The position numbers and the translations under genes are program-made. Below the pieces are notes generated by a model. The model was given only the letters and a program-made list of their open reading frames with translations. It searched no databases and was not told the origin of the DNA. 64,000 nt of DNA from a virus (taxonomy: Duplodnaviria; Caudoviricetes). Where the stretch lies: the IMG/VR virus record IMGVR_UViG_2834443690_000002, positions 1 to 64,000 of that record. One strand, written 5' to 3'. Below, piece by piece: positions 1 through 64,000 of the stretch. Numbering within the stretch: the stretch's first letter is position 1; every line of letters starts with the position of its first letter.

Positions 1-288
1 ATGGGTTTTTTAGATAAAGCTAAGGAAAGCTTAAAAGCTGAAATGAATAAACAAAGCGAAAAAGCTAAACAGGATCTATTAAGAAAAAAAGAAATGGATG
101 AACAAGGAATTCCATATTGCCCAAAATGTTTATCAACATCTGTTACCGCCAATAAAAAAGGAGTTGGCATAGGGAAGGCCGTTGTCGGTGGAGCTCTATT
201 GGGTCCTGTTGGATTATTGGCCGGGGGAATCGGGAAAAATAAAATGGAGTTATACTGCATGAAATGCGGTCACAAGTTTAAGCCATGA
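1..288 (+). CDS. Small zinc-ribbon protein with glycine-rich hydrophobic segment
   Basis: CPKC...CMKC pairs flanking GIGKAVVGGALLGPVGLLAGG. Confidence 0.65.
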   Translation: MGFLDKAKESLKAEMNKQSEKAKQDLLRKKEMDEQGIPYCPKCLSTSVTANKKGVGIGKAVVGGALLGPVGLLAGGIGKNKMELYCMKCGHKFKP

Positions 289-491
289 ATGACATAATCG
301 TCCCGGATTATACCCTCATCTCCGCGATTATATTACCGATTCTGAGCTTAATTACTGCATACTTCGTAATAAAAACAGCCGTCAGAAACGGAGTCCAAGA
401 AGCTAATCGAAAAGCGTACGATTCACTTGAACGGATTGAAGATTTACTTAGAGGTTTAAACTTACAGCTAACAAAAAAGGAGAGCGATTAA
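285..491 (+). CDS. Small single-pass membrane protein
   Basis: ATGA overlap with upstream gene; one hydrophobic helix then a charged tail. Confidence 0.6.
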   Translation: MNDIIVPDYTLISAIILPILSLITAYFVIKTAVRNGVQEANRKAYDSLERIEDLLRGLNLQLTKKESD

Positions 492-498
492 GCTCTCT

Positions 499-690
499 TT
501 ACTTTTGCCCATCAACCCTTGATTTCAATACTTTGTAGTATTCATTCAAAACCACATCAAGCATCTGGCTTGCAGTAACAACTTCTTGATCCGTGAGGCC
601 TTTCCCTTCTTTAAGTTTTACCATGCTACGCCGCAGTTCTTCGATCTGCTTCATTATTTCTTCAAGTTCGCGCATACTTTGACCTCCCAT
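499..690 (-). CDS. Spo0E-family aspartyl-phosphate phosphatase-like protein
   Basis: About 58-63 aa, two helices, SQMLD matches the SQELD signature. Confidence 0.8.
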   Translation of the reverse strand: MGGQSMRELEEIMKQIEELRRSMVKLKEGKGLTDQEVVTASQMLDVVLNEYYKVLKSRVDGQK

Positions 691-812
691 TTATATGGGA
701 ATAGTATGCCCAATATTGCTATGGAAATAAAAAGTCCCACCGTTATCGATGGGATCTTAGCAGGACGATTAATCTTCGTGAAATTATTTTTCCCGTATTT
801 AACATAATTATG

Positions 813-1061
813 CTACATCTTCCACAACATCCACTTACAAGTATTTAGTTCATACTTAAGTTCAAACCGTCTTAGCTCTCCATTAATTTCGCTCTGGCAC
901 TTGAACAATAGCATCCAATTGCCGGCAATCTTCTCCTCTTCCGTTGAGATGACCTGCTCGATCTTAAGTTCTTTGTCGTTGATTTTGAAGCGTACTGGAT
1001 GAGGACGGCCGTTGAGTTCGGACCAGACAAGAACGGAGATCGGTGTGGCATAAATTTTCAT
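813..1061 (-). CDS. Hypothetical phage protein coupled to dam
   Basis: 4-bp overlap with the MTase gene. Confidence 0.6.
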   Translation of the reverse strand: MKIYATPISVLVWSELNGRPHPVRFKINDKELKIEQVISTEEEKIAGNWMLLFKCQSEINGELRRFELKYELNTCKWMLWKM

Positions 1062-1840
1062 TTGTCTATCCCTATCTCATAATTGCTTATGAATAATTCT
1101 TTGGCAAAGCTGCTTTTATTGGTTCTGGAAACTGAATATCTTACATCTATCTCTTTTATGTTAAAGCCTGAATACAGCGCTCGAATCTCCGGATGATCAT
1201 TAATACTTAACAAAAACTTTCCCTTTATTTTAGCCAGACATTCCTTCAATCTAACATGATCATCCTTAGAAAATGGTTTACTCCCCTGACCTGTATAATC
1301 AGCCAACCCATAATAAGGAGGATCGCAGTAGAAAAACGTTGAAGAACGATCGTAACTTGATAAGATCTTTTCTACATCCCTTTTCTCTATAATAGTATTT
1401 ATCAACCTGTCCTTCACAGAGGTTATGCTTTCCCTTACTCGTTCTAGAGTCATTGGTGGCTTCTTTAAAGGGCTAATCATAAAGCCCTTCATTAAGGCTC
1501 CAAAGCTAAAATGTAATAAGTAATAAAACCTGACCGCCCTTTTTACATCTGAGGTTCCGCTGAGATTTAGCGCCTTGTATTTCTGGAATATTTCTCTTGA
1601 AATAAGTAGATAATCGAATGCCTGAATGAATTCTTCGGGCTTTTCTTTTACTACTCGAAAAAAATTAACTAGTTCAGAGTTTATGTCATTGTAGACTTCT
1701 ACTTTAGAAGGAGATTTTTCAAAGAGGACCCAGCCAGCGCCTCCAAAGGGCTCGCAGTAACATATATGATCAGGTATCATTTTTACGATGGTTTTTCTTA
1801 GTCTATATTTGCCACCCATCCATTTAATTGGACTATTCAA
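1058..1840 (-). CDS. DNA adenine methyltransferase (Dam/D12 family)
   Basis: KWMGGK, EPFGGAG, YNDIN and DPPY motifs. Confidence 0.92.
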   Translation of the reverse strand: MNSPIKWMGGKYRLRKTIVKMIPDHICYCEPFGGAGWVLFEKSPSKVEVYNDINSELVNFFRVVKEKPEEFIQAFDYLLISREIFQKYKALNLSGTSDVKRAVRFYYLLHFSFGALMKGFMISPLKKPPMTLERVRESITSVKDRLINTIIEKRDVEKILSSYDRSSTFFYCDPPYYGLADYTGQGSKPFSKDDHVRLKECLAKIKGKFLLSINDHPEIRALYSGFNIKEIDVRYSVSRTNKSSFAKELFISNYEIGIDK

Positions 1841-1873
1841 GTCTTCACCACCAAACGTCTGTATTATTTGTTA

Positions 1874-1885
1874 GATCATTTGTTC
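1874..1885 (-). promoter_or_regulatory. Possible LexA (SOS) box upstream of dam
   Basis: Minus strand GAAC-AAAT-GATC (1 mismatch to GAAC-N4-GTTC) immediately after a TATAAT. Confidence 0.4.
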
Positions 1886-2025
1886 TAATTATATAACTAT
1901 AGTTCAAGGATGCCTAGCCCCAAAACGCAAAAAAATCCCCTCATTAAAGAGGGGACATCAAGAAAAATGAGGGCCGCCGTTGATTTCGAATCAGGTGAAA
2001 ACGGAGATGGGGGTGACAAAGATTT

Positions 2026-2577
2026 TCATGGGGTTGGCTCATCTTCCTTTTCTTGTAGCTTACGATATTCATTAACCATTCTGTCAAAAACGATAAATGT
2101 CAAAATAGCTCCATTGATTGCGGTTCTATAGTCATTTATATATTGACTCCTAATTAAATCAAACCCGCATTCTTTAAGATTCGTAAAAAGGGCTAAAATG
2201 AATGCTATAAAATAAACAACAAAGCGTAATCGTAGTCGTGCTAAATCGGTAATAACACGAACTACAACCGAACCTTCGATATATCCTTTTGGACGATAAA
2301 GATCAGCTTCCATTAAAATTCCTGTTATTACTGAAAGGTAATCTAAAATTTTATCTGGCAAATAAGCGAAAACTATCAAGGATAACAACAACGAAACAAA
2401 ATTTGCAAATACAAAGTTACGCATAAGCATATTCAATAAATACCTAGTTAAGATAAAAAATCCACCGATAAAGGGTGAAATTGATAATAAGCAAATAATA
2501 ACTATAAAAAATGAGGAAAACAATTCTTTAATAAGATTATTCTTCTTATTCATTTTTATCCTTTCTTTTAGGCACAC
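2026..2577 (-). CDS. Multi-pass membrane protein (moron)
   Basis: About 4 hydrophobic segments; AT-rich. Confidence 0.6.
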   Translation of the reverse strand: MCLKERIKMNKKNNLIKELFSSFFIVIICLLSISPFIGGFFILTRYLLNMLMRNFVFANFVSLLLSLIVFAYLPDKILDYLSVITGILMEADLYRPKGYIEGSVVVRVITDLARLRLRFVVYFIAFILALFTNLKECGFDLIRSQYINDYRTAINGAILTFIVFDRMVNEYRKLQEKEDEPTP

Positions 2578-2689
2578 ACTGTCAACACCGATTTCATTCG
2601 GTGTCTTTTTATACTCAACGTTTGATCTTTTTCCTCAGTAAAGTAGAGAGCTGCTCGATGGTTACTGCAATATTTATTTGCTGTCTTCA

Positions 2690-3565
2690 TTACATTTCAG
2701 GTGTTTTAATTTTCTCAACAACACGTTTCGGTTGATCAGAGAATATTTTGTCCCAACGCTTTGCTATTCTAGGAAATTTCCGTTCAATAAAGAGCTGAAT
2801 AATTGATTTATCCAATTTCCATGAAGTTGATGCTATATATCTGGTCGCTAACATCATAGAAAAACCCCATAATGGAAAAATGATATAACCTATTGCCGAG
2901 AAACACAATGATTTGATGTCTTTGGGGATCATGTGGTTTCCAATCAAACTATCCCATAAAATTATGTAAATTAAGAACAAGGACGCAAAGGATAAAGTCT
3001 TAAATGTCTCGTAGCAGATGCGACTAAATTCATGAAAGAATCTTGAAAGAAGACCTTTTCCAGAAATGAAACGCATCCAATCATACTCTCTAAACATAAC
3101 CATTGTATTTATTCTGTACTCAGTTTTAACTCTAGAAGAAAACAGATGAAAACAAATCCAAAAGTCATTCCAGTTTTCCTGTGTTCGCTGATTATAAAAA
3201 GTATAGTATTTATCTTCAAGCTGATAATATTGTTCCCAAATAGACTTGTTTCCTATTTGGTATATCATTGTTGATGCTGCCCCATATTTATTAAAAAAAT
3301 CTTTAAGGAGTCGTTGCCTCTCACATGAACGAAATTGTCTTTCGATAATTCTGATATCGTGAAAAAGAGGACTAGATACTTTATTAAGGTTTTCCTGAAC
3401 TTGACCAAAGAACCTATCAATCTTCCGAGTCCTTACTCCAAACAAATACCCTAAAATACCACCTAGTACTGTCGATAATATCGAAGGTAAAAATTGCAGA
3501 ACTAAATTTAGGCTCAACTTTATCACCCCATTTCTAAAATATACAATATGTATCACTAACACCAC
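2690..3565 (-). CDS. Membrane protein (moron)
   Basis: N-terminal TM, soluble middle, two C-terminal TMs; AT-rich. Confidence 0.6.
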   Translation of the reverse strand: MVLVIHIVYFRNGVIKLSLNLVLQFLPSILSTVLGGILGYLFGVRTRKIDRFFGQVQENLNKVSSPLFHDIRIIERQFRSCERQRLLKDFFNKYGAASTMIYQIGNKSIWEQYYQLEDKYYTFYNQRTQENWNDFWICFHLFSSRVKTEYRINTMVMFREYDWMRFISGKGLLSRFFHEFSRICYETFKTLSFASLFLIYIILWDSLIGNHMIPKDIKSLCFSAIGYIIFPLWGFSMMLATRYIASTSWKLDKSIIQLFIERKFPRIAKRWDKIFSDQPKRVVEKIKTPEM

Positions 3566-4056
3566 AACGGAGATTTAACGTTCCCAAACCAACTCTTCAT
3601 CATAACCCCAAGGGCAATCCCCTAAACTCATAAGTACATATATTCTAGAGTATACTACGCCCGCCTCGATTAAAGGTTGTAGCTGATCCATACCAACAAT
3701 ATCAGCTATCTTTGCTAACTTACGCTCTTTGCGGTAATAAGCTAGATTTTTGTAGATTTGGGATGGGCCTGAACATTGGGATCGCTTCTCTTTAGCCCAA
3801 TTATGATATATGCCTTGAAGTAAGCTTCTCACACACAAGGGATTCTTTTTATGAAGAAGGGCTTAATGCTAAATCGAATCGTAAAATAGAACATTTTGTC
3901 GAAAAGCAGGGAAATCTTTCTTCAAAGAGAACTGCAAAAAGCAGTACCCAAATTATTTACTGAGCTACGATTGTGACTTGTTGCACCCGTTACGCTGATC
4001 AAGCGGGAGAAGCTTTGAGGCCTATTAATTAGTGAATGTGGTAGGAGGAACCAGGG

Positions 4057-5724
4057 GTGTTAGAAAAAATTTCAATAATACAGTATAGAAAGATTAAGAA
4101 TATTGAATTTAATTTCACGAAATATATTAACGTAATTTCCGGAACAAACGGAACTTGCAAAACTTCCTTGCTGTATTTAATTAGTAACTCATTTCAGACA
4201 GTAAATAGTAGGAATTGCCCTTTGCTTCAAGATAAAAAATGCCTAGAAATAATTAAAAAAATCAATAATACGATAAACCCCAAAATAGAAAGCCTAACTC
4301 GCGGCGATAAACAATATAACGACCCTGCTATCGGTCATAGCGGCACATTATTCACAACACATTATTTTAATCACCCAACTTTAGCATTTAGAAAGCACAA
4401 TTCTCCTGAAAGCAATAGATATTCAGTTAAGCCATATTATCCAAAAGGTTCTCATGACAAACTACCTAGTTGCCCAGTTATATACTTAGGTTTATCTCGT
4501 CTAGTACCTTTTGGTGAATACCAGAACGACAATGCCATAGAAGGAATTAAAAAATCATTACCTAATGAATATCAAGAGGAAATTATGCGGCTGTACGAAC
4601 AATTGACCGGATTATCGATTTCTTCCATAAGCCCGCAAAAAATGGGCGATATAAAAATTAGATCAGAGTTTAATAGCACACACGATGGTATCGACTCTAA
4701 TACAATATCAGCTGGTGAAGATAACTTATTTATAATTATTACTGCTATTGTATCCTTGAAATACTATTACGAAAATATTACAGGTAGCTCTAACTCCGTT
4801 GAAAGTATTCTCTTAATTGATGAACTCGATGCTACGCTCCACCCTTCCGCACAAATTCAATTATTGGAACTATTTCATCAATATTCAAGTGATTACAAGA
4901 TTCAATTCTTTTTTACTACACATAGTTTATCTTTGCTAGAGTATGCACTTTTAAAAAAACACAATGTTGTTTATTTAATTGATAATATAACTACAGTTCA
5001 CAAATTGGACTCGCCAGATATTTATAAAATCAAGATGTTTCTTGAATCTAAAACACACACTGACATTTATACAAATAGATCCATTCCATTATTTATGGAA
5101 GATGATGAAGCAAGAATATTTTTGAATACAATTTTTGACTATTTCTGCGACAAATTTCCTGACAAATTCCCTAGAGTTCGTAGATTCTTTCATTTAGTTG
5201 ATGTTAAACTTGGGGCTGAAAACTTAATTAATCTTTTTAATGATAATCATCTATTGAAATCAATCTTACAATCGATTTGTATTCTAGATGGAGATCAGAA
5301 TGGAAAAAGAGAACTACGTAAACACATTATTATTTTACCTGGCGGGAAGTCACCAGAAGAACTAATAATGCATTACTCCATTGAGTTATTCGACAACGAC
5401 GATCCCTTTTGGACAGAACCAACAATCTTAGACCTTGGTTTCGGAAAAATCTATTATAGAGATAAAATCCGTCCTGATATAGATAATATCACAAACACGC
5501 TCGAGGATTTGTTGAAAAAAAAGGAATCTACTAAAGGAATCAAACGAGAATTGAATAAAGCTACCTTTAATAAACATAAGGAGTTCTTTCAACTTTTATT
5601 CAAACACTGGGTAAATAGTAATGAACACGAGGAAGAACTAGATAAATTCCATACAGATTTGTACCATATGTTCAAAAAGGTTGCAGAATTTAATGGTATA
5701 AACCCTCATGAATGGAATAACTAA
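4057..5724 (+). CDS. ABC-type ATPase with C-terminal TOPRIM-like domain (OLD-like)
   Basis: Walker A GTNGTCKT, signature ISAGE, Walker B LLIDE, H-loop TTHS; then FMEDD...LDGD acidic motifs. Confidence 0.85.
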   Translation: MLEKISIIQYRKIKNIEFNFTKYINVISGTNGTCKTSLLYLISNSFQTVNSRNCPLLQDKKCLEIIKKINNTINPKIESLTRGDKQYNDPAIGHSGTLFTTHYFNHPTLAFRKHNSPESNRYSVKPYYPKGSHDKLPSCPVIYLGLSRLVPFGEYQNDNAIEGIKKSLPNEYQEEIMRLYEQLTGLSISSISPQKMGDIKIRSEFNSTHDGIDSNTISAGEDNLFIIITAIVSLKYYYENITGSSNSVESILLIDELDATLHPSAQIQLLELFHQYSSDYKIQFFFTTHSLSLLEYALLKKHNVVYLIDNITTVHKLDSPDIYKIKMFLESKTHTDIYTNRSIPLFMEDDEARIFLNTIFDYFCDKFPDKFPRVRRFFHLVDVKLGAENLINLFNDNHLLKSILQSICILDGDQNGKRELRKHIIILPGGKSPEELIMHYSIELFDNDDPFWTEPTILDLGFGKIYYRDKIRPDIDNITNTLEDLLKKKESTKGIKRELNKATFNKHKEFFQLLFKHWVNSNEHEEELDKFHTDLYHMFKKVAEFNGINPHEWNN

Positions 5725-5748
5725 ATAGTATAGTGCCTTCTGTTTTCT

Positions 5749-6627
5749 ATGGCCATGCATGTGAATTTATGTTATATTCAACGTGAGGAGGTGTACACCA
5801 TGCCAGCAACAGTAACTCCTTTACGATATCCTGGCGGAAAAACTAAATTATATGATTTCGTTCTTGACATAATAAAAAGAAACCATCTCGAAAAATGCAC
5901 CTATATCGAGCCGTTTGCTGGCGGAGCTGGTCTCGCCCTAAAGCTATTATTCAAAAAGAATGTTTCCAAACTAATACTGAATGATTTAGATAATGCTGTC
6001 TATTCCTTTTGGTATAGTATACTAAATTATACGGAAGAATTTTGTAGATTAATCGAGCTAACCTCAATAACCATTGAAGAGAGAGAACATCAAAAATATA
6101 TCTACAAAAATCAAAACATATTTTCAACTTTAGAAGTCGGCTTTGCAAGTTTCTTCCTCAATCGGACAAATATATCTGGTATCCTTCACGGAGGTCCGAT
6201 TGGCGGTGCCGATCAGAAAGGTTCAAATAAATTAGATGCTCGATTTAATAAAAAGACTTTGATCGAAAAGCTTCATCATATCTCTTTGTATAAAAATCAT
6301 ATCCGGTTTTACAATTACGATGTAAACGAATTCATAGAAAGAATCATACCTGGCGAGGATCCGCGTAAATCCTTTATATACTTTGACCCACCTTATGTAA
6401 AAAAAGGACCTCTCCTTTATATGAATTGCTTTAAGCCTACTGACCATAGTAGATTAGCGGAAGAGATCTTACGCTCTAATAACAACTGGATTGTAACTTA
6501 TGATAATTGCGAATTTATATCGAACCTCTATAGAAACTTTAAACAGGAAATAATAAGCATAAATTATAGCGCAGGTAGCTCAAAAAAAAGTGAAGAAATA
6601 GTAATATATAGCCCTACTATTCACTGA
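5749..6627 (+). CDS. DNA adenine methyltransferase (D12 family); likely start 5800
   Basis: LRYPGGK, EPFAGGAG, LNDLD, DPPY; GAGGAGG RBS before MPATV. Confidence 0.92.
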   Translation: MAMHVNLCYIQREEVYTMPATVTPLRYPGGKTKLYDFVLDIIKRNHLEKCTYIEPFAGGAGLALKLLFKKNVSKLILNDLDNAVYSFWYSILNYTEEFCRLIELTSITIEEREHQKYIYKNQNIFSTLEVGFASFFLNRTNISGILHGGPIGGADQKGSNKLDARFNKKTLIEKLHHISLYKNHIRFYNYDVNEFIERIIPGEDPRKSFIYFDPPYVKKGPLLYMNCFKPTDHSRLAEEILRSNNNWIVTYDNCEFISNLYRNFKQEIISINYSAGSSKKSEEIVIYSPTIH

Positions 6628-6724
6628 GTTTGAAAGCATCCTCCAGTACTCGAATTGGAGAACCGAAGTATTAAATTAAATTTCGATAGACTTGCATGTC
6701 CTTAATAAACTTTTATGACTAAAC

Positions 6725-6764
6725 AAAAAGCCCCTCTCTCACATTTACATTGAGAGAGGGGCTT
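6725..6764 (-). terminator. Intrinsic terminator of the late/lysis operon
   Basis: AAGCCCCTCTCTCA / TGAGAGAGGGGCTT stem with an A-tract on the + strand left side. Confidence 0.75.
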
Positions 6765-6799
6765 CGCCGTGGCTGCGCCGGCCGGCACCGGAGCTTTAA

Positions 6800-7456
6800 T
6801 TATGCAGGCTGTTGAGTTTGCGTTTGCGGATCTGGTTGAGCTATTTGAGTGTCAGGAGTAGCTTGAGCAGCCTGCGGAGTCACAGCACCCGAAAAAGCTT
6901 GAGCCGTTTGGCTAATCACCCGCTGAACTGCATCGTTCGCGGCCTGTGTCGCAATCGGAGTAACAACCTGTTTGACCTTACTAGCAATGGCCTGGCTAAC
7001 GGCTTGATCGGTAGCAGCGGGAGCTGTTTCTTCAGCAGGTGCGCTCGAATTCATATCAAACACACCGGTTTCGATCATATCTTTAACTGCTTTCTGGATT
7101 TCTGGCGTAGGTTCATACCCGGCAATTTTAAGCATATTCATGGCTGCGTCATAGGCGTTTTGGTTCTTCTGATCCTTCGCGATCTGGCTGCTATTGTAAC
7201 GTTGTTCAGCTGCATGAACTCCGGCCTGTGATACTTGAATCACTTTATCAATGACCATTTCTGCCGGTGCTGGTAGAAATACTTTGCCGATATCATCATT
7301 GAGCGTTTTGGCTTCTCCTAAAACCATGTCGGCAGTATTAAGAATCACTTTAGGATCTTTTCCCTTTTGAACTAAATAGTTAATAGCTAGTCCAGCGACA
7401 GAGCCAACTACTAAAGAACCTAAAGAAATGAGTAACATAATTACATTTGTATCCAT
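6800..7456 (-). CDS. Holin-like protein (LL-H-like) with Ala/Gln/Pro-rich tail
   Basis: N-terminal TM, VHAAEQ...K...IETGV pattern, position after endolysin. Confidence 0.6.
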   Translation of the reverse strand: MDTNVIMLLISLGSLVVGSVAGLAINYLVQKGKDPKVILNTADMVLGEAKTLNDDIGKVFLPAPAEMVIDKVIQVSQAGVHAAEQRYNSSQIAKDQKNQNAYDAAMNMLKIAGYEPTPEIQKAVKDMIETGVFDMNSSAPAEETAPAATDQAVSQAIASKVKQVVTPIATQAANDAVQRVISQTAQAFSGAVTPQAAQATPDTQIAQPDPQTQTQQPA

Positions 7457-7818
7457 GATAAAACCTCCTAAAATTTAATTTTTGGCAATAGAGAAGCAGG
7501 CCATCTCTGACCTGCTCGTATTAAATCCTGTCTGCCGGGACAGGAAGAATTACTTTACTTTTTAACGAAAAAATATAATTTACTTGACTAAGAAAGTAAA
7601 GCGTTTCGTATCAATTTAATAAAAAAAGTCAAGTTCACTTGATAAAATTAACTAAATATACAGTTCTAATTGAAGTGTTAGAGTCATCAAGCAGACATAT
7701 TTCTTGGCATATTTTACTTAATATCTGACAAGCTACACTCCCAAGCTATTGATATGAGCTAACCTAGCCGTTTCTTTTCATCGAAAATTCCTGGCCAAAT
7801 TGGCAAGCGCTTGCGAAT

Positions 7819-8682
7819 TTAGCCTAGATATTTTTTCACAGCAGCCGCCGTACCAAACTTATCATCGCCGCTCAGCAGCGTTTCGTTTGGGTGCCCCGTG
7901 GTTGCTCCACCAACGACGATTAGGTGCACAGCTTTCATAGCATCAGCTGGCGGAGTAGCGTTATGTGATACCCGCACAAACAAAGCGCAGTTACCATTCC
8001 TCCTTGAAACGTCAATTGCTGACCAAAAATCTTCCTCAGTATCCATTAAAACTGCTACATCTAACACTTCTTCGCTCCCCTTTTCTTCGGTAGTATTTGC
8101 CGTTGCTTCCGCGGTCCATAATCCTGCATCTTCATTTACGTAGTCCTGATCAACCTTAAACCCTGCTACTAGTACATTATTGCTGTATTGATAGATGTGA
8201 TTTGGGGCCTTGTCTCCATAGGACCAGGCGTAAGTTTGAAAGAACTTATCCGGCGGGTAATCTGCGCCTTTCATGGCTTTGAGCACTGCAAATGACCCAT
8301 AAACACCTACTTGATATTTCCCGGTCAGAACCATATGAACGCCCCGGAAATACTCTTTTATAGTGGACATATCCCCCGGTTGGGCCTCAAAGTCTACCGC
8401 AAAATAAATACATACGCCCTTTAGAACTCCTAAAGCTTGAGCCTGGGCAAGAGCATATTGTGCATCAGATACCCCTCGTAAATAATTGAAGTAACTTGCC
8501 TTAGTGGGATCTAGTTCCAGGATAAGCCACAAGGCCAAGCCTGCGTCTAAGATCGACTTTACTTCTGCAGCAGTTAGGCCATAATTACCTCCAAGATAAC
8601 GCCCTACGGCTTTTACTCCCGCACTTTTCAGGGCTTGCACGTTCGCCGCAGTTAACCTGGTCGCGCAATCAATACCGTACAT
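7819..8682 (-). CDS. Endolysin: DUF1906/GH25-like glycoside hydrolase plus cell-wall-binding repeat
   Basis: GID start, VGRYL, IYFAVD, GVYG; C-terminal VVGG...SGDDKFGTA; ATG at 8682 follows an AAGGAG RBS. Confidence 0.85.
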   Translation of the reverse strand: MYGIDCATRLTAANVQALKSAGVKAVGRYLGGNYGLTAAEVKSILDAGLALWLILELDPTKASYFNYLRGVSDAQYALAQAQALGVLKGVCIYFAVDFEAQPGDMSTIKEYFRGVHMVLTGKYQVGVYGSFAVLKAMKGADYPPDKFFQTYAWSYGDKAPNHIYQYSNNVLVAGFKVDQDYVNEDAGLWTAEATANTTEEKGSEEVLDVAVLMDTEEDFWSAIDVSRRNGNCALFVRVSHNATPPADAMKAVHLIVVGGATTGHPNETLLSGDDKFGTAAAVKKYLG

Positions 8683-8683
8683 A

Positions 8684-9082
8684 TTAATCTCCTTTCTCTT
8701 GTAATTGCTGAAAAATACTTTTAAATTTTGGCGGCATTCTGAGGCCAATCTTTCCAACGTTCTCAATCATAGAAATCCCTTCACGCCCGGCATAGTAGTA
8801 CATCGCCATCGTTCTCAAGACCGGGCCGGAGTTTCCAAAAAGCTTATCCAGAAGAACTGCTAAGGCGACAAGAGAAAGAATAACAATCTTTCTAATGCCG
8901 CCCCAAAACATAACCTCGGAATTTACTTTCTTCTGCCTCACCGCCCCCAAGAAGCCGGTAATATAGTCAAGAACCATAAGGTAAACAAGAACCTTAAGCG
9001 CGATATCCCACCCGCCACACCAAGCCGTAATGGCCGTCCCTATCGCGGCAAATGATGTTTTGAAAATGAATTTTTCGTTCAT
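8684..9082 (-). CDS. Phage holin (holin 4_1 / toxin-secretion type)
   Basis: GGWD...LDYITG...GIRK...EGISMIEN. Confidence 0.9.
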   Translation of the reverse strand: MNEKFIFKTSFAAIGTAITAWCGGWDIALKVLVYLMVLDYITGFLGAVRQKKVNSEVMFWGGIRKIVILSLVALAVLLDKLFGNSGPVLRTMAMYYYAGREGISMIENVGKIGLRMPPKFKSIFQQLQEKGD

Positions 9083-9328
9083 ATCTGCCTCCAAGTATTA
9101 GAATTGCCCTGGGTACCCTAGTCTCCGTCACCTCCTGCGGATTTCGGGCTCAGATTCCAGGGCATAATAAAAACGCCCTGGTTAAGAGCGTTTGTTATGC
9201 AAAATACGTCGATGGTCTCAAAGTTACGTTTGAAACTAAATCAACACTATTTCTTTGAAAAGTCAACCTTCGCTTTTGCTGCGCGTAATAGGTCTACTGT
9301 GAACTAAAAAACATTTTCAAGACCTTAG

Positions 9329-10024
9329 TCAAACGCGGTGTACATACATTTCACGTAATGCATTATACATATCGTCATTGTCATCTCTAGGCTTTTTGTT
9401 TTTGCCATAAACCAAAGATTTATATAACTGTTGTCGCGCTTGGTCCGTTAAAGACGTTGAATTAATTATTCCCACACTTTCGCTGAATGACTTGTCCTTA
9501 ATAATTCCAAGCACTTTCTTAACTTGATCTTCTATGAATTCTTTTTGGCTAGTTACATCAAATGATTCAGCTAAAGTAGAATTGCCGGCTAACTGAACGG
9601 CAACTTCCTGCTTAAGTTTCTCAACTATACCCTGATCTACTCCAGATTTCTCGAGTTTTGAAAATAACGTATCGGAGAAATCGTCAAGAGTAGCATTCAC
9701 ATTTGTCTGAACTAATGTAGCAATTTCTTTAGGATTAATACTTGTGACTTTTTCATTAACGTTTCCAACTTTCTCATCTATCCTTGCTAAAAGATTCGTT
9801 GTGTTTACATTTAGAATCTCCGAATTGTTGTTTTGCGATAACGATATATAAATTGCAATTAATGCCAAAGCAATAGAAACTCCCGTTCCTAGAATTGAAA
9901 GATAAGTGCCAACATCAGGTATTTTCATTATCCAACCGGCTAATATTAGCACAATTATCCCGACTAAGATTCCTATTAACCACTTCCAATCCCTTGTTCG
10001 CCATTCTTTTATCATTAACCCCAT
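9329..10024 (-). CDS. Two-TM membrane protein with coiled coil (moron)
   Basis: Two N-terminal hydrophobic helices; isolated between tail and lysis genes. Confidence 0.6.
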   Translation of the reverse strand: MGLMIKEWRTRDWKWLIGILVGIIVLILAGWIMKIPDVGTYLSILGTGVSIALALIAIYISLSQNNNSEILNVNTTNLLARIDEKVGNVNEKVTSINPKEIATLVQTNVNATLDDFSDTLFSKLEKSGVDQGIVEKLKQEVAVQLAGNSTLAESFDVTSQKEFIEDQVKKVLGIIKDKSFSESVGIINSTSLTDQARQQLYKSLVYGKNKKPRDDNDDMYNALREMYVHRV

Positions 10025-10138
10025 TCCCCTTTCTAAAGAAAGTATTCTAAATTGAAGGGGTTAAATCCTTTATTCAATTAGTAGAAGGGCAAAGAAAAAA
10101 GACTATCACTAGTCCTTGCTTTGCCCTTCGGTTTGGAA

Positions 10139-10279
10139 TTAAGCTGCTGTGCCGTTTACAACCTCTGTTACCACAGTTTTGAGGTTATAAAGATTAGGTA
10201 CTTGGTCGAGTGTGTAAGTTCCTGTCATAACCAGGGAAACCCACACTAGCACTAGGCCTGAATCCTTTGTGAATGTCAT
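10139..10279 (-). CDS. 46-aa tail-associated small protein (CD1375/XkdX-like), absent from ORF track
   Basis: MTFTKDSGLVLVWVSLVMTGTYTLDQVPNLYNLKTVVTEVVNGTAA with GAGGAAGGAG RBS. Confidence 0.75.
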   Translation of the reverse strand: MTFTKDSGLVLVWVSLVMTGTYTLDQVPNLYNLKTVVTEVVNGTAA

Positions 10280-10316
10280 AATCTCGTCTCCTTCCTCAAT
10301 ATAAAAAGCTAACACC

Positions 10317-10688
10317 TTAGGTAGTTGTAGGCGTTAGCAATGTTGACATCATAATGGTTAATTCCCCGATGGACTTGTTTGCTGCAGCTAGGTCAGATTG
10401 AAGTTGGGTTATTAACTGGTTTGGATCAGTATTTATTGGAGTTTGGTATGAATATGACACATCTTTAGTCTGAGGATTTATATAAGTGCATGATAATATT
10501 TGACCTTGGGGCGGTTGTTGTGCTGGCATACTATCTACTAATATACCCATTTGATTTAATTGGTCTTGTGTATATAGATTGCCATTTTCATCTTTCATCC
10601 CTTCTATTGGGTCTAATGGCATATTGTGTTGAAAACCCACAGCCCATTGTGTATCCGAGATTTTATTAAAATTTCCTAAAAAGATCAT
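10317..10688 (-). CDS. Putative tail-fibre assembly/chaperone protein
   Basis: Follows tail fibre; C-terminal coiled coil. Confidence 0.6.
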   Translation of the reverse strand: MIFLGNFNKISDTQWAVGFQHNMPLDPIEGMKDENGNLYTQDQLNQMGILVDSMPAQQPPQGQILSCTYINPQTKDVSYSYQTPINTDPNQLITQLQSDLAAANKSIGELTIMMSTLLTPTTT

Positions 10689-10700
10689 TGTTATTACCTC

Positions 10701-12644
10701 CTAATTAGTTACTAATAAACCATAACACAGTTTATACCAATAATATAAAGTTGAACTAGATGATGCAACCGATACTAAAGTCCAAAAGTCACTTATCCCA
10801 TTAAGCAAGATACCTTGATTTCCAAGAACGCCAATGCCAAATATATAATAAGGTGCGTAAGTAACAGATAAATCACTATCTATGATAGCCCCGTCAGATA
10901 ACCTTATTTTCATATAAATCTGACCTGCGCAAATTACATATACATGCAATTTATCAGGTGTTGTGCCATAGGATAATGAACTATAATTTGCATTATAAGT
11001 TGAATTGACAGAAATCGAATATATCGGGGTTGGATTGTTAAAGGTAAATTTATAAAAATAGTTCCCCTTTACAATGACAAATGTATCAACGTCAGGAACA
11101 ACCAACCAGTTAAATGATGGAGCTGAACTTATTGTTATGGCCCATGTACTAATTAGGGTATTTGTAGTCATGTCTATCTTATCAATGTTTCCTTGATTAT
11201 AATGTATATAAGCATATTTACCTACATTTATGCATCCATCAACATATTGCGAAAATGGCACGAGTGTATTACCCGATAAAATAGAACCATCGGATTCCTG
11301 GACTTTTCCCCACTTCGGGTCATTTTGCGTTGTGTTTCCTATGAGATACATATACGTACCATCGGAATACATTGCCCTAACCCTATATCCGTTTACGGAA
11401 CTCCATATAATATCCCATATAACGGTCATAGTTGTATAATCAATTTTAACTAATTTAGCTGCATTGTTATAGACATATGCAATATAAACATAATTACCCT
11501 CAACATAGGTTTTATCGACATAATTAACTGAATATGTGTTATTAAATTGTACACTCGAAATTAGAGTGTTATTATTGTTGTATTTACAGAAGACGTTAGA
11601 ATTTACTATATAAAAATAGGTAGAAGTCTCCAACGCGAATCTATTAACATACGATCCACCCATTGATAACACAGGGATTGCTGTTAACCTTGACAGGGGT
11701 AATACGTCACCAACACCATATTCTTTAGTATTCGTGCCAACTAGATACGATCCGGTGTCATTACTAAATGTCTTACCACTTGCCACATCTGAGGGCAGCG
11801 CCGTTCCACCTCCCCCCTTACCCTGTACAATAAAATTTCCGGAAGTGGCCTCGTACTTCAGACTATAAATTGTATTTGCCTTGAAATTGGCTACTGGATT
11901 ACTGAATGAATCCACTATGTTTTTAACTCCAAGGCCATTAACATTTATATCTGTTGCAGCTGTGCTGGCATTAGCTGGTTTAATGGTAACCCCCATGCCG
12001 TCTACATAACTTGTTGGTGCAGGACTTAAAGTCATTACTATATGATTAGATGTACCTGTATCTGGGGCGTATCCAGGTTGCCGCACATAATCGGCCTGAT
12101 GCGTAGCAAGAGCCTGATTGGTTGCAGCAATGGCATCGGCGTTTCCTTTAACTGTTTCGGTCGTTCTCCCTGCCCCGGCTAAGGCGTTTAAATCATTCTT
12201 GCTGGCAAGTACAATGGAGGGATCAACCTTTAACGTGACTGAAGCCGTATTAGATACCTGCAGGACTATTTTTAAATAGAGGTCTTTCGCGCTTCCATCA
12301 GCGACCAAAGGCTTATAAGTTTCTGGATACTTGCCGACCGCGATCAAGTCTCCTGCATCATCAAATATCCCGGCTTCACGAACCGAAAATCCTCCATCAG
12401 TCGTTGGAATTATCGCTTCTACGACGAGCCAATTAGGGTTATCCGGATCAACATTAATAGCCTGTACCGAACCGCGCCAGACTTCATGAACAAGCGCGGT
12501 TTGTGTGTCTGTAGGATTGTAATAGGCCCCGTTGCCATCGCCTGCGGCAAATTGAGTAATATTTACTTTGGTACCTAAGGCAAAGGCATTGGCTATTTTG
12601 CCAGCTCCAACTTTCGTTAAGATACTATAAAAATTTTCGGCCAT
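10701..12644 (-). CDS. Tail fibre protein (P2 gpH-like N-terminus, variable C-terminus)
   Basis: FYSILTKVG, GDGNG, GGFSVREAG, YPETYKP; Tyr/Asn-rich beta C-terminus. Confidence 0.9.
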   Translation of the reverse strand: MAENFYSILTKVGAGKIANAFALGTKVNITQFAAGDGNGAYYNPTDTQTALVHEVWRGSVQAINVDPDNPNWLVVEAIIPTTDGGFSVREAGIFDDAGDLIAVGKYPETYKPLVADGSAKDLYLKIVLQVSNTASVTLKVDPSIVLASKNDLNALAGAGRTTETVKGNADAIAATNQALATHQADYVRQPGYAPDTGTSNHIVMTLSPAPTSYVDGMGVTIKPANASTAATDINVNGLGVKNIVDSFSNPVANFKANTIYSLKYEATSGNFIVQGKGGGGTALPSDVASGKTFSNDTGSYLVGTNTKEYGVGDVLPLSRLTAIPVLSMGGSYVNRFALETSTYFYIVNSNVFCKYNNNNTLISSVQFNNTYSVNYVDKTYVEGNYVYIAYVYNNAAKLVKIDYTTMTVIWDIIWSSVNGYRVRAMYSDGTYMYLIGNTTQNDPKWGKVQESDGSILSGNTLVPFSQYVDGCINVGKYAYIHYNQGNIDKIDMTTNTLISTWAITISSAPSFNWLVVPDVDTFVIVKGNYFYKFTFNNPTPIYSISVNSTYNANYSSLSYGTTPDKLHVYVICAGQIYMKIRLSDGAIIDSDLSVTYAPYYIFGIGVLGNQGILLNGISDFWTLVSVASSSSTLYYWYKLCYGLLVTN

Positions 12645-12665
12645 TCAAATACTCCCTCCTATCTC

Positions 12666-13316
12666 CTAAAGTGGATATACTGTTGTTGTTTCTACGGATT
12701 GGCATCCTAATCCAATGACCATCAAACTATTACTATCAACTTCCGTTTGATTCCAAGGATAAACTGTAATGGATTCTCCTGTTGTCATTGCAGCCGCCAC
12801 ATAAAATTTGCTATTCGAGGTTAGGAAGATATTAACAATCTCTAACCACGAACGAGTATTTTTATATTCATTGATTAAACTTTCTAGCTTGGTAAGATTG
12901 GATTGGGAAGCTCCTTGCTGACTGGCTTCAACGTTAACCCGAAAAAAATAAGGATTTCCACCATAATTAAACCATTCATCAAGCGAGCAACGGCCAAATA
13001 CGGTACTTGCGACCATCTCAACAGCTGCTGGAGTTCCTTTGAGCCTATGGGCTTGAACTGAATTCTTAACAAGAGCTCGACGAGTTTCAACAGGTAATTC
13101 TGCGTCGTAAAAGTCAACATGCAGTTCCCAGGCCAACAGATCTACCAAATCGCTCTCTAACTCATCGATCCGAGGTAATATAATGCAATCCTGTACCTCA
13201 TTAACAACAAGTGTAAATTCACTATCAACCGCTTTGGAGGCGGCAATCATATCTGGATCTTGTTTGAGGTTAGGGGGAAGAAGATCTAAGACTGACACTG
13301 AATAAATATCAATCAT
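12666..13316 (-). CDS. Tail/baseplate protein I (P2 gpI-like)
   Basis: LLPP, LAWELHVD, HRLKGT, EWFNYGG, KNTRS. Confidence 0.9.
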   Translation of the reverse strand: MIDIYSVSVLDLLPPNLKQDPDMIAASKAVDSEFTLVVNEVQDCIILPRIDELESDLVDLLAWELHVDFYDAELPVETRRALVKNSVQAHRLKGTPAAVEMVASTVFGRCSLDEWFNYGGNPYFFRVNVEASQQGASQSNLTKLESLINEYKNTRSWLEIVNIFLTSNSKFYVAAAMTTGESITVYPWNQTEVDSNSLMVIGLGCQSVETTTVYPL

Positions 13317-14448
13317 CTTCAAGCCCTCCATAAATAACGCTCGTAACGTTAACTACAGCAATTTGCGTAGTTTCTATTGCTGTATAAACTGGGCTTGAAA
13401 GATCTACTCTCTTTGCCCCTACCGCCATAATCAGAGAGATCAACTTTGAGGGATTTATGCTTCTTCCTATCGCTGATTTCTGCCATAACTCATAGCTTTC
13501 TATAGCTGCATTGACATTAGCCTGAATCGTTGCTTCCGAAGTTGAATTATCCGTTGAAATATAATAGGTGAGGATTATGTCATAGTTAACCGCTTCAGGT
13601 GCATTGACCGTTACATTATCGGTTAATGGACGTTTCGTATCATCACTAAGATAGGATTTTAAACCCGCGAGAAAATCATTATCGGGAATTTCACCATTCT
13701 GGAGCAGAACCCTTATGTCAAGAGTACCGGCGCTAGGAGAAGATACTTTCACATCCATAACCGCTGCACTATATTGTTTGGCAAAGAATTCATAAGCTCC
13801 GCTAGGCCCAGCAACGCTAAATGATTCAGGAGCAAGCCAGATCCGTTCCCTCAGGCTTTCATCATCCTCGATATCGGCCCCACCGCCGCTTGTATCCGTA
13901 TTCGTTACGCTGGCGATCCAAGGCAGCGGATCTACAAGGATATTGATTTGTCCGGGAGTAAAACCGTTTCCCTGGCTGCCCGCAGCTGTACATTCCAAAG
14001 TCGTAGATATTTCAGTCGTTCCGGAAGGAACCGCTATTGCAGACGTTACTTGAAAGTAGATATTATTTCCCGGGCTTACCCTTGTCCCAGCGGGAATCGT
14101 CTGATTAGTCGATTGTGGAGCGCTAAGAATAAACTTTTCAGGTACCGTTGCCTTAGTCGCTGCCAATCTTGTGACCCATGGCGCTCCTTTATTGTCAAGG
14201 TAATCACCCTTCGCATATTTAAGTAAGTTTTGCTTTGCCGAAGCATCAATTAAGGTCCTTAGTTGAAATTCCCTCAAGGCCTGAGAATAAAGCCAAATTC
14301 TAATGGGATCACCAGGATAGAGAGTTTTGCTTTCTCCGGTCTGTTGCAAATAGGCTTGTTCATACCCTGAAATTAAATCGCTTAAAATCGTATCCACGTC
14401 TTTACTGGCAAATTCAACGTCTGGTAAATTACTAAGATCCACTTTCAA
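13309..14448 (-). CDS. Baseplate J-like protein
   Basis: PGDP, GGGADIEDDESLRERI, SVAGP, RPLTD. Confidence 0.92.
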   Translation of the reverse strand: MKVDLSNLPDVEFASKDVDTILSDLISGYEQAYLQQTGESKTLYPGDPIRIWLYSQALREFQLRTLIDASAKQNLLKYAKGDYLDNKGAPWVTRLAATKATVPEKFILSAPQSTNQTIPAGTRVSPGNNIYFQVTSAIAVPSGTTEISTTLECTAAGSQGNGFTPGQINILVDPLPWIASVTNTDTSGGGADIEDDESLRERIWLAPESFSVAGPSGAYEFFAKQYSAAVMDVKVSSPSAGTLDIRVLLQNGEIPDNDFLAGLKSYLSDDTKRPLTDNVTVNAPEAVNYDIILTYYISTDNSTSEATIQANVNAAIESYELWQKSAIGRSINPSKLISLIMAVGAKRVDLSSPVYTAIETTQIAVVNVTSVIYGGLEDD

Positions 14449-14728
14449 CCACCACCTTGGGGGTTATAGTTCCGTTCTCAGAATCTATTGCAAAAGATAC
14501 TTCTTTCACTTTGACCCTGGGTTCGTATTGCTTGGCCTGATTAATATAGGCCACAGTGAGCTTCCCTTTAGCAATGTTTAAAGGCTCATCTAAAATACTG
14601 ATATCAATACCAAAGGCACGGTCAAAGGGTACCGTGCCTTGTGGCGTCGTGTAGATTACTTTTAAATTACGAAGAATCTCAGAATCACCCCTAATACCAA
14701 TGATTTGCACGTTTTGAAGATCAATCAT
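14432..14728 (-). CDS. Baseplate wedge protein (gp25/gpW-like)
   Basis: TPQGTVPFDRAFG, YEPRV. Confidence 0.85.
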   Translation of the reverse strand: MIDLQNVQIIGIRGDSEILRNLKVIYTTPQGTVPFDRAFGIDISILDEPLNIAKGKLTVAYINQAKQYEPRVKVKEVSFAIDSENGTITPKVVVESGS

Positions 14729-15126
14729 CCTATCTCCTCCACGTATTCCTCTAATGTCACGTCAATCTTGCCGCTGTAAAGTTCCCCTTGATTGAATATC
14801 GTATCCCAGGCCTCGCTCACGCTTTGAACGTCCCAAAGGTTATCCCCTATGGGTCTTCCGCCAATTACCAGAACACCAGCAAACCCTTGAGATACATATT
14901 GAGCCCAACGCTCCATTTCGTCTCTTGGCTTAACGCCATAACTACCATTTAAGTTTACAGTAAAAGTGACCGTATCCAGATCCGGTCCCGAAAATTCTGA
15001 GACAGGCTTTTTGCCGATCACAGCATGTTTTTCCCAACGGCCTTTCACATCACGTTTAAAACCGCTAAAGGTTAAAATTCTTTGGTCCGACGTTTCAAAA
15101 ATAATGTCACCAAAATAACCAATCAT
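14725..15126 (-). CDS. Tail protein U (P2 gpU-like)
   Basis: IGYFGDIIF, KP..EF.GP, TLEEY. Confidence 0.85.
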   Translation of the reverse strand: MIGYFGDIIFETSDQRILTFSGFKRDVKGRWEKHAVIGKKPVSEFSGPDLDTVTFTVNLNGSYGVKPRDEMERWAQYVSQGFAGVLVIGGRPIGDNLWDVQSVSEAWDTIFNQGELYSGKIDVTLEEYVEEIG

Positions 15127-15140
15127 ATATGTCCACCGCC

Positions 15141-15629
15141 TTAAGCCGGATGAGTGTGGTGGTTCGTATTGCCGCCAACATCAATAATTGTTCCGGAGGC
15201 ATTAATATTTCCTTGGACTGTCAGGTCCCCGGTAATATTCACGTTACCAGCAGCATTAATATTAACTCTTCCTGCTGCCACGATCTCAAGTTCTTTTACT
15301 TGCCGATCGTACTTTAAAGTAGTCCCATCGCCAAAGGCCTTAAAATATATGTTCTTATCCTGAACAGGAGGCGGATTGACATCGGAGTAAAACCCATTCA
15401 AGCAAAATCCTTGCTGAAGGCCATTAGGAAGAAACAAGCACAGGACTTGGCTGCCGATCGGAGGAATATCGTATTCAGAACTAAAAAGGGAGAGCTCCGG
15501 ACTAATTAAATTGTCCTTATCGCCAAATTTTACTCGGACAGTGCCCTTTACTTCATTTACAGAACTGACTTGGCCAACTCTGATTAAATTCATGAGTGCT
15601 TGTAAGGCTTTCCTGGTCTCTGGGTCCAT
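15141..15629 (-). CDS. Baseplate spike (gpV-like)
   Basis: IRVGQVSSV, PPIGSQV, C-terminal HHTH. Confidence 0.88.
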   Translation of the reverse strand: MDPETRKALQALMNLIRVGQVSSVNEVKGTVRVKFGDKDNLISPELSLFSSEYDIPPIGSQVLCLFLPNGLQQGFCLNGFYSDVNPPPVQDKNIYFKAFGDGTTLKYDRQVKELEIVAAGRVNINAAGNVNITGDLTVQGNINASGTIIDVGGNTNHHTHPA

Positions 15630-16651
15630 TAATATCCCTCCAAAACCCTATGCATTTCTAAATCAACCGTATAACTCGGTTGGTTATGTGCCGCTTTGTC
15701 TATGAAATACTTCCCGTCGAATTTTCCGAAACCGCTAATGTCCACGCAAACACCGCCGATAAGTCGAACATCGCCGACAACATTCATCGTCACCGAAAAT
15801 TCTTTCTTATTTAATTCGCGGAGTTTCTTTTGAGCAAGCCTCTGCGCCTCTTCCAAGCTATTGACTCGGGTATTTTCAACATAAACCTTATCTTTGGCGG
15901 GATCGATATCATCTTTAATGCTAAAAAGATAATCAATCAATCGGCCCTTGTTGGCATCGTAATACGTTACTTGGCAACCGGCATAGGCTGTGTTCGTCAG
16001 CGAAGTTTTTAAGTTGTAGCTGTTAACAAGGCCGCCATCCTCTACTAAAGTACAAATGCTTGGCCTATTTTCGTAATCAGCTTCATTGAAAAGTACAATC
16101 GTATGATCCGTCACCTTAAACGATATGCCTTCAGACTTACACAAATCGGCTAGAAACGCCATATCTGAGGTATCTGATTGGTCCTTCCGGTCATAGGTTG
16201 GGTTAATTGAACTGTCAAAAAACAGATTCAGTCCTGCATTATCGGCAATATCCTGAGCGATTGTTTTAAGGTTAATCTGTTCCCAAGCCTTACTTTTCTT
16301 CGTTGTTGTGAAGTTGGTATTAGATGGTGTTGAAATACCCTTTAAAGTCATAACTCGGGGCCGGCCGGTATACTCCGGCTCGTCGACAATAAAGCTGCCG
16401 CAGGGAAGAGTTTGACTATCTCCGTCCTTGCGCCAGTTTGTCGTGTTGATTTCTACCGTAAGAGAATCCCCTTTCTCCGGCCACCAGTTATTCAGCCATT
16501 TACCACTTTTATCCTTGAGGGTTATTTCTACGTCATCGGCATTATCGGCCGCATTATCAGTATATTTAAAACTCAAAAGATCCTTAATCAGATCCGTTGT
16601 GATATCAATTCCTTGGTAAAGGATCTTTATCCCAGCGCTACGTGCCAGCAT
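15629..16651 (-). CDS. Baseplate hub / late control D-like protein
   Basis: DQSDTSDMAFL, GKFDGKYFID; likely start MLARSAG. Confidence 0.85.
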   Translation of the reverse strand: MLARSAGIKILYQGIDITTDLIKDLLSFKYTDNAADNADDVEITLKDKSGKWLNNWWPEKGDSLTVEINTTNWRKDGDSQTLPCGSFIVDEPEYTGRPRVMTLKGISTPSNTNFTTTKKSKAWEQINLKTIAQDIADNAGLNLFFDSSINPTYDRKDQSDTSDMAFLADLCKSEGISFKVTDHTIVLFNEADYENRPSICTLVEDGGLVNSYNLKTSLTNTAYAGCQVTYYDANKGRLIDYLFSIKDDIDPAKDKVYVENTRVNSLEEAQRLAQKKLRELNKKEFSVTMNVVGDVRLIGGVCVDISGFGKFDGKYFIDKAAHNQPSYTVDLEMHRVLEGY

Positions 16652-16862
16652 TGGCAGCACCTTGCTTCCATGGCGGTAACGCTGAATAATCTGTTGAAGT
16701 TGACAGTTCAGGTACATTAAGAACGATTCCTGCAGAGAAAAGGACCGTTTGAGCATATTGGGGATTAACTTCGATAAGATTTTTAGCCCATGTTTCATGA
16801 CCGGATAGTTTATAAGCGATCATATCCCAAGTATCGCCTAAGACTGTTGTATAGGTAGTCAT
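16638..16862 (-). CDS. Tail protein X (LysM-like)
   Basis: GDTWDMIAY, NP, LPPWK. Confidence 0.88.
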   Translation of the reverse strand: MTTYTTVLGDTWDMIAYKLSGHETWAKNLIEVNPQYAQTVLFSAGIVLNVPELSTSTDYSALPPWKQGAANAGT

Positions 16863-16874
16863 CGCGGTACCTCC

Positions 16875-19094
16875 TTATCCCGGTTGAAAGGAAAGCCTTT
16901 GCTTCTTGGCATCGATTTGCTTTAAACGTTTCTCAAGATCATCGTTACCTCGTTCGACCCCTGCATAAACATCGTCTTCGCTGGCGTTTCCTTGAATGGT
17001 GATCTGGTAGGTAACTTGCATTACTTGGCCTAAAGCTCCTTGTGCTCCCCCTAAAATACTCTTTAGTTTAGAAACCGGCGATACAATTTCATCCTCATTA
17101 CCTTCACCGATATTGGCCAAGATGCCCCCGGCTCTATGCCTAATGTATCCTCCTTGGGCAAGTTGGGGAATCTTGGGTATGTTTATACCAAATTGTTGAC
17201 CACCAAGGCCAGGTACCCAATCAGGGATCTTAAAATTAATTTGGTTTATGCCGGAAATAGAAGCATTGATTAAGGTTATAACTGCATTCAACGGAGCTTT
17301 CAACAAAGTTCCCAGGGTACCAAAGATTCCGCTAAAAATTTTAGTAACCCCTTCCCAAGCACTTGACCAGTTCCCTGTGAAGACTCCCGAAATGAATTGA
17401 ATGATTCCGTCCAGAATGTTGAACAAATTTTTGGCCAAGTTAGCGACAAAATTGATAATTCCCAAAGCAACAGTTCCAACCTCTGCTCCTACCATCGTGA
17501 TTAAGCCGATGAGGAACTTCAGGATTGGACTTATAATAGTCCATAAATTATTTACCATTTGGGCTATTCTCGGCATATAAGTCACAAAGGCACTGGCTAC
17601 CAAGGGAACAATGTTCGTGGCTATAAAGTTAAATAGTTTTAACAATGGCGGCAAAACATTGTTTACAATAATACCGACAACTCCAGAAATCACCGGAGAG
17701 ATTTTAATAAAAGCTCCGATAACCGACTGAGAAATCTTCTGGAATAAGGGAATCATTTTTACAAATCCTTGGCCGAATTTGAGAGCGAAGGATATGAGAG
17801 GAGGACCGTATTTCGACGCTATATCAGAGATTGACTTTCCAAACGCTGCTATATTAGCTTTACCTTGTGAAAAGGCATTGATTACTGAAGCCTTTAGTCC
17901 TGAGAGAATGGATATTATTTTATTAACTTTATCCTGTGTTCCCGCTTCATCAGGAAACATGGCGTAAAAAAAGTCGCCTGCCGATTTCATATCACCTTTA
18001 AGAAACGAAATTAAGCCTTTTGTTCCAAATTCAAAATAACCAATCATGTTGGAAATGGCTCCGGCAGCGCCTTCGCCTAATGAGCTTTTAAAGGATGCCC
18101 AAAACGCCTGTGAAATGCTCGTTCCCGAGCTAAGATTTGTTTTAAATGTGGCAAACGATGAACTAATCTTATTAAACGATGTAGAGATTCCGCTAGACCC
18201 TGACGTGAAATAGTTTTTGATATTTTCTATGACTTTTGGTCCTGTGGTCATTAAACTGTTAAACCCGATTAATATTCCATCCAGGAATGGCAACACTTTA
18301 GCCCCGATTGTCGCGCCTAATTGCGCTAAATTGGTTTTTGCAATCCTAACCTGGTTGGCAAAGCTTTGCTGAGTCTTATTAAAATCGCCCTGAGCATCCT
18401 TAGATACACTGAGTAAGTAACCGTATCTCATTTGAATTTGCTCAGCTTGAGACATGTTATTCCAGCTTTTCTTGATACCTTGGCTCAAGGCATAGGCCTG
18501 CAAGTTAGCAACGCTCATATTGATACCAAGACTTTTTAGGGGCTCAGTTTCACCGGAAATACCGGACTTAATTTTTTCAAAGGAATCTCCTATGTCTAAA
18601 TTATAAAAAGAAGCAAAGTCACCGGCCAGACCGCTGAGATTTTCGCTCATATCGACGAGTTTGTCTCCAGCTATTCCACTAGACTTCATCATTGCTCCCA
18701 TTGTCCCGGTGAATTGTTTGGCTTGTAATTCAGATAATCCAAAAGCATTAAGGGCTGTTTTGCTCCAAGCATCAATTTGCTTTGACCCGTTACCAAAGGT
18801 TGTGTCTACGACGTTTTGGACCTCATTCAGATCCGAGGCCAATTCAATCGACTGTTTGGCAATTTCAGCAAACCCGATCCCGCCAGCTACACCAGCCGCC
18901 ATTTTTACGACGTTTCCTAATCCTTCGCCGAGTCCTAAAAAACCCTTGCTTGCTTTTTCTGAAGCTGTAGCAGCTTCGATTTGCCGCTCATTTAAGTTAC
19001 CCATCTGTCTTTGGGCAGATGCAAAGGTACTGCCAAAGCTAGAACTTAACTTTGCTCCAAGTTGAAATGCGATTTGATAAAGTTTACTGGCCAT
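16875..19094 (-). CDS. Tape measure protein
   Basis: 739 aa, helical Ala/Gly/Ile-rich, GNWSSAWEG, IPQLAQGG, GEGNEDE. Confidence 0.9.
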   Translation of the reverse strand: MASKLYQIAFQLGAKLSSSFGSTFASAQRQMGNLNERQIEAATASEKASKGFLGLGEGLGNVVKMAAGVAGGIGFAEIAKQSIELASDLNEVQNVVDTTFGNGSKQIDAWSKTALNAFGLSELQAKQFTGTMGAMMKSSGIAGDKLVDMSENLSGLAGDFASFYNLDIGDSFEKIKSGISGETEPLKSLGINMSVANLQAYALSQGIKKSWNNMSQAEQIQMRYGYLLSVSKDAQGDFNKTQQSFANQVRIAKTNLAQLGATIGAKVLPFLDGILIGFNSLMTTGPKVIENIKNYFTSGSSGISTSFNKISSSFATFKTNLSSGTSISQAFWASFKSSLGEGAAGAISNMIGYFEFGTKGLISFLKGDMKSAGDFFYAMFPDEAGTQDKVNKIISILSGLKASVINAFSQGKANIAAFGKSISDIASKYGPPLISFALKFGQGFVKMIPLFQKISQSVIGAFIKISPVISGVVGIIVNNVLPPLLKLFNFIATNIVPLVASAFVTYMPRIAQMVNNLWTIISPILKFLIGLITMVGAEVGTVALGIINFVANLAKNLFNILDGIIQFISGVFTGNWSSAWEGVTKIFSGIFGTLGTLLKAPLNAVITLINASISGINQINFKIPDWVPGLGGQQFGINIPKIPQLAQGGYIRHRAGGILANIGEGNEDEIVSPVSKLKSILGGAQGALGQVMQVTYQITIQGNASEDDVYAGVERGNDDLEKRLKQIDAKKQRLSFQPG

Positions 19095-19556
19095 CTGCAG
19101 TCACCTCTTTGATCTCTAAGGCAATATCGAGAAAATCCGAGATGTTTAACGTTAGATAAAATTCTATCGACGTGAAGGTATCCAAACCAAGACGGACAGC
19201 AGCTTTTCTCAGCCACTGTCCGTCTCCCTGTTTAATACCTAATTGTAAAAAAAACTTGAAATGATCGTTTTAATCTTAATGCCTTCCTTTGCGGGAAGAG
19301 CCTGAAAGAATTCGACAGGCTTATTCGAGACCATGCTTGCAATGATACAGACATAACCTGTCGACATCTCGTTCATCATGGCGACCTGACCGGTTGAAAT
19401 AAACATTTTATCAGCTCTCGCCAAGTCCATGGTTGTTAACCTTTCCAGGCCTGACAAATCTACTTCGTTATAGTCTCTTCCTTCAAAGTTAAAGGTCTTA
19501 TTAAATTCGACCAAATATTCATTACCCTTTTTTTCGATAACAACCACTTTTTCCAT
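19084..19556 (-). CDS. Tail assembly chaperone G (19239-19556) with -1 frameshift extension GT ending at 19084
   Basis: T8 slippery run at 19247-19254; -1 frame open for 54 codons to a TAA overlapping the TMP start. Confidence 0.85.
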
Positions 19557-19567
19557 TGCAAATCCTC

Positions 19568-20089
19568 CTAAATTTGATTGCGGATATCGGCAAGAACGTC
19601 GACACCAAAGACATTGTAAATAAAATTGATCTTGTCGAGTTCTAGCAGGGTATTCCCATTTTCCTCAATCTTGATATAAAGCACTTCAAATGTATTCTTC
19701 GTGCCTGTAGCCTTCCCAGGTGAAATTTTGCCCAGATCTACGCCCTTGGTTAACACTTTTAAGGTAATCTTCAAGGGTCTATATTGCATTTGTCCGCCCG
19801 CGACATCATAACTCTGTTGCGAAGCGCGAAGAACCAAGGATTTTGTTCCCGGAACCAAGAGTTTTGCTGAGTCTTCGCTCACGGTATTAAAACTAAGGTC
19901 CATTTCAATCTTGCCAAAATGGCCGGGAACTGGACTTTCATACTCGCCTGCTAGCCCAGCCCCCGAAACTGTTTCGGTCATAGGTTCAAGTTTTGGGAGT
20001 GTCGCATCTGCATTGACGCCAATTAGCTTTTCGTTGTCAAAATAGACGTTGTAATTGATCACTTTTTCTGGAATTGCATTAACGGACAT
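19568..20089 (-). CDS. Tail tube protein (P2 FII-like)
   Basis: TLPKL, SGAG..GE, ELDKINF. Confidence 0.9.
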   Translation of the reverse strand: MSVNAIPEKVINYNVYFDNEKLIGVNADATLPKLEPMTETVSGAGLAGEYESPVPGHFGKIEMDLSFNTVSEDSAKLLVPGTKSLVLRASQQSYDVAGGQMQYRPLKITLKVLTKGVDLGKISPGKATGTKNTFEVLYIKIEENGNTLLELDKINFIYNVFGVDVLADIRNQI

Positions 20090-21555
20090 TATTGACCACC
20101 TCCAAAGAGGGCTGCCTGAAGAATATTCGGATCAAATTGAAGCACATCAATGATATTTTCAGCCGGAGGAAATGCCCCAATCGATTGGATAAACTGAATT
20201 TGGCCACCCTGAATTGCACTTATGGGGTTATCTTGTTGCCTGAATTCAATCTTTGCCCCAGCAATTTGCCCCGCCGCTTGATATCCGTTGGCTTTGATAT
20301 TTTCATCATCTACAACGGATTCAATAAGGCGGTAATTCGTTGGATCATCAGCCTTCGAGAAGAAATCCACAATAAACGAATTTCCCCACCAATCGAAGAT
20401 CCGGCGAACCGGAATAAAGCGGTCTTTCACGTCCGTTGATGAGGGATAAATCCCGGTATTATTCCCCCAAGAACGCCACCCCGCCATATTAATAGCGGTT
20501 ACAATCCCATTGCCGTTTAATTCGTTCGCCTGCAGCATATCCAAATAAATTTCAGTGCCATCGGCTAGAACTGTAGCATCAATGGGCAATACTTTGTTCG
20601 AAGGAGATTTATACGGGACACTATTGTTTTGGGCATCCGTATAGGAGATTAATGCTGCCATCACTGCGCTGTACCAATAAATCTTGCTGCCGACTTTGAG
20701 CTTTGGCCAAAGGACAATATCGCGCTTATCCGTATAGCCATTGGTCGTTTTCCATGATGCTACCGCTGTATAATCCTTAACGGCAGAGCAATCGACATCA
20801 AGAACAACTTCGGCGCTAAAACATCCATTAATTGCGGAACTATTGGCATTTAAGGCTTCCTTAACCTCTGGCTTATGACTCCATCCGGGGGCAAGTAATA
20901 GCCCCGGTACAAGGGCAAGCCGGGGAAATACCTGTTGAACGCATTCAATTCCTTTATAGGTACCCGTTGCCGAAATATAACTCCCGATAATATCCGTTTC
21001 CGTGACCTTCGACGGATCGATTTTTTTACAGGTAACTTTTAACTGCGTGGCATCTGAAGGAATATCACCGGTGCTGACAACTGTTATGATCGGATACCCA
21101 TCAGCATCAAAGGAAACTGTGTAATCGGTTCCTTTGCTATAGGTTGTCGTGCCCGTGCTGTCCTTGACAACGAATGTATTGTCTAGAAGAACGCCAAACG
21201 TGTTTACCTTAGCTGAATTGTTGACAATAGCCACGGTTTGTTCTGGCACGTCCACATTATGGACAGCGGGATCTAAAACATTAATAAGCACTAATGGGCT
21301 AACGCCAAACAGGTTGAAACAAGCGTCAATCGACTGGCAAAGCGTATAATTGTCGAAATCGTCGCTATACCCTACTGCAGCCTTCGCTTCATCAAGGTAA
21401 TGGACTACAATAGGCTTGTTAACCGCCGCGGCCGGATCAGCCAACAAATTAACCGGCGCCGTACCGATGACAACCTGCACTGACGACAGAGATTCAATGG
21501 GCTCCGTGACAGGCGTTGCCAGCTCTTGAATGGAAATTCCATGTTGATAAGCCAT
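20089..21555 (-). CDS. Contractile tail sheath protein
   Basis: YQHGI, IGTAP, LLAPG, SPSNK, WGNNT, FIPVRR. Confidence 0.93.
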   Translation of the reverse strand: MAYQHGISIQELATPVTEPIESLSSVQVVIGTAPVNLLADPAAAVNKPIVVHYLDEAKAAVGYSDDFDNYTLCQSIDACFNLFGVSPLVLINVLDPAVHNVDVPEQTVAIVNNSAKVNTFGVLLDNTFVVKDSTGTTTYSKGTDYTVSFDADGYPIITVVSTGDIPSDATQLKVTCKKIDPSKVTETDIIGSYISATGTYKGIECVQQVFPRLALVPGLLLAPGWSHKPEVKEALNANSSAINGCFSAEVVLDVDCSAVKDYTAVASWKTTNGYTDKRDIVLWPKLKVGSKIYWYSAVMAALISYTDAQNNSVPYKSPSNKVLPIDATVLADGTEIYLDMLQANELNGNGIVTAINMAGWRSWGNNTGIYPSSTDVKDRFIPVRRIFDWWGNSFIVDFFSKADDPTNYRLIESVVDDENIKANGYQAAGQIAGAKIEFRQQDNPISAIQGGQIQFIQSIGAFPPAENIIDVLQFDPNILQAALFGGGQ

Positions 21556-21556
21556 C

Positions 21557-22036
21557 TTAAGTTAATCCCTCCTCATCATCAAAAAGTAACTTAGGCACGG
21601 TCCAATTAGTTTCCATGCCTCCAAAATAGTAGGGGCAGACATCCTCTTCATTGACCGTCCATTTATAGGGGTAAACACATTCAAACTGTTTGTTGAAAAT
21701 GCGTTTTTTAAAGAGATGCTGCCGTATTTTTTCCAAAACATTGAGTACATCTTTATGACCTTGGTTGCTTTCATCGTCGTCAAACGTTCCGACGACAAAC
21801 ATAAGCTTGCAAGTATCGCCCGATTCTTCATCGACGCCCTCGCCCTCTTGGATCCGGACGACAACATAAGGGAATGGCGAAATAGTATTCTCGTGCTCAT
21901 CTTTCTTTGGAACAGGCAAACATTGAGGATAAATATTCACTGCTACATACTCGCCATCAGGATTCTTAAGCTGCATTCCGCTGAACAGAGAGCCCATCTC
22001 TTTAACCAGAACGTCCTGTAACTCGGTAGGTATCAT
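21557..22036 (-). CDS. Tail terminator/completion protein
   Basis: Position before sheath; FPYVVVR. Confidence 0.65.
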   Translation of the reverse strand: MIPTELQDVLVKEMGSLFSGMQLKNPDGEYVAVNIYPQCLPVPKKDEHENTISPFPYVVVRIQEGEGVDEESGDTCKLMFVVGTFDDDESNQGHKDVLNVLEKIRQHLFKKRIFNKQFECVYPYKWTVNEEDVCPYYFGGMETNWTVPKLLFDDEEGLT

Positions 22037-22038
22037 TC

Positions 22039-22590
22039 TTAACCGCTCTCCAATATCCTTTGAATTTCATGATCAAGCCGTTGATCAAACATTTTGGACG
22101 CTTCGGATTCAACAAACTGCCTGACACTTGAACTTCCTAACATTTGAGGAACCGCAGGGCCATAAAGCTGCTCGATAGGAAGACGGCTCTTTCCCGTACG
22201 GCGAAAAACCTTATTTCCGTTGATGTCGGCCACAAAAGCCCCTACGATTTCTTTGAGACCCGTCTTTTTTACCTGGACTTTTAGAACGCTTGGCGGCTTC
22301 TTAGGTCTCGGATTCGAAGGGCTTACTTTAAATTTAATTAAGGGAATTCGTTCCCCCGTCGATTTCACGACGGCCCCAAGAGTCGTCCTATTGGCTTGCG
22401 TAATTTTAATGGTACTCCGAACGTCACCGGCTTTAATTTGATAATCCTCTCGGACTTTCTTAACCGCATTAGTCCGGGCATTTTGAGCCGCCCGATTTAA
22501 GGCCCTGGCAATAACATTGGGAGCCTTATTTTTAAAGCTCCCAAGTCGTTCTTCAACTTCTTTTAGTTTTTCGGCGTCAATCGTAATCAT
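22039..22590 (-). CDS. Minor tail protein Z-like
   Basis: RALNRAA, R.GKSRLPI..L.GP.VPQM. Confidence 0.8.
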   Translation of the reverse strand: MITIDAEKLKEVEERLGSFKNKAPNVIARALNRAAQNARTNAVKKVREDYQIKAGDVRSTIKITQANRTTLGAVVKSTGERIPLIKFKVSPSNPRPKKPPSVLKVQVKKTGLKEIVGAFVADINGNKVFRRTGKSRLPIEQLYGPAVPQMLGSSSVRQFVESEASKMFDQRLDHEIQRILESG

Positions 22591-22904
22591 GAGCCAATAG
22601 CCTCCAGGATAATCGTGCAAACACCATCATTCTCTTGATAATCCGAAGCGTGGTATTTTTTACCATCAAACTTAATAATCTGAGATTTGATTGAAGGTTT
22701 TAGCCCCCATTCAGACTTCCGGACATGAAAAAGGAGGTCTCCTAAATAGGTACCCTCTGCTGCTTTGAGTTTCCGCTCTTTAAGCTCTTCGTTGTCAGGA
22801 ACAATGGTCATGAGTTTATCGTCAATGATGTGCTCTTCGCCCAATTCATCAAGATTAAAGAAAATATCTAAATCGCTGGCTAGATAATCTTTAAAATTAG
22901 CCAT
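22587..22904 (-). CDS. Head-tail joining protein
   Basis: FFNLDELGEEH; synteny. Confidence 0.65.
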   Translation of the reverse strand: MANFKDYLASDLDIFFNLDELGEEHIIDDKLMTIVPDNEELKERKLKAAEGTYLGDLLFHVRKSEWGLKPSIKSQIIKFDGKKYHASDYQENDGVCTIILEAIGS

Positions 22905-23250
22905 TTGCGGCCGCCGTGGTAGAAGGAGCTGCGGAAGAATTAGCCGGATCAGCAGGAGTTACCGGAGGCATAGACGTTGCTGGTCCTTCAGGCGTCTCAC
23001 TTGGAGAAGTTGCCGTTTCGGCTTGTGCTGGAGTTTGTACAGATGAATCTGTTGGGGGTGCAGAAGTTTCGGGAGCAGCAGGGGGAACATTTGATTTTGA
23101 ATTTTGTTTAGCTCCTTCTATCGCCTTTTCGGCAATACCTTTTGAAATAAGCTTGTCTTCTTCAGCTTGAGAAAGCCCTTTGACCGTTTCCCCAACTTTA
23201 TATGATTTATTTTTAAACCGTATATACCCTTCTTTAACAATAATAGCCAC
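22897..23250 (-). CDS. Capsid-associated small protein with Pro/Ala/Thr-rich tail
   Basis: Y..GE...A..LI..G pattern directly after MCP. Confidence 0.55.
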   Translation of the reverse strand: MAIIVKEGYIRFKNKSYKVGETVKGLSQAEEDKLISKGIAEKAIEGAKQNSKSNVPPAAPETSAPPTDSSVQTPAQAETATSPSETPEGPATSMPPVTPADPANSSAAPSTTAAANG

Positions 23251-23277
23251 GTTCTTTATCCTCCCTTAATCTGTAAA

Positions 23278-24333
23278 TTAAAGAACTGTTCCTACATACC
23301 AAGAATCAACTTCCTGGGGAACTGTCAACGGCCGGCTATGGAGCGCTAAGAATCGTTGCGGCGGATCTTCTTCGATCCATGTTTGGGCGGCTTTTTCGCC
23401 AACGATCGAACGGAATCCGCTTGCTGTTGTAGCATCGGTCAGCTTAATTTCGCCGTAATAAATGGTAGTCTTAGCATTGGTGGAACCTAGCAAAACAGTA
23501 CCAGGGGGAACGATGGGACTTTCCGTCGGGTTGGCAGGATCCGTCCAGTCATCTAAGAACCATTCGTTATAAATATAAATCGGCATGTTATACTTAAGGA
23601 TCATGCCGCCATAGATGACATTCTCCGATAACTGACGGGGATTGAGTTGCAGAACATTTAGATTGAGACTTAATTGATCTAAATAGCCTTGTGCTTTAAC
23701 TCTGGTCATAAAGGCATTATAGGCATCCGAAGACATCAAGCAAACGTTGGGAGTATGGTATCCATTCTGTTGGCAAATAAGAACCCAGCGATCAATGTCC
23801 GCCATTGGATCGCTAGTATCAGCGCTCCAAAGTGCTCCCCCGGCAAGTGCTTCTTTATTCGTAAATCCAAAATCAATTTCGTAGTTAACACCTTCACCGA
23901 TAACCGGTATTTTTCCGGTTAACATTGCTCTGGAAGCCATCCATTCTTCACGACGGATATTCATATCGTTAAAGTCGTTTAAGGCATTAGTGAGCATGAT
24001 CAAGCCTCTTTCTTCAGCTGCCACGGCATTATAAAGACCTTCGCCCGGTAATCTTACAGAAATATCCTCAACGCCAGTTACGTCTTTTGGTTTGAGCAAC
24101 GGAGTCTTAAAAGTATTGGTCTTATAACCAATTTTCTCAATGGTCTTCCCGGCACTTTTAGGGCTGACAAAGGGCGAAATTCGTCGTTTCCCCTTGTAAA
24201 AATCAACATCAACCGTGTCACCGAGAATGGGCAAATGCCTATTGAAAAAGGTATCCCTGAAAAATCCTCCGGTGGCCGGCATAACGCTTACGAGTTGGTC
24301 CATAACTCTGGGATCATAAATATTGATTGGCAT
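23278..24333 (-). CDS. Major capsid protein (lambda gpE family)
   Basis: FFRDTFF, SPFVSP, RREEWMA, SRPL.VP. Confidence 0.92.
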   Translation of the reverse strand: MPINIYDPRVMDQLVSVMPATGGFFRDTFFNRHLPILGDTVDVDFYKGKRRISPFVSPKSAGKTIEKIGYKTNTFKTPLLKPKDVTGVEDISVRLPGEGLYNAVAAEERGLIMLTNALNDFNDMNIRREEWMASRAMLTGKIPVIGEGVNYEIDFGFTNKEALAGGALWSADTSDPMADIDRWVLICQQNGYHTPNVCLMSSDAYNAFMTRVKAQGYLDQLSLNLNVLQLNPRQLSENVIYGGMILKYNMPIYIYNEWFLDDWTDPANPTESPIVPPGTVLLGSTNAKTTIYYGEIKLTDATTASGFRSIVGEKAAQTWIEEDPPQRFLALHSRPLTVPQEVDSWYVGTVL

Positions 24334-24360
24334 GTAAGTTTCCCCCTCTTATTGTTTGAT

Positions 24361-24765
24361 TTACTGCTTAACTGCTTGCCTGAGGTAAATATTTTGGGCC
24401 GCTAGGATATCCCGGTTGTCATCGGCCGTAGAGGCTCCACCGAAACGCATCGAATTCTCGTTGAAAACCCCAGCTCGATACCCGATGGTTTTGGCTGTAA
24501 CTCCCGCTCCGGTTGTAATATCTTCGGATGCTACCGCATAAAAACTGTTTTCGTCAGCAGCTCCTGACGGCCTAACAAAATTAGTAGCGACAGTTCGATT
24601 GGTAGTCCCAACGGCTCCCTCAACGGCAATGGTTTCAGTGACCTTTTTCTCAAGTAAGTCGCCACGTAGAATCGTTTGGTTCTCTCCAATGGTGATTTCT
24701 TCCGTTACAACGTCAATATTCCCGGCAAAAAGATTGTCATAGGTCAATGTGTCAAGATTTGGCAT
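24361..24765 (-). CDS. Head decoration protein (lambda gpD-like)
   Basis: DNLFAG, RG, Y..G.FN; between protease and MCP. Confidence 0.8.
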   Translation of the reverse strand: MPNLDTLTYDNLFAGNIDVVTEEITIGENQTILRGDLLEKKVTETIAVEGAVGTTNRTVATNFVRPSGAADENSFYAVASEDITTGAGVTAKTIGYRAGVFNENSMRFGGASTADDNRDILAAQNIYLRQAVKQ

Positions 24766-25961
24766 TATTTATTACCTCCTTCTGCAATCCCAAGGGTTTT
24801 CTTGGCAATTGCTGTAACCCTGTTTAGGATCCCTGTTACTTCGTCTGGTTTAGTATCATCAGATGCGCTGCCGGGAACTTGATTTGCATTATTGGCATCA
24901 GCTTCAGCCTGAGCAACATAGGCTGAATTGATCATTTTCCCTTCCTGTAAGGCTTTAAAAAGCACGCTTTCAGCCGTTGCCCCGTCTTCATACTTGGCCT
25001 TGGCCAAAAACTCCGGATCAACTTTGCCATTTAAGACATCAAACGCCTTGAGCCGTTCGGTTTCGGCCTTAACTGCGTTCACTCTTCCCTCATTGATAGC
25101 CGCATTGTAGATGTCCGGATGCTTTTCTTTGAGTTCAGCCAAATCCATAATCGTTTCCTCCTCATTATGTTTATTTTGAGGCACCAAAATGGCGCCAGAA
25201 TCTAAGAGCGTCATCAAATGCTTTATGGATTCATTCGCGCTATTGATGACTGAAAGCCTATTGTAGGCAAAATTCATGACATCACCTGGTTTTTCGCCGG
25301 TTTGGTAAAGAATATCGTCGGCAAAGCCTTCCTTCGTGGCGACATTAGCGCTCATATAGGTTTCATCATCCATCATGCTGGAGATTTTATCCCTTGCTAT
25401 TCCTGTTTTATTAGCATAAGCGTTAATGATGGTGTCTTTAATGACGTCAAGCACATCGGCAGCTTTTCTCATGTCGCTTGCATACCCTTGGACGCTCGAT
25501 AATGGGTTATGAACCATCAGAATTGCGACAGGAGCCATGAGAATTTGGTCACAGGCCATAAGAGGGATGGTTCCGGCGCTCATGGCCTTACTTCCCACCT
25601 TGCCGGTGATGGTTGACCCTGTCTGCTTATGTTCCATGAGAGCAACATACATACCGGTCGCTGCAAAGACGTTGCCGCCATAGCTATCCACCCAAAGCGT
25701 AAGGTCTTTCCCGGCATATTGGGAAAGTTCATCGCGAAAAGCATTCGGCGCAGCAGACGGAATACCGTACCACTCATATAACCAGGCGTCCTCATCGTCA
25801 ACAATAGTACCCTCAATGCGAAGTTCAACGCACTCGGGCTCTGTTTCGGTGGCCGCATTCATGACAAAGTTCCAATATCTAGTTTTAGGTGTTTTCATCG
25901 GGTTTGTCGCTTGCCCCATTATTGGCTTGTTGCCGTTTACTGGGGCTAATTGCTGGCCCAT
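24765..25961 (-). CDS. ClpP-like prohead protease with scaffold tail
   Basis: DSYGG, AMSAG, MVHNP, DETY.SA...EGFAD. Confidence 0.9.
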   Translation of the reverse strand: MGQQLAPVNGNKPIMGQATNPMKTPKTRYWNFVMNAATETEPECVELRIEGTIVDDEDAWLYEWYGIPSAAPNAFRDELSQYAGKDLTLWVDSYGGNVFAATGMYVALMEHKQTGSTITGKVGSKAMSAGTIPLMACDQILMAPVAILMVHNPLSSVQGYASDMRKAADVLDVIKDTIINAYANKTGIARDKISSMMDDETYMSANVATKEGFADDILYQTGEKPGDVMNFAYNRLSVINSANESIKHLMTLLDSGAILVPQNKHNEEETIMDLAELKEKHPDIYNAAINEGRVNAVKAETERLKAFDVLNGKVDPEFLAKAKYEDGATAESVLFKALQEGKMINSAYVAQAEADANNANQVPGSASDDTKPDEVTGILNRVTAIAKKTLGIAEGGNK

Positions 25962-27549
25962 TAAATCCCGCCTCCTTCATCTGGGCGTTTTCTCGTTTGG
26001 CCTGTTGAACATTTCGGTCAAAGTTACCGCCGTTAATCTCCATCGTCTCTTGTTCCCTCGTACTGAAACCATTTTCCACTCGCATTTGTGCAGCTTCAGC
26101 TTCTTTTGTTGGATCAAGTTGGCCGGCGGCAGGTCCATTCCATTCAGCTCCACACCATGCTTTACGGATAACCGGATCATCAAAAAACCTCGGGGCCTTT
26201 ATTCTCCCGAGGCTAACCGCTTGAGCAAGCCATTCTTCATATATCGGCTGGCAAAAATCCTGAGCCATCCAAGCGCGACGCATTTTAAACATTTTCCAGG
26301 CCTCAAGAAGTGCCGCTCTTGCTGCAGAATAACTGGCCTTAAATGATTTTTGCAACAGTTCTTGAGGAATCTCTAGGGCTGCACCAATATATTTTGAAAG
26401 TGCATCCACAAAGCCTTCAAAGGCTGTGTTGGGCCTGCCTGGATTCGCCATCTCTACGTCCTCACCAGGCTGAAGAATATTGATAGCGCCGTTGCCTAAT
26501 TTATAGTCCACTGATTCATTGGTTTCTGCTTGTGGATTTTCCTGGCCCATAGATTCAGGCACCATTGACCCCAAGGGCATTTCACTAGTAGGGCCTTCGG
26601 TCTTTACAAATACGGTAAACATGCCTGTTACTACTGCAGCCATAAGCTCCGCTTCGGTATATCGCGTGAGTTGCTTCAAAGTTTCAATAACCGGAGCAAG
26701 GAAAGGCACACCTCTTCGCTGTTCAGGACGTTCCGATTCCATGAGATGTAAGACATTGGGCCTGCCGGTTAGAGGCCCAAAAGCTTCAACTCTTGTCCAA
26801 GTTAAAGGCGATAAATCACTGGCAAAATAAAAGGATTGCGGGTAACGATTACAAATCCAATACGCAACAACAGCCCCATTAGCATCAATTTCCACGCCAG
26901 ATATGACTCGATTGCCATTCGGGGCTTTGCCTTCAATGGCAAAGATGCTTATTTCGCCGGCAATAACATTGCTAAAAGTATTGGGAGTGCATACTCTGTC
27001 TGCCTCAATAAGATGTACTCTCAGGCCATAAGGCATAAATGGCTGGGGCCTATCCTGTTTTAATAGGGCAAAACCGTCTCCGCTTTGGAGCCATGATAAC
27101 TGGGCAAGTTGTTGTAGCTCATAAAAGTTGTTCATTTTTAAAGCGTCGCAATGGACCGATTCCGCCCATAGGGAAAATTCTCTCTCAACGGTCTGTTCCC
27201 ATTCGTCCGCTTCTTCTTCGGATAATCCAAGGAAATTAAAATCAATGCGGGATTTTAGCTTAAGCCCTGATCCAATGACATTGGTGCGCGTCGTTTGTAT
27301 AGATCCTCTGGCCAACGGGGCATTCATGTACAAATCACGACACCGATTACGAAGTGTATAAAGATTGAGGTCGATATCTTCTTCCGGGCTGGCGCTCCTG
27401 CTTCTCCAACCGCGCATAGATTTTTTACGAACGGACGCCCCGCCCTCTGAATAGCCGGTATTCAATACTTTTAGAGCATTTCTGGCGGCTACGCGACGTA
27501 CTGCCCTATTTGGTGCAAAATACGAAACTGCTCGGTCGATTAAATTCAA
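25885..27549 (-). CDS. Portal protein (lambda family)
   Basis: RPEQRRGVP, SYSAARAALLE, LDP.KE. Confidence 0.93.
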   Translation of the reverse strand: MNLIDRAVSYFAPNRAVRRVAARNALKVLNTGYSEGGASVRKKSMRGWRSRSASPEEDIDLNLYTLRNRCRDLYMNAPLARGSIQTTRTNVIGSGLKLKSRIDFNFLGLSEEEADEWEQTVEREFSLWAESVHCDALKMNNFYELQQLAQLSWLQSGDGFALLKQDRPQPFMPYGLRVHLIEADRVCTPNTFSNVIAGEISIFAIEGKAPNGNRVISGVEIDANGAVVAYWICNRYPQSFYFASDLSPLTWTRVEAFGPLTGRPNVLHLMESERPEQRRGVPFLAPVIETLKQLTRYTEAELMAAVVTGMFTVFVKTEGPTSEMPLGSMVPESMGQENPQAETNESVDYKLGNGAINILQPGEDVEMANPGRPNTAFEGFVDALSKYIGAALEIPQELLQKSFKASYSAARAALLEAWKMFKMRRAWMAQDFCQPIYEEWLAQAVSLGRIKAPRFFDDPVIRKAWCGAEWNGPAAGQLDPTKEAEAAQMRVENGFSTREQETMEINGGNFDRNVQQAKRENAQMKEAGFNGPAISPSKRQQANNGASDKPDENT

Positions 27550-27600
27550 ATTCTCACCACCTTTCAGGGCAAAAAATAAAACACCTTAAATTTTTAGGTG

Positions 27601-27954
27601 TTAAATGTCGATCGGAATGGCACCGGCAACAAGATTTCTTCCCCTGCCCCTGGATCGGCTTTCTTCCTGAGCGATTTCCTTTTCGAGATATTTAATCATC
27701 TCGGCGACTTCCTGTAAATTTGCCCTAGTAATCGTCTTTTTCGCTAAGGCATAGCTTTGAGCCCCGTTTAAAATCGAATCCTCACACTGAAGATATTCAG
27801 CGAGCCGATTATTCAGAGTTTCTAATCTTGTTGCCGTAGTAATCACTCCTTTTTTACAAATCAATGCCTCTTGAAACAACACCGTAACGCCTTTTTTTCG
27901 GCGTGTTGTTGGCAATATTACTAGGCTTTTGAGGGCTGTTATCGGTCGTTTCAC
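27601..27954 (-). CDS. Head completion protein (gpW-like); real start probably near 27845
   Basis: GAQSY...TRANL between terminase and portal. Confidence 0.7.
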   Translation of the reverse strand: MKRPITALKSLVILPTTRRKKGVTVLFQEALICKKGVITTATRLETLNNRLAEYLQCEDSILNGAQSYALAKKTITRANLQEVAEMIKYLEKEIAQEESRSRGRGRNLVAGAIPIDI

Positions 27955-29785
27955 GCAATTTTTTAAGCATTTCCAAGTTAGGCTTCAAGATTTCAAGCGC
28001 TGCAGTGGCGTAATTTCGAAGGTCAAACGGCTCATTGCGTGCCCCGGATGAGCGTTTTTCCCATCGTAATATGGTTTGTCCCCTGGAATAATGGGTTGTT
28101 CTGTGCTCAGAAGTCAGCCCTTCGAAGTAAGTTCGGTCATAACCTTTATCATTATCGATAGGGAAATGGCAATACCCAGGCCCTTCAAACTCAACTTTTA
28201 GACGCGAAGTAATGGTATCTTTCCCGGCGTCAACACCAATGTTAAATAACCACGCTCCGGCATCATTTCGTTTCGTTGGCCGATGAATAAAGGGTATTCC
28301 GCTTCCGCCCTGGCCTTTAATGGCCCATACTCTATTAATTTCTCGGGCTTTGCAATAACTATAAACAGTATCCGAATGATAACCTGAGTCAATACAGGCC
28401 GTCATGATCTGAAGCACCTGGCCATCTTCGGTAAGGTATTCTTTGTTTAGGATATCGTCGAGCATTTCCCAGGGAGATCGTATTTTCAATCCTTCCGGGC
28501 TTGTAATCGTGGTAAGTTGTCCAGGATCGCCCATAATAACGCCATATTGAATGCCCCAGGACTCCTTTTCCAGGCCCCAGCCTACAATTTCATATTCAAG
28601 ACGGTTCTTTTGGACGTCAACCCCGCAGGTTAAAACCAAGACATCCTTTGGAACGTCGCAATCATAGCGTTCCCGCCGCTTAACTAAGTCATCCGATTCA
28701 ACGCCCTCACCCTTTTCCTCCCAAAGTTCACCAAAAAGAGTATTCACGACAACCTTTAGTTTCTGCGGATTATGCTGAGCTTCAAGAAATTTACGTATGA
28801 TTTTGCTCCAGGATGTCCACGGAGAAGAGAACGCATTCAGCCAGAAAGAGCGAACACCATTGTTATAGGCTTCGGGATTGGCTGCTATCCATTTCGCCGG
28901 CTGTTTACGCATGACATTCTCGGGTGAAATACACCCACATGAGGGACATGCCCAGCCGCTTATCGTTACGTTATAGGTTTTCTTCTTGCCAACTTTAATT
29001 TCCTCATAGTCATATTTCACATTTCCGAAAACAATATTATGCCAATCGCCACATTCCGGGCATTGATGACACCACCGTTCCTGAGTTCCAAGATAAAACG
29101 ACGCCTCAATATTACTGCTGCCTTTAATCGTCGGCGTTGATACCTCTACGGATTTTGCATTATAAAATGTCGCCTGCCTCGCTTCAGCCAAGGCCCATGG
29201 ATCACCTTCATCACCGGCACTTATGGCCCAGCGATCGCGTTCGTCACCAAGGATATATCGTGCTGGAGTTGAGGCCAAAGCCGCGGCGCTGTTTGATCCT
29301 ATGATCATGAGTGAACCGCCAGGAAATGACTTTTGCAGAATAGTATTGCCGCTATCCTTACCCTTGGCATCAGCTACTTTCGACTTTAACGGCTTACTAT
29401 CGCGGATCATTGGGGCCACACGGAGACGGGAAAACTTTTTAGCTTCCACAACAGACGGTTGTACAAAAATGATGGTTCCAGGATCTTGGTCGATGATATA
29501 GCCAATAACATTAAGTTCAAACTCGGATTTCCCGACCTGTGACGCAGCTACCATGATAATATGATGAACCTTTGCATCACTAAAAGCATTCATCGGCTCT
29601 TCCAGATAAGGGGTTCGCGAAGTTCTCCATGGTCCGGCCTCTGCTGAACTCTCAGGGGATAGGCGGCGGTTCCTGTCAGCCCATTCCGAAACAGTGAGGT
29701 CTTCGGGAGGCTTGAAGTTTTTGAGCGCATTCGAAATGGCTGCATTCAGCCGGTCGATCGCTCGCTTATCCTTCGTCCGGGCCAT
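27854..29785 (-). CDS. Terminase large subunit (lambda gpA family)
   Basis: SQVGKSE, DERD, STPT, GVDVQ, RNEPFD. Confidence 0.95.
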   Translation of the reverse strand: MARTKDKRAIDRLNAAISNALKNFKPPEDLTVSEWADRNRRLSPESSAEAGPWRTSRTPYLEEPMNAFSDAKVHHIIMVAASQVGKSEFELNVIGYIIDQDPGTIIFVQPSVVEAKKFSRLRVAPMIRDSKPLKSKVADAKGKDSGNTILQKSFPGGSLMIIGSNSAAALASTPARYILGDERDRWAISAGDEGDPWALAEARQATFYNAKSVEVSTPTIKGSSNIEASFYLGTQERWCHQCPECGDWHNIVFGNVKYDYEEIKVGKKKTYNVTISGWACPSCGCISPENVMRKQPAKWIAANPEAYNNGVRSFWLNAFSSPWTSWSKIIRKFLEAQHNPQKLKVVVNTLFGELWEEKGEGVESDDLVKRRERYDCDVPKDVLVLTCGVDVQKNRLEYEIVGWGLEKESWGIQYGVIMGDPGQLTTITSPEGLKIRSPWEMLDDILNKEYLTEDGQVLQIMTACIDSGYHSDTVYSYCKAREINRVWAIKGQGGSGIPFIHRPTKRNDAGAWLFNIGVDAGKDTITSRLKVEFEGPGYCHFPIDNDKGYDRTYFEGLTSEHRTTHYSRGQTILRWEKRSSGARNEPFDLRNYATAALEILKPNLEMLKKLRETTDNSPQKPSNIANNTPKKRRYGVVSRGIDL

Positions 29786-30350
29786 CTTTCTCCTGCTCTT
29801 TCCAACCTTGACGTTCCCTTACCCGCCGTTTATATTCTTCGGGATCGTAACGATAGTTAGAAAGATCATTAAGGATACCGAAACATTCTTGCTTAATGCG
29901 TTCTGAGGCTTCAGCGGCTGTCGTAATACCGGCAACATCAATGGCTAAACGTCCAGGCAAAGCCATAATCATACTTCGAATTGAAAAGACTAAATCGGTT
30001 GTCATAGCTTCAACGTCCTCACTACGATGCATTTTCCCCTCAAGCTCATCCAATTCAAGAGCTGCCATACTGGCTTTGCTTTCTTTCAGATCCGCTTCAG
30101 CTTTTGACTTTCTAGCCTCGTTCTTTAATGCTTCACTATTTTTAGGCTCGCGGTTGTTAATTTTATTGCTGAGGTATTTAATATACCCCTGAACCGTTGG
30201 CATAAGGTCATAACAATTGGCATTCTTAACCTTGGTGGCAACAATGACTCCCTCTTTAGTGAGCTGTTGAATCCTACGCTTCGATACACCAAAAACCTCG
30301 GCGAGGTAATCACTGCCCACTAGTTTTGCGTTCGATTCATTGTCTGACAT
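29766..30350 (-). CDS. Terminase small subunit (Nu1-like)
   Basis: N-terminal wHTH LAEVFGVSKRRIQQL, coiled coil, LP.RL. Confidence 0.85.
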   Translation of the reverse strand: MSDNESNAKLVGSDYLAEVFGVSKRRIQQLTKEGVIVATKVKNANCYDLMPTVQGYIKYLSNKINNREPKNSEALKNEARKSKAEADLKESKASMAALELDELEGKMHRSEDVEAMTTDLVFSIRSMIMALPGRLAIDVAGITTAAEASERIKQECFGILNDLSNYRYDPEEYKRRVRERQGWKEQEKDGPDEG

Positions 30351-30406
30351 TTTACCTGCCTCCTCGATTTGGCGAAACGAAACGCCCCAAAAAAATTTTT
30401 TCAAAA

Positions 30407-30637
30407 CTAGTTTTTTTTCGGGACTCGCAAGACCCGCATTTGGTCAAGTTCTCTGGAAGTACCTTGAACGTCTAAGTTAGTCAACTTGACACTTCTGTTG
30501 CCCACATCACTCTTCTCTTTCTCCTTAGTACACTCTAGACATAACAAACTTTCTTGAAAAGAGAAGTATTTCTTTTTACATCTTGTACATTGGAAAAGGA
30601 TTGGCTCAATTCTCGTTCTCTTGACCAAGACTCTCAC
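30407..30637 (-). CDS. Small zinc-finger protein
   Basis: CTRC...CLEC. Confidence 0.45.
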   Translation of the reverse strand: MRVLVKRTRIEPILFQCTRCKKKYFSFQESLLCLECTKEKEKSDVGNRSVKLTNLDVQGTSRELDQMRVLRVPKKN

Positions 30638-30783
30638 TCCTATTCCGCAAAAGAAAAGAGCCCTCAGGCTAATTAAAAACTAACTCCTATATAAAGATCG
30701 CATTTAAACAAGGGTATTACAAATTTGCATGATTATGGATTTCACCATGCAGGATTTGCCTCTTTCTTTCCAGAATTAGTAGA

Positions 30784-31314
30784 TTGGAGGTGTTCTATAT
30801 GACCTGGTTACCTGATTGGTATTATGAATGGTTAAAGGTAAACGGTTATGAATTATATGCAACTATAATTAGCGCAATATTACTACCAATTATGTTATAT
30901 TCTCTCCTGCGATTATCCGACAAGTGGAATGAAAATAATGAAGAAACAACTGAAAGCTTAAAGATGGAAACCAATATTGACAAGCTTAATCTATTATCTA
31001 AAAAGGTCGAAGCTGTATCAAAGGAATTAAACCAAACTTTTAATTTATTGGCTTACGATTTATCAAAACGAATAGAGATAATTGATAAACAAAAAAAGAA
31101 TATTAATTATCTCAAAGAGCAAGAAAAACAATTACAAGACGATGTAGATGTTCTCAAAAACACATCTGTCGAATCTGCTGAGTATTTTTACAGAGCTATA
31201 AAAAGTTATTACAGCGAAGTAGAAAAAAAAAGTTCTATGCGAGCTACTCTTTTCTTTTTCCTGGGTATACTTTCGGGAATTATAATTGATATCGTTAAAG
31301 GATTATTTTTTTAG
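30784..31314 (+). CDS. Membrane-anchored coiled-coil protein (moron)
   Basis: TM - coiled coil - TM; antisense to phage genes. Confidence 0.6.
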   Translation: MEVFYMTWLPDWYYEWLKVNGYELYATIISAILLPIMLYSLLRLSDKWNENNEETTESLKMETNIDKLNLLSKKVEAVSKELNQTFNLLAYDLSKRIEIIDKQKKNINYLKEQEKQLQDDVDVLKNTSVESAEYFYRAIKSYYSEVEKKSSMRATLFFFLGILSGIIIDIVKGLFF

Positions 31315-31520
31315 GTTTAATAGCTCTTCATTAGCAAAATTATCCCTTCTGATACTCTATTTAAACTACAAAAAGCCGCCCTTTCGGACGGCCTCTCTTA
31401 ATACCATGATACCACTGATTTGCACCTAAGCACTGCTAATTTTGTGCCAGATTTCTGCCAAAACACAAAAATAATTCAGCGGAAAATTATTTTCAAATAT
31501 TATGGCTAGGGAGGATCAAT

Positions 31521-32456
31521 ATGAATGACTTAATTAGTGTTAGAGAGTATGCTAATAAGATTGACGAAGTTACAATGAAACAATTTGGGAAAGATATAAC
31601 TATTGACCTTGACTTTATTCTTGAAGAGAAAAAAAAGGAATTTAGGAGTCTCATTGAAAACAGGCTTGAAGATTTTATAGTTTTATTTGATATTGCACTG
31701 AAATTATCAATTCAGATTCATGAAATATGTAAAAAGAATAATTCAGAAAGCAAAACCAGCTTAGCATTAGTAGTATTAAGCGCAAAAATAGTAACCATGA
31801 TGATAAGTATTAGGACATTACTCTATAGTGGTATGATGGACGGAATAAAATGTTTACAGCGATCACTAATTGAAACAATAAATCTATTTTTCTCTTGTTT
31901 AAGTAATAAAGAATTTAGCAATAAATTTGCCAATAAGGAGGAAATGTATGATAACGACGAATTTTGGAATAAAAATATCTCTCGTGGAAAACTCAATAAA
32001 GACATTGTGCGATTATTTAGTAAGCTAGATTATAAACAAGAATTTATTGATTACTTTCGTAATCGAAGAAATGAACAGCAAAAATTTTTGTCTAATTCAA
32101 TTCATTCATCATTTAACTCGTCGTTTTCGAACTTTATTATGATAACTTTAGACTTTAAATATAATGATGATTGCTATGGTAAAGTGACCACAGCCTACCC
32201 CAACATGATATTAAGTCTTTTGGAAGATATCAATATTTTGTCAATGGTATTCTATGATTCAGTAAATAAAAAGATATCTGAACACTTTCTGACATTTGAT
32301 TTTGGAAAAGACAATTTTGTATATTGTCATTTTTATAATCAATATAAAATTCTATTTGAAGAATATCATCTTAGGCTTAAAAATGAAGGGGATAAATACT
32401 CTCAAATGTTAAAAGAGGCATACAATTTTTTCCTTCAAAATCAATTCAAAGATTAA
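31521..32456 (+). CDS. Helical moron, DUF5677-like (possible HEPN-related)
   Basis: RSLIE and LSNSIH motifs; very AT-rich; antisense. Confidence 0.5.
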   Translation: MNDLISVREYANKIDEVTMKQFGKDITIDLDFILEEKKKEFRSLIENRLEDFIVLFDIALKLSIQIHEICKKNNSESKTSLALVVLSAKIVTMMISIRTLLYSGMMDGIKCLQRSLIETINLFFSCLSNKEFSNKFANKEEMYDNDEFWNKNISRGKLNKDIVRLFSKLDYKQEFIDYFRNRRNEQQKFLSNSIHSSFNSSFSNFIMITLDFKYNDDCYGKVTTAYPNMILSLLEDINILSMVFYDSVNKKISEHFLTFDFGKDNFVYCHFYNQYKILFEEYHLRLKNEGDKYSQMLKEAYNFFLQNQFKD

Positions 32457-32956
32457 GGTGATACCCACCCTAACTCCTCAAAACTAATCTGCTCTCTCTT
32501 TACATACCCAAACAACTGAGCAGCTAGAACAATAAGCTCGTCCTTCAATCTGTAATACGACCTCACAGCCATCCCAATCTCACCAGCTACCCAAAAATCC
32601 TTATTAAATCTTTGCATATACTTAAGCTCAATCAATTTCTTTTCTGTCGATCCTAAAGAATTAAGAATCATATCTACCTCACGGATCTTTAGCCTTAAAT
32701 CCCTGATTTCAATCTCCATTTCTAATCTACTCTCCGCATATCCCCCTGTCTTATCACTAATACTTCCAATAGAACGGCCAGGACTTAGACTAAGCTGAGC
32801 CGTATTGCTCGGAAATTCAGTCTCAAGCTGTGCAATAAGTATTTGTAGACGAAGTTTATCCTGCGTGTAAGTCATGAACCGACGGATCGTTTGTCGGTAC
32901 CATAACGGCTTTACACGCTTTTTCTTTTCTGTTGTCACAATTTCAGCCTCGCCCAA
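32453..32956 (-). CDS. Late transcription activator (RinA/ArpU-like)
   Basis: Coiled coil plus C-terminal HTH (LIELKY...VAGEIG...SYYRLK) before the packaging module. Confidence 0.75.
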   Translation of the reverse strand: MGEAEIVTTEKKKRVKPLWYRQTIRRFMTYTQDKLRLQILIAQLETEFPSNTAQLSLSPGRSIGSISDKTGGYAESRLEMEIEIRDLRLKIREVDMILNSLGSTEKKLIELKYMQRFNKDFWVAGEIGMAVRSYYRLKDELIVLAAQLFGYVKREQISFEELGWVSP

Positions 32957-32986
32957 GCCCTTTCCCTCCTTATCCGCAGGAATAAC

Positions 32987-33334
32987 TTATCGTTTAGTTT
33001 CCCTTCCCGCTAAATCCTGACCAGCTTCCCACTCCCGATAAATTGCAAACCACTGCTCAGCATCCATACATATTTTCCAATTCTCACGATTTCGGCGGAA
33101 GGCCACAATTGGCATTTCTCCCTCTTTGGCGTCCCTGCGACTTTGGGCCATAGCCTCTTCAATGTTCAGCTTTTCGACTCTCTTACACTCAATATGAATC
33201 CCAGGAAGGCCAACAACATCTTCACCCTCGATACCGCAGAATTGTTGTCCGCGCCTGCAGTTGTATCCTTGATCTCGGCAGAGGCGGGCGAATTCGCGTT
33301 CACCTTCTGCTCCTTTTGCTCGGCTATTTGTCAT
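32987..33334 (-). CDS. Holliday junction resolvase-like PD-(D/E)xK nuclease
   Basis: SRAKG..GERE, D..., HIECK. Confidence 0.8.
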   Translation of the reverse strand: MTNSRAKGAEGEREFARLCRDQGYNCRRGQQFCGIEGEDVVGLPGIHIECKRVEKLNIEEAMAQSRRDAKEGEMPIVAFRRNRENWKICMDAEQWFAIYREWEAGQDLAGRETKR

Positions 33335-33852
33335 TGGGCCATCTTCATCTCCTGTTCACGCTCTGCATCATAGATAGTCATTTGGTAATCTGCCTTTCTT
33401 ACGGCCTCAGCAAACTTTTCAATTCCATAATCCCAAAGTCCATGACGATGAATCACGTCTGAAAATTCTTCAACGTCATGCTCACGTACATACCAGCTAT
33501 CAGGATCGCTTTTCTTGGCCCATTCCTTGCGAATAACTTTTCCTGTTTCCGGGTTGATTACTTCCATTCCCGTTTTACGCTGAATATGGCAAAGTTCATG
33601 ATCAACCAAGGCCTCAAGCCTGTCCATGGACCAATTTTCAAGGGCAACATCGATAATAAAAACATGAAACATCATGCCCGTTAAGAAACGTTCGAAACTT
33701 GAGCATTTCTTGCATTTGCCTGCCCAATCCACTCCACTGTCATCACGAGTGTAATATTCTATGAGTTCCTTAGCATCCTTAAGATGCGGATGGTGTTCGT
33801 CAATCAATCTCTCAGCGATATCTCGAATTCTTGGCGATTTTTCGTAACCCAT
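33331..33852 (-). CDS. Putative phage metallopeptidase
   Basis: DHELCH (HExxH), HDVEEF. Confidence 0.8.
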   Translation of the reverse strand: MGYEKSPRIRDIAERLIDEHHPHLKDAKELIEYYTRDDSGVDWAGKCKKCSSFERFLTGMMFHVFIIDVALENWSMDRLEALVDHELCHIQRKTGMEVINPETGKVIRKEWAKKSDPDSWYVREHDVEEFSDVIHRHGLWDYGIEKFAEAVRKADYQMTIYDAEREQEMKMAQ

Positions 33853-33925
33853 TGCGTATCCTCTCTTTCTTGTAACACTTGTCTTCTATCGCTCATAAGC
33901 TACCCTTGAAGGTGGTGAAACAATA

Positions 33926-34099
33926 GTGTTGTTAAGCTGTCCCAATTGCCAGAACATGGATCACTTAAGCAAGTGGATCCAACATACAGCCGAAATCTTA
34001 AGGATAAACATAATTCCAGCTGCTATAAGTCCTATTTATTTCTGTACAAATTGTTTAAATGCTTCGGCTAGCGCAAACCTTCCTCGCATCGAGCATTAA
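33926..34099 (+). CDS. 57-aa zinc-finger micro-protein, absent from ORF track
   Basis: GAAGGTGGTG RBS, GTG start, CPNC...CTNC. Confidence 0.5.
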   Translation: MLLSCPNCQNMDHLSKWIQHTAEILRINIIPAAISPIYFCTNCLNASASANLPRIEH

Positions 34100-34114
34100 A
34101 CACCGGTTATTGCC

Positions 34115-34915
34115 TCACAAATAAAAGTTATCGTACTTGGTTGATGAACCTGTCCTTTTTGGGTTTGTCGGGCCTCTCGTCTGCTGTCCCTTATTCGCGT
34201 AATTCTTAAACGGATCGCTCTCAGTCTTGAACTTATCCAGCCCTCGAACAAGAAAATCACTCAGTCCCCATTTGTATGTCCAGAAATATTTCTCATTGTC
34301 CTTGAGGATAGTGTCATAATTATCGACGGCTTCAAGGATTTCATGAACTGAATATCCTTCTTCGAATCTCGCATTTATGTGACCGGATATTTTTTCAGTG
34401 AGCGTTTTGTGGGTAATGATTTTTTTAGAATTCCAATGCGAAAAGACTATATATATATTTTCTTTATATATTTCTTTCTTTTCTTTCTTGGGTGAACGAT
34501 CGTTCCCCTCATGAGGGGAAGAATTGTTCCCCTCACAGGGGATTGATTGTTCCCCTGGTGAATGATTGTTCCCCACCTTTTGAGGGGAATGATTGTTCCC
34601 CAGCCAAGTGTCAAAATCCTTGTTAAATTTCAAAGTCCTTGATTCTGCTTTCGTGTTTTCTTTTGTGACTAAAAGGATATTTCTATCAATAAGGACCTTT
34701 AATTCCTTTTTGATTGCTCTGCCTGAAAATCCGGTCGCATTTGCAAGGAAGCTCACTGACATCTCATGTTCACTTCTTTGAAATCCATAAGTAAATCTCC
34801 AAACTGTGAGAATGATTGAATACTGGGTACCGTTCAGGTGGAGTTGCGCTGATTTCTCAAGTAAACTATTTGCAATTCTTGTGAACTCCCCTGAGTCAAT
34901 TTGAACGTCAGCCAT
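34115..34915 (-). CDS. Replication initiator (lambda O-like)
   Basis: FTRIANSLLE, R.TYGF, FNKD...W; internal iterons. Confidence 0.88.
   Translation of the reverse strand: MADVQIDSGEFTRIANSLLEKSAQLHLNGTQYSIILTVWRFTYGFQRSEHEMSVSFLANATGFSGRAIKKELKVLIDRNILLVTKENTKAESRTLKFNKDFDTWLGNNHSPQKVGNNHSPGEQSIPCEGNNSSPHEGNDRSPKKEKKEIYKENIYIVFSHWNSKKIITHKTLTEKISGHINARFEEGYSVHEILEAVDNYDTILKDNEKYFWTYKWGLSDFLVRGLDKFKTESDPFKNYANKGQQTRGPTNPKRTGSSTKYDNFYL
34494..34601. repeat. Five iterons of the phage replication origin
   Basis: GAATGATTGTTCCCC-like copies at 34494, 34518, 34541, 34560, 34587 next to an AT-rich tract (34441-34490). Confidence 0.85.
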
Positions 34916-34984
34916 TTCTCCACCTTCTCCGTTAAAACAATGATTTTTGGGGAAAGATTAACCTATCCTTAAATCACAAAGGGG

Positions 34985-35182
34985 TTGTATCTTATGTCTG
35001 GCAAACTCAAGATTGAAATCGTCGACGATAAGAATGTACTCGAAATTTTTGAATCAGAACCTGGTAAACTAGCCTTTGTGATGTATCCCGATGATCCTAA
35101 AGATGACAGTATTCTTGAAGTTACCACTGATACGTCAGAATTTACATCGCTACTTAAACGACTTCTGGATATTACAGGCTAA
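34985..35182 (+). CDS. Small acidic hypothetical protein (antisense)
   Basis: AAAGGGG RBS before MSGKL. Confidence 0.5.
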   Translation: MYLMSGKLKIEIVDDKNVLEIFESEPGKLAFVMYPDDPKDDSILEVTTDTSEFTSLLKRLLDITG

Positions 35183-35292
35183 AACAACGTTGTCCCCATT
35201 GACTTAGACGCAAGTGGATTATTCCATAATACTTCTTCGCGCTCGCGGCCGCCTTCCGCTAATGTCTTAGCTGTTTTCTGAATCCAGTGTTT
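35179..35292 (-). pseudogene. Orphan C-terminal fragment of a Dam/D12-type methyltransferase
   Basis: Start-less frame KHWIQKTAKTLAEGGREREEVLWNNP, matching the GG.R.EVLW.N end typical of phage D12 MTases. Confidence 0.6.
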
Positions 35293-36002
35293 TATAGTGA
35301 ACAAATAAGGCATGGTTCCGCATCTGGCTCAGGCCATAATTTGAGCTGTTGTTCATCTGCTACTCTTAATTGACTAAGAGTAAACCTTTGGTTCCAACCC
35401 CATCCCTGTTTTGTGGTAATACTTGATTGTCTTTCCCATTCCTCTGCGACTCCATAAAGGGTCGGATGATGTTTAAGAAGTCCTAACCAATCACGTTTTT
35501 TCTGAAAGAAGCAAAAGAAACAAGATACATTACTGCGCCATTCGTAAACTGGATTTAGCAAGTCATAATTTGCGCAAAGTGCTTTTACATCTTTCTTGCC
35601 CATTCCAGCCTCAGCAAGGGGATATGCATTTTCGTATTTCTCAGTATTTTTACGTTCTAACCTTCGAGGTTCATCAGCTCTAATACCCACAAACACCTTT
35701 TCCGCTCTTATCTGATTAAAGAAATTCCTTTGAGGAACCATTTTGACCAACTTTGTACACCATCTCATTCTTGGACCAGGCAAAAGAAAACCATATTGCA
35801 CTAAATGTTGAAAGAAACTTCCGTTACTCACAACATTTAGTTTTTTATCAATCCTCTGGGCCAATCTTGGGAGTATCCAATAAGTTTCGGGAAGTTCTCC
35901 CCCAGTATCACTGAAAACCATTTCAAAGTCTTCTCCACGTTCCCAAAGAAGGAGTGCCAATGCCGTACTATCTGCCCCGCCACTTACTGCTACATAGTTC
36001 AA
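35292..36002 (-). CDS. PAPS-reductase-family (PP-loop) protein
   Basis: SGGADS, DTG.ELPET, RWCT...K, GIRADE..R, SCFFC. Confidence 0.88.
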   Translation of the reverse strand: MNYVAVSGGADSTALALLLWERGEDFEMVFSDTGGELPETYWILPRLAQRIDKKLNVVSNGSFFQHLVQYGFLLPGPRMRWCTKLVKMVPQRNFFNQIRAEKVFVGIRADEPRRLERKNTEKYENAYPLAEAGMGKKDVKALCANYDLLNPVYEWRSNVSCFFCFFQKKRDWLGLLKHHPTLYGVAEEWERQSSITTKQGWGWNQRFTLSQLRVADEQQLKLWPEPDAEPCLICSL

Positions 36003-36017
36003 AGAAATACCTCCTCC

Positions 36018-36767
36018 TTAAAACGGGCACATTTTCAACTCAATAACCTTCCTAGGCTCTGCGACCTCAACGTCCTTCATAGTCAGATCACGTATCTCCC
36101 GGACCATTCTCGCTGCGTCTGCATTTCCATCCGAAAGGTGAATGAGTACAATTGTCCTTACTTGCATCAGATCATTGGCCTGAAGAAAGCTCTTAACATT
36201 ATCCAAACTAAAATGACTTTCGAGCAGCCGGTTCTTTAATGATTCTGGGATCCGTCCGGCCACGATGTTTTCCTCGAGGATATCTCGACAGTAATTACAT
36301 TCGACCATGATGTAATTAAGGCCATTGAACCGATATCGAATGTAAAAGGTATCCGTCGCAAAGAGCAATTTCTCTCCGGTTGGCCGATACTGAATTAGAT
36401 ACCCGAGTGGTTCAGCAGCATCATGTTGAACATCAAATGCCATGATAGCAAAATCCTCAATATTGAACTGCATACCATTCTTTACTACTTGCGCCCGATA
36501 AAACCTATGCTCATAAGCATTAAGCGCCTTGGCTGTGCCATTTGACATAACAGTAGTAATCCCAGCCCACATAACGTCCTTAACAGCCTTAGAATGGTCT
36601 TTGTGTTCGTGAGTGATAAGACAGCCGTGTACGTTATATAAATCAAAATCCAAAGCCTTTTGTATTTCTTTGAAGGGAACCCCTGCATCTAGCAGGAGGC
36701 TACCTGTTTGTGTCTCGAGGATGTAACAATTTCCTTTGCTCGATGAGCCTATTACTTTTAGTATCAT
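36018..36767 (-). CDS. Metallo-beta-lactamase-fold nuclease (YycJ-like)
   Basis: GSSSKGN, THEHKDH, HD, TD, HLS. Confidence 0.88.
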   Translation of the reverse strand: MILKVIGSSSKGNCYILETQTGSLLLDAGVPFKEIQKALDFDLYNVHGCLITHEHKDHSKAVKDVMWAGITTVMSNGTAKALNAYEHRFYRAQVVKNGMQFNIEDFAIMAFDVQHDAAEPLGYLIQYRPTGEKLLFATDTFYIRYRFNGLNYIMVECNYCRDILEENIVAGRIPESLKNRLLESHFSLDNVKSFLQANDLMQVRTIVLIHLSDGNADAARMVREIRDLTMKDVEVAEPRKVIELKMCPF

Positions 36768-36770
36768 GGC

Positions 36771-37496
36771 TTAGAAGTCCGGTCCTAGAGTTTGTTGGAG
36801 TTCTGCTTCGTGTTCTGGCTTATCCTCGATTTGCTCTGTTTCAGGCGAAGGTTCTGGTTCTGATTCTGGCCCGATATCAATGATTGGTCCTTTATTGGCA
36901 TTTTGATCAATTACGATCTCGGGATCATTACCGCCAATATCGATAATTTCTTCTGTCGTGTGCATTCCCATGGCCATCTCAGGAGCATATGCTCGGATAA
37001 ACCAACTAGCAGCCCGGTACATAAGCATTTGTTCTTGCATGGTCTGCCACTTGCTCCCGTTCTTGGTGTACCATCCTTCTTTTTTGGCGATCTCTATTGT
37101 CACTGTTGATCCTTCAAGTTTTTCACCTGTTGCCTTTTCAATAGCCCAGGCTTTACAGCCATATTGATCTGTGCCTTTTTTACCAATCCATTCATAGCGA
37201 AGGGATGAGAAACGTCCTGAGGTATTAAATGTGGAAATTAAGAATTGGCTTGACCATCCTGGGCGCCCATATACAATAAATAGATTTTGCATAACCATTA
37301 ATGGATCCGCGCCCATTCTACTTGCCATATTTAGGGCAATTACGCAGTTTGGTATGTTATTTTGATAATCCTTGGGAACAAGTGAAGAGTTGGCTAATAA
37401 CGTGGCTGCTCTTTGGGTAAATTCAAAACTTTTTAAGCTCATAAATCCTGGCATTATTTCGGAATCCTCATTTTTGACGGCTAATTCATTTGACAT
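36771..37496 (-). CDS. Single-strand annealing recombinase (RecT-like)
   Basis: MVMQNL..V.G.P, KW.TM..QML.YRA, acidic tail. Confidence 0.8.
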   Translation of the reverse strand: MSNELAVKNEDSEIMPGFMSLKSFEFTQRAATLLANSSLVPKDYQNNIPNCVIALNMASRMGADPLMVMQNLFIVYGRPGWSSQFLISTFNTSGRFSSLRYEWIGKKGTDQYGCKAWAIEKATGEKLEGSTVTIEIAKKEGWYTKNGSKWQTMQEQMLMYRAASWFIRAYAPEMAMGMHTTEEIIDIGGNDPEIVIDQNANKGPIIDIGPESEPEPSPETEQIEDKPEHEAELQQTLGPDF

Positions 37497-37532
37497 GGTA
37501 TATTCCTCCGTTTTCTTGTTATTATTTTAAAT

Positions 37533-37829
37533 TCATCTTGAATTACACTCGCAACATCCTGGTAGGGCCTTTGTTAACTCGTGATTGGCATTATAAATAC
37601 CGGAAATGGTAGAAGTTCCTCTGCTATTAGTGATAATCAAATTGTTATCGCTTCGTTCTATTAAAAGTTTTTTTCTTAACTCATTAATACCTCGCATTAT
37701 ATTTTCTCTTTCTCGTGGGTTCGTGCTATAGCAAGATCCATCAAATTCGCTTTCTAATCTCTTGAGAGCGCTCATCATGCGCCCCCTAGCTCTCTTTGCC
37801 TTTTTACGTGCTCTTGTTTCTGGCCGCAT
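37533..37829 (-). CDS. Hypothetical basic protein
   Basis: ORF within early operon. Confidence 0.45.
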   Translation of the reverse strand: MRPETRARKKAKRARGRMMSALKRLESEFDGSCYSTNPRERENIMRGINELRKKLLIERSDNNLIITNSRGTSTISGIYNANHELTKALPGCCECNSR

Positions 37830-37873
37830 ATCTTAACCATCTCTCTCACTTTCTTGTTTATTGTGCGTTAATC

Positions 37874-39841
37874 TCATACAACCTCCACTCTCAGAACCTT
37901 ATCCGGTTCACTCTTAATCAAGTTAATGACCTGACTTTGAGTATCAATGATCCTTGAAACCGACTCTCTAAAGTCAATCCAGATTGGAGCTAAGCAGCCA
38001 TAGTGATCAGCCAGGACATTTATAATGTCTAAGCCAGCATTAACCTTTCCAGCATGGTTCACGTTCGGCCAGGTAACACCATCAACCATAGCCTCGCAAC
38101 ATTCGTTTATACCGCCGTTAATCTGAACATCAAAGAGCTTCCACTTAACGATCTTGAACCGACTGTTAATGTTCCCCTCTAAGAGATTAACCTTAGCCAT
38201 AATGAACTGCTCGATAAGATTCCGTTGTTTCTCAAACTCGCTAAGTTGTTGAGCAAGTGTACGTTCCTCAGCCTTGAGTTCTTCGATCCTAGCCTTAGTT
38301 TTAATGGCAACATCCCGCGTATGAAGAAGGTTATTCAGAGTCTCAATTTGCTCAGTAACTTTAGCTTTCTGTTGAAGAAGTTCAGAAGTTGTGTCCTCGA
38401 CAGGTTTATTTAGCTCCTCCATAAGAGCGTTATATTGGGATTGAAGGCGTCGATATTGTTCATCGACATTATAATTAGGCGCGGTGTGATCTTTGGCCTC
38501 AGCATTGATCTCTTTGTTGATCTCAGACAGGCGCTCATCAATTTCCGCGATCTTTAATTCATTATTGGTTAAGTCTTTCTTCATGGTCTCAATCTCTTCC
38601 GAGATGGCTGTTTGCTTGGCGCCAATCTCCTTACCCTCGGATCTGGCTTTATCCATAGTTTGAGCTTTAGCATGTTCGAAGTTATGCCGCATCTGTTCAA
38701 TACGCTCTTGCTTCTGGCCTTGGGGAAGACCTTGTCCACACGTTGGGCAAACAAAAGCTTCCGGATCAGGTTCTTTGAACTGCTTCTCGTTCTCTTGAAT
38801 CCAGGTTTGACGTAATTCAACGAGTTTTGCCTCGTTATTGGCAAATAAGGTTTCCTTGTCCTTGATTTTTGGCCCCGTCATTTGAGAAGCAACTTCTAGG
38901 CGATATTTTTCATTTTCAAGCTTGGCCTTTTCATCAGTCAGCTGCCTTGATCCAGCCCGAGCTTCTGCATCAAGTTCGTTCTTCCGTTTCTCAATTGCAG
39001 AACTCAGTTTAAAGGATTCTTGTTGCTTCTGGCGAAAATCGGCGGTTAATTGACTCGCATCTAACATGCTTTTCTCGATCTTCTGAAGAGTTGCTTTATG
39101 TTCGAGCAATCCAGCTTCAACCACGGAATAATTAATTTCTTCACCAAGTACGGTCCTGGAAAGCTCGTTGATCTTGATGGGTATAGCTTTGATTTGCTCA
39201 TTGAGCATTTTGATTTTCTCAGCAATAATCTTTCGTTGGTCATTGATCGATTTGCCTGAAAGGATTTCCGTTAGAGATTCCAAGCTTTTATCCGAAGCAA
39301 TAACATCGGCATCAGATACATCTCCGCAAATCTCCATGAGTGTTTTACGTCGGTCCTCCCATTTGATCTGGGTACAAAAGAAAAATGGATTCGTCAGGAG
39401 CTTAAAAACTGTCTCATTAATAATCGAGTTGATAGCTGCTGCATATTCCCTGGCCTTGGCCGGGACCTCATCAATCCAATAACTTGTTTCATGGCCATCG
39501 AATTCATCAGTTGTAGTACCACGTTTTCTGGTCCATTTTTCCTTGAGCATCTTTCGAAGAGTTTTGGGCTGCCCATTGATTAATAGATGGAGAGTAACGT
39601 CCGTCTCAAGGAAATGAATGTCGCTTCCGTCCTTGTCTTGAGGCTTGACTGAGAAGTCTGCCCTGTTTGCGCTATCCTTACCGAACAGAACCCAAAGAAA
39701 AGCGTCTTCACCAGTTGTTTTCCCGGTACCGTTCTCGCCAAATATAAAAGCGTTTAGGCCGCCAATATCCAGGATAAAATCCTTGATCCCTTTAAAATTC
39801 CGAATCTCCATTTTGGAGAGTAAAATTTGATTCATCTGCAA
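37874..39841 (-). CDS. SbcC/Rad50-like coiled-coil ATPase
   Basis: GENGTGKT, long coiled coil with central CPTC hook, IWID. Confidence 0.88.
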   Translation of the reverse strand: MQMNQILLSKMEIRNFKGIKDFILDIGGLNAFIFGENGTGKTTGEDAFLWVLFGKDSANRADFSVKPQDKDGSDIHFLETDVTLHLLINGQPKTLRKMLKEKWTRKRGTTTDEFDGHETSYWIDEVPAKAREYAAAINSIINETVFKLLTNPFFFCTQIKWEDRRKTLMEICGDVSDADVIASDKSLESLTEILSGKSINDQRKIIAEKIKMLNEQIKAIPIKINELSRTVLGEEINYSVVEAGLLEHKATLQKIEKSMLDASQLTADFRQKQQESFKLSSAIEKRKNELDAEARAGSRQLTDEKAKLENEKYRLEVASQMTGPKIKDKETLFANNEAKLVELRQTWIQENEKQFKEPDPEAFVCPTCGQGLPQGQKQERIEQMRHNFEHAKAQTMDKARSEGKEIGAKQTAISEEIETMKKDLTNNELKIAEIDERLSEINKEINAEAKDHTAPNYNVDEQYRRLQSQYNALMEELNKPVEDTTSELLQQKAKVTEQIETLNNLLHTRDVAIKTKARIEELKAEERTLAQQLSEFEKQRNLIEQFIMAKVNLLEGNINSRFKIVKWKLFDVQINGGINECCEAMVDGVTWPNVNHAGKVNAGLDIINVLADHYGCLAPIWIDFRESVSRIIDTQSQVINLIKSEPDKVLRVEVV

Positions 39842-39853
39842 TTCTCCTTTTCA

Positions 39854-40084
39854 TCAAATTGCTGCCGGCACCGGCACATAAGACCCGCAATTTGGCCTAT
39901 TCGTACAACTATCACAATTCAAGAAACACGCCTCTTCGCCGCAGATCAACATTGTCAACTCTTCGTAACTTTCTTTCCAAGACTGAGCGCAACTTAGACA
40001 TTTACATACTCTCTTGGCCTTAGACCGAGAATTTCTGATCTTCCTGTTTGGCATAACGTAATTTTTAATGGTCATGCCAAACAC
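39854..40084 (-). CDS. Cys-rich hypothetical protein
   Basis: Multiple Cys; coupled to upstream gene. Confidence 0.5.
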   Translation of the reverse strand: MFGMTIKNYVMPNRKIRNSRSKAKRVCKCLSCAQSWKESYEELTMLICGEEACFLNCDSCTNRPNCGSYVPVPAAI

Positions 40085-40545
40085 CTCTCAACATGATAAA
40101 TACAAATTCGCTTAGCCGCAGATCCCCTGCATTCGTTATGGCAGTGATAAACTGTAGAGGGTAATTCGAGATGACAATCTCCAAGGAATTTGCATTTAAA
40201 GCAAAGACAATTTTTGCAATCCGGTCCAAGTTCAATTAAGGGAAAGTTCATTAATGGTTCTATTTTTGAGGTATCCATGTTACAATCAGGGTGAATATTT
40301 TTTGTTTGAGCTTCCGTTGGCGCGGGAGCTATTTTTATTTCCCGGGGTAATGGGTTATCCATTCCGGCTTCATCATATGCTTTGAGCATCTCCACGATCT
40401 CGGCAAACTTTTCCTCTAAATCAATATGACCAAGGCCAGCAATTCCTTCGATAACGCCAATAGTATAGTCTGCTAAAAATTCCTTGCCATTTTTCTCAAC
40501 ATAGCTGACTAACATCGATTTGTAATCCATAGTTATTGCCCCCAA
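40072..40545 (-). CDS. Hypothetical protein with Cys-rich C-terminus
   Basis: CKNCLCFKC...C; early operon. Confidence 0.5.
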   Translation of the reverse strand: MGAITMDYKSMLVSYVEKNGKEFLADYTIGVIEGIAGLGHIDLEEKFAEIVEMLKAYDEAGMDNPLPREIKIAPAPTEAQTKNIHPDCNMDTSKIEPLMNFPLIELGPDCKNCLCFKCKFLGDCHLELPSTVYHCHNECRGSAAKRICIYHVERCLA

Positions 40546-40763
40546 TTCGTTGAATCGATATAGACTGGATTTACATACTTTTGTCCTATCTTCCGGTCAT
40601 CTACATAATCCACGACGACTTCATCATCGGTTACAGTAACGAGCGTTTTGTGGTCCCTCACTGTTAGGCCGCTACGCATGAGTTGGGCCCAATGCTTGCG
40701 ATAGCGATAATCGGCGATATAATCTTTCACTAACTTAATTAACTTTGTAATCTTTTTAATCAT
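40533..40763 (-). CDS. Hypothetical protein
   Basis: Overlapping early operon ORF. Confidence 0.5.
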   Translation of the reverse strand: MIKKITKLIKLVKDYIADYRYRKHWAQLMRSGLTVRDHKTLVTVTDDEVVVDYVDDRKIGQKYVNPVYIDSTNWGQ

Positions 40764-40993
40764 CGTCTCCCTCCTTTTCCCTTTCTTTTGTTTCGCCTGG
40801 ACATATAGCGTTCATAACGGCTTGACTTGGTTTTGATTGTTTCCGTGGTAATAATGGGTCCTTGTGTATACCAATAACCTTCTGGGCCTAGAACCCAAAG
40901 AGCACCACATAAGCATTTAGTCTTGACTTCTGCCTCTGGGAATTCCATGGGTAAACCGCAGTAACATGTTTGGGATGCTTGCTTGAGTACCAT
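40760..40993 (-). CDS. Small zinc-ribbon protein
   Basis: CYCG...CLCG; AAGGAGG RBS before MVLKQ. Confidence 0.55.
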   Translation of the reverse strand: MVLKQASQTCYCGLPMEFPEAEVKTKCLCGALWVLGPEGYWYTQGPIITTETIKTKSSRYERYMSRRNKRKGKGGRR

Positions 40994-41006
40994 GGGGCTT
41001 ACCTCC

Positions 41007-41108
41007 TTAAGCAATGACTCCGACAATCAAGAGAATGCGCTGAGCTTTTAAATAGCGCTTGAAGTCCGATATGCTACCACGAAAGCTGTCAATGCCGAGC
41101 TTGTCCAA
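41007..41108 (-). CDS. 33-aa peptide, absent from ORF track
   Basis: GGGGAGGTG RBS, TTG start, MDKLGIDSFRGSISDFKRYLKAQRILLIVGVIA. Confidence 0.5.
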   Translation of the reverse strand: MDKLGIDSFRGSISDFKRYLKAQRILLIVGVIA

Positions 41109-41190
41109 TGTGATCACCTCCCCTCAATACCAACGTTTTCACAAGCAAGCCTCGCTCCTCCTCAATATAGAACTCATCCAAAAATAAGAC

Positions 41191-41394
41191 TCAAACTATT
41201 TTGAAATTCTCTACCTCTTGTTGCGTCATCCATGCATCAAGACCTGCTTGCCGGAAAAGATATCTTCCTCCACATCGAATTGGAGTTATTTTTTTACGCT
41301 TAACCATTTCTAGTAATAACCAGTACGAAATCCCAAGGTATTCTGCTGCCTCTTTTGAGCTAAGTGTTGCTCTTTGAATCATGCCATTCCCCAC
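41191..41394 (-). CDS. Excisionase-like HTH (MerR-type)
   Basis: LSSKEAAEYLGIS...IP...G.RYLF...LDAW. Confidence 0.85.
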   Translation of the reverse strand: MGNGMIQRATLSSKEAAEYLGISYWLLLEMVKRKKITPIRCGGRYLFRQAGLDAWMTQQEVENFKIV

Positions 41395-41416
41395 CTTTTT
41401 GTTAACGCGCCCGCCT

Positions 41417-41626
41417 TTATCTACTTAAAGTAGATCCGGGGCTAAAAAAAATTTCATCCACAGGCAAATTAACTATTTTACAGAACTCTTTTGCTTTTCC
41501 AACAGGCATCTCGTCAGCATTATGCTCCCATTTCATATATGTTTGCCGGTGTACTCCGAGTAATTCGGCTACTTTCTTCTGCGAAAGCTCCTTTCTCAGT
41601 CTTGCTTGTTTTGCTGATATTGCCAT
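41417..41626 (-). CDS. Cro-like XRE regulator
   Basis: LSQKKVAELLGVHRQTY..WE; divergent from repressor. Confidence 0.88.
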   Translation of the reverse strand: MAISAKQARLRKELSQKKVAELLGVHRQTYMKWEHNADEMPVGKAKEFCKIVNLPVDEIFFSPGSTLSR

Positions 41627-41764
41627 GTTTTTCTCCCCTCTTTTCTTATAGCTTGAGTTAATAGTAGTCTACTAAAAGTAGATTGTCAACAACAAAAACT
41701 ATATTTTTTCTATCTTTTGGTTGATATTTTTCAACATATCAATTATAATCTACTTAAAATAGAC
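41419..41764. promoter_or_regulatory. Three palindromic operator-like sites of the lysis/lysogeny switch
   Basis: ATCTACTTAAAGTAGAT (41419), GTCTACTAAAAGTAGAT (41667), ATCTACTTAAAATAGAC (41748). Confidence 0.7.
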
Positions 41765-41787
41765 AGGGAAATAATGGAGGTAAAACC

Positions 41788-42111
41788 GTGGGAATTAGTG
41801 AAAATATTAAGGCCCTACGCGAAAAATATGGACTTACACAACAGGATCTAGCTGAGATAGCTGGTGTATCAAATAAGGCGGTATCAGCTTGGGAAACAGG
41901 TCAGAAAGAGCCCCGCATGGGAGCAATTGAAAAAATAGCTAATCACTTCAAGATTAGAAAGAGTAACTTAATTGAAGAAGATGGATTAGCAGAATCCGAA
42001 ACAGATCTGCCAAAGACGATCGCAGCGCATTTTGAGGGGGATGATTATACACAAGAAGAACTACAGGAAATTTTAGAATATGCAAAATACATCAAGTCAA
42101 AGCGGAAATGA
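41788..42111 (+). CDS. CI/ImmR-like repressor
   Basis: XRE HTH LTQQDLAEIAGVS..AVSAWE; IAAH cleavage-type motif. Confidence 0.9.
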   Translation: MGISENIKALREKYGLTQQDLAEIAGVSNKAVSAWETGQKEPRMGAIEKIANHFKIRKSNLIEEDGLAESETDLPKTIAAHFEGDDYTQEELQEILEYAKYIKSKRK

Positions 42112-42595
42112 GAGTGATGTCGGTTTGGTTTTGTCTAATTCATTATTGATAGAAGTAGAAAAACGAGGAATAAGTATTGAGGAACATTGTTTTAAAACAA
42201 AAAAGCTTAAGGGGCTCTATGTAGATAATGTAATCATTCTTAATCCGGCAAATATCAAGAATAGCGCAGAAAGACGTTGCGTTTTATGCGAAGAACTTGG
42301 ACATTATGAAACAACTGATGGCAACATCCTAGACTTATCAGATATTCGAAATCGAAAACAGGAAAAACGTGCACGAAATTGGGCATACGAAAAACTAATA
42401 CCTCTCCAGAGCATTGTGGAAGCTTCCAAAGAGGGAGTTTGCAACAGATATGAACTCGCAGAATTTTTAGATGTTACAGAGGACTTCCTGGACGAGGCAA
42501 TAAAGCATTACAGAGAGAAATATGGACTTTATTCGGAATGGGAAAGCTTCATAATATATTTTGATCCGTTAGGGGTACTTGAGACTTACAACTAG
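42080..42595 (+). CDS. ImmA/IrrE-family metallopeptidase (antirepressor)
   Basis: LKGLY, EELGH, QEKRAR.WA. Confidence 0.88.
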   Translation: MQNTSSQSGNESDVGLVLSNSLLIEVEKRGISIEEHCFKTKKLKGLYVDNVIILNPANIKNSAERRCVLCEELGHYETTDGNILDLSDIRNRKQEKRARNWAYEKLIPLQSIVEASKEGVCNRYELAEFLDVTEDFLDEAIKHYREKYGLYSEWESFIIYFDPLGVLETYN

Positions 42596-42644
42596 TATTA
42601 CTTTAAGATAATGTCCCCTTATATATATTTTTTTACCATTTTGG

Positions 42645-42678
42645 GAACGTATGTTTCTAATAATGGGAACCTACATTC
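42645..42678 (+). promoter_or_regulatory. LexA-box-like sites upstream of integrase
   Basis: GAAC-GTAT-GTTT(C) at 42645 and GAAC-CTAC-ATTC at 42667. Confidence 0.55.
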
Positions 42679-42695
42679 GAAAGGAGATAACTCAG

Positions 42696-44045
42696 ATGGC
42701 CCATGCAGAATTCAAGGGGATAGGAACCAAAGGGCAGGCTAAATTTCGCCTCTATTTCGACGGCCCCAAAAAAGCCGATGGCAGACGAAACCAGAAGAAG
42801 GAATCCTATTCCATCGACCCCCTACCCGAGAAAGCCGGCGCTATTGCTAATGCTGCAAAGAATAGGCAAAAAGGCATTGCAACTAAAACTGAAAACCTCC
42901 TATTAGAGCGATTCGAGAAAAAAGCTACTGAATCAGCTGAGACTGAAGCAAAGAAAAGAGAAGATGAAATTAATAAACCGAACTATGTTGAACCGGTTGT
43001 AAACAAAGAACACTTTGTGAATCATTCTGCTCGTTGGCTGAAATATAAAGCTGGCACTGCACGCAAGGGAAAGCGTCAGCCTAAGACCGTCTGGAGATAT
43101 GAGCAACTACTTCAGCGTATCGATGATTTTTTTCAGAGCGATTTTGTTGAAGACATAAACATTGATAGGGTTGAGGAGTTCTATGCTTGGTTAGCAAGGC
43201 AACCCAAAAAAAGGGGGAAAAATCAAAAGAAAGATCCCGAAGGTTTTCTCTCGGAACGGACGCAGTGGCATTATCACCGCTGTCTCTATTACATCTTAGA
43301 GTATGCTGTCGCTCGTGAAAAGTTAGCCTCTAACCCTTGTCGCCATGTCAGACCACAAGAAATACCTGATGATCTAGACGAAAAAAGGCCAGACTCTTAC
43401 ACGGCTGACGAGGCAGCCAAAATACGCGAATTAATGGAGAAGGAACCTCTAAAGAATAGAGTTTTTGTACAGATCGCCCTAGAGATTGGACCACGCCCAG
43501 AAGAAATACATGCCCTCAAGTGGGTAGATATTGATTTCAAAAACCGGCTTATAGACTTTAATAAAACGTGGCAATATATCCCCAAAAAAGGATCTTTTGA
43601 AAAGCCGCATTTAAAAAACAAATCTAGTCGCCGTAAAATTAAGGTATCGGCGAGCACCACATTTCTTCTGAAGCAACTAAAAAATGAGCAGGAAGTCGAA
43701 GCAAAGAAAGCAGGTAGCAAATGGGTCAATAGCGGTGCTTTATTTGTAAATTGGCAAGGGAAACAACTATCTGCCACTTGGGCCGGTGACTGGTGGAGGA
43801 AGTGGATACTTACAACAGATCTGCCAGTTAAAACTTTATATTGCCTGCGCCATACGTGTCTTAGTCTTCTTCTTGATGCTGGAGCAAACCCACTCGAGGT
43901 AGCCCGTATGGCAGGACACTCTAACGCAGAAATGCTCTGGAGGGTTTACGGGCACGCCGTAGAAAAAGAACATTTTGCCGGTGCAGATATCATGGAGTCA
44001 ATCATGAAGAAGAAACAAAAAGAACCTTCTCCGCAACTAAGTTAA
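42696..44045 (+). CDS. int: Prophage tyrosine integrase
   Basis: GPRPEE (R), YCLRHT, AGHS, VY.H; AAGGAG RBS before ATG 42696. Confidence 0.92.
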   Translation: MAHAEFKGIGTKGQAKFRLYFDGPKKADGRRNQKKESYSIDPLPEKAGAIANAAKNRQKGIATKTENLLLERFEKKATESAETEAKKREDEINKPNYVEPVVNKEHFVNHSARWLKYKAGTARKGKRQPKTVWRYEQLLQRIDDFFQSDFVEDINIDRVEEFYAWLARQPKKRGKNQKKDPEGFLSERTQWHYHRCLYYILEYAVAREKLASNPCRHVRPQEIPDDLDEKRPDSYTADEAAKIRELMEKEPLKNRVFVQIALEIGPRPEEIHALKWVDIDFKNRLIDFNKTWQYIPKKGSFEKPHLKNKSSRRKIKVSASTTFLLKQLKNEQEVEAKKAGSKWVNSGALFVNWQGKQLSATWAGDWWRKWILTTDLPVKTLYCLRHTCLSLLLDAGANPLEVARMAGHSNAEMLWRVYGHAVEKEHFAGADIMESIMKKKQKEPSPQLS

Positions 44046-44181
44046 AAGGTGGAACAAAAGTGGAACTTTCGATTCAAAAACAAGCCCAAATCAACATTAC
44101 GATACCTGAAACTAAAATTTCAAAACATGGATATACCAATGGTTTCAGCACTTAACCTAAACATACAAAACGAAAAGGAAT

Positions 44182-44229
44182 GGTCTCCAAAACCGTCAGT
44201 GAGGGTTCGACTCCTTCATCCCCTGCCAA
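44182..44229 (+). repeat. att core: 3' half of tRNA-Trp(CCA), copy 1
   Basis: GGTCTCCAAAACCGTCAGTGAGGGTTCGACTCCTTCATCCCCTGCCAA; anticodon loop, T-arm and CCA present, 5' half absent. Confidence 0.92.
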
Positions 44230-44368
44230 TGACGTTTAAAACGTAGAGTACATAAGGGTTTCGTACATTTTTCGTGAATGTTACGAGACTCTTTTTGATT
44301 TGTCTGATTATTCGAGACCGTTGGTGTGGTTTGCTCCTCATCTAAATATTAGAAAGTGAGGAATACCA

Positions 44369-45361
44369 ATGGTTAGACAACGATTAACGGTCAAGGACAA
44401 CAACGGTTTTAAACCGTCTGTTATTCGTGACCGACGTGAGCAGACCGTCCTATCAACACAAGATTTCCTAGAATTACACGGCAAGTTCATCCAGCACAAA
44501 GCCTTAGAAGGTCTGGCTCCACGGACTCTAAAGGACCATCTTACCCATATGGGGTACTTCAAAAAATTTCTCTTTGAAGACCAACGGTTTAGTCTAGACC
44601 GTTATATTGACGTGGACGTGTTTCGAGGGTATTTAAGCCATATGATTTCCGATAAGAGTCTAAAACCATGCACAATTAACATTAGATTACGGACCCTAAA
44701 ATGTTTTTTGAAATGGTTGTTCGATGAAGATTATATCGATTTTAACTACTCCCTAAAATTAAAACTAGTTAAAACCCCCGAAGACACTATTAAGCCTCTT
44801 TCCGATTCGGACACCCGTAAAATGTTAAAAGCCCCAGACAGAAGTACGTATTCAGGCTTGAGAGACTTTTGCCTAATGGTTCTAATGTTAGACTGTGGAA
44901 TCAGAATCGGTGAGGCCGTAAAATTAACGGTCAACGATGTTGATACAAGGCTTGGTTTAATTAATGTACGTCCTGAAAATGCCAAAACACGAGTTTATCG
45001 GCAATTGCCCATAAGCCAAAAGACTTGTAAACTCTTGATCGAGTTAATCAAGATTGCCCAAGATAATGACTCAGAGTACGTTTTTCAATCCACTTTTGGT
45101 GGGATGGTGAGCAAGGATAACATTATTGCTTATTTTGAAAAGTATGGCAAGAAAGCCGGGGTCAAGGTTCGGTGTACCCCTCACATTTTTAGACATACTT
45201 TTGCAACAAACTTCGTCAGGTCAGGTGGGGATATCTTTACACTACAAAAAATACTAGGACACTCCACCCTTGTAATGTGCCGTAAATATATTCAACTAGA
45301 TAACTCAGACTTAGTTCGGAAACATCACCAAGCTAATCCATTAGATAAATATATTCAATAA
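44369..45361 (+). CDS. Tyrosine recombinase/integrase (XerD-like)
   Basis: GIRIGE, K, HIFRH, LGH, Y. Confidence 0.93.
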   Translation: MVRQRLTVKDNNGFKPSVIRDRREQTVLSTQDFLELHGKFIQHKALEGLAPRTLKDHLTHMGYFKKFLFEDQRFSLDRYIDVDVFRGYLSHMISDKSLKPCTINIRLRTLKCFLKWLFDEDYIDFNYSLKLKLVKTPEDTIKPLSDSDTRKMLKAPDRSTYSGLRDFCLMVLMLDCGIRIGEAVKLTVNDVDTRLGLINVRPENAKTRVYRQLPISQKTCKLLIELIKIAQDNDSEYVFQSTFGGMVSKDNIIAYFEKYGKKAGVKVRCTPHIFRHTFATNFVRSGGDIFTLQKILGHSTLVMCRKYIQLDNSDLVRKHHQANPLDKYIQ

Positions 45362-45736
45362 TGAGCTATAAGAAGTGAGACACTCACCTTACTTTTGTCG
45401 AATTAAACTGTGTAATCGTTACGGAAATAAACCCCACCGACCCTACCCAACCAAAACAACATCCAAGAGGTAGAGGTAAAACCAACCAAGATCCTCCAAT
45501 CTACCTACGTAAGGTGTCATATTCAAGTGGTGGCTAATTCCAGACATTAATTAACTCGTCTACACCATACAGTTACTTTACTTTAGGAAATCAAGAAAGC
45601 AGTCGATAACTGGGTACAATCTTCCCATGTCGGCTGCTCTAATGATCTCGGTTTAAAATTAAAACTGAACAGTATTAATTAACAATTTGTCCCCCTTTTA
45701 GCTAAGATTTTTATGACATTGGCAATTTGAGTAAAT

Positions 45737-47668
45737 TTACTCCAATAGTTTATTAACGTCTTTAAAAAATTTTTCAAATCGTTCTAATGTAATTTCTAGA
45801 TCCGGCCATTCAATTTCCGGGTGTTCCACTAGGTAAACAGATGGTTGAAAATGATCAAACTCTGGAACTTCTGGGGGCAACGTCCCAAAGTATTCTTCCA
45901 CCTTCTTAACAATCCTCATCGACTTGCATTCACTTTTTGCTGCATTAAATTCACACCCGCCTTCCAATTTATAACAATGGTTGATAAGGCTACTATAAAA
46001 ATTTATACCTATTAAATCCTCTACGTCAGCCTCTGATTGTCCTGCATACATTTCGGCAGAAAAGACATGTCCCTGCCTTAATAATTCTGACTCTCTTAAA
46101 CTCCTAATCTTCTTTTTATCCCCTTCTGCATAATCAGTTAGAACTGCTACATGTAATTTATTCCCACCAAAAAGAGCCACGAAACTAGAAATTTTATCCA
46201 CACCACCAGCTGGAGCAACTGTCCACCTAGGGTCAAGTCCTTCTCTATTTCTTTTCTTCAATTGAGTAGTAAACCATCTTATGTAAAGGAGGTCTGAAGG
46301 TCCCTCAACTAATAATGTATTTTTTCCAACAAATAATGTTTGGGTTATATCATAACCTAAGGCAGCCTGTAATGGGAATATAGTATCAGAATCGGTTGCA
46401 AGTACATGATCCCCAACTTTAGTTCCAAGAACTTCCCCCTCAATCGAAGAAAGATCCTCGACTGTTCTAACACTTAGTATGTTTTCTGCATCTATCATAA
46501 ATGGAGAATGAGTTGTATAAATAACCTGATACTTTGGTAGGAGCTTTTCCTTAATAAATCGAAGTAAATCACTCTGTGCTTTGGCATGTAAATTTAGACC
46601 AGGTTCATCTAATAGCAATAAAAGGTTATCTCCGTAAACATTTTGAATGTGTGAAAACCATGCCAAAAATGAAAAGAACCAAATGAATCCTGAACTTCGT
46701 TCATCGAAATTGACAGATACTTCATGACGTTTATTGTAAATACGAGTCCTTAAAATATTACCTGTATTAAATGGTGGTGGATCATTTGGTCTTCCAACAT
46801 CGAATCTAATTTGAACAGACAGATCCTTGTTTTGACTCCAATACTCGAAGATTTGTTTAGATATACGATTTGAAGTAGACTCAAGCTTTGCAATCAATCG
46901 TTCAGCTTTAGTTGCTGAAGAAAATGTTTCTGGTGTAACCCCTGCAAGATATAAGAGAGCAACAAAGGTCTTTTCTTGGGTGTTCAATTGGTTTTGACTA
47001 CGTTTCTGAATAAATTGTTCATATTGGACTTGTCCAGGAAGAGTTTGATATTGGGAAAAATATAGAATTTTAGGAATGTACTCTATAAGTAACTTATTTG
47101 CAACTTCACTAACGGACCGATCAGGAAATATCTTAATCAGCATTTGGAATAACTTGTCCTGTTCGTCGTTTCTTCCTTGTATCTGTTCCAAATGGTTAAT
47201 TAAGGCTTTTACATCTTCAAAATTGCCATCAACAGGCATCTCTTCAATGCCACATTGTTCTAAATAGTAGTTTATTACAGACTGCTGATTTATTTCTATC
47301 TTAAGGATATATTCATTGTCATAACCTTTTAATATTACTATTGTAGGGCTCAACAGTGAACCTCTACCCAATACCTGTTCGATTTGTTCAACCTCTTTGT
47401 CCGTCAATTCCCATTGTGTATTAAGCACGTTTGAACGATCTACAAGTAATCCTTCTTCAAACTCCGACAGGAACCTTCTCGGATACTCTTCAATATCAAA
47501 TTTGTCCTGACTTAAATCTACAGGATTTAGTTTATACAAGGCTTCTAATAGACTACTTTTTCCAGATTCGTTCTTCCCCACAAGACAAGTGACGGGTTCA
47601 ATTGTAAATTCTCCAGAATCCTCAATGCACTTGTAGTTTTCAATACGTAATGTTTTAAGAATCACCAA
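45737..47668 (-). CDS. OLD-family ABC ATPase-TOPRIM nuclease
   Basis: GKNESGKS, RSSG, LLLDEP..LH, TTHSP, LLVEGPSD, LTD, EDL. Confidence 0.88.
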   Translation of the reverse strand: MVILKTLRIENYKCIEDSGEFTIEPVTCLVGKNESGKSSLLEALYKLNPVDLSQDKFDIEEYPRRFLSEFEEGLLVDRSNVLNTQWELTDKEVEQIEQVLGRGSLLSPTIVILKGYDNEYILKIEINQQSVINYYLEQCGIEEMPVDGNFEDVKALINHLEQIQGRNDEQDKLFQMLIKIFPDRSVSEVANKLLIEYIPKILYFSQYQTLPGQVQYEQFIQKRSQNQLNTQEKTFVALLYLAGVTPETFSSATKAERLIAKLESTSNRISKQIFEYWSQNKDLSVQIRFDVGRPNDPPPFNTGNILRTRIYNKRHEVSVNFDERSSGFIWFFSFLAWFSHIQNVYGDNLLLLLDEPGLNLHAKAQSDLLRFIKEKLLPKYQVIYTTHSPFMIDAENILSVRTVEDLSSIEGEVLGTKVGDHVLATDSDTIFPLQAALGYDITQTLFVGKNTLLVEGPSDLLYIRWFTTQLKKRNREGLDPRWTVAPAGGVDKISSFVALFGGNKLHVAVLTDYAEGDKKKIRSLRESELLRQGHVFSAEMYAGQSEADVEDLIGINFYSSLINHCYKLEGGCEFNAAKSECKSMRIVKKVEEYFGTLPPEVPEFDHFQPSVYLVEHPEIEWPDLEITLERFEKFFKDVNKLLE

Positions 47669-47847
47669 AATCCCCCCTTAATCCGGTCAATATAATGGCA
47701 TAATTCTCTATTTTACATTAAATACCTCTATAAATTTTTAAATATATTCGTAGTAATTGATTTAAACGATGAAATTCACTTGACGTAATGTAAGAGATGT
47801 TTTATGAATGCAAAATTCTCGTAAGAACGGGTAAGGATTAACAATAT

Positions 47848-47991
47848 CGTACCGTAAGGTGTACCTTTTGATACGGAAATCAATCTTTCAAGAATCTAGT
47901 CATATCAGCATTTCGGAAACGTCAATTACGTAGCAAAAGGTTCTAAAGTAAATTATGGTACGTATCATTATCTTTATTGACCTTTTGATAC
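47848..47991. promoter_or_regulatory. res site (three inverted-repeat subsites) of the serine resolvase
   Basis: CGTACCGTAAGG-TGTA-CCTTTTGATACG; CGTAGCAAAAGG...TATGGTACG; CGTATCA...CCTTTTGATAC. Confidence 0.75.
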
Positions 47992-48037
47992 ATCAATGAT
48001 ACTATTGGATCAGATAAGTGTATTGGAGGTCTTGACA

Positions 48038-48673
48038 ATGAACGGTGCAAACAAAATCTATGGATATGCCAGAGTATCGACTAAAGAGCAGAATTTGGAC
48101 AGGCAGATTGCAGAGTTGATGAAATATGTAGCCAACGAAAGGGACATCATTACAGACAAGGCCAGTGGTAAAAACTTTAACCGTTCAGGTTATATGATAC
48201 TTAGAGAAACACTACTTAGGCCAGGAGATACACTCGTTATTAAGGAGCTTGATCGGCTGGGCAGAGATATGTGCATGATAAAAGAAGAATGGAACACCTT
48301 GATCAAAATGGGGGTTGATATTATCGTTATAGATACCCCCATGCTGAACACTAACGGCAAGGACACTCTTGAAAAGACTTTGATTAGCAATATCGTGTTT
48401 GAGCTTTTGTCGTATATGGCACAGAAGGAACGAGACAAGATTAGATCTAGGCAAGCAGAAGGCATAGCAGCCTTAAGGGCAAGGAACAATGGCAAGGGCA
48501 TTGGCAGACCTGTGATTATTGAACTCTCGAACAGGTTTACAGAGGTTTACAATCAATGGAAGGCAGAAGAGATTACAGCAGTAAAAGCAATGGAACTATG
48601 TGGACTAAGTAAGGCAACGTTCTACAGAAAAGTAAAAGAGTATGAAGCTCAGCAAGCAAAAAAGCAGGGGTAG
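48038..48673 (+). CDS. Small serine recombinase (resolvase/invertase)
   Basis: YGYARVST..Q, LDRLGR, GRP, C-terminal HTH; GGAGG RBS. Confidence 0.93.
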   Translation: MNGANKIYGYARVSTKEQNLDRQIAELMKYVANERDIITDKASGKNFNRSGYMILRETLLRPGDTLVIKELDRLGRDMCMIKEEWNTLIKMGVDIIVIDTPMLNTNGKDTLEKTLISNIVFELLSYMAQKERDKIRSRQAEGIAALRARNNGKGIGRPVIIELSNRFTEVYNQWKAEEITAVKAMELCGLSKATFYRKVKEYEAQQAKKQG

Positions 48674-49294
48674 TACCTGCTTTCTCTAATACATAAAGAC
48701 TTTTTAGTCCACTGCCCATATCGAGAAATCCAACGTTCAATTTACCACTTCACAAAAACAATGGACGTTTACGAAAGTGAAGCCACCGTGGGTAAAATCA
48801 TGGGGGTACGTCAAATTGCCTGTGCCTAGTGTAACGACTAAATACACCACATATCTAATATTCTCAATCAGACGGTCCTATCCATTATAATTACTGCCCT
48901 TACCACCAACAAGGCTACCCTATCTGTACAATCCTAGTTGTTAAAAGTGGATATGTAAGATTTTTCATATTTTTTTGTTTAAAAACTCCGGCCCCCCTGG
49001 CTGATAGAACAGTTCTTCCACGACTCACTCACCTATAAAGTCACTTCCGGGCAAACATGCACAATTTTCTTGGGGTGGCTTTTTGGACAAATGGGTCTAT
49101 GGTTAACTAAGCAGCTATCGATAAGGCATTCTCCCCTGATGGGGAATGTCTTTTTCAATTAAAGGGATGCCACCGTCAGTATAGAAATGCCCCCCACACT
49201 ATTTCCCAATAAAAGAAAAAACCTATGTCGATTCTAAATGTACAACCTCGTTGGTATCCATCGTTATATCACATGCCACCCGTTTTAGAACATC

Positions 49295-49930
49295 TTAATA
49301 TTCAATGTCGTCAAACACAACGGGAATTACTTCTTTAAATTTATCCAGCAGTGGTCTTGCAATTTGTCTTATTTGAGGGTGGGCACTTAGTGTTGTTCTT
49401 AATCTGAAAAAATGTCTCCATTCCCTAAGGTTCATAGTCATAACAATTTCGGTCTTAAGACTATTAGGCAATATACTTCGAGCCTGCTGTGGTTCTGCCC
49501 CGAGTTTAATCAGTTCGAAATAATTCTTCTCAATAGTTTCCATTGTGGACTTCCATATTAAGTATTTTTCTTTGCTCTGTTTGCTATCATCCTCCCAGAA
49601 ATAAGGTTTGATAAAGGTAAGTTCATTGTTAAATCTATCTTTACTATAATTACAATATCTTGTGCTCTCTTGACTGTAACTTGCAATCCTGTGCCTAACG
49701 ATCTCATGACTGACTCCACGGTCACAGACAACTCTTACTGTTATTTTCTCATGTTCTAGAACAGATTCATGTCCACTCGTTATAATTTTCTTGACGAAAT
49801 TCATTGCTGTCACTTCCGAAATTTGGTCCTCACTTTTATAGCAGGTCCTCCCTGCTCGTTCCACTTTTTTAATTAATTCCATTCCATTTATTTGTTCCTC
49901 TAACGTACTGGATGGCTCGATTATTTTCAC
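49295..49930 (-). CDS. thyX: FAD-dependent thymidylate synthase
   Basis: GHESVLEH, RHRIASYSQESTRY (RHRx7S), AR..LP, F.LR...AH..IR. Confidence 0.95.
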   Translation of the reverse strand: MKIIEPSSTLEEQINGMELIKKVERAGRTCYKSEDQISEVTAMNFVKKIITSGHESVLEHEKITVRVVCDRGVSHEIVRHRIASYSQESTRYCNYSKDRFNNELTFIKPYFWEDDSKQSKEKYLIWKSTMETIEKNYFELIKLGAEPQQARSILPNSLKTEIVMTMNLREWRHFFRLRTTLSAHPQIRQIARPLLDKFKEVIPVVFDDIEY

Positions 49931-49942
49931 AAATATTCCTCC

Positions 49943-51604
49943 TTAAGAAATCGGCTTGTTCATATAAAGGTTTATTCCATGTTTTTTGAAAATGCAATTG
50001 TCACCTTTATTACAAATTTCAACGTCTATTTCTTTATTTAATACAACTAATTTCTTCTTTAAATTTGAATCTAGGCATGAAGTTGAACAAAATATTTTCT
50101 CCCTATAAAAAATAGAGAATATCTCGGTAATATCCTCATCCTTTACCGAGTAGACCTTTTTAAGATCTTCGATTGTATTATTTAAAGTATTCCCAGTTAC
50201 TATTACATCAGTAATTAATATAATACTCATATCCTTAGGTATTTCCAAATTTGTTTCATGTTTACTATGATAGGCCTTATATCTCTCTGGTATTATGTAA
50301 GAAAAAGGGTTACCTGTCATAAATCCAATATATGAAGCCATCCGTAACCCATTAATGTCTATACCCAGTAAATAGCAATTATTACCTTGAATCCTATTAA
50401 TAAATTTACTGGTAATCGAATCAAAATATAATGGATTCGTTAACAATTTTGGAACATCAATCCAATCTCTTGCACAGTTATTACCATCTATTTCCCAATG
50501 CCCACTTTGAATCAATCTATCAGTTATAACCCATTGTGTTATAGTTTTTTGAAATTCGTCATCTAATAGTCTAACTTCATCTGAATTAGTAAAAGAGTCT
50601 GAGACACCATCTACTACTTCGGAACCCCCCCGTTCTTCTTCACTAGCTGTCTTATTCATATTATTATGTTCAATTAATGGATTTAATGGTCTATCCTTAC
50701 TTTGAATCTTCTCTAGCAATTCACCAGTTGCTTGAATTTTTATTGTATTGAAATTCCATCCTAATAGAAAGTCTGGAAAGTAGTAGACTATTTTCTTATT
50801 AAAATCATCTAACTCATTCATAATCTTATCTCGGACTTCAATTAATAAGTCCACATCTGTTTCAAAGTTCCCTTCACTCGTAATTGTTGATTCACGGGGT
50901 AACAATAATATTACATGAGGATCATTTGGATCTATTTTAGGCATATGAAGGATATCACACTTTCTCCAGTGAGGTTCAGATTTTTCCTCCTTCATGTAAC
51001 CTTTATGTTCAATTAGGACTCTGTTCGAATTAATATCTAACTCATCAGCTAATCTTAGAAGCCCAGATAAAACTCTTACGTTTATAGGTTCATGCATCTT
51101 TCCTGGAACAAATTGTTCTTTTGTGGGTAACATATCCATTGTCTTCTGTCCGTTCTGATTTTTTATGTCACTATGGCCAAAAATAACAAAACCAATACTA
51201 TCTGCCTCATCAGGGGTTAAAACCATAGACAAAGCAGAATTAAATTCCTTAACGGTATCAATAACATATTTCATTCCAGCCTGGCTGTGTTCAGGACGTT
51301 TCAATGGATTGTAGGTCATCATTATGTCGTGCAAAATTACTGCTACATCTAAGATAAATAAGTGTTCAGTATTAATTGAACGATAAGAAGAATCAGGGAT
51401 TAACCAGCTTAAAATATTATAGATGTTTACACAATGTCCTGAATAATCATGTGGAGTCATTGTTACTCCTTCTTCTTGTATTAACGGCCCTTTATCTAAT
51501 TTGGGGGCATAAACATCTCGGACTATTTTCCACCTGTGAAAATAATCTCCTGTCTCCTTAAGTTTAGAAATACATTTATAACTCACTTCAATAGGTTCTT
51601 GCAT
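49943..51604 (-). CDS. HD phosphohydrolase fused to type I phosphoribosyltransferase domain
   Basis: TPHD...H, ILHDI, H, GH, LRLADELD; then SGH...WID, GIDING, ILITDVIVTGNT. Confidence 0.8.
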   Translation of the reverse strand: MQEPIEVSYKCISKLKETGDYFHRWKIVRDVYAPKLDKGPLIQEEGVTMTPHDYSGHCVNIYNILSWLIPDSSYRSINTEHLFILDVAVILHDIMMTYNPLKRPEHSQAGMKYVIDTVKEFNSALSMVLTPDEADSIGFVIFGHSDIKNQNGQKTMDMLPTKEQFVPGKMHEPINVRVLSGLLRLADELDINSNRVLIEHKGYMKEEKSEPHWRKCDILHMPKIDPNDPHVILLLPRESTITSEGNFETDVDLLIEVRDKIMNELDDFNKKIVYYFPDFLLGWNFNTIKIQATGELLEKIQSKDRPLNPLIEHNNMNKTASEEERGGSEVVDGVSDSFTNSDEVRLLDDEFQKTITQWVITDRLIQSGHWEIDGNNCARDWIDVPKLLTNPLYFDSITSKFINRIQGNNCYLLGIDINGLRMASYIGFMTGNPFSYIIPERYKAYHSKHETNLEIPKDMSIILITDVIVTGNTLNNTIEDLKKVYSVKDEDITEIFSIFYREKIFCSTSCLDSNLKKKLVVLNKEIDVEICNKGDNCIFKKHGINLYMNKPIS

Positions 51605-51606
51605 TG

Positions 51607-52593
51607 TTACCCCTCACCAGCTTCAATATGTTCTCTTTTTTCAAAGTAAACCTCATAGCTAAGATTACAATCTGTATTAATATCTATTAAAGAAAAAACT
51701 TTATGCTTATTTTCACGATCTTCAAATCTATATTTAGCCACTCCAACAGCCCCGACGAGATCTGCATCTTTAGTATTTACGACAGTTTTAGTTATTTTAA
51801 ACTCCGTGCCTAAGCAAATAAAATCATATATAAAAAGGTATCTTTTTTTGGGTATAATACTATTCAATAATTCTTTATCCCTAATAGTCAGATGAGGTCC
51901 CAGATTCATTAAATACAGAACATCTTTATTTAATATCTTTCCAATAATTGTCGATAAAGCAGATCCGTTATTACTTGAACTAACCAAAGCATCAAATCGT
52001 TTATTAAAGTGAGTTACTACAAGGTTACATAATTCATAGATTATTAGACTGTACATCTTTCGATTGTTAAATATCTTTTTTATATCTACATACATGTTGC
52101 TATAAACACTTGAAGATTCTAAAAATTGTTCTTCCATAATAACAATTTCTTTAACATAAAGCCCAATTATCTTTTTTTTATAATCTATTATATATTCTTG
52201 ATAGTTACCAATTGAATCAATAAATTCAATTCCTATGTGATTTGAAAGAGCAGTTTTCGTTTTATCATAAATTACTAGCCCATAACAATCAGCATTATGA
52301 ATGAAGTTCGATATTCTATTGTTAAGATTAACAAAAATAATAGTCTTTTCAGTACTGCTTAAAATATCTGCAAATATTTCAAAGACCCTCGATTCAGTCA
52401 TTTTGATTCTACAAAAATCCAAAAAGTAATACTTTGCTTTAGTTTTGCTGACTTCTTCAAAGATACTTTCTACAAGTGAAAGGTTGACATAATCTTTTTC
52501 AAAGTTTATTTCACCCTGAAAGAAAATTGTATTTAAATGCAAAGGTATGTAAATGCAATTATTAGAAAAACCGTAAGATAATAACATTTTCAC
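51607..52593 (-). CDS. STAS-like domain fused to type I PRTase-like domain
   Basis: YFLDFCRIKMTES; ESSSVYSNMYVDIK, SSSNNG, LFIYDFICLGTE. Confidence 0.7.
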   Translation of the reverse strand: MKMLLSYGFSNNCIYIPLHLNTIFFQGEINFEKDYVNLSLVESIFEEVSKTKAKYYFLDFCRIKMTESRVFEIFADILSSTEKTIIFVNLNNRISNFIHNADCYGLVIYDKTKTALSNHIGIEFIDSIGNYQEYIIDYKKKIIGLYVKEIVIMEEQFLESSSVYSNMYVDIKKIFNNRKMYSLIIYELCNLVVTHFNKRFDALVSSSNNGSALSTIIGKILNKDVLYLMNLGPHLTIRDKELLNSIIPKKRYLFIYDFICLGTEFKITKTVVNTKDADLVGAVGVAKYRFEDRENKHKVFSLIDINTDCNLSYEVYFEKREHIEAGEG

Positions 52594-53606
52594 TCATCCA
52601 TTCTTAAAGGTATTTCTATTTCTAAATGGCAGCCCTTTAAACGACTCTCATTTTTCCTAAAAGGAGAAAATTGCATATCTGATTTTTTATTTGCTAATTT
52701 AATATAATCGAGATATTCATCCAATTCATTTGGATTATTAATATATCTTAAAAATGTATTCTTTGTAAATATTAATTGAGTATCCTCGGAATGGACTCTA
52801 ATAACTCCATCTTGTTCAAAGACGTATTTAAACACTTGAAAAATACCATATTCATCATTTTTCTTTCTATAAAAAATGGCTTCTAAAATACCAAATAAAT
52901 TTTTATGTTTGTCAATATCTAACAAAGTATATTGTGATTTAGAGATGAAATTCAACTCATTAATTTTAGAAAGCTGTTTTAGAATTGAATTATAATACCC
53001 TATACCATAATCACTAATGGAAATGTATGCTTTCTTATGCTTTATATTACTGCCTATATTAGACTGGAAGGTTGATATGCATCTACTTCCACTATGAATA
53101 CAGGCATTGCAGCAAATTTCTGTAAGAGTATTTAGTAAATCATCTAGAGTGTTCTCGGAATACTTTTCTTCGATAAGTAGTTTAATAGATTTATTAAGAG
53201 TATATCTAATATCCCCTTTAGTTGCCCCCGGTTCGAAAATAAATGTCTTGCAAGCATGATTAATCTTTCCTGACTCATAACCACCAATTAATCTTTCATC
53301 TAAATTAAAAATCTTATATTTTCGTACTATTGCAAAGAAGCCTATATCATCTAAGTAAGATAGTAGTTCTGGCTTCCAAGGAATGTATAGCTCCACAGGC
53401 TTTACAAAATATTCTTTCAGTATGAATCCTACTGCAATAATATTAGGGATCACCAATGGATTAATGAAATTTACGTTGGAAAAATCCAGAAGGAGACTTT
53501 TTGATAATTTCCTTTCAAAATAAATGTGTAGTTGTGGTAGAATTTTACTATAGAAACTATAAGAAGTAACGTTTTCATCAAAATCAACAAGATAATATTC
53601 TTCCAT
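52590..53606 (-). CDS. STAS-like domain fused to GHKL/HATPase (RsbW-like kinase)
   Basis: LLLDFSNVNFINP; N-box EICCNACIHS, G1 ISDYGIG, EYGI, KGCHLEIEIP; no HisKA H-box seen. Confidence 0.78.
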   Translation of the reverse strand: MEEYYLVDFDENVTSYSFYSKILPQLHIYFERKLSKSLLLDFSNVNFINPLVIPNIIAVGFILKEYFVKPVELYIPWKPELLSYLDDIGFFAIVRKYKIFNLDERLIGGYESGKINHACKTFIFEPGATKGDIRYTLNKSIKLLIEEKYSENTLDDLLNTLTEICCNACIHSGSRCISTFQSNIGSNIKHKKAYISISDYGIGYYNSILKQLSKINELNFISKSQYTLLDIDKHKNLFGILEAIFYRKKNDEYGIFQVFKYVFEQDGVIRVHSEDTQLIFTKNTFLRYINNPNELDEYLDYIKLANKKSDMQFSPFRKNESRLKGCHLEIEIPLRMDE

Positions 53607-54080
53607 TAAAACACCCTTTTCAAAAATACACTTATTATGGCTATTCTTCTTTTAATTGAAAAAATCCTGCCAGTTAAAGAAGAACATTCCAGGAAAACAA
53701 TAAAATGTGACATAGGCACCCCTTCCTAAGAAACACTCCCTATGCCATATTGCCTATACTTGATGCAGGGAACCCACGTTCACTAATGTTTAGATACGAC
53801 TCTTCTCGATCTTGTTGGAAGTGCAGGCTTCACTTGTACTATGAACGTATATAGAGCCACCCCTTTGAGGTTATTTCGAACGTTGAAAGGTGGGGTTCTG
53901 TAATTTCTAAAAATACTTTGGCTTAGAATCTGCCAAATCCCACGGCAGTCCTACATTTCATTTGCTCCCCAGCAGAAAAACTAGTCACCTCCTAGCACTG
54001 TTAGCTTGAGGGTGACTTGAAGTATTTTATGACATATCAAGAACTTCTTGAAACTCAGCAGAAGAAAAGTTCCTGATGCA

Positions 54081-54932
54081 TTATATTTCTGACAATCGTC
54101 TTGACACTCTCTCAAATTCAAAAACAATGTTCCACGGTTCAAAATGAGTTAGTTTAGATGTGAGCTGTATAGTACTGTTAATTTTAATATAAAGTGAATT
54201 AATATCTTCATAAGAATAATTATCCACATCTTTATATTCTATTTTTATATCAAAGAGTTTAAATCTACCATTTACAGCATAATTATTATTAATGGGGTTT
54301 TTCATTTCAATATTCTTCTTGTAGCAATACAAAAGATTGCATAAGAATCCTTCCAACCAAGGTTCTGGTGGTGGTAATATTACATTATCTCCCTGTTTTA
54401 TAAGACTCTTTTTAAAGTAATCCTTATTATCTTTAGAATATGAATTGTATATGTTATTGTAATCTTCTTCACTTACTTTTAGCAATTTTACACTATTCAA
54501 GAAATCTTCTAAATTAGTTATTGATACTTTTAAATTTAATGCAGGGTATAACCCAACATTGTTCAATTCTAATGAAAAACTCTTTTCAGCTTCATTAACA
54601 TCGTCATCAGTTTTACAATCCTTATCAAGGAAATAATTACAAATACCAAATAAATTCAAATAATAGTAAGTCGAAAAGTCATTAAAATAAAGAAGTGGTC
54701 TATGATCTTCTTTAACTCTAATAATTGTGAAGTATATAGTTATTAACGTTGCTAATCCACCAATTGCTCCTCCAAAATAGCCAGTTAATGATTGAAACAT
54801 TGATGGATTATCACCAGCCGATGGTATGAAGTTAGTAATCAATACTAGAAAATTTAATATAAAGGGTAAAATAATTATTACCCCCAAAAAAATAAAGATC
54901 ATATTTTTAAATCTTTTATCCATTCCATCCAA
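54081..54932 (-). CDS. Two-TM membrane protein
   Basis: TM, GYFGGAIGGLATL helix, N.G..PA motif. Confidence 0.6.
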   Translation of the reverse strand: MDGMDKRFKNMIFIFLGVIIILPFILNFLVLITNFIPSAGDNPSMFQSLTGYFGGAIGGLATLITIYFTIIRVKEDHRPLLYFNDFSTYYYLNLFGICNYFLDKDCKTDDDVNEAEKSFSLELNNVGLYPALNLKVSITNLEDFLNSVKLLKVSEEDYNNIYNSYSKDNKDYFKKSLIKQGDNVILPPPEPWLEGFLCNLLYCYKKNIEMKNPINNNYAVNGRFKLFDIKIEYKDVDNYSYEDINSLYIKINSTIQLTSKLTHFEPWNIVFEFERVSRRLSEI

Positions 54933-55115
54933 TTGCAGCCCCCCCTCATCGAATGTTCATGTTTATTCTTAAACATTCCACATGTTTCCAATAATTCCTT
55001 CTTATAATAAAAAGAGCCGGTACGATCACGTATGATCCACCCTGGCTCTTTAGTTTTATCTTTATATGGGTCCGATGTCACGATTAAAATGATTGCAACC
55101 TAAAATATTTCATAT

Positions 55116-55763
55116 CTAGTTTACCTTATAAACCCATTTCGTTTGTGAATACTTTTCTTTTAACTGCTCAAGATCAAAGTCCAATGACATCTCATTTCCC
55201 AAATCCTTTATGACTCCCCATAAACCATTTTTATTGTCGGGGAATCCACTCATATAACTGTTAAATGGAATATTAGTTAGCATTTGAGCAGTGGGGTCTA
55301 ACCCTTCAAATTTTATTCCATAAATCCCTTTTGTTTGTTCTTTCGTGTCAATATCATACCCTTTAATAACTGGGGCAAACATCATTCCATAATCAAGGTT
55401 TTTATAAACAGATACATCAAATATTTTATCCTCAACCTCAACCCAAGAATGATCAAAAAAGCCTCGATCACCCCTAACTTCACCTACACAAAGAGTGGGA
55501 CTAAGTCCTATCTCACTTAGCAGCACATATAATACTGATGACACTGCATGACAAGCCCCTGCCCAATTTTTCCTTTCAATATATTCCAGTGTGGTGAAAA
55601 AAACTGCTAGAATGGAATCCCTTTGTGGTTCATTAGCCAAAATCTCTAAGGCATTAACCTTCCATGTTGCAAACTTGTCTGACTCTGGCTTGTTCAGACA
55701 ACAATGTTTGTATTTTTTGCCACTTCCACACGGGCAAGATTCATTTCTTCCAACGTTGCTCAT
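55116..55763 (-). CDS. SEC-C motif plus transglutaminase-like domain
   Basis: GRNESCPCGSGKKYKHCC; GACH, HSWVE, FD triad. Confidence 0.75.
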   Translation of the reverse strand: MSNVGRNESCPCGSGKKYKHCCLNKPESDKFATWKVNALEILANEPQRDSILAVFFTTLEYIERKNWAGACHAVSSVLYVLLSEIGLSPTLCVGEVRGDRGFFDHSWVEVEDKIFDVSVYKNLDYGMMFAPVIKGYDIDTKEQTKGIYGIKFEGLDPTAQMLTNIPFNSYMSGFPDNKNGLWGVIKDLGNEMSLDFDLEQLKEKYSQTKWVYKVN

Positions 55764-56041
55764 TCAATTCTCACCTTCAATCACAATTTAATATGTAAGA
55801 CATTCTTTTCACTAAACTTACATATTCAACATAAGCCTACATAAACCTGCAAATAATCAGGGATTTAGGATGTTAATATGACGTAAAAAAGATGCCCGTG
55901 ATCGGACATCTAGCAAATAAATACTTCTACTTTGATTTTCCGTCCTAACAAGACACTCTATCAATACTATTGTCACTTATAATGACGTAAAAACCTTTTA
56001 GCTACTTCTACTTGACTCGTTAGAACTACGAGGTTACCTAG

Positions 56042-56542
56042 TCAATTAGAACTTGGCCAAGGCAGTTCTATTGTTGGATCAAAGCATAACTCATCATAGA
56101 TACCGTCAAATCTTAGTACATGGTTACCCTGGAAGTGGCTGGTTCTCTGTTTACTCATAAGATCACTAAAATAATCCGGTTTAAAATTATGTTTATTGCA
56201 GAATGACCAGGACTCATACGTGTTAGCACACTCAACCATGATACCTTCAAATCCTTTTTTAGCTCCGTAATCTTTAAGGATATTCAGAATCAAAGTTCCC
56301 TGGCCCACCCTTTGGTTCCTAAGAGAAATGGTGGAAATAATGAGATATCGAGAGTCCCTTTTGAGATATATTTCCGACCCAATATCCCCCTGAAAAAAAA
56401 CATCTTTACCATATGGAGTCTCTGTTATTACGGGTACTTTCCCTGAATCGTTTTGAATTATTGTTTTAATCTCTTGTAATTCGTCAGGGCTGATCTTAAT
56501 CTTTTTTGTTTCCCTACAACGTATTCTCAAATCCTCTTTCAC
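56042..56542 (-). CDS. GNAT-like acetyltransferase
   Basis: QRVGQGT motif A; ...N..S..F..K..F. Confidence 0.55.
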   Translation of the reverse strand: MKEDLRIRCRETKKIKISPDELQEIKTIIQNDSGKVPVITETPYGKDVFFQGDIGSEIYLKRDSRYLIISTISLRNQRVGQGTLILNILKDYGAKKGFEGIMVECANTYESWSFCNKHNFKPDYFSDLMSKQRTSHFQGNHVLRFDGIYDELCFDPTIELPWPSSN

Positions 56543-56619
56543 CGTTCAGAACCTCACTTTATATTACTTCTTTTTTGTAAATAGGCTTGCTTATATATCA
56601 CAAGCCCCTTTGCAATTGA

Positions 56620-57261
56620 TCATGAATGGAAGACTTCATTTTCGGGCACTTGCTCTACCTCCAATATTGTCTCTACCAATTCAGTTAATCTATTTACTTC
56701 CTCAACGTCTTCAGCATCAATTAGCCAATAAATGGAGAAGAACTCCTTAACTTTGCTGATAGACATATAGTTATAACCAAACCCCATTGATACAGACGTG
56801 TCAATATCATATATATTTGAAATTTCTTCATAGTCAAGTTCTTTGGTGTATCTAATACCATTTTCCACTAAGTAAATTCTAAATCTCTCACCGAAAGTCC
56901 CTGGTCTAAGAAGATCTTCCTTATAGAAATGAACAAATTGCTTATAAAGTTTTTGAAGTTGCCCAGGTTCGAAGGCTTTAAACTTATAGAACCTAGTGAT
57001 CTCTACATTTCTAAGCCTTTTCTCATTTTTCTGAGTAGGTTCTGAATCGGATACTTTCACGACATTGCTTAGAGTATATATTTTTGCAGTCTTTTCCACT
57101 TTAGCACCGATCAACTCTTTATCACCGGCTAAAGCAATATTTTCCTTATTCATCTGGTCAATTAGGGACGAAGCAAACTCAATAACCTTATAAAGCTGTC
57201 GTGTAGACATCGAATTGGCAATAATGTTAAGTTTGTCCCGAAGTTCATCCTCAGATGTCAT
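56620..57261 (-). CDS. Hypothetical protein
   Basis: 213-aa ORF with GGAGG RBS. Confidence 0.55.
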   Translation of the reverse strand: MTSEDELRDKLNIIANSMSTRQLYKVIEFASSLIDQMNKENIALAGDKELIGAKVEKTAKIYTLSNVVKVSDSEPTQKNEKRLRNVEITRFYKFKAFEPGQLQKLYKQFVHFYKEDLLRPGTFGERFRIYLVENGIRYTKELDYEEISNIYDIDTSVSMGFGYNYMSISKVKEFFSIYWLIDAEDVEEVNRLTELVETILEVEQVPENEVFHS

Positions 57262-57286
57262 CTAATAACCTCCCAATAATAGCAAA

Positions 57287-57514
57287 TTAACGGTCGTTCT
57301 GTTCTGCATGAGCCGTCAATTCTTCTGCAACGACCTTAACGTCCTTGGATACATGCTCAATCAGTATTGTCAGCTTGTCCACTTTCTGATCTAAGCCCTC
57401 AACTTTCTGGTCTAAACTACCCAACTTCTGATTTACCTCGACTATATCAGCCTTGATGCCATCTAATTCTCCCAACTTTGACAAAACTAATCTTTGAAAT
57501 TCCCCGTTATCCAT
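57287..57514 (-). CDS. Short heptad-repeat coiled-coil protein
   Basis: LDQKVEGLDQKVDKL; GGAGG RBS before MDNGE. Confidence 0.55.
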   Translation of the reverse strand: MDNGEFQRLVLSKLGELDGIKADIVEVNQKLGSLDQKVEGLDQKVDKLTILIEHVSKDVKVVAEELTAHAEQNDR

Positions 57515-57700
57515 TAGGTTTCCTCCCATTATGCTCTTACAGGCATACAACCCTATATGATCACAAAGTTACAAGACACTTCTTCTTAACTTGAGTCCCA
57601 TAAGAATTTTCACCTACTGTTGAATCGAGACGGCCTATTCAATTTCGGCAATAAGTTTGAAAACCCTTCTCAAGTTGCATCAAATTACCAATTGGGAATA

Positions 57701-58185
57701 AGTGGATTTCAGCTCGTTTTTGTGTAATTAGATTGTGAAGGGGGAACTAACGATGACGGAAAAGAGAAATATTTCAACATTGGGCAATCTCAAAATAATG
57801 CCTAGTATTCGTAGGAATTGCTGTGCAGGTTCTGGATAGATTATTTCTTGCTCACCTTCATACTTTAACGAAGCACTAATTAATCTGCCTAAAACTACCA
57901 ATCAAAAAAGAGTGAATTTCGGGTCGTATTACACCAATTAACCAATGAAAGGATTAATTGACCTTGTTGATTGTGTTTCACCATTAATTACCAAGAGGAA
58001 ATGAGTGAATTTCGAACCGTTTCCCACCAATTAACTTATGAAGGGGTAATTAAACAATGATAAAAGGAGAATTCCATATGACAAAGAAAGAACGTGCTTC
58101 CCCTACAACTAAAACGTCCCCAAAAGTGTTATGTATTCCAAGTGAATTTTGGCCTAATATTGTTTAATTAACTTACGAGAGGGTT
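57701..58185 (+). repeat. Four imperfect 45-bp promoter-like direct repeats
   Basis: AGTGRATTT-N16-AATTA-N6-GARRGG aligned without gaps at 57701, 57911, 58004, 58141. Confidence 0.7.
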
Positions 58186-58505
58186 TATCAAATTACACGA
58201 AAGGAGCCAAGGATGATTTAACAGGCATGTGCTTATCCTTTTTCAAAACAATGACTCCATAGTTTATTGTAACTTATATAAAGGGTAGATGCTTCCCGGA
58301 ATTTGGACAAATAGTTTTTAGCTAAGGCAACCCCCAATCCTTAATAGAAATTTAAATCAAAACTTCATATTGTTAGGCAATGAATATTCGAACAGCCTAA
58401 TTAACAGCAAACCGTGTGGATTTGGACCAGACGGATTTTTTGTTGTCCTCTTTCCAGACCAATCCAAAATCCGAATCTTAAAACCTCAAAAATCATAAAA
58501 GGAGA

Positions 58506-59288
58506 ATGAAAGTAATGAATAACTTAAAAAACACCAACAACGTGGAACAAATCTTCAACTTTATGGGGACTTCAATCAGAGTAGTCATGATCGATGGTGA
58601 ACCGTGGTTCGTGGCAAAGGACGTTTGTGACATTTTGGAGATTGGAAACCCTACTATGGCACTCCGTAGACTTAACCCTAACGAGAAGAATACCCTCAAT
58701 CTGATTGAGGGAAATAAGAAAGGCAATCCAAAAAAGAACGTTGTCAATGAGCCGGGACTGTACTCTTTAATAAGCAGAAGTGATAAACCAGAGGCAAAAG
58801 CATTTCAACATTGGGTAAACCATGAAGTGTTACCTAGCATTCGTAAAACTGGTGGGTACGTTGCTAATGACGATCTATTTATAGAGACTTACTTTCCATT
58901 TGCCGATGATCAAACTAAATCATTGTTCCGTGACACACTGGAAACAATCCGAAAGCAGAACAATGAAATTGCTATGATGCAACCCAAAGCTATTTTCTAC
59001 GATGCCCTTGTTGATCGGGGATTGCTCACAAACTTCCGTGATACTGCCAAAGAGTTGAAGATCGGGCAGAAAGAATTTATCAATTGGTTGATCGACAACG
59101 GATATGTTTATCGTGATGGTCGTGGAAAACTAAAGCCCTACAAACAGCATGTGCCAAAACTGTTTGAGATAAAGGAACCAAGTATGGATGATTGGCAAGG
59201 AGTCCAAACATTGATAACACCTATAGGTAAGAAGGTATTCTTCGAAAAGTTAACTAACACTGACACTGGCTCCACAAAAACAAAATAA
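58506..59288 (+). CDS. BRO-N / KilA-C (ANT) antirepressor
   Basis: GEPWFVAKDVC, NEPGLY, VLPSIRKTGGY, PKAIFYD, TP.GK. Confidence 0.9.
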   Translation: MKVMNNLKNTNNVEQIFNFMGTSIRVVMIDGEPWFVAKDVCDILEIGNPTMALRRLNPNEKNTLNLIEGNKKGNPKKNVVNEPGLYSLISRSDKPEAKAFQHWVNHEVLPSIRKTGGYVANDDLFIETYFPFADDQTKSLFRDTLETIRKQNNEIAMMQPKAIFYDALVDRGLLTNFRDTAKELKIGQKEFINWLIDNGYVYRDGRGKLKPYKQHVPKLFEIKEPSMDDWQGVQTLITPIGKKVFFEKLTNTDTGSTKTK

Positions 59289-59622
59289 ACATCAAGGTTA
59301 GATAACATTTGGATAATTAAGAAATACAAAAAACAAAAAATACCAGAAAAATATGCCATATATCATTTCAAAATGGAATTCTTAGATCTGAATAATTATG
59401 GAGTATTCTTGATTCATTAGTATAATAGCTGCTCTCTATATACGATTACAAACCTAAACCATCGGGACGTGATTTTTTTTGTTTCGAGGTGATTGGTGCT
59501 TCTGCCGTCACCTCTTTTGTTTGGTCTAGAAACTCCCGTACTAGGCTTAGGCTTCAATTCGATTTCAACAAAAATAATCAATCAACTTTGTCTAGCAAAC
59601 AAAAATAATAGGAGGTATCACC

Positions 59623-60330
59623 ATGTTATTTAATCGTAAAAATGCTCGAATTACTCTCAAGTTAATTGATGTAAATTCAAGATTAACCCTTTCCTTAGCA
59701 GACTCTAGTCTTTCAACTGAAGAATATAAAAAATTGTTAGGTCAGAAAATTGTTACCATTAAGTGGATGGTGGAGCAGCAAATTAATTGCCTAGAGAATG
59801 CAGAAAAGGATCGTCAGTATGTTATTAATTATCTTAAAGGTGACCCAAAAGAACTACAATTTCTAAATACAATCGAAGTAACTAGCCGTCAAGCACACTG
59901 GGTGATAGCCAACTTAGGTTACGAACTTGAACCATTGTTGTTAGCTTATGGAGGGGTTGCAGATCGAAAGGAATTTGCTCAATTAATTAATGCTGGTGTC
60001 GTTGAGACAATGTGGAAAACTCAAGCTTGTGATTCCTTTGATAAAGACACAACGTATGAAGAATGGAAATATATCATGGAACATCTCTTTTTAAACTGGA
60101 TGATTGATAATCAATATCGTCCGTTCAAAAGTAATCCTCTTAGTTATGCTTTGTGGAAATCTAAAATTCAGAACAATCCTGAAACAGAATTTACGTTAGA
60201 CCCTGATTATATTAAGAGAAGGGTTGCAACTGATACAGATTTTTTGAAAGAAATCAATATGATGATAAACGGAACGGACACGGACTCTGAATCTAAATCA
60301 AATGTTATGGGGGGCTCTGATTTGTTCTAA
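59623..60330 (+). CDS. Hypothetical protein
   Basis: 235-aa ORF with AGGAGG RBS. Confidence 0.6.
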   Translation: MLFNRKNARITLKLIDVNSRLTLSLADSSLSTEEYKKLLGQKIVTIKWMVEQQINCLENAEKDRQYVINYLKGDPKELQFLNTIEVTSRQAHWVIANLGYELEPLLLAYGGVADRKEFAQLINAGVVETMWKTQACDSFDKDTTYEEWKYIMEHLFLNWMIDNQYRPFKSNPLSYALWKSKIQNNPETEFTLDPDYIKRRVATDTDFLKEINMMINGTDTDSESKSNVMGGSDLF

Positions 60331-60481
60331 TACCAAATGAGATTGAGGGGATGTTCAAACGGACTCCCCTCTATATCAGCAAGGCTCGATCAAGTTTATC
60401 GACCTTAAACCGACTGCACTTCATTCAGAAAAGTATTCAATTTACTTTTCAAGTACACTTGTATGTATCCTTTTTAATCTT

Positions 60482-62233
60482 ATGGAGGTAGCAAATGTGG
60501 TGTCAAATATACCAAGTCAAACAGCTATAAACCTGGAATTGAAAACCACGGCCATTGAAAGACTCGAACATCTGTTGACCGAGTACGAGTCGGGAAGTGA
60601 AAAATTTACCGTGTTCGGCCTAGTGGCAGGAGGTGGGAAAACTCAAGAGACGATCCGAATTATTGCCTCTCACATCTTAAATGGAGGACAACGTAACTAC
60701 ATCTTGGTGATAAAGCAAAATATTGAGGTCATGGAATATGCCTACACAATTAACAAAATGTGTGGTCATCAAATGGCTTTGCCAATAACATGTGACAATT
60801 GGAGAGAACTCAGAAACAACCCAGAGGTATTGTGGAACTACCGTGTTTTAGTAATTACTCACAAACGTTATCAGGATTTGTGCACTAATCCTAGATTAAG
60901 GAGGTATTTTGAGAAAAACCGACATACCCTTGTTATAGATGAGCAATTGGACGTTCCCACTGTGAGCCTTTCAGAGAAGGATTACGAGAAAATCATTGGT
61001 TACCTTCCCTGGACCCTTCATAATGAGTTTATAGAACTGTGTAGAGGGCTTATAAGTCAAATTGTTACCTGTCGGGGAATTAGCAATAGGATGATATTAA
61101 CTGGAACCTTAGTCGATCATGTAGCCGTCAAAACTTTTAGGAGTGACTTGCAAAATAATTGGACTTATATAGACAGAAAGAACGAAGTCTCTGAATTCAT
61201 GAAATCGTTAGAAGTGTTTTCTCTCTTCCCTGCCCTGTACAACAATGGTAAACTGCATACCGTGGACTATAGGATAGTACGATGGAAACTGCAAAATAAC
61301 ATTATCCTAGATGCTAATGCCGAAATAGATTTTCGGTACAAAATTGATCCAGATATGAATATTGAGTCACAGCCCCAAATTATGAATTACTCAGGGTCGA
61401 CCATCCACGTAGCTAATTTCAATTCAACTAGAAATAACATTAATAAGACCGAAAACTACTTCCATGAGATTGCTAAGGCTATTCGTAAGTGGAAATCGTC
61501 ATTGAACAAGACCCTAGTGATTGTGGATAAAAAGCATCAGGATTTGCTTGTAGATCATCTTAGGTTGGTCGGATTTCAGGAGATTGGGCAAGATGATGAC
61601 TACCAAAGTGAAGACATAGCCGTTGCTCACTTTGGAGACATCCTTGGTAAAAATCATTGGAGAGATTTCGACCAAGTATGGGTGATTGTTACCCCATTAA
61701 TGCCAATGCCTTTATACCCACTTCATTGGAGTTACTTGGCTAGGATTCATATCACCGACCAAAACCTTGAGATGTTTGGGACCCTCGGTAAGTATAGCTT
61801 TCGAGACCCAATATTCGAGGATACCAAAGTGGGATGTCTAGTGTCAGAAATATATCAAGCAATAAAACGTATTAACCGAGATAATAGTAAGCCATCTCGG
61901 TCTTTTCTTGTCCAAAGTGACGAAAGAGTCGTCGAAGGAGTAATACGGCAATTCCCCGGAATAAAGATTGGAGAGCCTATTAATTTGGACGATGTCGAGT
62001 ACAAAGAAGGAAAAAAGTCTAACAAGATTCCCCGGCCCATTCAACTAGCAAACCTTCTTAGAGATTTGGATCCCGGAACCTACACTAAAAAGTATTTATA
62101 TGATCGTCTAGGGTGGCCCCCTCACAATAAGCTTGGAAGATACTTTACCGATCCAAAAATAAAGGAACTGGAAGCAATTGGTCTGATAAAAATACTGACC
62201 CGTAAGGTAGAAGTGTATGATAAAGCAGCTTAA
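60482..62233 (+). CDS. SF2-like helicase, putative replication protein
   Basis: AGGGKT, ITH, LVIDE, LDANA, YQAIKRINR. Confidence 0.7.
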   Translation: MEVANVVSNIPSQTAINLELKTTAIERLEHLLTEYESGSEKFTVFGLVAGGGKTQETIRIIASHILNGGQRNYILVIKQNIEVMEYAYTINKMCGHQMALPITCDNWRELRNNPEVLWNYRVLVITHKRYQDLCTNPRLRRYFEKNRHTLVIDEQLDVPTVSLSEKDYEKIIGYLPWTLHNEFIELCRGLISQIVTCRGISNRMILTGTLVDHVAVKTFRSDLQNNWTYIDRKNEVSEFMKSLEVFSLFPALYNNGKLHTVDYRIVRWKLQNNIILDANAEIDFRYKIDPDMNIESQPQIMNYSGSTIHVANFNSTRNNINKTENYFHEIAKAIRKWKSSLNKTLVIVDKKHQDLLVDHLRLVGFQEIGQDDDYQSEDIAVAHFGDILGKNHWRDFDQVWVIVTPLMPMPLYPLHWSYLARIHITDQNLEMFGTLGKYSFRDPIFEDTKVGCLVSEIYQAIKRINRDNSKPSRSFLVQSDERVVEGVIRQFPGIKIGEPINLDDVEYKEGKKSNKIPRPIQLANLLRDLDPGTYTKKYLYDRLGWPPHNKLGRYFTDPKIKELEAIGLIKILTRKVEVYDKAA

Positions 62234-62587
62234 TGCCAAAGTCGTCATTTCTCTATATATACTGTTAATAGAGTTTTGTCGACTTCAAAGACATAGGGAT
62301 AGTTATGTAACGTAATAAATAGCTACCCTCCACTTTACCTTTAGGTAGTAAATATCTTTACCAACTTTACTGTTTAACTTGCTCGAACGAAGTGAAGAGC
62401 ATCTTCGAAACGAAGTGAAGAAGATCACTACTCTAATTTAGAGGGTGTCTTCTACTTTTATTTTAGCCTCTTCTGTCGTTAAAATGACCTGTGACCTGAC
62501 TTAGTTCTATCCCGTATATCTTATTATCTCCTTTACAAACTCGTTCTTAAGGACGGGTTTTACTTTTTTAAAAGGGAGGAATATTAA

Positions 62588-63271
62588 TTGACTATAGTTC
62601 AATCGGAACGACTGTGGATTGAAGCACATGAATCAAATACTTGGAAAGAAATTGAATATGACCGTGAAGTCAGGCTAAGTCATTATAACAGTGGAAAAAG
62701 GTCTGTTACAGAATCTCTCGAAAAAGTTCTTATGGGTGGTGATGACTGGCAGCTATACGAAATATTACGACTCCCCTTAAAGAAAAAGGCTAAAAGCTAC
62801 GAGAATAGGTGGGAAAACTACAGAATTTCCCAACACGATTTTGAGTCAGCTTTTTGGGAAGAAACGTGGAAAGTAATTGAGAATCGTAAATGGACAGGTG
62901 CTAACGGAAAATTCCTGTTGTACGAGACGTTATGCATTTCTTGGGACAGGGCTGCTATAGACGTAATAAGATTTGCAACTAGAAAGAAACGAGAAAATAA
63001 TGCCCGTGCCCTACCTCTTCACGATAGTTTCGAAGAGTATCATCCCGACACGAGAATTGATGTTGAAGCCGAAGTTATCAACAGACTCACGATCGAGGAA
63101 ATATTGTCCGTTCAAGGATTAACATCTGAGGAAAAACAACTACTAGAGATTATCAGGTGGGATCCTGAAGGCTCGTTGAGAGAACTCGGAACACGGATAA
63201 ATTGCAGCAAAGATAAAATTAGCAGAACATTAGCCCGAATCCGAAAGAAAATTAACACAGATTTACTGTAA
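62588..63271 (+). CDS. Sigma-70-like factor / HTH regulator
   Basis: Region-2-like FESAFWEE...AIDVIR and region-4 HTH SLRELGTRINCSKDKISR. Confidence 0.7.
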   Translation: MTIVQSERLWIEAHESNTWKEIEYDREVRLSHYNSGKRSVTESLEKVLMGGDDWQLYEILRLPLKKKAKSYENRWENYRISQHDFESAFWEETWKVIENRKWTGANGKFLLYETLCISWDRAAIDVIRFATRKKRENNARALPLHDSFEEYHPDTRIDVEAEVINRLTIEEILSVQGLTSEEKQLLEIIRWDPEGSLRELGTRINCSKDKISRTLARIRKKINTDLL

Positions 63272-63419
63272 GGGTTACGTAGAAAAACCTTGAATGTTCT
63301 TGCTAATAACGTGTTAATCGAATAAAATAACAAATAGGAGCAAACCGTCCTATCGACGGCTCAAAAACAGTCTCAAACCCTTATGTGGCAAGGATTACAG
63401 GAATTTACAATTTCTGATG

Positions 63420-63467
63420 GGTCTCCAAAACCGTCAGTGAGGGTTCGACTCCTTCATCCCCTGCCAA
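63420..63467 (+). repeat. att core: 3' half of tRNA-Trp(CCA), copy 2
   Basis: Identical to 44182-44229. Confidence 0.92.
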
Positions 63468-63479
63468 ATGAAAAGTGAG

Positions 63480-63506
63480 ACACCGCAAGGATTTGCGGTG
63501 TTTTTT
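63480..63506 (+). terminator. Intrinsic terminator after the tRNA fragment
   Basis: ACACCGCAA-GGAT-TTGCGGTGT followed by a T-tract. Confidence 0.8.
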
Positions 63507-63628
63507 GTTTTATGCATTGACTGTATAATTTGGAGTTTGGGGACTATTTGGGGACTAAAGATACGCTAAGTTACCATACCTTACGCCTAAGAACATCAAA
63601 ACCAGTCTTTTTAAGTAGACTAGAATTA

Positions 63629-63985
63629 CTAAGATTTTAGAATGTCCAAGAATTCTTTTCGGTATTTAGAATTTAATAAGTTATTAAATCCCCCTAAATC
63701 CTTATGGGCAATCAAACTTTGCTTAATATCAGCAAAATCAATTTCTATAATTTGTCGTATTACCTCCATTTCTTTTTTAATATCTTTTTCCTCATTTCTT
63801 CTATCTAGTGCGATTGCTAGTTCTATGCCTGCAAGGTAATCGTATATGTTTTCTTCAAATATTTTATTTAAAAAATAAATTCTATTTCCTCCATCTTTAA
63901 AATATTTACGTTCTAAGCCTACATAAAGTTTATAAGCTGGCACCAACTTATTTTCTTCAAATTCATTTGTTTTACCAATATTCAA
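63629..63985 (-). CDS. Hypothetical protein (may extend past the window edge)
   Basis: AT-rich ORF at window end. Confidence 0.4.
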   Translation of the reverse strand: MNIGKTNEFEENKLVPAYKLYVGLERKYFKDGGNRIYFLNKIFEENIYDYLAGIELAIALDRRNEEKDIKKEMEVIRQIIEIDFADIKQSLIAHKDLGGFNNLLNSKYRKEFLDILKS

Positions 63986-64000
63986 AGCTATGTCAAGATA

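Follow-up and report, generated by a model that had tools for sequence, protein, structure and literature searches.

A single operon that joins two STAS-domain proteins, two phosphoribosyltransferase (PRTase)-fold domains, an HD domain and a flavin-dependent thymidylate synthase (ThyX) raises the question of whether these genes work as one system, and toward what end. The 64,000-nucleotide stretch of DNA analysed herein (the window) carries such an operon. The reading considered best, with a probability of about one half, is that it represents a horizontally mobile conflict cassette, anti-phage or toxin-antitoxin-like, in which a three-gene core would follow a VapKSC-like logic with a pyrimidine- or PRPP-directed effector, and ThyX would be a co-inherited accessory. 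The preliminary description of the locus had proposed a related scheme. Its observations held for the genes and domains and failed for a tRNA gene and a degenerate PRPP loop in g2, while its interpretation found support in the domains, the thyX linkage and the genomic context, and none for a general phospho-switch; thyX proved dispensable.

Organization of the operon and its element

The four genes are minus-strand open reading frames: g1 (52590–53606, 338 aa), g2 (51607–52593, 328 aa), g3 (49943–51604, 553 aa) and g4 (49295–49930, 211 aa). As described earlier, they are co-oriented and AT-rich; g1 and g2 overlap by 4 bp, g2 and g3 lie 2 bp apart, and g3 and g4 lie 12 bp apart. The GC content is 30.9% for the operon versus 39.2% for the window and 46.1% for the host's own thyX locus. 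The 474-bp intergenic region upstream of g1 (53607–54080, minus strand) is the likely promoter region. A sigma-70-like site lies there at 53662–53634, the number of such sites being no higher than the shuffled expectation, and the region gave no Rfam match.

The operon had been placed within a tRNA-integrated element. No tRNA gene was found in the window (ARAGORN, 0), and what stands is a repeat-bounded, integrase-bearing element whose repeat resembles the 3′ half of a tRNA. This att-like, perfect 48-nt direct repeat occurs on the plus strand at 44182–44229 (left copy) and 63420–63467 (right copy) and scores 21.6 bits against the Rfam tRNA model, below the gathering score of 29; a third copy with two mismatches lies about 16 kb past the window. 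The 19.2 kb between the repeats contain the operon, a tyrosine integrase just within the left end (44369–45361, plus strand; Pfam Phage_integrase, 1.1e-35) and the previously recognized ATPase-TOPRIM nuclease of the OLD family, a defence-type neighbour of the operon (45737–47668, minus strand; AAA_15, 2.7e-25; OLD-like_TOPRIM, 3e-6). The element also carries a gene for a Bro-N/ANT antirepressor, and one of its sequences shows weak similarity to helicases (ResIII, E 0.0055, under the cut-off).

Domain composition of the core genes

All four domain assignments made earlier for g1 to g4 are upheld by fold and profile evidence. The product of g1 consists of an N-terminal STAS-like domain and a SpoIIAB/RsbW-type GHKL ATPase/kinase domain and forms the "K" component. 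The Pfam match to HATPase_c_2 is weak (E 0.037); by Foldseek, the AF2 model (pLDDT 88.4) matched CheA-P4 and SpoIIAB with probabilities of 0.97–0.99, and one chain of 98 residues from 6m36, an RsbV/RsbW entry, with 0.94. A match to PHROG 3364 was found at 2.5e-12. Across 31 sequences there is no variation in the N-box and G1-box residues N167, H171 and D199xG201xG203, and the Pfam profile search returned no HisKA match, in line with the earlier reading of a STAS-like start and GHKL boxes without a His-phosphotransfer domain.

The product of g2 combines an N-terminal STAS-like domain with an OPRT-fold domain that keeps a variant PRPP loop, and forms the "S" adaptor/sensor component. Profile comparison with the PDB retrieved OPRT (4paw, 1.6e-4) and the STAS entry 1sbo at 5.4e-3, the weak match from which the STAS call is tentatively drawn. 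The OPRT fold proposed earlier is supported by the AF2 model (pLDDT 91.2) and by Foldseek matches to OPRT, APRT, XPRT and PurR with probability 1.00, and relatives form 398 representative clusters at E ≤ 1e-10. Rather than being degenerate, the loop is a near-invariant variant motif, DFxCxGxE, over 159 family members (D257 in 159, C260 in 153, G262 in 157 and E264 in 159). The STAS serine highlighted earlier (MTES) is present in the window copy but occurs in just 46 of the 159, and 4 of 16 g1 members have Gln instead of Glu in the N-box. A phosphorylation switch of the classical partner-switching kind therefore cannot operate throughout the family.

In the candidate effector, g3, a linker of variable sequence separates an HD-CE phosphohydrolase domain from an OPRT/PyrR-like PRTase domain, and the C terminus bears a Cys motif (Pfam HD-CE, 3.3e-16; Pribosyltran, 2e-6; PDB profiles, OPRT 1.8e-7 and PyrR about 1e-4). 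Invariance of H52, H57, H92, D93, H106, H144, D187 and D190 among relatives agrees with the complete HD metal site (H..HD..H..D) and second PRTase noted before. T465, D466 and T473 of the PRTase domain are near-invariant; in several relatives the glycine of the loop is replaced by F or Y, so catalysis by this domain is uncertain. Elsewhere, HD-CE lies N-terminal to a GHKL ATPase in 6 of 9 scanned proteins, making HD-CE and GHKL a recurrent pair; one further protein is a TPR fusion, and one shows weak, sub-cut-off TIR-like and nucleoside deoxyribosyltransferase-like matches. Such HD-CE and GHKL (HATPase_c_3) fusions from Bacteroidota share with the cassette the coupling of the HD-CE family to a GHKL ATPase; unlike the cassette, they are single polypeptides of about 900 aa with a MORC/Hsp90-type GHKL domain, in which neither PRTase nor STAS nor ThyX was observed.

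ThyX as a linked but dispensable gene

The fourth gene encodes a canonical ThyX and is a second copy besides the host's own thyX, which lies on a separate contig. It matches Pfam Thy1 at 1.9e-54 and TIGR02170 with 154 bits (cut-off 87.9), and its invariant catalytic motif, RHRxxSxxxxSxR, is complete, as expected from the earlier call of an intact enzyme. In 8 of 8 ThyX-bearing genomes checked, the cassette ThyX is a second thymidylate synthase: three (those of the window, L001 and L010) encode a ThyX of their own or show a further match to the ThyX family, and ThyA is present in four. The genome of L005, without a cassette ThyX, has ThyX only, and one ThyX-less cassette sits in a ThyA-only host.

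The preliminary description had staked its reading on thyX being conserved beside g1–g3, and the linkage survived: of 34 assessable loci, 22 have ThyX as the gene immediately after g3, 2 have a radical-SAM fusion and 10 have neither. Furthermore, 23 of 24 cassette ThyX fall inside one clade of 25 (SH-aLRT 90), a clustering of labels as tight in 0 of 500 shuffles. The two genes co-diverge, their pairwise identities yielding a Mantel r of 0.83, reached in 0 of 2000 permutations, and ThyX is by far the better conserved of the pair (median identity 66% versus 27% for g3). ThyX is nevertheless dispensable, having been lost several times and replaced at two loci (L006 and L007) by a radical-SAM domain fused to g3.

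An unlikely reading is that the cassette is a small pathway that makes a modified nucleotide or nucleoside of the pyrimidine type (a signal, antimetabolite or chain terminator). In it, the OPRT-like PRTase would join a base to PRPP, the base would be modified by ThyX or by the radical-SAM domain, the HD domain would trim phosphates, and g1 and g2 would regulate. OPRT and PyrR are the nearest matches of both PRTase domains, which gives these a pyrimidine link in common with ThyX, and PRTase- and phosphoesterase-derived nucleoside-like signals have been predicted in Ter systems (Anantharaman et al., 2012, as summarised in the available part of PMC7824862). The cassette ThyX, however, is canonical in every motif residue, and its closest relatives (52–64% identity) are ordinary stand-alone genes; among the top 20 ThyX matches in a 401-genome sample, 18 have no adjoining g3. 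The fourth module is enzymatic in both variants, translationally coupled to g3 as ThyX and physically fused to it in L006/L007, yet ten loci lack any fourth enzyme, and the radical-SAM assignment is weak, with matches to Cfr/RlmN C-methylases and SPL-like families at E 1e-3 to 1e-7, all far under cut-offs.

Rather improbable is a second view, that the system consists of g1–g3 alone, ThyX being a hitch-hiker with its own benefit, such as less DHFR dependence, and no functional tie to them. Its dispensability, for which the g3 tree requires at least six changes to the ThyX-less state along well-supported branches, and the two stand-alone ThyX genes nested within the cassette clade would fit. Set against these are the constant place of ThyX directly after g3, with 4-bp overlaps in distant phyla (L013 and L018), the co-divergence of the pair over deep divergence, and the different enzyme domain fused at the ThyX position in two loci.

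Distribution and mobility of the cassette

The g1-g2-g3 order is colinear in 17 genome loci and the window; it is kept in genomes of both Bacillota and Bacteroidales, and metagenomes contain additional copies. The flanks differ at every locus, no other gene family being common to them across the 17 loci and the window, and g1–g3 is a horizontally mobile cassette. Flank genes, counted with no control set, include integrases (5 of 145 ORFs), Mob_Pre, IS66, OLD/GajA, GajB and Schlafen-AlbA_2. Together with the 19.2-kb element and its OLD nuclease, they bear out the mobile, defence-associated context suggested earlier.

Very improbable is a nucleotide-supply module by which an integrative element or satellite would raise or rebalance dTTP for its own replication without any immune role. 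Phages commonly carry ThyX as an auxiliary gene (matches in 2020 phage records), and the element bears an integrase, the antirepressor gene and the weak ResIII match. However, a scan of IMG/VR viral contigs recovered 0 relatives of g3, and tblastn searches matched g1 to none of 50,697 phage records and g3 to none of 72,556 plasmid records. Flanks vary throughout, g1–g3 evolve fast (median g3 identity 27%), unlike housekeeping-type metabolic enzymes, and conflict systems typically feature both the HD-CE domain and the pairing of STAS with GHKL.

Relation to known systems

For the conflict cassette, PADLOC gave no match of g1–g3 to a described system, as had been anticipated, and no literature description of the g1-g2-g3-ThyX set was found. 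The earlier statement that no characterised system has this composition thus stands for the gene set; the combination of STAS-GHKL protein, STAS adaptor and toxin was, however, published in 2026 as VapKSC/CapKS (PMC13373217). VapKSC confers phage protection (Chambers et al., 2026, EMBO J, PMC13373217), and from the available part of that article it appears to be the closest known logic, of which the cassette looks like an undescribed relative. In both, gene 1 would combine STAS with a GHKL domain of the anti-sigma-kinase type, gene 2 starts with STAS followed by an effector-facing C-terminal part, the third gene supplies the toxic enzyme (here the candidate effector g3), and the whole is mobile and near other immune genes. 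In the cassette, however, the adaptor continues after STAS into a complete OPRT-fold domain whose pocket is invariant, HD-CE plus PRTase rather than a PIN nuclease makes up the effector, and a ThyX gene is attached. The CapS/VapS serine, called "absolutely conserved" in the same text, and the conserved Ser/Thr that defines VapKSC there contrast with the 46 of 159 g2 relatives. With SpoIIAB-SpoIIAA and RsbW-RsbV, the cassette shares the GHKL fold, the ExxxNAxxH N-box and STAS partners encoded beside the kinase; it differs in targeting no sigma factor, in a kinase that itself carries STAS, and in a partner phospho-serine not kept across the g2 family.

PRTase effectors that deplete PRPP or perturb nucleotide pools have been described in the accessible portions of reports on Retron-Eco11, of type III-A3 (PMC12746101), and ShosTA (PMC11961720). 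As a candidate, g3 may resemble Retron-Eco11 and ShosTA in using a type I PRTase fold against nucleotide metabolism, by PRPP depletion or purine disturbance, and its PRPP loop ILITDVIVTGNT shares a T-D pair with VVILTDTIGSGNQ of Eco11 (PMC12746101). As far as those texts describe them, the cassette differs in having no reverse transcriptase, ncRNA or ShosA-like partner, in an OPRT/PyrR-like PRTase fused to HD-CE, and in its probable regulation by STAS/GHKL proteins. DefensePredictor led to a validated E. coli defence system containing a thymidylate synthase (Science, 2026, PMC13092281), a possible parallel for a thymidylate-synthase-type enzyme within an anti-phage operon. The consulted part of that article names dNMP-kinase, 5-hmdU-kinase and NMAD domains among validated systems, mentions no STAS, GHKL or HD domain, and names PRTase only for a separate validated set (Fig. 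4 legend).

Proposed mode of action

Within the proposed conflict cassette, ThyX would be a catalytically ordinary thymidylate synthase, apparently recruited once, co-inherited and often translationally coupled to g3. Its most likely role would be that of a metabolic buffer, supplying dTMP during leaky or fired effector activity. This role does not account for the fusion of g3 to a radical-SAM domain in L006 and L007, and it is not needed in the 10 ThyX-less loci, including the one in a ThyA-only host.

In the core, g1 would serve as an ATP-dependent switch or kinase responding to a putative trigger, and g2, through its STAS domain and the invariant variant ligand pocket of its OPRT-fold domain, may act as the adaptor or sensor restraining the effector; its PRTase-like domain plausibly pairs with the paralogous domain of g3. 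Once freed, g3 would attack the pyrimidine-nucleotide or PRPP pool, or its HD domain might attack nucleic acid instead, and replication of the invader would be halted.

Gene organization and genomic context

The operon comprises four co-oriented ORFs on the minus strand of the window, which encode a STAS-like/GHKL protein (g1, 52590–53606), a STAS-like protein with an OPRT fold (g2, 51607–52593), an HD-CE protein with a phosphoribosyltransferase (PRTase) domain (g3, 49943–51604) and the thymidylate synthase ThyX (g4, 49295–49930). ORF calling reproduced exactly the positions and spacings of the preliminary description: g1 and g2 overlap by 4 bp, 2 bp separate g2 from g3, and 12 bp separate g3 from g4. 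The AT-richness noted there was also recovered, with a GC content of 30.9% in the operon, compared with 39.2% in the window and 46.1% at the host's own thyX locus. Promoter and terminator scans returned counts no higher than the shuffled expectation, and Rfam gave no match between 40000 and 64000 of the window.

The operon is part of a 19.2-kb element enclosed by two copies of a perfect 48-nt direct repeat (44182–44229 and 63420–63467), and a third copy of 47–48 nt is found approximately 16 kb to the right of the window (about 1501–1547 of stretch L134). The repeat resembles the 3' half of a tRNA (Rfam tRNA score of 21.6 bits, under gathering), and its three tandem copies point to integrative elements arrayed at a single tRNA-derived att site. 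No intact tRNA was detected at any of the three copies by ARAGORN or Rfam, and no tRNA gene in the window by ARAGORN; the element had been described as tRNA-integrated, which is therefore only partly right, since the repeats are att-like and tRNA-derived but lack an intact tRNA. Besides the operon, the element carries an integrase (44369–45361), the previously reported OLD nuclease (45737–47668), a resolvase, a Bro-N/ANT antirepressor gene (58506–59288) and several genes without known family, together with a helicase-like gene (ResIII, E 0.0055) and a sigma-factor-like gene (E about 0.007–0.009) whose weak matches fall below cut-off. Upstream of the antirepressor gene, a 60-nt repeat occurs three times with 63–75% identity (57683–58045), and these copies may serve the element as operators or iterons. 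The stretch from the operon to the antirepressor region includes a gene for a 215-aa protein (55116–55763) whose transglutaminase-like core follows an N-terminal SEC-C motif. The left repeat is adjoined by a tailed prophage (about 9000–44045) that encodes a GpA-type large terminase (27854–29785), replication protein O (34115–34915), an SMC-like ATPase (37874–39841), an HTH/IrrE-M78 pair (41788–42595) and a 464-aa integrase (42651–44045).

Domain composition of g1, g2 and g3

In Pfam, g1 matched HATPase_c_2 only, below threshold (E 0.037). Its AF2 model (pLDDT 88.4, pTM 0.89) resembles, by Foldseek probability, the CheA P4 domain (0.99), SpoIIAB (1tid_C, 0.97; 1l0o_A, 0.96) and a 98-residue chain of the RsbV/RsbW entry 6m36 (0.94). 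In a 31-sequence alignment, the N-box and G1 box (N167, H171, D199xG201xG203) are invariant, as is F90. On the strength of these boxes, the model and the structural matches, g1 combines a STAS-like domain with an anti-sigma-kinase-type GHKL domain, in line with the assignment originally made from the sequence alone. A match of g1 to PHROG 3364 notwithstanding, tblastn against phage records found none.

The C-terminal two thirds of g2 (AF2 model pLDDT 91.2) are similar to OPRT, APRT, XPRT and PurR (Foldseek probability 1.00), and the family profile retrieved OPRT 4paw from the PDB at 1.6e-4. At the N-terminus, an LDF...F motif and an alpha/beta domain in the model are compatible with STAS; the family profile matched the anti-sigma antagonist 1sbo weakly (E 5.4e-3), and hhalign aligned the N-termini of g1 and g2 at a probability of 4%. 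The canonical PRPP loop of type I PRTases consists of four hydrophobic and two acidic residues followed by xxTGxT, a pattern that neither g2 nor g3 fits. In g2, the loop YDFICLGTE has a single acidic residue, with C and E at the positions of the two canonical T residues. The OPRT-like fold originally proposed for g2 thus stands, but the view of its loop as degenerate does not, as D257 and E264 are each conserved in all 159 family members, C260 in 153 and G262 in 157. This near-invariance points to a constrained ligand pocket. The position of the phospho-site, where STAS helix 2 begins, is variable: the Ser recognized earlier is present in the window copy (Ser68), but in only 46 of the 159 family members; another 27 of the 159 carry Asp or Glu there, and the rest different residues. 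With 398 clusters at E<=1e-10 among 1.84 billion representatives searched by profile, the g2 family is uncommon, yet not tiny.

For g3, HD-CE (PF24391) was assigned with 60.2 bits against a gathering threshold of 27 (3.3e-16), and the metal-binding residues H52, H92, D93, H144 and D187, already read as a complete HD site, are invariant in 31 sequences. The second PRTase of the operon was likewise corroborated in g3, where Pribosyltran scored 27.7 bits (cut-off 26.3; E 2e-6) and the domain is nearest to OPRT and PyrR (OPRT at 1.8e-7 in the PDB). The PRTase-like domains of g2 and g3 are homologous (hhalign E 7.8e-5). In the g3 loop ITDVIVTGNT, T-D takes the place of the acidic pair, and several relatives have F, Y or A instead of the Gly. 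In some loci, g3 is divided into two ORFs at the variable HD-CE/PRTase linker (L004, 7947–9409; L009, 2586–4216; L010, 7983–9580; also L062, L070, L074–L076 and L078), which reflects either frameshifts or a two-gene form that occurs naturally. Elsewhere, HD-CE is joined to GHKL ATPases in six of nine proteins scanned. ORFs of 876–929 aa with HD-CE and HATPase_c_3 occur in L020, L021, L022, L032, L098 and L102; these uncharacterised proteins of approximately 900 aa come from Bacteroidota genomes and two metagenome contigs. L101 combines HD-CE with TPR repeats, and L094 combines it with weak, sub-cut-off matches resembling TIR and nucleoside deoxyribosyltransferase.

Distribution of the cassette

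Scanning one genome per species from motif seeds yielded 35 loci with g3 relatives, and a metagenome scan added 61 more. Matching sequencing runs comprised four DNA runs of sediment metagenomes, all belonging to one study, and no RNA run. The order g1-g2-g3 is kept in 17 of the 35 loci as well as in the window, and clustering of all flank ORFs revealed no further family widely common to the loci; taken together, conserved order and unshared flanks argue that the three genes form a self-contained mobile cassette. Carriers include MAGs and isolates titled Thermincola, Lachnospiraceae, Oscillibacter, Cellulosilyticum and Bacteroidales. No g3 relative was present in the IMG/VR contigs scanned, tblastn of g3 against plasmid records was negative, and megablast of window positions 45000–58000 against phage records gave no match. 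Among 145 flank ORFs of 18 carrier loci, raw counts included five integrases, three Mob_Pre, IS66 and TnpV, together with GajA (best 3e-162), GajB, OLD and Schlafen-AlbA_2, all counted in carrier loci alone. The cassette is real, conserved and uncharacterised.

Comparison with known systems and proposed function

Neither g1, g2 nor g3 matched PADLOC-DB v2.0.0 at E<=1, so that no described system was recognized there; a match of g4 to Cas10c (0.0019) was rejected as spurious. Full-text searches of the literature found no paper on the gene set, although supplementary datasets of the papers cited below could list related operons. The preliminary statement that no characterised system has such a composition holds for the gene set itself, but not for its logic, as VapKSC shares gene order and domain logic with the cassette. 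VapKSC is reported to be an anti-phage toxin-antitoxin module in which a STAS-GHKL kinase and a STAS adaptor are combined with a PIN toxin (Chambers et al., EMBO J 2026, PMC13373217). In the same study, ssDNA activates the related CapK (HTH-STAS-GHKL), which phosphorylates a Ser that is absolutely conserved in the STAS protein CapS. The ssDNA activation of CapK/VapK-type kinases is reported to proceed via a conserved aromatic residue, and CapS/VapS-type adaptors are defined by an absolutely conserved Ser/Thr phospho-site where STAS helix 2 begins (PMC13373217). VapKSC/CapKS are the closest published counterparts of the cassette by gene order and domain logic, a likeness judged from domains: in VapKSC, too, the first gene combines STAS with an anti-sigma-kinase-like GHKL domain. 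Modules of this kind are further marked by an adaptor gene directly after the kinase gene, whose product starts with a STAS domain and binds and neutralises the toxin. In contrast to the conserved phospho-Ser of CapKS/VapKSC, the g2 position is variable; the N-box Glu is replaced by Gln in four of 16 g1 proteins.

Precedents for a PRTase effector such as that proposed for the cassette are Retron-Eco11, whose effector depletes PRPP (PMC12746101), and ShosT, which disturbs purine metabolism (PMC11961720). Type III-A3 retrons place an RT and an ncRNA beside the effector and ShosTA the antitoxin ShosA, whereas the cassette has neither the former pair nor a ShosA-type partner; no RT or DprA-like domain was detected in the four genes.

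The most likely reading, to which we assign a probability of about 0.5, is that the cassette is a conflict module with a kinase-switch/adaptor/toxic-enzyme layout in which ThyX buffers the dTMP supply. We infer each of its steps: g1 would act as an ATP-dependent switch, with kinase action possible in Ser-bearing lineages such as that of the window; g2 would serve as adaptor or sensor, possibly pairing through its OPRT-like domain with the paralogous one in g3; g3 would be the released effector, targeting PRPP or pyrimidine nucleotides or acting through its HD domain; and ThyX would secure dTMP.

Association of ThyX with the cassette

The gene g4 passed both curated cut-offs (Pfam, 184.8 bits against 24.8; TIGR02170, 154.2 against 87.9) with the motif RHRxxSxxxxSxR whole, and is the intact ThyX it was taken for; R79, H80, R81, S84, S89, R91, R151 and R178 are invariant in 15 sequences. 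Among 36 loci with g2 and an unbroken g3 ORF of >=500 aa, the expected linkage of thyX to homologues of the first three genes was found in 22, where ThyX lies directly downstream; two contigs end too early to be assessed. The tally leaves out the loci with split g3 (L004, L009, L010, L062, L070, L074–L076, L078), all of which have ThyX. Two further loci carry instead a C-terminal radical-SAM domain on a g3 of 811 or 829 aa, for which no subfamily assignment was reached. This fusion favours a rival reading in which the cassette would synthesize a modified pyrimidine nucleotide, a role that we consider unlikely. The remaining ten loci, two of which are identical sequences, have neither module, that is, no tblastn match within the downstream flank fetched.

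Cassette ThyX proteins are 59–72% identical between loci and just 32% identical to the host's own ThyX. One clade of 25 (SH-aLRT 90) takes 23 of 24 cassette ThyX and two stand-alone genes, and such tight label clustering was seen in 0 of 500 shuffles. Its sub-clades match the g3 tree, and pairwise identities of g3 and ThyX are correlated (Mantel r 0.83, reached by 0 of 2000 permutations), with g3 far more diverged (median identity of 27% versus 66%). In two distant loci, g3 and thyX overlap by 4 bp. Set beside this co-divergence, the view of ThyX as an independent hitch-hiker appears improbable. The two stand-alone genes (L038, 4241–4855; L114, 1501–2115), whose examined flanks are free of g1–g3, may derive from cassettes that have since been lost.

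In all ThyX-bearing genomes checked, the cassette copy is an extra thymidylate synthase: the genomes of the window and L001 have their own ThyX besides, that of L010 has a second ThyX-family match, and four others have ThyA. That the cassette is a nucleotide-supply module of the mobile element is the least probable reading. The cassette subtype is ordinary: of the 20 ThyX genes that matched best in a phylum sample of 401 genomes (52–64% identity), 18 had no g3 in the flank. ThyX presence is scattered on the g3 tree, where at least eight state changes are required, and the absent state requires at least six on well-supported branches, which indicates repeated loss. Together, the clade, co-divergence, extra-copy status, ordinary subtype and scattered losses indicate that ThyX was probably recruited once, has been co-inherited and kept catalytically intact, and is dispensable.

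The proposal that ThyX-less cassettes are confined to ThyX-using hosts was rejected, as one of four had ThyX only and three of four ThyA only. Genes downstream of ThyX-less loci encode a GNAT protein, a LytTR regulator, a histidine kinase, a dGTPase-like HD protein and a glycosyltransferase, with no common family among them. The dGTPase-like protein (HD and HD_assoc) lies directly downstream of the cassette in L072 (7888–9294), and L081 holds four 94-aa ORFs spaced by exactly 513 nt (9643–11466), a tandem gene or repeat array. At the ThyX position in L011, a 279-aa gene had no PDB, Pfam or NCBIfam match, and the Atlas gave a sub-threshold Abi_alpha lead only.

Implications for a possible nucleotide-directed defence

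Most of the preliminary observation thus stands, and its interpretation receives partial support. The cassette is best filed as a variant among STAS-GHKL-regulated toxin/defence systems, with a ThyX association that is unprecedented; a thymidylate-synthase domain has been validated in another defence system, from E. coli (PMC13092281). A bolder proposal, which we regard as tentative, is that the cassette is the first immune or toxin-antitoxin system with its own co-evolving ThyX. In this proposal, an HD-OPRT effector would collapse or rewire the pyrimidine/PRPP pool under the joint control of the STAS-GHKL switch and a STAS-pseudo-OPRT sensor. ThyX, or the radical-SAM domain in its place, would then either yield what the effector actually produces, a pyrimidine nucleotide in modified form, or serve as a built-in metabolic antidote against thymineless death.

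The natural three-gene and four-gene variants offer a ready comparison for the contribution of ThyX. If the conflict module is indeed a defence system, the recently described control by STAS-GHKL and STAS proteins would reach an effector directed at nucleotides, and enzymes combining HD-CE with an OPRT-like domain would join the PRTase effectors that starve phages of precursors. Furthermore, a housekeeping-type ThyX would be co-evolving within an immune operon, as a metabolic antidote or as part of a modified-nucleotide route.
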